The notes below the pieces were generated by a model. It ran no database searches, had not been told where the DNA came from, and saw only the letters and a list, made by a program, of their open reading frames with translations. Of a stretch of DNA of 32,000 nt, positions 1 to 32,000 are shown piece after piece. Positions within the stretch are counted from its first letter, which is position 1. The number at the start of each line of letters is the position of its first letter. Source of the stretch: Candidatus Babelota bacterium (GTDB lineage: Bacteria > Babelota > Babeliae > Babelales > Vermiphilaceae); contig JBDHVY010000001.1 in NCBI GenBank assembly GCA_039809905.1, positions 930,001-962,000 on the forward strand, given 5' to 3'. Position numbers and translations under genes: made by a program.

Positions 1-36
1 GATGAGATTTGAGAGCAGATTAAATTTTTAAGAATT

Positions 37-63
37 AAAAAAATCCCCAATGTTGTTGGGGAT
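37..63 (-). terminator. Rho-independent terminator downstream of gltX (hairpin is symmetric enough to work in both directions)
   Basis: Perfect 8-bp stem ATCCCCAA (43-50) / TTGGGGAT (56-63) with a 5-nt loop. Read on the minus strand it is followed by a U-run (A37-A42 on the plus strand). It lies 19 nt past the gltX stop codon (82-84). Confidence 0.7.
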
Positions 64-81
64 TTTCTTAGTTCTTATTTC

Positions 82-1524
82 TTAATCAATCAATGCCACT
101 ATTTTGTCGGTTCTTCTCAATGCCTCTTGACCCCCAAGCATATCAATAAGTTCAGCAATTCCTGGCCCATTCGTTTTGCCTATCATGGCAAGTCTTAAGA
201 ACCAAAATAATTCCTTCAACGGAAGATTATTATTTTTTGCTGCTAATTTTATGGCAGGTGTAAATTCTGCTGCATTTGAGAGCAAAAGATTTTTATGTTC
301 ATCGATTATTTTTATTAATGTTTCATACGTACTTGTAGGAATAGATGCTTCAATGTTGGCGCGTGTTATATTTGGTGCAATAAAATAAAATTCAAGAGCT
401 GAAATAGCATCATGTGTTGTAGTTAGCTCGGATTTAATTGTTTGCAATAATGTTGTTAATGTTGCATCATCAATGGTTTTTACTGATTCGTACGCAGTTT
501 CAAGATAAGGACGACATTGAGCAGTAAGCTTATTGGGATCATAATTCATAATCCATTGTTTATTGACCCATTTTAATTTTTCAACATCGTACGTAATGCG
601 TCCGGATGAATGAAGATTATCAAAATTAAAAGCTTGTGCTAATACATCTAGTGGCATGATTTCATCTTTAAATGATGCCCCAATAATAGAAACGTAATTG
701 GCAACAGCTTCTGGTAAAAATCCTGCATCTTTTAAATCTCGTAGTGAAAATCCAAAATCACGTTTGGAAAGTTTTTTGCCTTCAAGGTTACATAAAATGG
801 GCAAATGCCAGTAGGTGGCAAGTGGTGCATTAACTGCATGGAAAAGAGCTGCTTGATTTGCAGTATTTGATAAATGATCTTCTCCGCGGAAAATATGAGT
901 GATCTTCATAAGTAGATCATCAACAAAGTTTGCAAAAATAAAGGTAAAGCTTCCATCTTGACGAGTAATGGCAAAATCAGAAAAATTACTCATGTCAAAA
1001 GTAATGTTTCCTCTGGCTAGGTCATGGATAGTTAAAGAAAGATTATGATCACATTTAAATCGCCAAATAAACGGAACTTTGTCTGCAAGCAAACGATCAA
1101 TTTCTGTCTGTGGTAATATCATACAGGTACGATCATAGCGTGGAGGTAGTTTTAAAGCTTGTTGACGCAACCGTTTTTTTTCTAAATCTTCTTCGGTGCA
1201 AAAACAACGATAAATAGTATTTTTTTGTATAAGCTCTTCAAGTTGCTTTTGATATAAGGAAGTACGTTCGGATTGGTAGTACGGTGCATATGGGCCGCCA
1301 ACATGAGGGCCTTCGTTATATGAAAGTTGTAACCATGCAAGGTCTTCTAAAATTTTTTGTGCGTTGGGATCAAACATGCGCTGAGCATCAGTATCTTCGA
1401 TTCGTAAAATAAAAATACCTTCTTTTTGTCGAGAAAAAAGATAATTGATGAGTGCTGCACGAACATTGCCTAAATGCATCATGCCAGTGGGGGATGGAGC
1501 AAAGCGCACACGAACTTTTTGCAT
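82..1524 (-). CDS. gltX: Glutamyl-tRNA synthetase (class I)
   Basis: The translation has RFAPSPTGMMHLGNVRAAL (HIGH-type motif HLGN) and GKKLSKRD (KMSKS-type motif), with full-length GluRS-like architecture. The ORF is open to 1569. The ATG at 1524 (MQKVRVRFAPSPTG) is preceded by AAGGA (complement of 1533-1537) and gives the usual short N-terminus, so I prefer it. Confidence 0.93.
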   Translation of the reverse strand: MQKVRVRFAPSPTGMMHLGNVRAALINYLFSRQKEGIFILRIEDTDAQRMFDPNAQKILEDLAWLQLSYNEGPHVGGPYAPYYQSERTSLYQKQLEELIQKNTIYRCFCTEEDLEKKRLRQQALKLPPRYDRTCMILPQTEIDRLLADKVPFIWRFKCDHNLSLTIHDLARGNITFDMSNFSDFAITRQDGSFTFIFANFVDDLLMKITHIFRGEDHLSNTANQAALFHAVNAPLATYWHLPILCNLEGKKLSKRDFGFSLRDLKDAGFLPEAVANYVSIIGASFKDEIMPLDVLAQAFNFDNLHSSGRITYDVEKLKWVNKQWIMNYDPNKLTAQCRPYLETAYESVKTIDDATLTTLLQTIKSELTTTHDAISALEFYFIAPNITRANIEASIPTSTYETLIKIIDEHKNLLLSNAAEFTPAIKLAAKNNNLPLKELFWFLRLAMIGKTNGPGIAELIDMLGGQEALRRTDKIVALID

Positions 1525-1810
1525 TGTTTGATTCCTTATTGTATGACTATTTTCTTTAAGTTTACTCATCTATGGGTCAAAGTCCAGGGACGATGATTTT
1601 TGCTTCAATTTTTAATACCATTTCCTGTTTTTCTGCAAAGGGGCGCGCAATTTATCCCCAATCAATCTACGATACTCTTTAATCGAGATCACCCCATACA
1701 AGAGAACGAAGAATGGAGTCAAAATAGACATTGGGGGTTATAAAAGCTTTGACATATAGAGTGGTGATTTGTTATTTTTTCGAAAAGTTTTACTAAAAAA
1801 GGGTAAAGTA

Positions 1811-2089
1811 ATGAAGAAGTGTCTCAAAATAACGCTAACATCCAAAATGCCGGATGTAAAATTTCGCGATGCTATACAATCAACAGCGCGAAATCTTGAT
1901 TTAGAAGGAACAGTTCAATATCTTGAGCCTCATGAAATTGTGATTATAGCTTGTGGTTCAAAAAATAATATAGATGCTTTTCTTGATAATCTTCATGAAG
2001 GGTTTGGGGTTAATGTGCCAGAAGATGTTCAAGTTGAGCCTTTTCTCAAAGAAAAGGATTATCGCGGAATTTTTAGGGTTTTAGAATAA
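1811..2089 (+). CDS. Small acylphosphatase-like-fold protein (canonical phosphate-binding loop not present)
   Basis: The 92-aa product from ATG 1811 has AAGGG upstream; the track ORF begins at a TTG at 1769. The pattern KFR..x..A..L.L.G.V......I.IIACG....ID.F...L..G matches the acylphosphatase layout (compare E. coli AcyP VQGVGFR...G.V...ACG). The VxGxVQGVxFR loop is replaced by LTSKMPDVKFR. Confidence 0.5.
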   Translation: MKKCLKITLTSKMPDVKFRDAIQSTARNLDLEGTVQYLEPHEIVIIACGSKNNIDAFLDNLHEGFGVNVPEDVQVEPFLKEKDYRGIFRVLE

Positions 2090-2093
2090 AAAG

Positions 2094-2111
2094 AGGGCGC
2101 TCCGGCGCCCT
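2094..2111. terminator. Bidirectional GC-rich hairpin between convergent genes
   Basis: Perfect 7-bp stem AGGGCGC (2094-2100) / GCGCCCT (2105-2111) with loop TCCG. It is flanked by an A-run upstream (a U-run for the minus-strand transcript). It sits between the stop at 2087-2089 (+) and the stop of the minus-strand gene at 2142. Confidence 0.7.
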
Positions 2112-2141
2112 TCATTATGTACTATATTAGTCTGAAATATT

Positions 2142-3179
2142 TTATAACTTATTAAGTTCTTTCTTTACTGCTTGTTTTTCTTTACTGCCATTCCAATAAA
2201 GTTTGAATTGTTTTTCATATTCTTCTTTTGTTATTTTTCCTTTAACATAATAGTCTTTAAAGGCTTCCATTATTTTTGGAACATCTTCTTTATGCGGTAT
2301 TTCTAATTCATCGTTTAATTTTTTTATCCTTTTATTCATCCAATAAGACATATCCTTATATCCATTTGGCCAAATTGCACCAGTAAAAATAGTACCGTCT
2401 CTTTTTGTGCAAGATATTTCGGCATTTTCCATATTTGCTTCAGTAAAGTCTGCGTCTGTTAAATGAGCCTTAAACAAATTAGCATCTGATAGGTTAGCGC
2501 CTTTAAAGGATGTTCCTTTTAATTTAAGATGAGAAAAATCTATTCCACTCAGATCACGACCTGAAAGATCTAAATGATTGAGGTTAGAGTCAGCTTTGTA
2601 TCTGAGGCTTATGATGCGCTTTTCCATTTTTTCGAAACTGAGAGATGGAAATTTTCTGGACTGAGTAGAATCTTGGTTGATGTTTAAGCAAATGTTCTGG
2701 ACAATATTTAGCATTTCTTCTTTGAGTTGTTGCGACTTTAGATCAACAATTTCAGGCTGTTTAAGTTTTTTGTCATTGTACTCAAATGGAGTGTGCGCAA
2801 GTATGTTACAGCATGATTGAGATGCATTTATATCTTTGAGCATTATATTCTGCAATGACTCAATGGGATCGTTTTCATTTTGAACTTTGTACAGATATGA
2901 CTGAAAGTCATGAATGATCCAATATTTGCGAATAAAATAAGCCCAATTGATATCAGATTGTTCAAGTTCTAGCGAATGTTCAGGCATTTTTTTACGATCG
3001 CTCCTGTACCGTAAGAATGCAATCTTTTCATCGATAACTGTACTATATAATTCTTCAGTGAGGCGTTTGTATATAGTCTGAAGACGTTCATCTTTAAAAT
3101 TATCATCTTTTGCAGTCGCTTGACTAATAGGTAGCAATGAAAGTAATAGTATGAGTTTTTTCATAAAAATAGCCTTCAT
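2142..3179 (-). CDS. Secreted pentapeptide-repeat protein
   Basis: The tract LDLSGRDLSGIDFSHLKLKGTSFKGANLSDANLFKAHLTDADFTEANMENAEIS is a run of A(D/N)LxX-type pentapeptide repeats. The N-terminus MKKLILLLSLLPISQATA/KDD is a classic Sec signal. An alternative start at 3164 (MKKLIL) has AAGG 8 nt upstream and may be the true start. Confidence 0.85.
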   Translation of the reverse strand: MKAIFMKKLILLLSLLPISQATAKDDNFKDERLQTIYKRLTEELYSTVIDEKIAFLRYRSDRKKMPEHSLELEQSDINWAYFIRKYWIIHDFQSYLYKVQNENDPIESLQNIMLKDINASQSCCNILAHTPFEYNDKKLKQPEIVDLKSQQLKEEMLNIVQNICLNINQDSTQSRKFPSLSFEKMEKRIISLRYKADSNLNHLDLSGRDLSGIDFSHLKLKGTSFKGANLSDANLFKAHLTDADFTEANMENAEISCTKRDGTIFTGAIWPNGYKDMSYWMNKRIKKLNDELEIPHKEDVPKIMEAFKDYYVKGKITKEEYEKQFKLYWNGSKEKQAVKKELNKL

Positions 3180-3220
3180 ATTTATGATTTAAATATCTTA
3201 TAGTTTAGAATTCTGTTTTT

Positions 3221-3248
3221 AATTTAACACAAATAGAAATATTGTCAA
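3221..3248 (-). promoter_or_regulatory. Candidate sigma70-type promoter for the pentapeptide-repeat gene
   Basis: On the minus strand: TTGACA (complement of 3243-3248), a 16-nt spacer, then TGT-TAAATT (extended -10; -10 is the complement of 3221-3226). It lies about 40-55 nt upstream of the candidate starts. The spacer shares a 16-nt identity with the promoter at 6382-6409. Confidence 0.45.
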
Positions 3249-3410
3249 GTAGTTATTCAATGCTTTAGCGCGCCAAAAAATAGTTAAATAATGCTAGAAA
3301 ATCCTATTTGATTATAAAATGAAACATGCGAGAAAAATAATTAAAAAATCATTTTCAATCTATACTGATAGATGTTGAAGATTATCAATTTATTCTCATG
3401 ATAGTGCATA

Positions 3411-6314
3411 ATGAATCAATTGCGATTGAAAAGACTTTATATATTTTTTATAACCATCGTTTTTTATTCTTTTTGTGGCGCAATGCAACAGCAGATGCAT
3501 AATGAGGATATTGTTGTATTTTGTAATAAAACAATTAACGCAGAAATAATAGAACATTATTTTTCTGCGCTTGTTGTTGTTGGTGCTCTATCATTTACAT
3601 CTGATGTTGTTTTTTACAAGCAAGAGTTTTTTCATCTGCTGGGATTTAAGGAAAAGGATGAGATTAATGCCCAACACATTATTGCTGCGTTACAGCGATT
3701 TGAAAAAAAGAATAAGTTTTTTCTGATAAAGATGAATATTTCTACTGGCGATGATGGTATAGGGTTGCATTTTGTTTTTGAAAGTGAATGGACATTTAAA
3801 AAAATTAAAATTCATAACGTATACCGTGGGAAGCATTTTTTTCAGCAATTATATCTGATGGAACGAGGCGATGTATTTGATGAATCAAAACATAATCATT
3901 CTATTGTCAAAATAAAAGAATTTCTGATCCATGGTGGCTATTTTAATGCCCAAGTGAATAGTAGCTTTGAGTATGATCATTATACAAAAGAAGTGATAGC
4001 GCATATTTCCATAAAAAAAGGAGCTTGTTTTGTATGCAATGTAATCGAAGTTAATGTTATTAATGAAGATACTATTAATGATGAATTGTATGAAGATGTA
4101 CGCAAAGCTTTGACTAAAAAACTTGCACATGCCCTTGTAATGCAAACATGTACAAAAGATTTGTTGAATGCTCAAACGCATATGCTCAAAGATTATTTAG
4201 CAAAAAAAGGTTTTTTGCATAGTGCAATTGAATGTACTCAAGATGTGGATTATGATCATGCGCTTGTACGAATACAATTCACTATCACCATACATCAAAA
4301 AAGAGAAATTGTTTTTTTTGGACATAGTTTTTTTTCTAAAAAAGAATTGCTCAATAAAATATTAGACTTTGGTCAATCAGTTTGGCTATTGCCGGCTTCA
4401 TTGCTTGCAGAAGAAATCATACGAGAATATAAAAGTAAAGGGTTTTTAAACGTAGAAGTTGCCGCAAAAGAAGAAAAAGATCGTTCATTTTTTATTATCA
4501 AAGAAGGTCCTCGTGCAATTATTAAAGCTGTTGAAATAAAAAATGGAACAATATCAGATGATAATGCCATAAAGCGTTGTTTTAAAAAACTGCTTAAACA
4601 TGGTTATTTTGATACTGCATTATACGATGAAGCAATAAGTAAGGTAACAAATCTGTATGTTGAAAAAGGTTTTCTTGTATTTACGGTTGTTGATTATGAA
4701 TGTATTGCCACAGAGGTTGAAAATGAATACATACTTACCATTTTTGTTGATGAAGGAATACAAAAATATATCACGCAGGTGAGTGTTGATGGATATCCAG
4801 AACTGATGGGCCAAGGACCATTTAAAAAAAATGACGTTGATAATAACAAAGATCTTTTTGAAATTAAGATTGTCGAAGAGCAGCGTGCCTGGTTAGTAAA
4901 ACATTTTCAATCGTTGGGATATTTGCATCCGCGCATTAAGCCTATAATAGAACAGCATGATGAAAATGTTTCTATACGGTGGACGGTTGAAACTGGTGAA
5001 AAGGTTCACTTTGGCAAAACGATTGTTCTTGGTAGTTCTTCTTTTCCATTTTCATACCTTGAACGGTTTCTTTTTTATCAAGAAGGAGATTTATGGAATC
5101 AAGATAATATAAAACGATCTTTTAGAGCTCTTAAAGATTTAGAAATTTTTGAAACGATTCATTTTTCGGCTGATCATAGTAGCGCAAGTGAAGATAAACC
5201 GATTTTATTAAAATTACATCTAGATGATCGTTATGAAATTCGTACACGTGCAGGTCTTGAACTGCAACATGTGCGTAAATATCAAACATTTTCTGGCGTA
5301 ACATATAAAATTGGTGGAACAGCTCTCATTAAAAATCCAACTAATAGCGGAGATCAATTACGCTTTGATTGTGATTTTGCACGTTCTCACCGAGAAATTG
5401 TTGGTAAATATCGCCGTCCGTGGTTCACTGATAATCCTTTTTTTACGACGATGCAAGTCTATAGCATTGTGTATGATCAACCTGGTTTTATCGGAAGCAC
5501 GAACGATATATATACCTTAATACAAAATGGGTTTCTTGTTGGTGTTCAAAAAAAAGCGCGATTTTTTGATGTTGGTTGGAACAATGGTTGTGAATGGATG
5601 AAATTGCACATTAAAGATGATGAAGAATTATTATCGTTTGCTCATGCTATTGATTTTAAACCACAGCTCATTGATAAAACGGTTCCCTTCTTTTTTACTG
5701 AACCAACCATTATGTTTGAACGTCTCAATGATGCCCTAAATCCTACGCAAGGTGGTGTTAGTTTGTTTTCATTGAAAATGATGCTTCCTTTAACTAAAAA
5801 ATATAAGGATTCATTTTTCTTTAAAATATTATGTGAACAATCGATCTTTATTCCACTTAAAAAGATAGTTACTGCATTGCGATTCAGGTGTGGGCATGTT
5901 TTTTATCGTGAATTTTCCGGAATTATGCCATCCGAACGTTTTTACTTGGGAGGATCTCATTCTTTGCGTGGATATGAAGCAGATCTTGCACCGCCACTCG
6001 GAGTGTTTGTGGATGATGATGGTAAAGAGCATGTGGTACCGCGCGGAGGAAAAACAATGCTCAATGCTAATATTGAATTGCGCTTTCCCGTGTGGAGAAA
6101 AATTGGTGGGGTGATTTTTCAAGATATTGGAGCGCTCAGTGGCACCATGTTTGCAGATTTTAAAGCACAAGATCTACTTGCTGCAACGGGATTTGGTGTG
6201 CGTGTTTTTACCCCGTTGGGGCCACTGCGTTTTGATATTGGGTGGCGTTGGCGCAAGCAGTTGGCAATAGAGCGATCTTTTGCGTGGTTTTTAACCTTTG
6301 GCCAAGCTTTTTGA
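3411..6314 (+). CDS. bamA: Outer membrane protein assembly factor BamA (Omp85 family), long form
   Basis: 967 aa with an N-terminal signal-like segment (LYIFFITIVFYSFCGA). A long soluble region is consistent with POTRA repeats. The C-terminal barrel carries the Omp85 loop-6 motif GGSHSLRGYE. Terminal strands are RFDIGWRW...WFLTFGQAF, ending in Phe. Confidence 0.9.
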   Translation: MNQLRLKRLYIFFITIVFYSFCGAMQQQMHNEDIVVFCNKTINAEIIEHYFSALVVVGALSFTSDVVFYKQEFFHLLGFKEKDEINAQHIIAALQRFEKKNKFFLIKMNISTGDDGIGLHFVFESEWTFKKIKIHNVYRGKHFFQQLYLMERGDVFDESKHNHSIVKIKEFLIHGGYFNAQVNSSFEYDHYTKEVIAHISIKKGACFVCNVIEVNVINEDTINDELYEDVRKALTKKLAHALVMQTCTKDLLNAQTHMLKDYLAKKGFLHSAIECTQDVDYDHALVRIQFTITIHQKREIVFFGHSFFSKKELLNKILDFGQSVWLLPASLLAEEIIREYKSKGFLNVEVAAKEEKDRSFFIIKEGPRAIIKAVEIKNGTISDDNAIKRCFKKLLKHGYFDTALYDEAISKVTNLYVEKGFLVFTVVDYECIATEVENEYILTIFVDEGIQKYITQVSVDGYPELMGQGPFKKNDVDNNKDLFEIKIVEEQRAWLVKHFQSLGYLHPRIKPIIEQHDENVSIRWTVETGEKVHFGKTIVLGSSSFPFSYLERFLFYQEGDLWNQDNIKRSFRALKDLEIFETIHFSADHSSASEDKPILLKLHLDDRYEIRTRAGLELQHVRKYQTFSGVTYKIGGTALIKNPTNSGDQLRFDCDFARSHREIVGKYRRPWFTDNPFFTTMQVYSIVYDQPGFIGSTNDIYTLIQNGFLVGVQKKARFFDVGWNNGCEWMKLHIKDDEELLSFAHAIDFKPQLIDKTVPFFFTEPTIMFERLNDALNPTQGGVSLFSLKMMLPLTKKYKDSFFFKILCEQSIFIPLKKIVTALRFRCGHVFYREFSGIMPSERFYLGGSHSLRGYEADLAPPLGVFVDDDGKEHVVPRGGKTMLNANIELRFPVWRKIGGVIFQDIGALSGTMFADFKAQDLLAATGFGVRVFTPLGPLRFDIGWRWRKQLAIERSFAWFLTFGQAF

Positions 6315-6381
6315 CGCTTGGGCAGCTTGCCCTTGCCAGCTCGAAGAGCAAAATAGGGACATTCCATCGATTGGATGAATG

Positions 6382-6409
6382 TTGCGCAAATTTCTATTTG
6401 TGTTATAAT
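6382..6409 (+). promoter_or_regulatory. Candidate promoter with extended -10 for the first small secreted-protein gene
   Basis: TTGCGC (6382-6387), a 16-nt spacer, then TGT-TATAAT (TG at 6401-6402, TATAAT at 6404-6409). It lies 55 nt upstream of ATG 6464. Confidence 0.45.
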
Positions 6410-6463
6410 TATTGTTGATAGATTAATAAATGATCTAAAAAAATTAGTGTTTTGGGGGTTATT

Positions 6464-7078
6464 ATGAAAAACATGTTATTGTTTTGCTCGTTATTTTCTG
6501 CTACGGCTGTGATGGCTTTTGATGTTAGGCCTTTTGACCAAAAAAGTCGTGCCTGGAGCCCTAATATGGCTCGTCTAGAAGTAGAACTTCAAGCAGCGGT
6601 TAAGGCACTAAAAATAAGTAAGTTAGCTTTGGAGAAAGCGGAACAGAATCTTTTGGAAACTGATAAGCATAACCTGTATGTATCTACGAAAGAAACATGG
6701 CATTTCTGCCTTGATCAGGATAAGGATGATTATTATCATAAAAATCCTTTATGCAAAGGAATCCGTGAATTGCAAGCGGTTGCGCTCAACAAATTGAAGG
6801 AACATTCATTGTATCAAAAGCAATACCTTCCATGCTTACAAGAGCATGATCGCAATGAACAGACTGTAGCAATGTTATCGCGAGCGCGAGAATTTGCAGC
6901 AGAGCGAGGCGAGCATCATGAATGGCAAAAAGAATCTATGCTCAATGCGCTTGATTCTAAGAAATTTGAGACTGATGAGTCACTATCTAAATTTTATTTG
7001 GGTACTTCATATGATTATGCTCAAGTATGGGAACAAGCACGTCAAGATGTGCGTAAGTTTATTGAAGGATTAGAATAA
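6464..7078 (+). CDS. Small secreted helical protein, family member 1 (unknown function)
   Basis: ATG 6464 is preceded by GGGGG; the track ORF starts at TTG 6452. Signal peptide is MKNMLLFCSLFSATAVMA/FD. The protein is Q/K/E/A-rich and probably helical, with two Cys. It shares a C-terminal motif with 7843-8418 (QARQDVRKFIEGLE vs QAQQELRDFVENNIK). It shares a post-signal motif with 7167-7808 (FDVRPFD vs YDVDRFN). Confidence 0.75.
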   Translation: MKNMLLFCSLFSATAVMAFDVRPFDQKSRAWSPNMARLEVELQAAVKALKISKLALEKAEQNLLETDKHNLYVSTKETWHFCLDQDKDDYYHKNPLCKGIRELQAVALNKLKEHSLYQKQYLPCLQEHDRNEQTVAMLSRAREFAAERGEHHEWQKESMLNALDSKKFETDESLSKFYLGTSYDYAQVWEQARQDVRKFIEGLE

Positions 7079-7105
7079 AGTTTTTTAAAAATCGGTAACA
7101 TTTTT

Positions 7106-7139
7106 AGCCAGGAGCTATATTTTAGCTTCTGGCTTTTTC
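7106..7139 (+). terminator. Rho-independent terminator
   Basis: 11-bp stem AGCCAGGAGCT (7106-7116) / AGCTTCTGGCT (7124-7134) with one G-U pair and a 7-nt loop, followed by TTTTT (7135-7139). Confidence 0.8.
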
Positions 7140-7166
7140 TCCGGATACTCATTAAAAAATATAGGA

Positions 7167-7808
7167 ATGCTGGTGAATGTTTTGAATAAAAAATACTTCT
7201 TATTAATGGCCTTATTTAATTCGTGTGTTGTGATTAATAGTTACGACGTAGATAGGTTTAATATAGACAGGGAACATCTAGAAAAACTCATGAAAGAATC
7301 AGAACAAAAACAAATAGAATTGTGGAAAAAGAAAGCGATAGCAACTCAAAAATATTTACAAGATAATCCTGAGGTTCTAAAGGATCTTCAAGAGGCATAT
7401 GCAAACTTAAAGAAGAAACCAGAATCGATAGCGCAGGATGCATTAAGAGATCAGCATGGATATAGAGATCGGGGAGATTGGAACAAAAAATTCCAACTAA
7501 TGAATGAACTAAGCAAAAAATGTGAAGAGAGCAGAAAACCATTATTTTTTAGATATATACCGAGGTCAATATTTTTTGGTGAACCAGATTGCAAAGAGCT
7601 TGATAGGTTGCGTGGTGAAGACCGCAAGTTTGTTGCTGAAAGTATACGTTTAGGCAATATCATTTCTGCTTCAGATGAAAAGACAGAAGTTGAAAAAATA
7701 GAAAAAAAAATAAGAGACGAAGTCCGTGGTGTATATGGTTATAACTATGAAAAATTAGATATTGCCGATATGGAAGCAGAATTAAAGAAGTTGCGGATTT
7801 ATGAATAA
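7167..7808 (+). CDS. Small secreted helical protein, family member 2 (unknown function)
   Basis: 213 aa with a hydrophobic N-terminus (KKYFLLMALFNSCVVINS). Charged and probably coiled-coil-rich. It is in tandem with the neighbouring small secreted proteins. Confidence 0.7.
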   Translation: MLVNVLNKKYFLLMALFNSCVVINSYDVDRFNIDREHLEKLMKESEQKQIELWKKKAIATQKYLQDNPEVLKDLQEAYANLKKKPESIAQDALRDQHGYRDRGDWNKKFQLMNELSKKCEESRKPLFFRYIPRSIFFGEPDCKELDRLRGEDRKFVAESIRLGNIISASDEKTEVEKIEKKIRDEVRGVYGYNYEKLDIADMEAELKKLRIYE

Positions 7809-7842
7809 GAAAATGGTATGTAAATAATTTTTATGGGCTACA

Positions 7843-8418
7843 ATGAAAAAAATAATAATTTTGAGCTTCTTTTTTATATCGAATCTATTTGCTGATAATG
7901 CAGTACATAAAGCTATTATGAGGCAAGAATTTGATAGAGTTAAAACTGAAGCTGCTCAGCAATATAATGAGCGAGCTCAACACAAAGCTGTATTGCTTAA
8001 AAGTGATCAAGCAAGAGAATACCTTGCCGCTCAAAAAGATTGGTTTGATAATAGCTGTGCTCATAATACATCTGTAACATGTCAGAATATCAGTCAAAAA
8101 TTACAAAAAGCGTTAGCTCTTTTACAAAAAACAGAAACATATAATCAGCATTATGCACCAGTGCTTAAAGCCTATTATGTTAATGAAAAGAAATATGAGA
8201 TTCTTGGATTAATGGTAAGCATTTCGGTGCAACCAGAACAACTGAATCCGGCAATTAATTCAATTAAAGATCAAATGCTTTATGCAATAGATAGCATGAA
8301 AATAGAAGATAATCCTGAATCATCAAAATTATGGCTCGAGTTTTCATGTGATCGTGGTGCATTGCATAAGCAAGCACAGCAAGAATTACGCGATTTTGTA
8401 GAGAACAACATAAAATAA
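7843..8418 (+). CDS. Small secreted helical protein, family member 3 (unknown function)
   Basis: Signal peptide MKKIIILSFFFISNLFA/DN. The central W..(C)..C..I...LQ.A...L.K...Y.Q.Y.P.L segment and the C-terminus are alignable by eye with 6464-7078. It lies 34 nt after the previous gene. Confidence 0.75.
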   Translation: MKKIIILSFFFISNLFADNAVHKAIMRQEFDRVKTEAAQQYNERAQHKAVLLKSDQAREYLAAQKDWFDNSCAHNTSVTCQNISQKLQKALALLQKTETYNQHYAPVLKAYYVNEKKYEILGLMVSISVQPEQLNPAINSIKDQMLYAIDSMKIEDNPESSKLWLEFSCDRGALHKQAQQELRDFVENNIK

Positions 8419-8433
8419 TTATAAGGACGATTG

Positions 8434-8796
8434 ATGAACAAAAGGATTATGCTCTTATTTTTATTTGCGTGCTCGTTGGCGAATTGCCAAAGACTTCCAT
8501 CATATGAGGATTATTTAAAAGCTAATGATCTAACGGACAAAAAATTTGCAACACCAAATGGGAAGAAAATTCTTGAATTAGATTGTAAGATAAAAGAAAC
8601 ATATGGTTTACTTGAGATAGAAAGTATACGGTGTCAAAAAGCAAATGACTGTGAGACTTCGACAGAATTGCTACGTATTTTTGGTGAGATGCTTAAGTTG
8701 AAAAATGAGCTTAAGCGAGTAGAAGAAGAGGTAGAGAAAGAACCAGCGACTCAAGAGCGCGATAAGCTCTATAAAGAGATACTAAATAAATTATAA
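8434..8796 (+). CDS. Small secreted or lipid-anchored protein (unknown function)
   Basis: ATG 8434 has AAGGA at 8423-8427; the track ORF starts at TTG 8431. The N-terminus MNKRIMLLFLFACSLANCQ is signal-like with a possible Cys anchor. Four further Cys and a charged helical C-terminus follow. Confidence 0.7.
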   Translation: MNKRIMLLFLFACSLANCQRLPSYEDYLKANDLTDKKFATPNGKKILELDCKIKETYGLLEIESIRCQKANDCETSTELLRIFGEMLKLKNELKRVEEEVEKEPATQERDKLYKEILNKL

Positions 8797-8837
8797 AAAT
8801 TTGTTTCTATGCAAATATCGTAAATAATCTATATAAG

Positions 8838-8868
8838 AGCCAGGGGCTCATTTAGCCCCTGGCTTTTT
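8838..8868 (+). terminator. Rho-independent terminator (near-twin of 7106-7139)
   Basis: Perfect 11-bp stem AGCCAGGGGCT (8838-8848) / AGCCCCTGGCT (8854-8864), loop CATTT, then a T-run through 8868. Confidence 0.85.
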
Positions 8869-8955
8869 CCTTTTCCTTTACCTAACGCTATTTTCTGGTA
8901 CATTATATATATTAGTGTTTTTTAATGAAATTAGTCTTAAAAATAGGGGTTTATC

Positions 8956-9660
8956 ATGCATGATGAACACTCACATAGTCACAATCATGGTCATATCCAT
9001 AGTGGCGAAAATACCATTGTTCATGAATTATTATGTCATTTGCCATACGCAATCTATTCAGTAGCATTCAGTTTAATTATTCTCAGTATTTACTCTGTTT
9101 TTTCTATTGGGCTTGATCCTGCTATCATCAAAAAAGGTAGCAAGGCATTGTTTCATAGCTTCCATTTTATGCATATTGTTTTTGCTGCAACAGGAACAGT
9201 CATAACTTTTTGCCGTTTTTCTAAAAATTATTTTAGAGCGTTGCTTGTTGGTATTATTTCGCCAACATTTTTTTGTATTCTTTCTGATGCAGTATTGCCC
9301 TATATCGGTGGTACTCTTTTGGGTGTAGATATGCATTGGCATCTGTGCTTCTTAAAAGAACCGCAACGTGTTATTCCATTTTTGGTTGTTGGAATAATTA
9401 ATGGTTTTGTCATGAGCATGCATCATGAAAGTAAACAAGGCGGATATTCGCTCAGCTCTCATGCTTCGCATATTACTATCAGCTCATTGGCATCCACATT
9501 TTATTTGATTTCCCATGGCTTTACCAACTGGTATGTATCTATTGGAAATGTTTTTATTCTTTTGATCATAGCTGTTGTTGTACCTTGTACTTTGGCAGAT
9601 GTTGTGGTACCAATGACAATGGCTCGATTGGGTAAAGAACCAGATTCCTGTTGTGGGTAA
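8956..9660 (+). CDS. His/Cys-rich polytopic membrane protein, putative metal-ion-handling (family not recognised)
   Basis: The N-terminus is MHDEHSHSHNHGHIHSGEN. About six hydrophobic segments carry embedded His (FHSFHFMHIVF, HWHLCF, MSMHHES, SSHASHITISS). The C-terminus ends in PDSCCG. AGGGG lies 6 nt before the ATG. Only 29 nt separate its stop from potA. Confidence 0.7.
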   Translation: MHDEHSHSHNHGHIHSGENTIVHELLCHLPYAIYSVAFSLIILSIYSVFSIGLDPAIIKKGSKALFHSFHFMHIVFAATGTVITFCRFSKNYFRALLVGIISPTFFCILSDAVLPYIGGTLLGVDMHWHLCFLKEPQRVIPFLVVGIINGFVMSMHHESKQGGYSLSSHASHITISSLASTFYLISHGFTNWYVSIGNVFILLIIAVVVPCTLADVVVPMTMARLGKEPDSCCG

Positions 9661-9689
9661 TACACGATATAAAAAAGGCGGGCTGATGC

Positions 9690-10781
9690 ATGAGAACCAT
9701 TCGTTTTGAAAATATTACTAAACGTTATAATGGCGAAACTATCGTAGAAAATATTTCTCTGGAAATACCCGGAGGAACATTTTTTGCGCTGTTAGGTCCT
9801 AGTGGTAGTGGTAAAACAACATTACTGCGTCTTATTGCGGGATTAGAACAAGCCGATAGTGGATCAATTTTTTTGGGTAATGAAAATATTACTCATATGC
9901 CTGCATATAAACGTCGCGTCAATACCGTGTTTCAAAATTATGCCTTGTTTCCTCATATGGATGTTTTTGATAATGTGGCATATAGCTTATCTCTGCGCAA
10001 TATTCCTGAAAACATTATCGAAGAAAAAGTTATTAAAATATTAAAGGCCGTTGGTCTTGAAAAACATATTTATAAATCAATCAATAATCTTTCTGGTGGG
10101 CAAAAACAGCGCGTAGCTCTTGCGCGTGCAGTGATTAATGAACCGGATGTTCTTTTGCTTGATGAACCTCTTGCTGCATTAGATTTAAAATTACGTGAAA
10201 AAATGTTGATTGAGCTCATTGATTTACAAGATACGCTTCAAACAACATTTGTATATGTAACACATGATCAATTTGAAGCATTGACTGTTGCTGATAAGAT
10301 GGCAATTATGAATGATGATGGTGAAATTGAACAAGTTGGTACGCCAAAAGAAATTTATGAATTTCCCGTCAGTACATTTGTAGCCGAATTTGTAGGAACA
10401 ACTAATATTTTTAAAGGTAAGCTGCATATAATCAATGAAGAGCCAAAAATAGAATTTTCTGGTCTTGGTATGTTTGAAGTTGTTATTTCAAAAGAAAAGG
10501 AATGGATGAAACATGACAATATGGTATTCATGAGTATTCGTCCTGAAAAAATTGAAATTAGCAAAACGCCGATGACTGGTTTTTCTAATGCGCTTGAAGC
10601 AACGGTGAAATCAATCGTTTATCATGGAAGATCAACGCAATACAACGTGCGATTAAAAAATGGTGAAGTGATTCAGGTTTTTGAACAAAATGAAGAACAC
10701 TTCCCTCAAGAAGTTATTGATTATGACGACCATGTATTTTTATATTGGCAAAAAGAAAATGTGGTATTGTTAGAGAAATGA
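9690..10781 (+). CDS. potA: Spermidine/putrescine ABC transporter, ATP-binding subunit
   Basis: Walker A GPSGSGKTT, signature LSGGQKQR, Walker B VLLLDEP, H-loop YVTHD. The C-terminal extension is typical of PotA/CysA-type importers. It is the first gene of a potABCD-ordered operon. Confidence 0.88.
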   Translation: MRTIRFENITKRYNGETIVENISLEIPGGTFFALLGPSGSGKTTLLRLIAGLEQADSGSIFLGNENITHMPAYKRRVNTVFQNYALFPHMDVFDNVAYSLSLRNIPENIIEEKVIKILKAVGLEKHIYKSINNLSGGQKQRVALARAVINEPDVLLLDEPLAALDLKLREKMLIELIDLQDTLQTTFVYVTHDQFEALTVADKMAIMNDDGEIEQVGTPKEIYEFPVSTFVAEFVGTTNIFKGKLHIINEEPKIEFSGLGMFEVVISKEKEWMKHDNMVFMSIRPEKIEISKTPMTGFSNALEATVKSIVYHGRSTQYNVRLKNGEVIQVFEQNEEHFPQEVIDYDDHVFLYWQKENVVLLEK

Positions 10782-11665
10782 ACATTAAGCAAAGACTAAA
10801 TAGTTTTATTTCAGAAAATACATCGTTTGTATTTACCGTTCCTGCAGTATTGTGGCAGGTGCTTTTTTTGTATGTACCGCTATTATTAGTGCTATATACA
10901 AGTTTGCAACGGTGTATTGGTTGTTCTTTCTTTGATATCACTTTTTTTCATTATTATGATCTTTTTGATTTTTCCTATGCGCATATTATTGCGCGTTCTG
11001 CTTTAATGGCATTAAGCGTGACTATTACGTGTCTTATTTTAGCATATCCTGTTGCCTATTTTCTTGCTTTACGTGTAAGCGCGCACTGGAAAAATGTTCT
11101 TTTATTTTTACTCACCTTGCCGTTTTGGACTAACTTTTTGATTCTTGTTTATTCTTGGGTATTTGTGCTTGATCATAATGGCCTTATCAACACCGTATTA
11201 TTGAAAATGAACATTATTAAAGAACCGCTTCATATGATCAATAATATACGAGCTATTTTTGTTGTAATGGTCTATTACTATATACCATTCATGATGATGC
11301 CGCTGTATAGTATTCTGGAAAAAATTCAACATGATGTTCTTGAAGCATCAATGGATCTTGGTGCAACATATTGGCAAACATTTAAGCGTATTACGGTCCC
11401 CCTTTCAATGTCAGGTATAAAAACAGGAATATTTTTAGTGTTTGTTCCTGCATTTGGGGAATTTGCTATTCCTTCAATTATTGGAGGTGGGCAGCAAATG
11501 TTTGTTGGATCATTGATATCGCATTATTTTTTAGTAGCGCGCGATAGTCAATTGGGCGCAGCATTTACCGTGGTTAGTGGTATTGTATTAATGGCTTGTG
11601 CGCTACTGTTTAATTGGTTGTGTAAAAGTCCTGTTCAATCATCGCATAAAGAGGTAAATCAATGA
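10778..11665 (+). CDS. potB: Spermidine/putrescine ABC transporter permease
   Basis: Polytopic permease with the EAA loop LEASMDLGATYWQTFKRITVPL. ATG 10778 overlaps the potA stop (ATGA); the track ORF start at 10745 is a TTG inside potA. Confidence 0.85.
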   Translation: MNIKQRLNSFISENTSFVFTVPAVLWQVLFLYVPLLLVLYTSLQRCIGCSFFDITFFHYYDLFDFSYAHIIARSALMALSVTITCLILAYPVAYFLALRVSAHWKNVLLFLLTLPFWTNFLILVYSWVFVLDHNGLINTVLLKMNIIKEPLHMINNIRAIFVVMVYYYIPFMMMPLYSILEKIQHDVLEASMDLGATYWQTFKRITVPLSMSGIKTGIFLVFVPAFGEFAIPSIIGGGQQMFVGSLISHYFLVARDSQLGAAFTVVSGIVLMACALLFNWLCKSPVQSSHKEVNQ

Positions 11666-12441
11666 GAAAATTTTCCTCATACTGCATGCCAATTATTGTT
11701 GGATTATTTTATCTTTTTTTATATCTTCCTATTTTTGTTTTGATAATGTTTTCTTTTAATGATAATGCATTTACTAATAGTTGGGTTAGTTTTACTACTG
11801 ATTGGTATACCGATCTTTTTGCTTCTACTGAAGTGTGGTATGCACTTAAAAATTCATTATTAATTGCAAGTTCAGCGGTATTTTTAAGTTTGACGATTGG
11901 GTCTACGTTTATATTCTTTGGTTCTCGGTCTGTTGTACAACGTTTGTTGTTATTTTTTTATGCAAGTCTTGCAATGCCAGAAATAGTTTTGGCTGTTGGA
12001 TTGCTTTCGCTTTTTTCTTTCTTATCCGTATCATTGGGTGCAACAACATTGATTGTAGGCCATACTTTGCTCGGCCTTGGGTATGTTATTCCTATTGTCC
12101 ATGGACGATTTGTTGAGTTAGATGAAAGTCTTATTGAAGCATCATATGATCTTGGTGCAACAAAAAAACAAACCTTTTTTGCTGTTGTATTGCCTTTGCT
12201 TGCACCAGCATTGATTGCAGCAGGGCTTTTGGTATTTATTATTTCGCTTGATGATTTTATTATTTCATTTTTTTGTGCGGGTGCATCGGTTCAAACGTTA
12301 CCCTTATACATTTTTTCCGTCATACGCACTGGTGCATCTCCTATGATCAATGCGTTATCAACAATAATGCTTATTGCGAGTAGTTTTTTTGTGTTCTTAC
12401 TTTCTTTTTTACAAGTAAAAAAAATGAGAGGACACAAGTGA
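11662..12441 (+). CDS. potC: Spermidine/putrescine ABC transporter permease
   Basis: Polytopic permease with the EAA loop IEASYDLGATKKQTFFAVVLPL. Its start overlaps the potB stop (ATGA). Confidence 0.85.
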   Translation: MRKFSSYCMPIIVGLFYLFLYLPIFVLIMFSFNDNAFTNSWVSFTTDWYTDLFASTEVWYALKNSLLIASSAVFLSLTIGSTFIFFGSRSVVQRLLLFFYASLAMPEIVLAVGLLSLFSFLSVSLGATTLIVGHTLLGLGYVIPIVHGRFVELDESLIEASYDLGATKKQTFFAVVLPLLAPALIAAGLLVFIISLDDFIISFFCAGASVQTLPLYIFSVIRTGASPMINALSTIMLIASSFFVFLLSFLQVKKMRGHK

Positions 12442-13505
12442 AGCGCATACTCAATTATGTTGGTAAATGTGGTATTATTTGTTTTTGGTTAATAATAATC
12501 ATGGCATTTCTCTATGCAGGTCGAGCTACTCAATTATTCAATACAAAAAAATATATTAATGTGTTGGTCTGGGGACAAATTTTAGATACCGAATTTCTTT
12601 CTGATTTCGAAGAAGAAACAGGAATTCATGTTAACATGAGCTATTTTGAAAATAATGAAGAGCTTTTCGTTAAATTACAATCAAGTAATAATCATGATTA
12701 TGATCTTATTATGCCATCTGATTGGGCTGCACAATTATTGATAGAAAAAGGGTTGATCAAAAATCTGGATCATAAAAAACTTACTATGTGGGATAGTTTA
12801 TACCCATCATTATGTAATCATTATTTTGATCCTGGTAATAATTATACTATTCCTTTTTATTGGTCATTATTTGGACTTGGTGTAGATACACGATACTGGA
12901 AAGGCGTTGCTCCTCAGGCAACATGGGGATTAATTTTTGATGAAAAAATAATGCCATCACGTATTGCATCTGTGGAAGATCCTCGAGCATTAATTTTAAT
13001 CAGTTCACTCTATCTTTTTGGAAAAATTGAACAATTGCAGGTGTATGAAGTTGATAAAGTTAAACAGCTTTTATTGGAGCAAAAATCGCATGTGGAAATT
13101 TATACCGATTTGCGTCCGGAATATATTTTAGCATCAGGAGTTGTCCCTTTAGTCGTGAGTTTATCAGGTGATTTATTGAAGATTATGAGACGTTTTGACT
13201 ATATCGATTTTATCATACCTCAAGAAGGAGCCTTTGGTATTATTGATTCTTTTGCTATTCCTGCAAGTAGTAAAAAAGATGATCTTATCTATCCTTTTTT
13301 AAACTATCTTTTTCGGCAAGATATTGTTAAAAATTACGTAGATAAATTTGATTTCTTTCCAGCAGTAAAAGTAGATGTTGAATATGATGAGCGCTTTGTA
13401 TATTTAACTGAACCTACACAAGACCTTTTCAAAAATATTAATTTTTTCAAAAATGTTGTTTCAAAAGAAACTCTCAATGATGTTTTGATCACACTCAAGT
13501 CATAA
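12438..13505 (+). CDS. potD: Spermidine/putrescine-binding protein, apparently membrane-anchored
   Basis: NVLVWGQILDTEFLSDFEEETGIHVNMSYFENNEELFVKL....YDLIMPSD parallels E. coli PotD (YFYNWTEY...FTKETGIKV...YESNETMYAKL...YDLVVPS, recalled from memory). The N-terminus is a single hydrophobic anchor. The GTG start overlaps the potC stop (GTGA). Confidence 0.82.
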   Translation: MKRILNYVGKCGIICFWLIIIMAFLYAGRATQLFNTKKYINVLVWGQILDTEFLSDFEEETGIHVNMSYFENNEELFVKLQSSNNHDYDLIMPSDWAAQLLIEKGLIKNLDHKKLTMWDSLYPSLCNHYFDPGNNYTIPFYWSLFGLGVDTRYWKGVAPQATWGLIFDEKIMPSRIASVEDPRALILISSLYLFGKIEQLQVYEVDKVKQLLLEQKSHVEIYTDLRPEYILASGVVPLVVSLSGDLLKIMRRFDYIDFIIPQEGAFGIIDSFAIPASSKKDDLIYPFLNYLFRQDIVKNYVDKFDFFPAVKVDVEYDERFVYLTEPTQDLFKNINFFKNVVSKETLNDVLITLKS

Positions 13506-13576
13506 AAATGAGTCTCCGATCCTTCGATAAGCTCAGGATGAGCGGTTGATAAGATTGAGCTATTGAGGTCCTCATA

Positions 13577-15394
13577 TTAAGATTTTAGATAAAAAAGTAA
13601 TTTTATGGAACATGCAATATAAAGAAACAATCCTGTTTTTGCTAAGACTAATGATAGATTATTTTTAAAATAATGTAATTTTCTATGCAATGGCTTGGTT
13701 AAAGAATGAAATAGAGAATCCTTATGGACATTTTTAGTAAGTAAAACGATATTACCTATTGTTTGTAGCCAATGTTTAATTTCAATACAACCACCTTGAC
13801 ACCATCCAGAGCAAGGTATCCTTATGCTTATTGCGGCTATTGTTTTGGTATCTTTGTGTTTGCATATCTTCATAAGCTGACTGTACTCATAGTCTGGGTT
13901 AAATCCATATTTTGAAGGAGTCTCGGATTCATTTTTGTGATACAGTAAGGATGGCTCAGTGCTTTTTATATCGCTTAATTGAGTTTTATAAAGATAAGTA
14001 TTATAAGGGCCGTTGTTGTTCTCGATATTATATCCAGTGAATAAAAAATCATTCGTAAGAAAGGCATGTGTCAACAAACCATTTTTTTTGGAATATTCGT
14101 GATCAATACGATGTTCTATAAAATCTGATAAGGTTAAATTATCAATTGATTTATTTGTAATAGTTGCCATTAATTGAGAAAATGATAGCAATAAAACAGT
14201 ATTTTTTTTGCATGAGTTAATTAAAGAAATGAACTCAGTAGGAATTTTTTTGTGAGTACAGGCTGGTGGTTGAGGAACGTCATAGTCTAACCATTCTTTG
14301 GTTATACAACTAAGTACGTTACTGCGTATTATTTGCTGTTGAGGGATGTTGACGGGTTCATTTTCCCATTTTTTTTTGTCTTGTGCCCATTTTTCTTTTT
14401 CTCTAAGGCAGTTATCACAGTCAGGTAATGAACTATAAGGAGATTGCTTGTCTACGCAACAGTTTTGTGCTGCAGAATGTCCTTTATAATGGTGTCTTGC
14501 GATTGTATTTTGATCGTGCGAAATATCGGATAACAAAATATAGTTATCATTTGTATCAATGGTATTGATTCTGAGTTGATTAATTGGTATTCGAAAAGAT
14601 TTAATCGAATTACCTAATTGGACCATGTGTACAAAATTATGCCCTCCCAATAGCACAAGGTTATTTTGTTCATTATAGTCAACCGAGTAGAGTTTTTCAT
14701 TACGAGGAAATGATTGAGAAAGTAGGGTCATTGTTTGTTTTTTTGATGATGATATCAAAGAAGAATTTTTCAAAATAGATCCAGAAGATGAAACAGCCAG
14801 TATGTTATCATTTTCATCTATAAACATTTTTTTTATTACATCTTTTTTCATAAGATGAGCAGTGAGATGATGTACGTTTAATAGTGTAGGTGAAACAATA
14901 TATGCGTTATTCGATTGATAAATATATACGTTGTTTTGATGTGCTACATAATAATTATTTTTTTTACGTGCAATATCATTAACAGGATGTTCATTGCACA
15001 GTTCAGGTACATCATTAAATTTATATTCTATTTTTGAGTAAGGATCAGTTTCTGTAAGAACGTTTAAAATTTTTTTAATTACAGGTTTATCTCGATAATT
15101 ACCTCCACTTAGTTCCCAGTGATCAACCATTTTATATTCAGAATAACAAGTGAATAACTTATTATTACTATCTAAACATACTAATACGTTATCGACTAAG
15201 TCCTTGTTGTGGTGATAGCCGTAATGCAGGAAGGGACTTATGTTTACTATCGGATGTTCTCCAATTTGGCATGGAATAACACGACTGGTGCTTGCAGTAT
15301 AATCTCGGTTAAACTCTTCAGGTTCACTTGCAAAGGAAGTTTTGAAAGAAAAAAATAGAGCAAAAATTATGAGTGTATAACGATTGTTGATCAT
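13577..15394 (-). CDS. Paralog A of a lineage-specific 600-aa family (signal peptide, Cys-rich ectodomain, C-terminal TM anchor)
   Basis: 605 aa with signal MINNRYTLIIFALFFSFKTSFA/SE and a C-terminal hydrophobic segment (LAKTGLFLYIACSIKLLFYL). Conserved islands shared with 15801-17633 include LLGGHNF, YILLSD, HKGH..Q.CC, YDVPQPP.C.HK and HWL..I.NI. No known domain recognised. Confidence 0.85.
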   Translation of the reverse strand: MINNRYTLIIFALFFSFKTSFASEPEEFNRDYTASTSRVIPCQIGEHPIVNISPFLHYGYHHNKDLVDNVLVCLDSNNKLFTCYSEYKMVDHWELSGGNYRDKPVIKKILNVLTETDPYSKIEYKFNDVPELCNEHPVNDIARKKNNYYVAHQNNVYIYQSNNAYIVSPTLLNVHHLTAHLMKKDVIKKMFIDENDNILAVSSSGSILKNSSLISSSKKQTMTLLSQSFPRNEKLYSVDYNEQNNLVLLGGHNFVHMVQLGNSIKSFRIPINQLRINTIDTNDNYILLSDISHDQNTIARHHYKGHSAAQNCCVDKQSPYSSLPDCDNCLREKEKWAQDKKKWENEPVNIPQQQIIRSNVLSCITKEWLDYDVPQPPACTHKKIPTEFISLINSCKKNTVLLLSFSQLMATITNKSIDNLTLSDFIEHRIDHEYSKKNGLLTHAFLTNDFLFTGYNIENNNGPYNTYLYKTQLSDIKSTEPSLLYHKNESETPSKYGFNPDYEYSQLMKICKHKDTKTIAAISIRIPCSGWCQGGCIEIKHWLQTIGNIVLLTKNVHKDSLFHSLTKPLHRKLHYFKNNLSLVLAKTGLFLYIACSIKLLFYLKS

Positions 15395-15441
15395 GATTGT
15401 TATTATTTCATTAAAGAAGTTAGTTTTTTGTATGTTTTTAA

Positions 15442-15797
15442 TTATTTTTCAAATTGGTGATACTGTTTTAATGCATAAATTGCCAAGATAAATGATCCCA
15501 TAGATAGCCCTATAAACAACCCTGTTTTTTCCAAAAATGGTGCTAGATTATTTGTAACCCAAAACGATTTTCTTTGTAATGAAGTCATTAAAGAACGAGG
15601 CCAACTGTTTTCATATATATTTTTACTAAATAAAACTACTATATTATTTATCTTTTGTTCCCAGTGCTCTTTTTGAGTTGCAATCTAACCTATCCCATTG
15701 AGAACACATAGTTCTTATGGGTATTGTGGCTATTGCAGATCCATCTTTATTTGTACATATTTTCATTGAGCGAGTGGTATTATGAAGAAATAAAAAA
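15442..15797 (-). pseudogene. Orphan, frameshifted 3'-terminal fragment of a third member of the 600-aa family
   Basis: My minus-strand translation gives NTTRSMKICTNKDGSAIATIPIRTMCSQWDRLDC. After a 1-nt frame change it continues ATQKEHWEQKINNIVVLFSKN...LQRK...NNLAPFLEKTGLFIGLSMGSFILAIYALKQYHQFEK, then a stop at 15442-15444. This aligns with the last ~110 aa of paralog A (YSQLMKICKHKDTKTIAAISIRIPCSGWCQGGCIEIKHWLQTIGNIVLLTKN...LAKTGLF...). No 5' part and no start codon are present. Confidence 0.7.
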
Positions 15798-15800
15798 CTA

Positions 15801-17633
15801 TCATAAAATTCCTATAAGCAGAGCGAGTTTATATAGTGCAAAGAAAGTACAGGTCTGTATTGCTAGTGAGCCAAATATATGTATTGAAGCTAGAGGTACA
15901 TCTAATGTTTTAAAATGCCGTATTGCTCTGCGCAATGATCTCATTAAAGAACTTACCCTAGCATCACCAGATGGGTTGTTTTTACTGAACAAAGCAATAT
16001 TGTGTATTCTCTCAAGCCAATGTTCTTTTGAAGTGCAAAAGAATTGACACCATTTAGAGCACAAAATTGTTTTATCGATTATGGCTATTGTTCCGTTTTC
16101 GTTTCTTTGTATTATCAGAGAAAGAGACATAGGGGCACTTTCATAATTAGAATTTTTTAAATCTGGTTCACTTGAATAATAGAATGATTTTTCGTATGGA
16201 GTTTTAAAAAGTTGGTTAATTGTGTCTTTATTTATAGTATTGAGTGGAACTTGATAAATAAAATGATTAAGGGAAGAATGTACTGTTTTGAGACATCCAA
16301 TGAATAAAAAATCATTGATAAGAAAGGCATTAACCAATGTGTCACATTCGTTCAAATGTTTATGATGAATACGATGTTTTATAAGTTTAGCACGAGTGGA
16401 ATTTTCTGTCATGGCGCCTATTAAGCTAGAAAGCGATAGTAATACAATAGTATTTTCTCTACACGAATTGATAAAAGAAGTAGCTTTCGCATCAGGTGTT
16501 TTGTGTGGACACTCTGGTGGTTGAGGAACATCATAATGCAAATACTGTTGTATGTCCTGATTGATTGTTTTGCGTGTTGTTTTCAGGGAGATTTCAAGTT
16601 TTTGATTTTCCCAAGATTCTTTTCGCTGTTGCCAATTTTTTTTGTATTCTGTGCATGTTTGACAATCCCTTAAGGTATTATGAGGAAAAGTTTTTTCTAT
16701 ACAGCATTGCTGTTTTGCATGATGTCCTTTATGGTTACGAGTTTCTCTTTCATTTTGATTTTGTATGAGATCAGATAATAAAATATACTCATTGTTGGTA
16801 TCAATATGAGAAATCCTTAGTTGATCAATGGCTATCTGAATGGCCTTCATAGAATCATTTAATGGTATTATCTGTATAAAATTATGGCCTCCCAATAGCA
16901 CAATATTATTTAGTTCATTATAGGCAATTGAGTATAATATTTCATCAGAGGGAAATGTTTGGTAAAGAAATGAAAGGATCTGTTTATCCGAGGATTGTGA
17001 ATGAGAAGAGTTTCTTAGTACACATCCAAGTGATGTAATGGCTATCACATTATCATCTTTATCTATAAATATTTTCTTGATTATGTGTTGATCATCTTTG
17101 CTTTTCAGATGATTTCTACGTAATAATGCAAGCGATCTAATATGCGCATTATTCGATTGATAAATGTATACATTGTTTTGATGAGCTACATAATAATTAT
17201 TTTTCCTGCGTGCTATATCATTAACAGGATATTCATTGCATAATTCAGGTACATCGTTAAATTTATATTCTATTTTTGTGTAAGAATCTGTTTCTGTAAG
17301 AACGTTTAATTTTTTTTGAATTATAGGATTTGTTCGATAGCCTGTCGATAGTTCCCAGTGATCAACCATTTTATATCCGGAATAACACGTGAATAATTTG
17401 TTATTGCTATCTAAACATACTAGCACATTATCTACCAAGTCTTTATTGTGGAGATAACCGTCATGTTTGAAGAGGTTGTTGGTTATTGAATACTCTCCAA
17501 TGCCACACGAAATAACACGGCTTGTACTTGCGGTGTAATCTCGCTTAAATTCTTCAGATTTTTCACTTGCAAAGAAATTTTTAAAAGAAAAAAATAGAGC
17601 AAAAATTATGAGCTTATAATTATTTTTGATCAT
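15801..17633 (-). CDS. Paralog B of the lineage-specific 600-aa family
   Basis: 610 aa with signal MIKNNYKLIIFALFFSFKNFFA/SE and a C-terminal hydrophobic tail (FGSLAIQTCTFFALYKLALLIGIL). The first ~170 aa are nearly identical to paralog A; the remainder is much more divergent. Confidence 0.85.
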   Translation of the reverse strand: MIKNNYKLIIFALFFSFKNFFASEKSEEFKRDYTASTSRVISCGIGEYSITNNLFKHDGYLHNKDLVDNVLVCLDSNNKLFTCYSGYKMVDHWELSTGYRTNPIIQKKLNVLTETDSYTKIEYKFNDVPELCNEYPVNDIARRKNNYYVAHQNNVYIYQSNNAHIRSLALLRRNHLKSKDDQHIIKKIFIDKDDNVIAITSLGCVLRNSSHSQSSDKQILSFLYQTFPSDEILYSIAYNELNNIVLLGGHNFIQIIPLNDSMKAIQIAIDQLRISHIDTNNEYILLSDLIQNQNERETRNHKGHHAKQQCCIEKTFPHNTLRDCQTCTEYKKNWQQRKESWENQKLEISLKTTRKTINQDIQQYLHYDVPQPPECPHKTPDAKATSFINSCRENTIVLLSLSSLIGAMTENSTRAKLIKHRIHHKHLNECDTLVNAFLINDFLFIGCLKTVHSSLNHFIYQVPLNTINKDTINQLFKTPYEKSFYYSSEPDLKNSNYESAPMSLSLIIQRNENGTIAIIDKTILCSKWCQFFCTSKEHWLERIHNIALFSKNNPSGDARVSSLMRSLRRAIRHFKTLDVPLASIHIFGSLAIQTCTFFALYKLALLIGIL

Positions 17634-17999
17634 AACTATTATTGATCCTATGAGCTGATGAACTTTTGTTTATATGTTTTAATTATTATTGAAAAATGTT
17701 TATTTGTCGAATGTATTTCCAAGTATGTTAAAAAAATAAGTCGATAGATTTTTGTTATAAAGTTGTATAAATATTTTCAGTTGTAAAACGATAGTGAAAT
17801 ATTTTGCAGATGATATTTCCAACAATATTGCACAAGTCCTTGCTTTTGTTATTTCTTTTTTATTAAAACTTGGACATTAGTTTTATTGCTTGTGCGAGCA
17901 GAAGATGTTGACATTCTAGAATAATCGGGGTATGCGTGTAAGAGCATACTGCATTAGAATGATGTAATAAAATGAGAAAAAATATCTCTTGAACGGAGT

Positions 18000-18087
18000 C
18001 CCCATTTTATCCCCACTTTCGCTATCGCTTCACCGGGGTCCTCATGTGAAACGAAGTAAAACCAGGGGTGAAAAATAGAGAATGGGG
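18000..18087 (+). promoter_or_regulatory. G-run/C-run structured element in the 5' leader of the 1446-aa gene (candidate regulatory RNA)
   Basis: Two CCCC runs (18000-18003, 18011-18014) and three GGGG runs (18035-18038, 18065-18068, 18084-18087) lie in an otherwise very A/T-rich 500-bp intergenic region. A small hairpin TTCAC (18029-18033) / GTGAA (18046-18050) is also present. Alternative C4:G4 pairings are possible. Confidence 0.25.
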
Positions 18088-18134
18088 TTAATAAGTAGTG
18101 AAGTAGTAGTTTTTCTAAAAAAAAGGGTGAGTAT

Positions 18135-21100
18135 ATGAAAAGATGCTTTTCTCGCTATCGATTAGCTCTTTTTGCGATATCTTTAGCGTCCTCCACGATT
18201 TTTGCAGATCAGATATGGAGGGGAATAACAACATGCGATGTTGTTGATGAAAATCTTGTCATCAAAGATGATGTCTTGCTTCCACTTGGTGGAATAAGAA
18301 TCGAAGCAATTCACAAAGATGTTACGGTTACATTAACAAGAGATGTAGTCATTAGTGGCCATTGGGCTGGCGAATCCGATCTTTATTTAGTTGCTGCAGA
18401 AGGCAGAAAAATTCGTTTTGAATTAGAGCATGATCTAACATTTGTTGGATCTTCTGCTATTACAAGCGATGATCTTTTAATTGTTCAAAGTGGTCCTGGT
18501 ACCGTTGAAGTTGCTATTCAAGATGGCAATGTTTTTGAACTTACTTCACGAGATTGTTCTGGTGGTGCGTTGTATTACGTACTCATGTATGGTGGTGTAA
18601 ATGCACCGATTGATGAATATTGTCACGATGAATATGCAAAACCATGTTGTGATGAATATACATGTGGTGGATTATTTGATGAATATGGTGATGAATATTG
18701 TTCACCAGGTAATGGTTGCAACGAAACAAGTCAAGAGAGACCAACACTGAGTTTTGTTTCACTAGAAAATGTATTACGTGCACCATTACAAAATAAACGT
18801 GTTATTGTTGGTCCTAAATCCAAATTGAGCTACTTATCATCTCGTAAAGTTGGTGTAGGTCAAGATTCTGGTATCATCCAATTTGATGCTGCAATTGATG
18901 GCCCAGGACGTATGATTTTGGAACTTCAAGATAAAGGTGCGGTAGTTATAACTGGTATTTACACATGCCAAAGAGATGGTGGTTGTATTACGTTGTGTGA
19001 TATTAAACCTACTGTTGCGGCAGGAAGTGAAGCTATCTTTAGAACAATAAATAGTTTAGGTTCTTTTGTTTCAGCGGGATTGCTTGTATTAGATGGTAAT
19101 GAAACTTTATCTGAACTATTGATTGATCCATTTTTAAATCTTGGTGCGCGCGATGATGCACAAGCATTCCGTGGAACATTCTCAGGTAGACGATATGGTT
19201 TTGTTCTTGGTGCTAATGGTGTGTTATCTATTACTTCTGATTCATACCTTGATTTTGTTGGTCTTGCGCTCAACCAAATTCCTTGCATTGCATTACGTAC
19301 ACCACTTCAAATAACTAAAACATTAAAATTACGTAATCCATCTGCGCTTATTATCGATGGTAATCTTAATCCGCAAGCTACCGATGCACAAATACTCTTT
19401 GAAGAAAGAGCTGCTTTATTCTTACGATCAGGCGTTGGTCAAGATTGCACTATTCGTGATGAATTTGATATGGATCCATTCACGGTAGATGCAGATAATC
19501 ATACTCCTGGTATTGGTAACATAGTATTTGATGTTGAAGGTGAATTGAATGTTATTGGTGCAACGTCTCCAGCTGATGGCGTTACCAGTAAGATTGAATT
19601 ATTATCATTAGAAGTGTTTCCAACCGGTGGACCTCTATTTGTAGGTTCAGGAGAAACAAATTTCCCATTACGCACGTTTAATACAGAAGATAATGAACTT
19701 CTTATGTATAACTGCGGTGCGTTCTTAATTAATAATATCATGACATTAACTGATACAGATTTAAGCCATACAGATGAATGTCATAACGTTTGTCCAAATA
19801 ATGATCTTAGATCAGAACCAACATATGTTGGTGGTGAAACATTCAGACTACTTGAGTCGGATGTAAGACCAAGTATTCGTTTTATTAATGCACAGCTTGA
19901 TGTACATACTGATATAGCATTAACAGGTATGGATTTAGTTGTTCCAAACTTTGTTGATGATATGGGTGTATTGCAACAAAATCTTTCTAACTTTACTTTC
20001 TTCTCTAATGGTTCATGTGTTGATAATGGTACCGGTCGCTCCATGATTCTTGGTACACGTATTGGTTCAACAGCTGCTGATGGATGCACTCGTATCGATG
20101 CAGATGCGCATCTTGATGTTATGCAATTAGAAGATGCAAATTCATCTAATGTTGATCCTCTCAATCCAGATGGTGATCAAACATTAGAACTTTTAACTGC
20201 AATGAATGATGATACTATTAACAACTTGATTATAGATAATGATAGTACTTCAATTCACAACATATTCTTAGGTGGTACAAGTAATATTTCTATCGGTGTT
20301 AATGCAGATTCTACTGGATTTAATATTGATACCCACCCATGGCTTCGTATTGCGGGTAACGTGTTTTCATTCACTGCTCGTGGTGGAGAAGCTACTGTAT
20401 TGCGTAGTATTACTTCAGGTAAAAACGCGATATTTGTTGATTTGAATGGTAAATTCAGTATTGATCCAGGATTTATCGCAAGTATTTGCGTGATGGTTAT
20501 TAAGAGCCATAATGGTATTGTTGATCTTCCTGCTGATCAAGTTTTCTTCTGTGCAGGTGCTGGTATTACAACATGGGATGTTGATCTATCAAATCCAGAT
20601 GATCAAATAATTATTGGTCCTGATCAATCTTTATCAACATATATATTCAATTGGATTCTTGCGCATAAAGATTGTCCAAACTTTACACCATTCAATTGTT
20701 GTACGACGTCGTGCACATGCCCAGTAGTTACTGAAGCAAATGTAACAGGTTTACCGACAATTCAAGGCACGGTGAATGATTTACAAATTCAAGGCAGCCG
20801 TATTGGTGATCCAGCTCAATTCTTGATTGATGGTGGTTTTGTTCGCCAATTAACTTTCTTGGATAGTGCTTGTGCTGCAGTTGCTCCGGTAGCTGTTATT
20901 ACATTAGCAAACAATGGTCGTATTGGTCTTGATTCTACCACAAACTTAGGCGTAAACGGTATTACCATTATTGCTAATGGTTCTGGTCAAGTTTTGGTCA
21001 ATGATGATCTGATTATTAATAATATGTGTGCGTTTGTAAAAGGTCCTGATTTTGCATCATGCGATGTATTAGAATTATACAGCGCAGTACCACGTGAAAT

Positions 21101-22475
21101 TCGTGTGAAATCAACTGGTACACTTAATCTGACTTCATTTACTAATCCAACAGAGATTGTTGCTCTTGCAGGTCAATTAAAATTGGTTGTAGAACCAGGT
21201 GCCAAAATTATTACTGGCGCAGGAACTCTACGATTCAGTGGTGATTCTCAACTATTATTCGAGCCAGCAAATAATGCAGTAGATTTCTTTGCTGCAATTC
21301 CACATGGTGCACACGATGATACGCTTGCTATAGAAACAGTTGATGCAGCAGATGTCCATAACATACTTTCTTCATTGACCAATTTTGCAAATGGTTTGCA
21401 TAATACTGATCAATTCCGTGTCAGCATTGTTGGTGGTGGTACTATTGAATTAGTTGATAATGCACAAGGTTCATTACCGTTCAATGCGTTTGTTGGTATT
21501 GAAACAATTAATACGGCGACATGCTCAATTCCAACAACAGACATCACCTTGAATATTGCTGATAATGGTGTGTTTGCAATTGGACATTTCAATTACAATG
21601 AAGGCGGTGTGTTGCAAATAGGTAACGTTGAAGATCTTGGAGTTGATCATAGCGTGAGCTTTACGCTTACTCTTGATGGTGAAAATGCTAATTTCACTAT
21701 CGGTAGCCGTGGATTCTTAGGTCTTGGCGTTGGTATTGAACGTTTTGATGGTCAACCTGAAGTGTTAACTGTTCGTGCTCGCACATGTCCAACTAACTTT
21801 GTACCAAATGAAAATATCGTTGATACATTGAGCAACGTTTCAAACATTACCTTTAACTTCCTCAATGGTCGCTTTGAGCATGATCGTATCTTCTCAGGAG
21901 ATAACGTTAATGCTTCATTAGTAGCTGTTGGAAATAATGAGGGTATGACGTTTGATCTTAATTTTGAAGTTGATGGTGAAAATGTTGATGTTACTTTAGA
22001 AAGAACATCAGACTTTAATGTTGCTGGTGGCGGTAACATGGTATTAGTTTCAGAAGGTGTTGGTGGTATTCATCCGGTTGTACTTGATCAAAATGGTGTG
22101 ATTACCGATCGCTTGAGTGCAGGTGTTATGGCATCAACATTGTTAGAACCAGATAACGTTGATGTGACAGGATTAACTGCCGCGGAATTCTTTGATTACT
22201 TTACTACGCATGATGCATTATTATCTCAAGATCGCATTAATACTCTTGGCAGAGCAAACGCTGCAAGTCAGGGTGATAGCTTTAGACCAGGATTTGATGG
22301 TGCTCGAATTGATACGGTGATTAATGGTAATATTGTTCGTGGACCATTGTATCAGTTGCTTGGCTCAGGTGATCAAAATTCTCAACGTCAAGATGCAATT
22401 GATGTTGCAGCAGTGTTTGTCAATATTGATGGCAGATTGAATGAGATTCTTACTGCAACAAATATAGAAAACTAA
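18135..22475 (+). CDS. Giant secreted surface-protein candidate (beta-helix-like composition), unknown family
   Basis: 1446 aa with SD-like GGGTGAG 4 nt before the ATG. Signal peptide MKRCFSRYRLALFAISLASSTIFA/DQ. Gly/Asp/Asn/Thr/Val/Ile-rich with many short strand-like segments. Cys clusters include a DEY-Cys cluster and FNCCTTSCTCP. The C-terminus (...LTATNIEN) has no barrel signature. Confidence 0.9.
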   Translation: MKRCFSRYRLALFAISLASSTIFADQIWRGITTCDVVDENLVIKDDVLLPLGGIRIEAIHKDVTVTLTRDVVISGHWAGESDLYLVAAEGRKIRFELEHDLTFVGSSAITSDDLLIVQSGPGTVEVAIQDGNVFELTSRDCSGGALYYVLMYGGVNAPIDEYCHDEYAKPCCDEYTCGGLFDEYGDEYCSPGNGCNETSQERPTLSFVSLENVLRAPLQNKRVIVGPKSKLSYLSSRKVGVGQDSGIIQFDAAIDGPGRMILELQDKGAVVITGIYTCQRDGGCITLCDIKPTVAAGSEAIFRTINSLGSFVSAGLLVLDGNETLSELLIDPFLNLGARDDAQAFRGTFSGRRYGFVLGANGVLSITSDSYLDFVGLALNQIPCIALRTPLQITKTLKLRNPSALIIDGNLNPQATDAQILFEERAALFLRSGVGQDCTIRDEFDMDPFTVDADNHTPGIGNIVFDVEGELNVIGATSPADGVTSKIELLSLEVFPTGGPLFVGSGETNFPLRTFNTEDNELLMYNCGAFLINNIMTLTDTDLSHTDECHNVCPNNDLRSEPTYVGGETFRLLESDVRPSIRFINAQLDVHTDIALTGMDLVVPNFVDDMGVLQQNLSNFTFFSNGSCVDNGTGRSMILGTRIGSTAADGCTRIDADAHLDVMQLEDANSSNVDPLNPDGDQTLELLTAMNDDTINNLIIDNDSTSIHNIFLGGTSNISIGVNADSTGFNIDTHPWLRIAGNVFSFTARGGEATVLRSITSGKNAIFVDLNGKFSIDPGFIASICVMVIKSHNGIVDLPADQVFFCAGAGITTWDVDLSNPDDQIIIGPDQSLSTYIFNWILAHKDCPNFTPFNCCTTSCTCPVVTEANVTGLPTIQGTVNDLQIQGSRIGDPAQFLIDGGFVRQLTFLDSACAAVAPVAVITLANNGRIGLDSTTNLGVNGITIIANGSGQVLVNDDLIINNMCAFVKGPDFASCDVLELYSAVPREIRVKSTGTLNLTSFTNPTEIVALAGQLKLVVEPGAKIITGAGTLRFSGDSQLLFEPANNAVDFFAAIPHGAHDDTLAIETVDAADVHNILSSLTNFANGLHNTDQFRVSIVGGGTIELVDNAQGSLPFNAFVGIETINTATCSIPTTDITLNIADNGVFAIGHFNYNEGGVLQIGNVEDLGVDHSVSFTLTLDGENANFTIGSRGFLGLGVGIERFDGQPEVLTVRARTCPTNFVPNENIVDTLSNVSNITFNFLNGRFEHDRIFSGDNVNASLVAVGNNEGMTFDLNFEVDGENVDVTLERTSDFNVAGGGNMVLVSEGVGGIHPVVLDQNGVITDRLSAGVMASTLLEPDNVDVTGLTAAEFFDYFTTHDALLSQDRINTLGRANAASQGDSFRPGFDGARIDTVINGNIVRGPLYQLLGSGDQNSQRQDAIDVAAVFVNIDGRLNEILTATNIEN
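18612..18698 (+). repeat. Five dispersed copies of GATGAATAT (Asp-Glu-Tyr) interleaved with Cys codons
   Basis: GATGAATAT occurs at 18612, 18627, 18651, 18678 and 18690. Together they encode IDEYCHDEYAKPCCDEYTCGGLFDEYGDEYCSPGNGC. Confidence 0.9.
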
Positions 22476-22484
22476 TTAAAAAAA

Positions 22485-22510
22485 GGATGGGTGATAGAAG
22501 TCACCCATCC
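22485..22510 (+). terminator. Intercistronic stem-loop without a clear U-tract (attenuator or mRNA-stabiliser candidate rather than a full terminator)
   Basis: Perfect 10-bp stem GGATGGGTGA (22485-22494) / TCACCCATCC (22501-22510) with loop TAGAAG, followed by CTTATCTG rather than a T-run. It lies 10 nt after the stop of the 1446-aa gene. Confidence 0.4.
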
Positions 22511-22539
22511 CTTATCTGCAATGAAAAAAGGTAGTTTGT

Positions 22540-24411
22540 ATGGATGTAATAAAAAAAAGGAAACTGATGAAGAAAACCTTAAAGAGCATTGCGCTTCTAG
22601 GCGCATTATGTGGTGGGTCACTTCATGCGACTTTTCAATTTAGATCGCCGCTGAGTTTAGAAGATCGCGGTTATATGCACTGGTTACTTGCACCAGCTGA
22701 TCAAGCGTGGTGGTATGATCAAATGCCAAGTGAAAAAACTCGTACAGATTGGAATGTTCACGTGTGGGGCGCTGGTTATGTGCGTAATGCATGCGAAGCT
22801 TTTTTATCGTGCACTCCTTGTTCTAATAAAGTAACTCGTGATACAACATCACTTTCTCAACTCTTTTTTGGTAAATCAGTGTTTCGCGGTGAAGATATTT
22901 TTGCTGGTGGAACATTCGCTGGTAATCCAACTGCTCTTGAACTTGTAAACTCAATAAATCCATTTTTAGCGTTTGCGCGTATTAGCCCTGTTTTTGATTA
23001 CAATGAAACAGGCGCACATATAGGTGTTGATTTTGCTAAATATCTTGGCGAAAATGATAGGTTCCATGTTGGTGCAAGAACCTATATTCCTTATAAAATA
23101 ATTGAAATTGAACAAGATACAAGCATTCAACTTGAAGAAACATTAGATGATGTTTTTATAACAAGAATAGTCAAACTTAATGAAGGACCAACTCCTAACC
23201 AAGTTGAATATGCTCTAAGATATGATTTCTTAAGCACTCTTGTGTTTAATACAGTAACGACACCTTCTGCAATAGTTCAACCACAACCTGTTGTGGTATA
23301 TAATAATCCGGCAGGACAAGTTAGCGTGACTGGTGTACAAATTTCTGCACCTACATCTGCTGGTGATGGTGTAGACACAGATATTCCTGCTGCCTATTTT
23401 ACTAAAAGCGATGCAGGTACGACGCCAATACCGCCATTTAGAAAATTACCAAGTCAAGCAGGGCAACCATTAGGGCCTGATGGACAAGGTATAAATGGTC
23501 AATCATATTTTATGCAAACAGGTGTTGATTATGCTGGGCAGTTACAAAACGATAGAGATGCGCAAACCACTTTATTTCTTGTGCCGCGTTCAAATGTAGA
23601 TGGTACTATAACTGCTAATGCTCAAACTATTCTAACGAACGTCAGACAAATTGTTAATGACGATCTTGCCATTTCCGAACCAGCTTCTACGTTCTTTTTA
23701 AATAATGGCATTAATCTTTTAGCGCATGAATGTATCAGAGGTGTGGGCGATTTATTTGCCGAAGTATATGGTGGTATTGGACATTATGATGATTGGTTTG
23801 TAGATGGTATTTTTGGCGTTCAATTTCCAACAGCAAAACGCCAAGAACATGCAAAACAAATTTTTTATCAAACACTTGGTAACAATGGCCATGTTGAAAT
23901 TAAACTTGCTCTAGATGGTGGTTGGAGACCGCGCGAGTGGTTTGCTTTTGAAATTCGTCCATCATTCTTCCATGCATGTAAGCGTTCTGAAAGACGTGCT
24001 GCTCCATTCTTAGGTGCAACTGTTGCAAATATTGGACCAGAAATTGATGTAAATGTTTCATGGAATTATTTTGTGCTTCGTACAGACTTTAGTTTCTTCC
24101 ATCCACACAATCCTGATCTCGGATTTGTATTAGGATATGAACTATTTGCTAAAGGAAATGACAGAGTATCATTTGGTTCATGCATTCCATGTGATAATGA
24201 AACAGCAACAGATTTGCTAGGCCGTCCAAATCAACCACTCAGCCTTGCTATTTATGAACATGGTACAAATTCCCTCACCAATAAATTACGTGGTCAAATA
24301 TTCTATCGTTGCCACTATTTTGAAGTCTTTGGTGGTGGAACACAAATTGTTTCTGGTAGACATGCTATGAAAGAAAGTGAAGGTCATATTGGTTTAGCAA
24401 TATACTTCTAG
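22540..24411 (+). CDS. Outer-membrane beta-barrel protein candidate (porin or anchor), unknown family
   Basis: 623 aa with signal peptide MKKTLKSIALLGALCGGSLHA/TF; the second Met at 22567 has AAGGA 5 nt upstream and may be the true start. Aromatic-rich alternating segments are present. The C-terminal strand HIGLAIYF ends in Phe, like a BAM substrate beta-signal. There is a central P/Q/G/T-rich insert, and two CxxC pairs (CTPC, CIPC). Confidence 0.8.
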   Translation: MDVIKKRKLMKKTLKSIALLGALCGGSLHATFQFRSPLSLEDRGYMHWLLAPADQAWWYDQMPSEKTRTDWNVHVWGAGYVRNACEAFLSCTPCSNKVTRDTTSLSQLFFGKSVFRGEDIFAGGTFAGNPTALELVNSINPFLAFARISPVFDYNETGAHIGVDFAKYLGENDRFHVGARTYIPYKIIEIEQDTSIQLEETLDDVFITRIVKLNEGPTPNQVEYALRYDFLSTLVFNTVTTPSAIVQPQPVVVYNNPAGQVSVTGVQISAPTSAGDGVDTDIPAAYFTKSDAGTTPIPPFRKLPSQAGQPLGPDGQGINGQSYFMQTGVDYAGQLQNDRDAQTTLFLVPRSNVDGTITANAQTILTNVRQIVNDDLAISEPASTFFLNNGINLLAHECIRGVGDLFAEVYGGIGHYDDWFVDGIFGVQFPTAKRQEHAKQIFYQTLGNNGHVEIKLALDGGWRPREWFAFEIRPSFFHACKRSERRAAPFLGATVANIGPEIDVNVSWNYFVLRTDFSFFHPHNPDLGFVLGYELFAKGNDRVSFGSCIPCDNETATDLLGRPNQPLSLAIYEHGTNSLTNKLRGQIFYRCHYFEVFGGGTQIVSGRHAMKESEGHIGLAIYF

Positions 24412-24443
24412 AAATGTATTTTTTTGAAAAAAAGGAATGAAAT

Positions 24444-25358
24444 ATGAAAAAGATACTTTTTTCAGCAATTGCGTTTGTTGCGATAAGTGCGTCTTCTGGT
24501 GCGTTAGCAGATGCGGCAAAATGTTCGCCATGTCAAGCTAAAAAATCAGCAGCAGATGCTCTGCAACAATCAATCAAAGAAGCGGCAGCAGCTGTGCTTG
24601 CTGCAGGTGGAGCATTTTCACGTGAACAAGAGCTAGATAGTGGCAATGATGCTGCCAAAGGTTGTGGATGTGGAGGTTCAAAAACAAGACGTGATGAGCT
24701 TGATCAAATTATTAGTGATAAACAACTTACTGTTGCTGCATGTTGTGATTTTTGTGCAGAACCAGGTAGCCTTGGTTGTCAAGGCGTAAATAGCTCTCGT
24801 TGCAATACATGTCAGCAAGGGTTAATTAAAATGTCTATTGCAGAAGCTGCTGCAGATGCGCTTGCTGCTATAGAAGCATTAGCACAAGAAGCTGAATTAG
24901 ATATTGTTCCTGCAGATCTATCACGTGCACCACGTGAAGAACTTGGCGATCCATGTGATCCTTGCGCTACTACGACTACAGTATGTGATGTGAATCTTTG
25001 TGATATTAATCAGCAACTTAACGCATTGCGTTGCTGCTGTGCATCAGTTGCTCAACGATTGACATGCCAAGCTAAAGATGCAAAAAGATGTTGCAGAAAA
25101 TTAAAACACGAAATACATGAGGTTGAAGAACTGGTTGAATCAGTACTTGATCAATCAGCAGATTGTTGTTCGCTTATAGATTCTGTTCTTGGCGATCCAC
25201 TTACATCGTCTGCAATAGATATTCCTGCGTGTGTTTTTGCGCCAGACATTGTTAGTGTTGTTGATAGCACTGATGCTGATATATTAACATGGCTTAAGAG
25301 TCTTTATGTGCTTTTATTCCAAGTGTATCAGTGTGCTTGTAATCCATGTGCGGGATAA
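24444..25358 (+). CDS. Cysteine-rich secreted envelope protein candidate
   Basis: 304 aa with AAGGAA upstream and signal peptide MKKILFSAIAFVAISASSGALA/DA. I count about 26 Cys, in CxxC, CC and CCC clusters, between Ala-rich helices. It starts 32 nt after the barrel gene. Confidence 0.85.
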   Translation: MKKILFSAIAFVAISASSGALADAAKCSPCQAKKSAADALQQSIKEAAAAVLAAGGAFSREQELDSGNDAAKGCGCGGSKTRRDELDQIISDKQLTVAACCDFCAEPGSLGCQGVNSSRCNTCQQGLIKMSIAEAAADALAAIEALAQEAELDIVPADLSRAPREELGDPCDPCATTTTVCDVNLCDINQQLNALRCCCASVAQRLTCQAKDAKRCCRKLKHEIHEVEELVESVLDQSADCCSLIDSVLGDPLTSSAIDIPACVFAPDIVSVVDSTDADILTWLKSLYVLLFQVYQCACNPCAG

Positions 25359-25392
25359 TGAGATAAGAAATATTCTTATTTTTTAGATAAAA

Positions 25393-25430
25393 GGGTTGGA
25401 CGCGACAAAAACTGCGTCCGGCTCTTTTTT
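25393..25430 (+). terminator. Rho-independent terminator closing the three-gene module
   Basis: Stem GGACGC (25398-25403) / GCGTCC (25414-25419), extendable with G-U pairs to 25393/25424, with a 10-nt loop and then TTTTTT (25425-25430). An A/T hairpin ATAAGAA-ATA-TTCTTAT plus a T-run lies just upstream. Confidence 0.75.
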
Positions 25431-25453
25431 AATGTCAATATAAGACTAAAATA

Positions 25454-25483
25454 TTCGTTAAATAGAGCATAAAGTGGTATAAT
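25454..25483 (+). promoter_or_regulatory. Candidate extended -10 promoter for the DMT transporter gene
   Basis: TGgTATAAT (TG at 25475-25476, TATAAT at 25478-25483) with a weak -35 (TTCGTT, 25454-25459). It lies 35 nt upstream of ATG 25518. Confidence 0.4.
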
Positions 25484-25517
25484 CAATCTAAATGGACTTA
25501 TAAATTAAGGTTTAGAT

Positions 25518-26471
25518 ATGATTCTTGTTGTTCTTTTATATGCGCTTTTTGCTAGTACATTTACTCTTGGAAAGGCAGCATTATCTTATGTGTCGCCATT
25601 TTTGTTTATTAGTATCCGGATGGTTTTGGGCGGTAGTATACTGCTTTTCTATTACCGATTAATCAAAAAACAATCCATAACAATTCAATCACGAGATTAT
25701 TCTCTGTTTTTTCGCATTATTTTATTTCACATTTTTGGTGCATACACTCTCGAGTTTTGGGCTTTAGAATATATAACATCTGCAAAAGCATGTTTGTTGT
25801 ATAATTTGTCACCATTCATTACGGCATTGCTCTGTTATTTTCTGCGTAATGAACGTTTAACATTCAGACAACTGTGTGGGCTTATTATTGGTTTTCTTGG
25901 ATTTATACCCATTTTGATTGCTCAAACGCCATTAGAAACAATTGGTTGGCATGTTGGATTTTTATCGTGTTATGAAATAGCGCTTATTTTTTCAGTGATA
26001 TCAAGTGCATATGGTTGGATGACCGTAAAAAAACTTATCGATAAAAAATATTCCTTACTGCTTATTAACGGAATAGGTATGACTGGTGGTGGGTTGCTTG
26101 CATTTTTACTTTCATTATTTACAGAAGGGTATCCTTTGATCAAGCAAGCGCCAACAACAATGCCAGAAATGGTAGCTATTTTTGGGCAAACAGGAGAAAG
26201 CTTGATAATGCTGGGTATTTACAGCATTTCGCTTGTGCTTATTGCCAATATTATTGGTTACAATTTATATGGATATTTGTTGTCTCGTTATTCAGCAACA
26301 TTTTTGTCTTTTGCGGGATTTATGACGCCATTATTTGCAGCATTTCTTGGATGGATTTTCTTGGATGAAAAAGTTACCTGGCATTTTTTTGCTACAATGA
26401 TTTTAGTTGTTTTTGGTCTTTATCTTTTTCATGAAAAAAAACCAATCGTTTTTGAAGAAAAAGGCTTATAA
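25518..26471 (+). CDS. Drug/metabolite transporter (DMT, EamA-type) family permease
   Basis: 317 aa with about 10 hydrophobic helices arranged as two similar halves. The sequence is typical of EamA-domain carriers (...LGKAALSYVSPFLFISIRMVLGG..., ...YSATFLSFAGFMTPLFAAFLGWIFLDEKVT...). The substrate cannot be inferred. Confidence 0.75.
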   Translation: MILVVLLYALFASTFTLGKAALSYVSPFLFISIRMVLGGSILLFYYRLIKKQSITIQSRDYSLFFRIILFHIFGAYTLEFWALEYITSAKACLLYNLSPFITALLCYFLRNERLTFRQLCGLIIGFLGFIPILIAQTPLETIGWHVGFLSCYEIALIFSVISSAYGWMTVKKLIDKKYSLLLINGIGMTGGGLLAFLLSLFTEGYPLIKQAPTTMPEMVAIFGQTGESLIMLGIYSISLVLIANIIGYNLYGYLLSRYSATFLSFAGFMTPLFAAFLGWIFLDEKVTWHFFATMILVVFGLYLFHEKKPIVFEEKGL

Positions 26472-26503
26472 TCCGAAAGTTTAATATCATTTTGGGTAAT
26501 TTT

Positions 26504-26532
26504 TTGACTAAAATATGTTTTGTATGTATCTT
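26504..26532 (+). promoter_or_regulatory. Candidate promoter for the ankyrin-repeat gene
   Basis: TTGACT (26504-26509), a 17-nt spacer, then TATCTT (26527-26532). The -35 context TTTTGACTAAAAT recurs at 27822-27834 upstream of metG. Confidence 0.35.
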
Positions 26533-26578
26533 TCTGATTATTTTTCTATTATACACAATTCTATAAAAGGTATCCGAG

Positions 26579-27766
26579 ATGAAAAAATCTATTTTTTTGT
26601 TCTTAATGATTATTTTTATTGATGCTGGAGCTTCTGAGGATAGATTAACTCTTTGGAATAGAGTCGGTTGCTATGAGGATTTGCATAGTCGTCGTGTTCA
26701 GCCTAATCGACCAATGATGATTTTATTCAAGAGCATGGCAATTTCTGCAGATTTTTCGCGGGTACAAGTTAACTTTAAAGAATTATATTCAAAGATAGAC
26801 TATTCAGTTTGGTATGATGTAAATACTATAAAGAATTTGGATTTCAGTAGCGCAATAGATTTTGTTGCAAAAGAAATAAAAACACGCTCAAGTACTGATT
26901 CTGTGTTTAATGAAAAATTGAAGAATGAATATTTTTGTCTTGGATTACTGAATAATATTCAAAAGAATATACCAGATTCTGCTAGTAGACGTATTGGTAA
27001 TAAGTTAAATTTTTTAAGTCAGATGAAAAAGGTAACGGAAAATCATATTAATGCGATGCTTCATTTGGAAAGATCTAATGATGTGGAAAATCGATTGAAA
27101 TTGTTTTCTATTAAAAAAGATACATCATCAGACCTCTATATAGTAAAATGTCAAGATGAGTCTTATGAAATAGACCTTGGTTGGACATATTGCTGGAGAC
27201 CACAGGGAGAATTGGTTAATCTTCTAGAGATAATGATTACAGCGCGTGCTATGCCGGTAATAGATGAGTTATTGGCAACAGGTAGGTTCGATCTCAATGC
27301 ATTGGCTAGCACCAAAAAAACCCTCTTGATGGAGGCAGATACTTCGGTTGTGTTCCATTTATTAACGCGATATAAAGCTAAGATTGATATTAACAAAAAA
27401 GATTTTTTTGGAAATACAGCATTGACTGACGCGATAGAAGTATTTGGTGAGAAGATTAGGCTTAGTGAACAGTATGAGCAGTTAAAGTCGTTATTAGCTC
27501 TATATGAAGCTAAGATTGATATTAATAAAAAAGATTTTTTTGAAGATGCAGCATTGATTTGGAATACAAAAAATTTAAAACGTTATATTAAGCAGTATGA
27601 GGAAAAATTATCTCATTTAAAGTCCTCACATACAAAAATAGTTATTTTATTAGTTAGAGGTGCAGATCCTGAAATTAGAAATGGTCAAGGTTTAAATGCG
27701 TTCGATATAGCTGGAGCACTTGGAGATCAAACAATCATTTCTTGTCTTGAGAAAAGTCGGAAATAA
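26579..27766 (+). CDS. Secreted ankyrin-repeat protein
   Basis: Signal peptide MKKSIFLFLMIIFIDAGA/SE. The C-terminal half has ANK-like units (KDFFGNTALTDAIE..., KDFFEDAALIW...) and a canonical one, LLVRGADPEIRNGQGLNAFDIAGALGDQTIISCL. Confidence 0.8.
   Translation: MKKSIFLFLMIIFIDAGASEDRLTLWNRVGCYEDLHSRRVQPNRPMMILFKSMAISADFSRVQVNFKELYSKIDYSVWYDVNTIKNLDFSSAIDFVAKEIKTRSSTDSVFNEKLKNEYFCLGLLNNIQKNIPDSASRRIGNKLNFLSQMKKVTENHINAMLHLERSNDVENRLKLFSIKKDTSSDLYIVKCQDESYEIDLGWTYCWRPQGELVNLLEIMITARAMPVIDELLATGRFDLNALASTKKTLLMEADTSVVFHLLTRYKAKIDINKKDFFGNTALTDAIEVFGEKIRLSEQYEQLKSLLALYEAKIDINKKDFFEDAALIWNTKNLKRYIKQYEEKLSHLKSSHTKIVILLVRGADPEIRNGQGLNAFDIAGALGDQTIISCLEKSRK
27371..27559 (+). repeat. Intragenic direct repeat (two 57-nt copies, 132-nt period)
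   Basis: Copy 1 (27371-27427) and copy 2 (27503-27559) are 51/57 identical by my alignment. They encode YKAKIDINKKDFFGNTALT and YEAKIDINKKDFFEDAALI. Confidence 0.85.
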
Positions 27767-27790
27767 TTATAAAAAGTCATAATAATGTAT

Positions 27791-27827
27791 TAAACGAGTT
27801 TTGTTTTAAGGCTCGTTTAATTTTGAC
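27791..27827 (+). terminator. Rho-independent terminator of the ankyrin gene
   Basis: Perfect 10-bp stem ATTAAACGAG (27791-27800) / CTCGTTTAAT (27814-27823) with a 13-nt loop, followed by a T-run. Confidence 0.6.
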
Positions 27828-27853
27828 TAAAATGGTTGCAAATTGTATTCTTT
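27825..27853 (+). promoter_or_regulatory. Candidate promoter for metG
   Basis: TTGACT (27825-27830), a 17-nt spacer, then TATTCT (27848-27853). It lies 44 nt upstream of ATG 27897, which has AGGA upstream. Confidence 0.35.
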
Positions 27854-27896
27854 TATTAACCATTTTTTACCTTTTTACTGAGACATGTAGGATATT

Positions 27897-29840
27897 ATGA
27901 AAAAGCATTTCTATGTAACAACACCAATTTATTATGTTACTGCCAAGCCGCATCTTGGTTCTTTATATTCTACGTTGTTAGCCGATGTTATTGCACGATG
28001 GAATAAGTTACAAGGAAAAGATGTTTTCTTTTTAACTGGTACTGATGAACATGGTCAAAAAATAGCCCAAGCGGCAGAAAAAGCACAAAAATCACCAAAA
28101 GATTTTATTGATAGCTTTGTTCCTGATTTTAAAAAAGCATGGCAATTGTATGATATCAATTACAATTTATTTATGCGTACCACCGATGCATATCATATCA
28201 AAGGTGCACAACATTTTGTCAGCGTTTTGATGGATAAAGGATATATTTATAAATCTTTGTATAAAGGGTGGTATTGTACTTCTTGCGAAACTTTTGCAGC
28301 TGAAATTACTGATGAAAATGATACAATAAAAGGACCACAATGTCCTTCCTGTGGTAGAGATACTCATATTATTTCAGAAGAAAGTTATTTCTTTAAACTT
28401 TCTGCTTTTACGGATAAATTGCTTGCATTTTATAAAGATAATCCCGATTTTATTGTACCAAAAGAACGCATGCATGAAGTTACCAGTTTTGTTGAATCTG
28501 GATTGAAAGATTTAAGTATTTCTCGAACAACAGTTGTATGGGGCGTGCCTTTTCCAAACGATCCATTACATACGGTGTATGTGTGGGTTGAGGCATTATC
28601 AAATTACATAACTGGTGTTGGATATGGTCAACCAGATAGACAACATGAATTTGCACAATGGTGGCCTGCAGATGTGCAAGTTTTGGGTAAAGATATTGTA
28701 CGGTTTCATGCTGTGTATTGGCCAGCGCTTTTGATGGCAGCTGATTTGCCGCTTCCGAAAAGATTATTAGTGCATGGTTGGATTAAAGTTGATAAACAAA
28801 AGATGTCAAAATCATTGGGCAATGTTATTGATCCTGTTGAATTACAAAAAAAATATGGAACAGATCCGATTAGATATTATTTAATGCGACAAATTCCAAT
28901 CAATCAAGATGGCGATTTTAGCATTACTGATGTTGAAAATCGCATTGAATCTGATTTGGCTAATGATTTAGGTAATTTGCTGAATCGTATGGTTGCATTA
29001 GCTGAAAAATATAATGTAATGGAAATCATGCCACGAAAAGAATGGTCAACACAAGCAGATGCTCTGAATGCGCAAGCTCTTATGTGTGTTGAAGAATATA
29101 GCAAACAAATGAATAATAATATGTTCCATTTAGCGCTTTCCAGCATGTGGAAATTTATTCATGCAGTTAATGCATCTTTCCACGAACAAGAGCCATGGAA
29201 AATTGCCAAAACTGATCAACAATTGTTTGTGAATATACTTTCTGATACCTGTCACAGTTTATATATGACTGCCATATTGTTGTGGCCGATAATGCCACAT
29301 AAAATGGAAGAACTTTTGACGAGCCTTGGAATACAATTCAAACGTGAAGAACATGTGTTTAGCGATGTACATAATTTAAATACATGGAACAAAACATTTA
29401 GATTAAAGAAAAATCCAACATTATTTGAAAAACCAGTAAGAGAAGTGATAGAGGAAACACCAATGAAAATAGAAGAAACTGAAAAAGCGAATGTTGAGCA
29501 GCAACAACAAAATTATATCACTATCGATGATGTAGCAAAAGTTGAATTGCATACAGGAACAATTGAGGCATGTGTTGCCGTTGAAAGCTCAGATAAATTA
29601 GTTCAGATGACAGTTGATCTTGGCGATATGGGAAAACGAACTATTTTGGCTGGAATTAGAAAATCATACCAACCTGAAGAATTAGTTGGTAAACGCGGAT
29701 TATTTATCACTAATTTAAAACCGCGCAAAATGGCTGGAACTGAATCACAAGGAATGATGCTTGTTGCAGAAGATGAAACAGGTAAAGTGCAATTGGTGCA
29801 ATTTCCTGATGTCGTTAAAAATGGTGTGCGGTTGCGATAA
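27897..29840 (+). CDS. metG: Methionyl-tRNA synthetase with C-terminal tRNA-binding (Trbp111/EMAP-like) domain
   Basis: HIGH-region PHLGSLYS, zinc knuckles CTSCETF and CPSCGRD, and KMSKS (DKQKMSKSLGN). The C-terminal segment VELHTGTIEACVAVESSDKLVQMTVDLGD...TNLKPRKMAGTESQGMML is typical of the appended tRNA-binding domain. Confidence 0.95.
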   Translation: MKKHFYVTTPIYYVTAKPHLGSLYSTLLADVIARWNKLQGKDVFFLTGTDEHGQKIAQAAEKAQKSPKDFIDSFVPDFKKAWQLYDINYNLFMRTTDAYHIKGAQHFVSVLMDKGYIYKSLYKGWYCTSCETFAAEITDENDTIKGPQCPSCGRDTHIISEESYFFKLSAFTDKLLAFYKDNPDFIVPKERMHEVTSFVESGLKDLSISRTTVVWGVPFPNDPLHTVYVWVEALSNYITGVGYGQPDRQHEFAQWWPADVQVLGKDIVRFHAVYWPALLMAADLPLPKRLLVHGWIKVDKQKMSKSLGNVIDPVELQKKYGTDPIRYYLMRQIPINQDGDFSITDVENRIESDLANDLGNLLNRMVALAEKYNVMEIMPRKEWSTQADALNAQALMCVEEYSKQMNNNMFHLALSSMWKFIHAVNASFHEQEPWKIAKTDQQLFVNILSDTCHSLYMTAILLWPIMPHKMEELLTSLGIQFKREEHVFSDVHNLNTWNKTFRLKKNPTLFEKPVREVIEETPMKIEETEKANVEQQQQNYITIDDVAKVELHTGTIEACVAVESSDKLVQMTVDLGDMGKRTILAGIRKSYQPEELVGKRGLFITNLKPRKMAGTESQGMMLVAEDETGKVQLVQFPDVVKNGVRLR

Positions 29841-29864
29841 AATCTCTAAATGAGATACAAAAAA

Positions 29865-29898
29865 AGAGCGATAGTGTTTTTTGCTATCGCTCTTTTTT
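29865..29898. terminator. Bidirectional rho-independent terminator between convergent genes
   Basis: Perfect 10-bp stem AGAGCGATAG (29865-29874) / CTATCGCTCT (29884-29893), flanked by an A-run upstream and TTTTT (29894-29898) downstream. Confidence 0.85.
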
Positions 29899-29915
29899 CA
29901 CTTATTTAAATATTT

Positions 29916-30995
29916 TTATGCTCTTCTGCAATAAATATCACCGATAGGTGCTTGTTGAATGTAGTTGTCCATTGTTCTCACGCCATTCAGAAGACCCATG
30001 CCGCCACCTAGCGTAATGCCACAACATATAGCAGCAGGATTTACTGATAAATTATTAACGTTAAGTATGGCACCTGGTGCAAATTCTTTTGCCAAGTCTA
30101 TTCCGAGATCTATACCTGCAGCGATAAAATCATCCTTTAATGTTCTACCTGCTTGGTTGGCAACATCGGTAAAAAATGTATTTTCAGGAAAAAGTTCGGG
30201 ATGACAATGCATACCAACTTGATTATAATCTGTAGCGTTTATTTGAGTGTTAGCATATTCCAAACCACTATCAATAGCTTTTGTGCCACTTTGAGTAATT
30301 ACTTCGAAACTTTTTTTAGCTGCTTGCGCCGCAATGCTTGCTTTATTTTCCCAAAGCTTATTTTTAGTTGCCTCTAGTGCATTTTCTGAACTATCTTTAC
30401 CTAAAGATATAATAGCAGCACTTGTTCCGCCAACAATAGCGCCTTTAAGAGTATGTGCTGCTAAATGTTCTATTTGTTGTTCAGGAGATTTTTCAAGTTT
30501 TACCGTAACATGAGACAATGAAAGTCTAACTGCCAGAGGCATATCAGAACCAATTTGTCGCCATGTTTGCGCTGAAACAGAAAGAGTATTTTTATCATGA
30601 CTTGCTATTAAACCATTGTATATTTTCTCTGCGGCTTCTTTTTGTGCGTGAGGCATATTATAAAATATGCTTACGGGCAATGGAGCACCAGCTTCTTGAG
30701 ATTTCTGAGTCAATTCTTGTGCTTTTTTAAAGTCGGCAATTGCATAAACAGGATTCTGTGCAGTATTACTATAGGTAGCATTGAGCAATACGCCCTCGAT
30801 TTGTGTATTAGCAGTTTTGATAGATTGTGAAATCGGTGTAGCATACGCAAGTTTGGGATCCCTATTAAGGTTCCTATTGATCTTGCTTAATTCTTTTTGT
30901 GTAGTTTTGAGTTGTTGTTTATTAAACTGAGAACCATGTACTAAACATGAAATCATGATGCCGCTAATGGCGAAAAATAATCTTACTATTTTCAT
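29916..30995 (-). CDS. Secreted protein with C-terminal Gly-zipper/Cys segment (unknown function)
   Basis: 359 aa with signal peptide MKIVRLFFAISGIMISCLVHG/SQ. The body is Ala/Gln/Lys-rich. The C-terminus is NPAAICCGITLGGGMGLLNGV...IYCRRA. Confidence 0.75.
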   Translation of the reverse strand: MKIVRLFFAISGIMISCLVHGSQFNKQQLKTTQKELSKINRNLNRDPKLAYATPISQSIKTANTQIEGVLLNATYSNTAQNPVYAIADFKKAQELTQKSQEAGAPLPVSIFYNMPHAQKEAAEKIYNGLIASHDKNTLSVSAQTWRQIGSDMPLAVRLSLSHVTVKLEKSPEQQIEHLAAHTLKGAIVGGTSAAIISLGKDSSENALEATKNKLWENKASIAAQAAKKSFEVITQSGTKAIDSGLEYANTQINATDYNQVGMHCHPELFPENTFFTDVANQAGRTLKDDFIAAGIDLGIDLAKEFAPGAILNVNNLSVNPAAICCGITLGGGMGLLNGVRTMDNYIQQAPIGDIYCRRA

Positions 30996-31018
30996 AATAA
31001 TGCTCCAAAGTAATATTT

Positions 31019-31444
31019 TTATTCTGTTATTGTTCTATCTTTTATTGAAGGTACTTTGATAACTTGTTCTAGGTACAATGCCTCAAAATTGGTTTTGTTT
31101 CCGGGAGCTGGATAAGTCGTTGTTCCAGGTACAGGACTATTATATATACGATGTTTATGGTCAAGAAATGCTTCTACTGCGCCATATGCTAGACCACCGC
31201 CAAGACCCATTACGCCTGATACATAAAATAAAGAAGTATCTTCCTTAGAAAAATCTCTGCCAGAGCAGTGAATTTTTAAACCGGCTAAGATCAATCCGGC
31301 GCAACCGCCTAAACAGCCTTTTTTTACTATTTTTCCTGCGATCTCTGTACCAGATGGCTGTTGAAGAGAGTGATTTTCACAGCCAATTGCTTGAAATACG
31401 CTGAATATGCTTAAAACTACTGCAAGAATATTTTTATTAGACAT
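31019..31444 (-). CDS. Glycine-zipper lipoprotein candidate
   Basis: 141 aa. The N-terminus MSNKNILAVVLSIFSVFQAIGC has a lipobox-like AIGC. Two Gly-zipper segments are GCLGGCAGLILAGL and GVMGLGGGLAYGAV, resembling glycine-zipper small surface antigens such as the rickettsial 17-kDa antigen class. It lies 23 nt upstream of the 359-aa gene on the same strand. Confidence 0.65.
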   Translation of the reverse strand: MSNKNILAVVLSIFSVFQAIGCENHSLQQPSGTEIAGKIVKKGCLGGCAGLILAGLKIHCSGRDFSKEDTSLFYVSGVMGLGGGLAYGAVEAFLDHKHRIYNSPVPGTTTYPAPGNKTNFEALYLEQVIKVPSIKDRTITE

Positions 31445-31659
31445 ATAGCATCCTTGTTTTTTATAGGTAAATCGAGTCTAGTAGCTTATATAATATAGTT
31501 TATATAAAAAAATATTTATGTCAATGTGAATTATTTTTAATAAGAATAGGCTGAGAGTGCTATAAAGCCGTGCCTATTAGATGATTGCTTTTTGTATGAT
31601 TCCAATTATATAGTTTGCTTATATGTTGTGCTTTTAAATGGAAGTCAAAGGATACAAGA

Positions 31660-32000
31660 ATGAAGTATGTAACCTGTTTAGTATTGCTTAGTATATTCTG
31701 TGCAGTAGACATTATAGCAAAAAAAAGCAATATACCAGCAGCTGAGGACCATGCATCAGAGAGTTTTTTTAAACGAATATTTGTAAAAGAAAAAAGAACG
31801 CTGTCTGTGGATAAAAAATGCAAAAATTTGATATGTCTTTTTGATCCTGAATATCAAGAAACCATAATAGATGAAGGAGGAGCTTTGGCATTTGAACTCA
31901 TGGATGCTCTTAATGAAAAGATAGCCCCTATTATTGTAACGCCAAATATTCTCGAAAACTTTTGTTATGGAAAAATCCATCGTTGGAAAAATATTAAAAA
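31660..32000 (+). CDS. 5' part of a secreted protein gene running off the window (not in the supplied ORF track)
   Basis: ATG 31660 has AAGGA at 31648-31652. I read 113 codons with no stop to the window end: MKYVTCLVLLSIFCAVDIIAKKSNIPAAEDHASESFFKRIF...LICLFDPEYQETIIDEGGALAFELMDALNEKIAPIIVTPNILENFCYGKIHRWKNIK. The N-terminus is signal-like. It competes with two low-complexity minus-strand track ORFs. Confidence 0.5.
   Translation, partial: MKYVTCLVLLSIFCAVDIIAKKSNIPAAEDHASESFFKRIFVKEKRTLSVDKKCKNLICLFDPEYQETIIDEGGALAFELMDALNEKIAPIIVTPNILENFCYGKIHRWKNIK

Follow-up and report, generated by a model that had tools for sequence, protein, structure and literature searches.

Two tandem genes encoding predicted exported beta-propeller proteins with a conserved head and a diverged body, probable members of a small Dependentiae family

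Two long open reading frames (ORFs), here called A and B, lie in tandem on the reverse strand of the 32,000-nt stretch of DNA that was analyzed (the window). Both ORFs are intact, as first described, and the encoded proteins of 605 and 610 amino acids align end to end with 51% identity, which bears out the preliminary description of the pair as tandem paralogs. B is the only other intact family member listed from the 1,228,744-bp contig that carries A. The positions of the genes and of associated features are given in Table 1.

Table 1. Features of the A/B locus, in coordinates of the window.
Feature	Position	Strand	Remarks
Paralog A	13577..15394	-	605 aa; ORF
Head of A (codons 1-166)	14897..15394	-	predicted signal peptide, linker with conserved RDYTAST strand, propeller blades 1-2
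Shared upstream motif AATAATTAAAAACATA, -10-like element upstream of A	15431..15446	-	overlaps the stop codon of the relic
Relic of a third family copy, last ~100 codons	15442..15766	-	frameshifted; hydrophobic helix and stop kept; tblastn E = 7e-14, two frames
Paralog B	15801..17633	-	610 aa; ORF; architecture as in A
Head of B (codons 1-165)	17139..17633	-	basis as for the head of A
Promoter-like site upstream of B	17673..17710	-	TCGACA, 17-nt spacer, AATAAT, then shared motif; promoter scan 10/12 matches
Conserved non-coding block, divergent intergenic region between B and the 1446-aa gene	17816..18006	.	83% to L001 over 192 nt; 87.5% to L002 over 120 nt

The approximately 25 nt upstream of the two start codons had been described as related. 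Indeed, the window contains exactly two copies of the sequence AATAATTAAAA[A]CATA, at positions 15431 to 15446 and 17673 to 17687, both on the reverse strand, where 0.01 occurrences are expected by chance. An alignment of four upstream regions shows that the orthologs at L001 and L002 are preceded by a conserved counterpart of the promoter-like site of B. Rfam returned no match in the whole window, nor when positions 15300 to 18200, including the conserved non-coding block, were searched more permissively. No tRNAs were found in the window, and the genes have no predicted intrinsic terminators in their surroundings.

The relic between the two genes is closest to the C terminus of A, with amino acid identities of 42% to A, 29% to B, and 27% to P0001. 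The last is the syntenic gene of another organism, located beside potD, which we used as the ortholog of both A and B. The “orphan 3′ cassette” of the preliminary description is thus a real 3′ remnant, but it is single and frameshifted and no cassette layout is present. Besides this relic, tblastn detected no family fragments in the window. At L001, one intact copy is accompanied by a fragmented, more divergent second copy at positions 8126 to 9393 (tblastn), which is called as two ORFs (8021 to 8872 and 9166 to 9738, corresponding to P0008 and P0016), and L002 carries a single copy. Copy number therefore differs between related genomes, contrary to the housekeeping function with invariant copy number that the preliminary description had named as grounds for rejecting its view. 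These observations are consistent with a locus that evolves by duplication and decay (birth and death).

The family to which A and B belong is very small. Searches matched it five times among 5.8 billion clusters and 17 times in a set of 1.84 billion representative proteins, and its sequence relatives come only from a few Dependentiae-like metagenome contigs. Neither the GTDB representative genomes, when scanned with the family alignment, nor JGI metagenome contigs yielded a relative, and A and B have no meaningful match in Pfam, NCBIfam, PHROGs, or PADLOC. Likewise, nothing on the family was found in the literature on Dependentiae exported or WD40 proteins. When proteins are clustered at 90%, the cluster of B has one member and that of A consists of A and two unrelated peptides of 38 to 41 amino acids, a clustering artefact that explains why A is missing from its own match list. 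The distant members P0007, P0009, P0010, and P0011 are single copies in unrelated contexts and have no conserved operon partner. A possible linkage to a 623-aa neighbor at the distant locus L011 was rejected, as that protein is unrelated both to the family and to the 623-aa protein of the window. As to taxon, the MetRS encoded in the window shares 77% identity with its counterpart from a “candidate division TM6” MAG.

An AlphaFold model built from 18 family sequences (pLDDT 74.9, pTM 0.72) contains strand-rich blades on either side of an insert; this run was used in place of an earlier one with 6 sequences, which was unusable (pLDDT 48). The fold of A is predicted to be a roughly seven-bladed beta-propeller with about 28 strands in about 7 blades. 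Both this number of blades and a “velcro” role for the N-terminal strand were read from the secondary-structure string of the model summary. Foldseek matches, with a probability of about 1.0, are mostly to WD40-type and other beta-propellers at TM scores of 0.2 to 0.6, the best being 0.59 to Sec12 (4h5i), and a search of BFVD returned generic propellers only. Among the 18 family members, one distant protein matches the Pfam model WD40_CDC20-Fz (4.3e-5), and there are single weak matches to four other propeller models; A and B themselves have no propeller-relevant Pfam match at E ≤ 0.1. The earlier suggestion of a beta-propeller thus fits the model and the structural matches. A helical insert rich in Cys and His (about A residues 290 to 396) separates blade 4 from blade 5 of the predicted propeller and has invariant C, CxxC, CxH, and SC positions in the family alignment. 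Searches of PDB sequences with the family profile and with a profile of the insert gave no match.

By inspection, A and B each begin with a signal-peptide-like N terminus, comprising an n-region, a hydrophobic core of 11 to 12 residues, and an ending of the form ...SFA/SE. This feature is conserved in most full-length members, and P0015 seems by eye to be without one. Toward the C terminus, hydrophobicity in a 19-residue Kyte–Doolittle window peaks at 1.77 to 1.78 (residue 582 in A and 592 in B). The helix is only moderately hydrophobic at about 1.8; most members reach 1.7 to 2.5, and in the distant members P0010, P0011, and P0015 no C-terminal peak exceeds 1.6. This helix would be expected to fix the protein in a membrane and to leave the propeller on the non-cytoplasmic side. 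These features support, as predictions, the initial view of exported, Cys-containing proteins with a C-terminal anchor.

The most prominent feature of the pair is the uneven distribution of its sequence likeness. Residues 1 to 166 of A are identical to those of B at 135 of 164 aligned positions (82%; 83% at the nucleotide level), compared with 175 of 429 positions (41%; 59% of nucleotides) for residues 167 to 605 (Fisher p = 4e-20). In sliding windows, identity falls at about codon 166 to 180, and islands of likeness persist beyond this point, such as columns 226 to 255 with 70% amino acid identity. As proposed, then, an N-terminal third that matches at about four positions in five precedes a diverged remainder with islands, and the divergence is not of the uniform kind that would have spoken against the proposal. 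The blocks at positions 15110 to 15220 and 17350 to 17460 are similar and free of internal gaps, but they are not “almost superimposable” as had been reported, and most of their differences are third-position changes. For the full head, dN is 0.11 and dS is 0.68; omega is about 0.1 to 0.2 in the head and 0.45 to 0.5 in the body.

One explanation for this contrast is that gene conversion between the tandem copies (concerted evolution) homogenized the first third of the genes and left the remainder free to diverge. If so, the paralogs should be closer to each other than to their orthologs at synonymous sites, and P0001, whose locus is syntenic with the window (PotA 90%, BamA 79%, and PotD 70% identical), permits this comparison. 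Such closeness is absent from the core head (A residues 64 to 166), the seat of most A–B likeness, where A and B differ at 14% of nucleotides and each differs from P0001 at 16%. The corresponding dS/dN values are 0.65/0.07 for A–B, 0.58/0.11 for A–P0001, and 0.61/0.11 for B–P0001; amino acid identities are 88%, 82%, and 82%, with 71 to 75% for comparisons with P0003. Most A–B differences in this region are synonymous, and the longest exact nucleotide run shared by A and B (29 nt) does not exceed that shared by A and the ortholog (33 nt). Moreover, the gradient from head to body is family-wide and also exists between species. Body identity is 41% for A–B and 43 to 44% between organisms, the shape of the sliding nucleotide-identity profile is the same in all six pairs, and mean pairwise identity across the family is 55 to 66% in blades 1 to 4 but 25 to 39% in the insert and blades 5 to 7. 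Because A–B divergence in the core head equals ortholog divergence and the gradient is family-wide, the sequences argue that the head is a conserved module under purifying selection and mostly not the product of recent A–B copying. An excess of A–B likeness does appear, but only at the 5′ end: at the signal-peptide codons (1 to 24), A and B differ at 11% of nucleotides versus 26 to 31% for either against P0001 (p about 0.02; about 0.01 to 0.02 over the first ~24 to 30 codons), a trend in the same direction extends to codon 63 (29% versus 39%, not significant), and quartet sites in codons 1 to 63 favor AB|P1P3 by 8:2:1. By a Sawyer-type permutation test, concordance between A and B is longest in a run of 15 polymorphic sites that ends at codon 17, and the maximal A–B fragment spans codons 2 to 167 (p = 0.0005), whereas control pairs have no significant fragment. 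This extreme 5′ stretch, perhaps to codon 63, may be an old, small conversion tract, and the longer fragment may be compatible with a very old conversion of the whole head that was later blurred by substitutions. As the cause of the conserved third, which the preliminary description had considered, gene conversion nonetheless seems quite improbable.

The preliminary description had also raised diversifying selection on the remainder, in which an arms race with a host or phage would have made the C-terminal two thirds variable. Body omega is approximately threefold that of the head, windows in columns 461 to 520 reach dN 0.9 and dS 1.1, family copy number turns over between genomes, and the family outpaces its housekeeping neighbors (about 50% identity versus 70 to 97% for PotA-D, BamA, and a 234-aa protein). 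Omega nevertheless exceeds 1 in no window, being at most 0.8 to 0.9 in loop-rich parts of the body, and the body values are unreliable because dS is near saturation. In addition, the fastest windows are low-confidence loops with indels (pLDDT <50 at 490 to 503), as relaxed constraint predicts, and other exported ORFan neighbors of 623, 304, and 191 amino acids are equally fast (48 to 61% identity). We thus regard arms-race selection as unlikely. The layout was further likened to polymorphic or antigenically variable surface-protein loci, which raises the reading of a programmed antigenic-variation or polymorphic-toxin-like system, where an expressed gene recombines through its conserved head with silent or orphan 3′ cassettes. 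Cassette-based antigenic variation operates at Neisseria pilE/pilS, Borrelia vlsE, and Anaplasma msp2, and orphan C-terminal cassettes accompany Rhs/CDI polymorphic toxin loci. The likeness is superficial: the 5′ part is conserved, the 3′ part varies, and a 3′ fragment lacking a promoter lies between the genes. Instead of several silent partial cassettes with near-identical flanks, there is one frameshifted, decayed relic, whose 42% identity to A makes it too diverged to donate sequence, and there are no near-identical recombination tracts. Both full genes are intact and have promoter-like sequence of their own (a full -35/-10 for B, only a -10-like motif for A). Their bodies are homologous over the whole length and structurally integral to one predicted propeller rather than swappable modules, and there is no demarcation motif, no supported small immunity-like ORF downstream, and no PADLOC or Pfam toxin match. 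A programmed system of this kind is therefore very hard to credit; the evolution seen at the locus is of an ordinary kind, and the orphan family itself is new.

Our preferred explanation is that A and B belong, as two intact copies in tandem, to a very small family of Sec-exported proteins restricted to Dependentiae, in which purifying selection would act much more strongly on the N-terminal blades than on the insert, blades 5 to 7, and the anchor. We consider this account probable by a modest degree, a single judgment that covers family, architecture, uneven constraint, duplication and decay, and mechanism together. Several known systems resemble parts of it. Like WD40 propellers, A and B are predicted to form a toroid of four-stranded blades and have strand motifs such as “...ILAVSS.G.I”, “LLGG.NF”, and “ILLSD”, but they have no Pfam WD40 match, their TM scores are low (0.2 to 0.6), and the roughly 100-residue insert splits the propeller. 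Sec12 also combines a propeller with a C-terminal membrane helix; it is, however, a cytosolic, type II protein, whereas A and B are predicted to be exported via a signal peptide. BamB and TolB are exported propellers of diderm envelopes that serve as protein-binding scaffolds, and A and B, likewise predicted exported propellers, sit in an envelope-gene neighborhood (BamA, a putative outer-membrane protein, and a large exported protein). They lack NCBIfam or Pfam similarity to either protein, and the family is far too narrowly distributed for a core envelope component. BamB is an eight-bladed lipoprotein, whereas a lipobox is missing from A and B, which lack a Cys at the site where cleavage is predicted; TolB carries an additional N-terminal domain and is not anchored, in contrast to A and B with their C-terminal helix. 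Chlamydial Pmp and rickettsial Sca are families of paralogous proteins, encoded in tandem and exported or displayed on the surface, that undergo birth-and-death evolution in obligate intracellular bacteria. They share with A and B their lineage-specific exported tandem proteins, copy-number differences, decaying copies, and rapid divergence, but not the autotransporter barrel, passenger repeats, or any sequence or fold relation.

In the preferred explanation, the protein would serve as a platform for binding, anchored in the envelope. Its conserved blades, with the N-terminal RDYTAST strand, would keep the fold closed, hold a conserved bacterial partner, or both, and the fast-evolving blades together with the Cys/His knob might contact a quickly changing target, plausibly a host-side or surface component of the bacterium, which is host-dependent. 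A more specific and rather doubtful proposal makes the family a Dependentiae-specific host-interaction module, wherein the conserved blades dock the bacterial partner and the fast blades and the knob, possibly zinc- or disulfide-stapled, bind host structures. A candidate for this partner is the 1446-aa exported protein, which is divergently transcribed, with the neighboring putative outer-membrane protein, and a putative conserved intergenic control region is common to the family and the 1446-aa gene in three genomes. If the C-terminal helix sits in the inner membrane of a diderm, the propeller would face the periplasm, a location that speaks against direct contact with the host.

The practical value of these findings is modest, given that they reveal no tie to a known pathway and no sign of a new mechanism. 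They do offer a caution, in that a tandem pair with a conserved head and a variable body resembles gene conversion or antigenic variation until an ortholog shows mostly uneven constraint. The predicted fold, topology, and domain map, with conserved blades, variable blades, and a Cys/His insert, make an anonymous ORF pair testable. Dependentiae, which live as obligate parasites or symbionts of protists, are widespread, and if the host-interaction proposal were true, duplication and loss at this locus would tune host range.

The tandem paralogs A and B have similar heads and diverged bodies, as the preliminary description had judged by eye. Their full-length alignment gives 51% identity, wherein the portion through A residue 166 (…YVAHQNNVYIYQSNNA) retains 82% amino acid and 83% nucleotide identity versus 41% and 59% beyond it (head versus body p = 4e-20). 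A sliding identity profile falls steeply near codon 170 and then breaks into the short islands named in that description, and changes inside the block it had called superimposable (15110-15220 versus 17350-17460) are mainly at third positions.

The family to which these proteins belong is tiny, with five matches among 5.8 billion clusters and 17 among 1.84 billion representatives, and no close strain variants of A or B were found in the databases searched. The 90% cluster containing A has as its representative an unrelated 41-aa peptide whose gene is flanked by FGGY-kinase and aldolase genes; A is missing from its own match list because of this clustering artefact. The relative P0001 adjoins potD on a 292-kb contig (L001) where synteny with the window is kept. 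Proteins encoded nearby share 70-97% identity with their counterparts in the window (PotA 90%, BamA 79%, PotD 70%), and L001 derives from a different organism. A second relative, P0003, is located between a homolog of the 1446-aa protein and potD in a third genome (contig L002).

Gene conversion homogenising the 5′ end, or diversifying selection on the remainder, had been offered to explain the uneven conservation. In the core head (A codons 64-166), A and B differ at 14% of nucleotides (dS 0.65, dN 0.07; 88% amino acid identity), versus 16% between either paralog and P0001 (dS 0.58 for A and 0.61 for B, dN 0.11 and amino acid identity 82% for both), which argues against conversion as the source of the conserved head. 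The longest exact nucleotide run is 29 nt for A-B versus 33 nt for A-P0001. Core-head identity is still 71-75% with P0003, all six pairs give nucleotide-identity profiles of one shape, and a conservation gradient by predicted propeller blade is present across the whole family. The divergence of relatives in the core head, the profile shape and the gradient together indicate that the conserved third is a family-wide module under strong purifying selection. The ratio omega is ~0.1-0.2 in the head and ~0.5 in the body (A codons 167-605), where amino acid identity is 41% for A-B, 43% for A-P0001 and 44% for B-P0001; with a body omega of this size, diversifying selection is not demonstrated.

A paralog-specific excess of A-B identity does appear, limited to the extreme 5′ end. 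Within the signal-peptide codons, 11% of nucleotides differ between A and B versus 26-31% in comparisons with P0001 (p about 0.02); for codons 25-63 the figures are 29% versus 39%, which is not significant. In a Sawyer-type permutation test of polymorphic sites, A-B is the sole pair flagged, with a maximal fragment spanning codons 2-167 (p = 0.0005) and a longest concordant run that ends at codon 17. This excess is possibly a short, old conversion tract, or the two signal peptides might have co-adapted; neither is sufficient to explain the whole head, for which we retain constraint on a family-wide module.

Searches of curated families and solved structures by sequence gave no match for A or B. 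An AlphaFold model built from 18 family sequences reached pLDDT 74.9 and pTM 0.72 (pLDDT 48 for an earlier model from six sequences), and its secondary-structure string supplied the domain layout. After the signal-peptide helix and a short conserved strand (RDYTAST), the predicted propeller begins with four blades rich in strands (about residues 64-289); an insert that is helical in part (about 290-396) separates these from three further blades (about 397-556), and a long C-terminal helix (560-604) ends the chain. Foldseek matches are chiefly beta-propellers, of the WD40 type and of other types (TM 0.2-0.6, probability about 1.0), the best by TM being Sec12 (4h5i_A, TM 0.59), and one distant family member matches Pfam WD40_CDC20-Fz at 4e-5. 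The earlier hint of a beta-propeller is thus borne out at the level of prediction. Because of this predicted fold, head and body would be portions of one propeller rather than separate domains, wherein blades 1-2 (family-wide, blades 1-4) form the conserved part and the remaining blades evolve fast. Within the insert, C, CxxC, CxH and SC positions are invariant, GH and a second C are nearly so, and a helix of variable length separates CxxC from CxH. These residues could form a metal site or disulfide set; a profile search with the insert gave no known match. The predicted terminal helices are consistent with the exported, anchored architecture proposed earlier, wherein A and B would be Sec-exported, the C-terminal helix serving as anchor and the propeller lying on the non-cytoplasmic side. 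Neither protein has a lipobox or a terminal aromatic residue.

Coordinates of features in the window and on contig L001
Feature	Positions	Strand	Remarks
Pentapeptide-repeat protein	2142-3179	-	
Four small ORFs 3′ of BamA	6452-8796		208, 213, 191, 121 aa
Unannotated protein directly 5′ of potA	8956-9660	+	234 aa
Paralog A	13577-15394	-	605 aa
Relic of a third copy	15442-15766	-	C-terminal ~100 residues of a family protein, with hydrophobic helix and stop; one frameshift
Paralog B	15801-17633	-	610 aa
Intergenic blocks, B/1446-aa gene	17816-18006, 18077-18134		
1446-aa protein	18135-22475	+	signal peptide
623-aa protein	22540-24411	+	signal peptide; C-terminal ...GLAIYF
395-aa protein	26579-27766	+	
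L001, 1446-aa homolog (ENA contig)	3288-7653		at least 11 tblastn pieces
L001, second family copy (tblastn)	8126-9393		5′ of P0001
L001, P0008	8021-8872		283 aa; N-terminal ORF of second copy
L001, P0016	9166-9738		190 aa; other ORF of second copy

An orphan 3′ cassette had been reported nearby, and the 3′ part of a third family gene indeed sits between A and B. It is 42% identical to the A tail, with B and P0001 lower at 29% and 27%, and is what remains of a decayed, A-like copy. As a single, frameshifted and decayed copy, it does not fit the antigenic-cassette layout that had been suggested. Copy number does vary, with A, B and the relic in the window, P0001 and a fragmented copy in L001, and one copy in L002. 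The split ORFs of the L001 fragmented copy have the same lengths in the ENA and Logan assemblies. P0008 is 44-45% identical to A and B and 51% to the family members P0004 and P0005, and the copy belongs to a more divergent lineage, nearer to these two than to A and B or to P0001. The latter three lie at roughly equal distances from one another, so the A/B duplication is about as old as the split of these organisms. The locus evolves by birth-and-death and not as a cassette system.

The related sequence noted upstream of A and B is a 15-16-nt motif that occurs exactly twice in 32 kb (0.01 expected) and is also kept in orthologs. In front of B, P0001 and P0003 alike, TCGACA is followed, after a 17-nt spacer, by AATAAT and then by …TTAAAACATA, an arrangement which upstream of B is a predicted sigma-70-like promoter (scan, 10/12 matches); A retains the -10 part alone because the relic abuts the motif. 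The intergenic blocks between B and the 1446-aa gene are 83-95% identical to their L001 and L002 counterparts, equal to or above the neighboring coding regions of the family, for which nucleotide identity between genomes is about 60-84%. They contain a perfect TTGACA (+) and a CTTACA-18-TAGAAT site (-), lack an Rfam match, and are probably a shared promoter or 5′-UTR control region.

The window, from a contig of 1,228,744 bp, is AT-rich (GC about 29-41%), and its MetRS shares 77% identity with the enzyme of ‘candidate division TM6 bacterium SOIL31’, which places the source in the Dependentiae. It carries gltX, the pentapeptide-repeat gene, bamA, several small unannotated ORFs, potABCD, A and B, the 1446-aa and 623-aa ORFs transcribed divergently from them, a 304-aa ORF, an EamA transporter gene, the 395-aa ORF, metG and two more unannotated minus-strand ORFs. 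The 1446-aa protein has no match in the family libraries searched; its homologs adjoin the family gene in L001 and L002 (55-90% identity by segment). The fragmentation of its L001 homolog in the ENA contig, which also has shorter versions of potB and potC than the Logan assembly of that organism, suggests long-read indel errors and not true decay. The 623-aa protein, whose terminus is typical of outer-membrane barrels, has a homolog retrieved in L001 only (48-89% by segment); the L002 contig stops inside the 1446-aa homolog. The 234-aa protein is the neighborhood’s most conserved (97% identical to L001, 85% to L002), without a match in Pfam or NCBIfam. The four small ORFs have no family match and, from their position after BamA, could be periplasmic chaperone-like (Skp/OmpH-type) candidates; the 208-aa and 191-aa proteins share a match to one L001 gene (identities 26% and 51%) and may be diverged paralogs. 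The pentapeptide-repeat protein weakly resembles PipB/PipB2-type effectors, and the 395-aa protein matches ankyrin repeats weakly; both are repeat proteins of the eukaryote-interaction type, as is typical in host-dependent bacteria.

Intact tandem paralogs, uneven constraint shared with orthologs and copy turnover between genomes are directly supported, and the propeller with its Cys/His insert is predicted. The pair is new and uncharacterised; exported beta-propellers and tandem lineage-specific paralogs in host-dependent bacteria are already known kinds. An envelope role fits the neighbors, which include BamA, the exported 1446-aa protein and the 623-aa protein with its signal peptide and …AIYF end, as well as the divergent intergenic block shared with the 1446-aa gene and strongly conserved in three genomes; distant family members lack these envelope-gene neighbors. 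We propose that A and B may serve as envelope-anchored binding platforms, wherein the conserved blades would keep the ring closed and/or hold a conserved bacterial partner, and the variable blades and Cys/His knob would be turned toward a fast-changing ligand.

Follow-up and report, generated by a model that had tools for sequence, protein, structure and literature searches.

A giant beta-helix protein and a 12-stranded outer-membrane barrel encoded side by side across the Dependentiae

Type Va autotransporters (Hbp, EspP, pertactin) combine a Sec signal, a long beta-helical exoprotein and a 12-stranded, BAM-dependent barrel on one transcript. In rickettsial rOmpB, the beta-helix passenger, once cleaved, stays with its 12-stranded barrel and forms a surface layer. 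TpsA/TpsB systems (type Vb) instead use two neighbouring genes, one for a large beta-helix exoprotein and one for an outer-membrane barrel, TpsB, that has 16 strands, an Omp85 fold and two POTRA domains. FapF, 12-stranded like the COG4313/Phenol_MetA_deg channels, exports a separately encoded polypeptide; it has a coiled coil at its N-terminus as well as a plug helix, and small amyloid subunits serve as its substrates. Lastly, the chlamydial outer membrane complex (Pmp, MOMP, OmcA/OmcB) brings together a beta-helix surface protein, a barrel and Cys-rich proteins in a bacterium that is obligately intracellular and has a reduced wall. Here we describe a locus from the Dependentiae (TM6) that resembles each of these systems in part. 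How the envelope of this phylum is constructed is an open problem: LPS synthesis genes are absent from the Babeliales (PMC4776705), and Babela is without murein synthesis genes (PMC4378268).

The locus lies in a 32,000-nucleotide stretch of Candidatus Babelota DNA (the window) from a Babeliales genome, in which the original prediction had singled out three genes as one envelope module. All three are on the plus strand, at 18135..22475 (1446 aa, the giant), 22540..24411 (623 aa, the barrel protein) and 24444..25358 (304 aa, the Cys-rich protein), and the ORF coordinates gave the 64-nt and 32-nt spacers that had been noted. By inspection, each product starts with a Sec-like signal peptide, as proposed, with a basic n-region, a hydrophobic core and a terminal IFA/DQ, LHA/TF or ALA/DA, respectively. 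A word-index search returned 75 homologues of the giant at ~1450 aa (33-78% identity) plus one remote match of 1711 aa, 92 of the barrel protein and 42 of the Cys-rich protein, all without annotation; given this many homologues per protein, the three ORFs are real genes. The gap between giant and barrel is short, has no promoter-like block of its own and holds a hairpin (22482..22513, plus strand, -19.5 kcal/mol, z = -5.5) that lacks a plus-strand T-run, in line with the stem-loop without a U-tract that had been described. A strong hairpin of differing sequence occupies the same position after the giant stop codon in 12 of 17 related loci; its structure is kept and its sequence is not. Downstream of the Cys-rich gene, the tandem terminators were found at 25360..25436 (plus strand, -29.3 kcal/mol, z = -6.1) as two hairpins, each followed by a U-run. 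A single transcription unit for the three genes is plausible.

The giant is a secreted-type, acidic (pI 4.3) and lysine-poor (1.5%) protein. Lysine depletion is a trait of its family, with a median of 1.8% versus 6-13% in neighbouring soluble proteins. Its signal peptide, read from the sequence, spans residues 1-24 (...STIFA/DQ; 18135..18206, plus strand) and is followed by an N-terminal module (~residues 25-157; 18207..18605, plus strand) and an acidic linker of DEY repeats and cysteines (residues 158-200; 18606..18734, plus strand). The linker, with five DEY copies at residues 160, 165, 173, 182 and 186, is variable in length, as its gap fraction in the homologue alignment is 0.26-0.42 versus ~0 elsewhere in the giant. 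AlphaFold2 modelled residues 247-1446 (18873..22472, plus strand; pLDDT 89.0, pTM 0.72) as an extended, non-repetitive beta-solenoid that closes in a small alpha/beta C-terminal portion and includes no barrel; this bears out both the beta-helix and the lack of a barrel of its own that had been suggested from composition and C-terminus. The C-terminus (...TATNIEN) also has no aromatic end residue. No internal sequence repeats were found in the giant, nor any paralogues within the window. The best PDB fold matches, all of them autotransporter or TpsA passengers, were those of Hbp, Hap, Ag43, EspP, SepA, pertactin and EtpA; these matches are weak (best E = 1.2e-3, TM ~0.2) and inform on fold class only. 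A viral structure library yielded only generic parallel beta-helices, and the S-layer protein RsaA gave a remote, non-significant match (E ~2). The body is a confidently modelled beta-solenoid, and the solved structures closest to it in fold all belong to type V passengers.

For the 623-aa protein, AlphaFold2 (pLDDT 85.8, pTM 0.79) predicted 12 long strands with periplasmic turns of 2-5 residues and ~40 residues N-terminal of strand 1. Between strands 3 and 4 there is a ~200-residue insert (residues 193-396; 23116..23727, plus strand), an alpha/beta domain by DSSP and pLDDT that contains 1.5% lysine. From the even-strand topology and the short turns on the opposite side, we infer that this insert is extracellular. 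The signal peptide, again read from the sequence, comprises residues 1-30 (...SLHA/TF; 22540..22629, plus strand); in the NCBI- and Logan-derived database copy of the protein (P0001), the start is M10 (22567), and the GTATGGAC start context of the gene is kept in relatives. BAM-type beta-signals follow the pattern polar-x-G-x-x-hydrophobic-x-aromatic, and the residues of the C-terminal HIGLAIYF (24385..24408, plus strand) fit it. G618 and F623 within this motif are conserved at at least 90% across 50 homologues. A BamA gene, whose POTRA and Omp85 domains were readily detected, lies in the same window (3411-6314), ~12 kb upstream. The protein thus has the aromatic-ended beta-signal of a BAM-dependent outer-membrane protein in a genome that encodes BamA, and the prediction that the gene after the giant encodes a membrane barrel with such a signal held up.

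The closest folds of the barrel, found with Foldseek, were FapF (5o67, E = 1.8e-8, TM 0.66 normalised on the target) and a COG4313 channel (4rl8, TM 0.71-0.74 on the same basis), followed by the beta-domains of EstA, EspP and BrkA, and FadL. They are 12-14-stranded barrels of varied function, and the uptake channels COG4313 and FadL are among them. Unlike in fold, the barrel is remote from FapF and the COG4313 channels in sequence (5-6% identity) and falls outside their Pfam family (PF13557). The coiled coil, the plug helix and the amyloid substrates belong to FapF only, and there are no fap genes here. An exhaustive profile search expanded the barrel family to 492 clusters at 50% identity. 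Scans of the barrel protein and its distant homologues against Pfam and NCBIfam gave nothing usable, and phmmer and family-profile searches of PDB sequences gave only spurious designed-protein matches, none of them relevant for the barrel family. Neither the giant nor the Cys-rich protein matched Pfam, NCBIfam or PDB sequences. The absence of a named family for any of the three, as originally stated, therefore stands, and a description of the module was not found in the literature.

How, then, does the pair differ from the systems outlined above? It shares with type Va autotransporters the Sec signal, the 12-stranded BAM-dependent barrel, the single (plausible) transcript and the beta-helical passenger, the last of these present in the giant with a pLDDT of 89 and PDB matches no stronger than E = 1.2e-3. 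In contrast to type Va, passenger and barrel here are two distinct polypeptides that carry a signal peptide each; PF03797 was not matched, and no C-terminal beta-domain is fused to the giant. A covalent linker helix would not thread the pore in this arrangement, and the predicted ~200-residue extracellular insert also sets this barrel apart. We know of no precedent for a passenger that is not covalently joined to a 12-stranded barrel, which counts against reading the pair as a split autotransporter. A large beta-helix exoprotein encoded next to an outer-membrane barrel recalls TpsA/TpsB, but the barrel here has 12 rather than 16 strands and lacks POTRA domains. Pfam gave no Omp85, POTRA or ShlB match even at E <= 1; in the giant, neither the TPS domain (PF05860) nor the NPNL/NPNGI motif (NPN[LGI]) was detected. 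The chlamydial complex shares the lifestyle and the three kinds of protein with this locus, but has no component homologous to the trio. Motif counts rule out a Pmp identity for the giant: it contains one GGAL (0.27 expected in shuffled sequences) and five FxxN (5.7 expected, and hence at chance level), so that Pmp repeats are absent, as had been noted. The pair is outside the TPS, classical autotransporter and chlamydial outer-membrane-complex families.

In 17 of 17 other species-level Dependentiae genomes, the barrel gene immediately follows that of the giant. Conservation extends to the wider order o234-potABCD-giant-barrel-metG, and synteny from bamA through to metG holds in most of these reduced genomes; adjacency of the pair alone is therefore weaker evidence than it appears. 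Nevertheless, the pair remains intact in four loci (L009, L012, L014 and L015) that are missing the usual flanks. The distance matrices of giant and barrel correlate at r = 0.98, and a partial correlation of r = 0.70 (permutation p ~0.001) persists after removal of the metG and potA signal; this residual may be due to similar rates and saturation. Giant and barrel evolve just moderately faster than metG, which suggests a constrained structural role.

The third gene behaves differently. A profile of the Cys-rich family found it in 9 of 18 loci, namely the window, L001-L007 and L016, all in the closer subclade; in the other loci, its slot is occupied by unrelated secreted ORFs or by none. The synteny expected of the trio in relatives was thus seen for giant and barrel but not for the third gene, and it is the pair, not the trio, that is the conserved unit. 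The 304-aa secreted protein, probably helical, contains 26 Cys (8.6%), in agreement with the original count, is rich in Ala and Glu and has variable internal repeats. Conserved across its family are KCSPC, ACCxFCAxPGSLGCQG, LRCCC, KCCKKLKH and a C-terminal TWLKSLY..CxC, together with an invariant RAPR, extended to RAPRE by the near-invariant E165. The motifs FNCCTTSCTCP and DEY in the giant and CTPC and CIPC in the barrel, reported as Cys clusters of these two products, were all found, as was HIGLAIYF. However, Cys content is 2.1% in the giant and 1.4% in the barrel, whereas other proteins of the window have 0-4% (most 0.8-3%), so that only the third protein is enriched. Across homologues, Cys counts range from 1 to 43 in the giant and from 0 to 26 in the barrel (the L007 barrel is Cys-free); conserved Cys columns are few in both, and invariant Cys occur in the third protein only, in contrast to a chlamydia-like complex and in a protein that is itself subclade-restricted. 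From locus to locus, a higher number of Cys in the giant goes with a higher number in the downstream ORF (rho = 0.63, p = 0.009, without correction for phylogeny).

We tentatively favour, at somewhat less than an even chance, a type-V-like split pair in which an exoprotein and its translocator or anchor form a surface coat, as an envelope module specific to the Dependentiae lineage. The first gene would yield a Sec-exported, acidic, lysine-poor beta-helix protein of ~150 kDa, and the second a 12-stranded outer-membrane barrel with a large extracellular insert, inserted by the BamA encoded upstream. The barrel would be the dedicated outer-membrane partner of the giant, serving as translocation pore, surface anchor or both, and the two would act as an autotransporter split into two polypeptides, with beta-helix rods coating the cell surface. 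The intergenic hairpin probably shifts the expression ratio toward the giant. In the Babeliales subclade of the window, a third co-transcribed, secreted and presumably helical 26-Cys protein would have been added, whose probable role is to cap or cross-link the giant by way of disulfides. A non-canonical passenger-plus-translocator pair, one of the two readings offered originally, is compatible with both folds and with adjacency in 17 of 17 genomes, its functional coupling being what these features suggest. The folded giant could instead be exported by the type II secretion system, reported from all TM6 genomes (PMC4776705).

That export route also belongs to an unlikely alternative that we take seriously, in which the two proteins are co-expressed with separate functions: the barrel would serve these transport-dependent parasites as their principal uptake channel or porin, much like COG4313 or FadL, the giant would be an adhesin or effector using another route, and their adjacency would be a product of gene order frozen in small genomes. 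The fold matches to the COG4313 channel and FadL and the conservation of the wider gene order fit this explanation, as does a faint PF13557 match (E = 0.028, below the cut-off) of one distant member of the barrel family. It is harder to reconcile with a pair that stays joined where its flanks have changed, with the short, promoter-less gap and its conserved hairpin, and with the residual co-variation in evolutionary rate. We consider it quite unlikely that the giant is periplasmic, forming a layer beneath the outer membrane that is tethered through the barrel, replaces Lpp, Pal, OmpA and OmpM and, in some lineages, murein, and functions like an OmcB layer. Ten Dependentiae genomes yielded none of these four known tethers (bioRxiv 10.1101/2021.05.31.446380), dark-staining material is seen in the Chromulinavorax periplasm (PMC6561590), and conservation of the giant is high for an exposed protein. 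Yet the periplasmic side of the barrel offers only its short turns and the ~40-residue N-terminal segment, with the large domains on the opposite side, and an acidic, lysine-depleted, passenger-like beta-helix better suits an exposed protein.

A disulfide-cross-linked complex of all three proteins, equivalent to chlamydial Pmp, MOMP and OmcA/OmcB, was the other original reading, and we regard it as very unlikely. The conserved Cys motifs of the third protein, the co-varying Cys counts and the intracellular life and reduced wall of the organism (PMC4776705, PMC4378268) point toward it, but the poorly conserved and ordinary Cys content of giant and barrel, the third gene's detection in half as many loci as the pair and the lack of any match to a chlamydial outer-membrane-complex family point away. 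A chlamydia-like lattice would be at most a lineage-specific addition. Most of what was seen of the locus was confirmed, and its interpretation partly so: the pair, the folds and the lack of a named family stand, and the case for a trio-wide lattice is weak. A divergent TpsA/TpsB member or a classical autotransporter broken in two by a frameshift has a negligible probability. Either is supported by no more than the giant's beta-helix fold and the barrel's strand count; motif counts, strand number and the missing Omp85 features dispose of the former, while a signal peptide, a start codon and a ribosome-binding site are present for each gene, and a split conserved in 17 of 17 genomes is not a frameshift.

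The pair is phylum-wide, strongly conserved, unannotated and modelled with confidence, and it offers a concrete, clonable candidate for the envelope machinery of the Dependentiae. For the role of main surface antigen or adhesin in contact with the protist hosts, the giant is the obvious candidate. If the barrel handles a separately encoded beta-helix, type V-like secretion gains a new architecture, which would bear on whether autotransporters originated by fusion of passenger and barrel or by fission. The fullest version of our favoured split-pair reading is doubtful: a new secretion and anchoring architecture, in which a POTRA-less 12-stranded barrel exports and holds a separate beta-helix, building a coat that stabilises an LPS-less outer membrane in a phylum from which none of the known tethers has been reported, with clade-specific Cys-rich or other secreted accessories in the same operon slot.

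Upstream of the giant, a 501-nt intergenic stretch (17634..18134) corresponds to the proposed 500-bp leader. The stretch exists, but it is a divergent region, bounded on its other side by a minus-strand gene, and a promoter-like block, TTGACA-N17-TATGCG(TG) (17908..17939, plus strand), was read in it ~195 nt before the ATG. Loci L001-L007 and L016 retain the block (TTGACAT..AATAATCGGGGTATGCGTG) ahead of the giant; if it acts as a promoter, as this conservation suggests, the true leader is probably ~195 nt long. A structured leader or riboswitch was rejected, as leader folding is at the level of shuffled sequences (z = -0.23) and an Rfam scan of the whole window gave no match; the GC-rich leader element has no second copy within the window. 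The 3' end of the leader, including the ribosome-binding site (AGTAGTGAAGTAGTAG...AAAAAAAAGGGTGAGTAT; 18094..18134, plus strand), is near-invariant in eight loci. In L014, seven tandem paralogues of the giant's N-terminal module, small secreted proteins of 215-249 aa, are encoded upstream of the giant.

The three ORFs of the module share one strand, are separated by 64 and 32 nt, and lie exactly at the coordinates of the original prediction: a gene for a 1446-aa protein (the giant; 18135..22475, + strand), one for a 623-aa protein (the barrel; 22540..24411, +), and a third for a 304-aa Cys-rich protein (24444..25358, +). Judged by inspection of sequence only, all three N-termini resemble Sec signal peptides, as had been proposed. 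The expected stem-loop without a U-tract in the first gap is a strong hairpin (22482-22513, -19.5 kcal/mol, z = -5.5 vs shuffles) with no T-run on the + strand, and the tandem terminators anticipated downstream were found 3' of the third gene as two hairpins with a T-run behind each (25360-25436, -29.3 kcal/mol, z = -6.1). The giant and barrel genes are probably co-transcribed. Among 17 homologous loci from other species-level Dependentiae genomes, 12 (L001-L007, L010-L012, L016, and L017) carry a strong hairpin of unrelated sequence directly 3' of the giant stop codon, the same position as in the window. Position and strength are kept between genomes while the sequence is entirely different, a behavior compatible with an element for processing, stabilizing, or attenuating the transcript.

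A 501-nt stretch does lie upstream of the giant gene, but it is a divergent intergenic region rather than the 500-bp leader envisaged. A promoter-like block (17908-17939, TTGACA-N17-TATGCGTG) and the leader end including the ribosome-binding site (18094-18134) are both conserved in relatives, hence the leader is probably ~195 nt long. The block (TTGACAT...AATAATCGGGGTATGCGTG) is strongly conserved upstream of the giant in eight genomes; since TATGCG, its second hexamer, matches a sigma-70 -10 element poorly, a regulator site or a different sigma factor may account for this conservation. No significant RNA structure was found in the giant leader, and Rfam gave no match anywhere in the window. 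We also noted an inserted GC-rich segment in the window leader (17990-18090, GGAGTCCCCATTTTATCCCC...CCGGGGTCCTCATGTGAAA...GGGGTGA...AATGGGG), which occurs only once in the window and contributes no significant fold; L001 and L002 have a similar motif, GGGGTCCCCATGTGAAA, 5' of the promoter block (about 5420-5450). GC content of the module is 4-8 points above its flanks.

The barrel candidate gave a confident AlphaFold2 model (pLDDT 85.8, pTM 0.79) of 12 long strands (residues 71-88, 152-169, 175-192, 397-414, 419-429, 453-465, 468-487, 501-521, 524-538, 578-591, 594-607, and 613-622), preceded by an aromatic-rich, highly conserved segment of ~40 residues. On one side the strands are joined by turns of 2-5 residues; the opposite side bears a loop of 60 residues and an alpha/beta insert of ~200 (residues 193-396). 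The proposed BAM-type beta-signal, HIGLAIYF, is the conserved C-terminus. Foldseek grouped the model with 12-14-stranded outer-membrane barrels, all at 5-9% identity: FapF (E = 1.8e-8), a COG4313 channel (TM 0.71-0.74, normalized on target), the beta-domains of EstA, EspP, and BrkA, and FadL.

The giant was modeled over residues 247-1446, confidently (pLDDT 89.0, pTM 0.72) and as nearly all short strands. In line with the beta-helix suggested for it, every one of its closest solved structures is a beta-helical type V passenger (Hbp, Hap, Ag43, EspP, SepA, EspC, IgA1 protease, pertactin, and EtpA); because the similarity is weak (best E = 1.2e-3, TM about 0.2), it gives a fold class, not homology. 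No internal sequence repeats or NPNL motif were found in the giant, and Pmp motifs are not above chance level, consistent with their noted absence. The protein is acidic (pI 4.3) and strikingly low in lysine (1.5%; family median 1.8%, range 0.8-4.0%; soluble neighbors 6-13%). The predicted extracellular insert of the barrel is likewise lysine-depleted (1.5%, vs 6-13% in the genome's soluble proteins). In L014, seven tandem genes for small signal-peptide proteins (215-249 aa, L014:208-5098) precede the giant homolog (L014:5296-9966); they are paralogs of the giant's N-terminal ~150 residues, which suggests that this module folds and acts independently.

None of the three proteins matched Pfam, NCBIfam, or PDB sequences. 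Their homologs are unannotated throughout, and those with a named source belong to 'Candidatus Babeliales' or 'Candidatus Dependentiae' bacteria; sequences identical to the window proteins sit on a 1.23-Mb contig. An exhaustive profile search placed the barrel family at 492 clusters at 50% identity. Most of the 150 listed approach full length (about 560-730 aa), and a few are shorter fragments.

In 17/17 genomes the giant gene immediately precedes the barrel gene, at barrel identities of 34% to 70% to the window copy. The two genes, for a secreted beta-helix and a 12-stranded barrel of BAM type, form a conserved, co-oriented pair outside every described family. Synteny of the whole trio did not hold up: the third-gene profile was detected only in the window, L001-L007, and L016. 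In the remaining loci the slot after the barrel holds unrelated secreted ORFs (162-551 aa) or is empty (L010 and L013). The order o234-potABCD-giant-barrel-...-metG (o234 being a conserved 234-aa gene) is itself kept in most genomes, which weakens the argument from adjacency, and the barrel could be an independent channel beside a giant that is an adhesin exported via a type II system. However, L009, L012, L014, and L015 keep the pair though the usual flanks are absent. Giant and barrel distance matrices correlate (r = 0.98; partial correlation with metG and potA removed 0.70, permutation p about 0.001), a suggestive result but one confounded by similar rates.

As a further alternative, all three proteins could form a disulfide complex like that of chlamydiae. 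Of the clustered cysteines ascribed to all three, only those of the third protein stand out (26 Cys, 8.6%); giant (2.1%) and barrel (1.4%) are within window background. Cys motifs are invariant throughout the third-protein family, as is RAPR (RAPRE with near-invariant E165), and its internal repeats vary in number. Cys counts range from 1 to 43 in giant homologs and from 0 to 26 in barrel homologs, and in L007 the barrel is Cys-free, the giant has 23 Cys, and the third protein has 25. Across 16 loci, not corrected for phylogeny, the giant's count tracks the downstream ORF's (rho = 0.63, p = 0.009) but not the barrel's (rho = -0.36). These counts suggest that disulfide chemistry, if any, would join the giant to the accessory protein, in certain lineages only.

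The anatomy and conservation of the pair are solid, and from the folds and the 17/17 adjacency we infer its mechanism, retaining the proposed non-canonical passenger-plus-translocator reading. The barrel would be a dedicated partner of the giant in the outer membrane, serving as its translocator and/or anchor; such a split, type-V-like arrangement would yield a surface coat, to which the Cys-rich protein would be a clade-specific accessory. Defining features of classical autotransporters, two-partner secretion, and the chlamydial complex were lacking, and membership in each was rejected. The partnership of a beta-helix exoprotein and an outer-membrane barrel is of a known kind; the split 12-strand architecture has no known precedent. 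Alternatively, the giant may be a periplasmic scaffold or tether: no known outer-membrane tether was found in Dependentiae (bioRxiv 10.1101/2021.05.31.446380), and Chromulinavorax has dense material in the periplasm (PMC6561590). Babeliales are without LPS synthesis genes (PMC4776705) and Babela without murein synthesis genes (PMC4378268). Our literature search found no paper on the module, whose anatomy and conservation bear on the open question of the Dependentiae envelope.

Runs of same-strand secreted proteins occupy the slot after the barrel in two distant genomes, three (551, 574, and 791 aa) in L017 (11916-17904) and five (516, 501, 804, 405, and 299 aa) in L015 (11915-19653); they carry 6-23 Cys and have no detectable kinship with the 304-aa family. 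L010, the sole genome with metG directly after the barrel, encodes, just 3' of metG (14146-19803), a protein of 1885 aa that has a signal peptide and 57 Cys. Other genes in the window are gltX, bamA, potABCD, metG, and those for an EamA transporter and an ankyrin protein. BamA (3411-6314) is unusually long (967 aa), its Omp85 domain confined to residues 647-965. Four small Lys/Glu-rich ORFs (208, 213, 191, and 121 aa; 6452-8796) without a Pfam match separate bamA from o234; since the two genes adjoin directly in L002, L005, L008, and L017, the four look like a lineage-specific insertion. Related loci with upstream pot genes have the giant directly after potD; only in the window do two paralogous genes intervene (13577-17633, - strand), encoding 605- and 610-aa proteins (51% identical) that bear signal peptides, have a Cys content of about 2.7%, and match no Pfam family.
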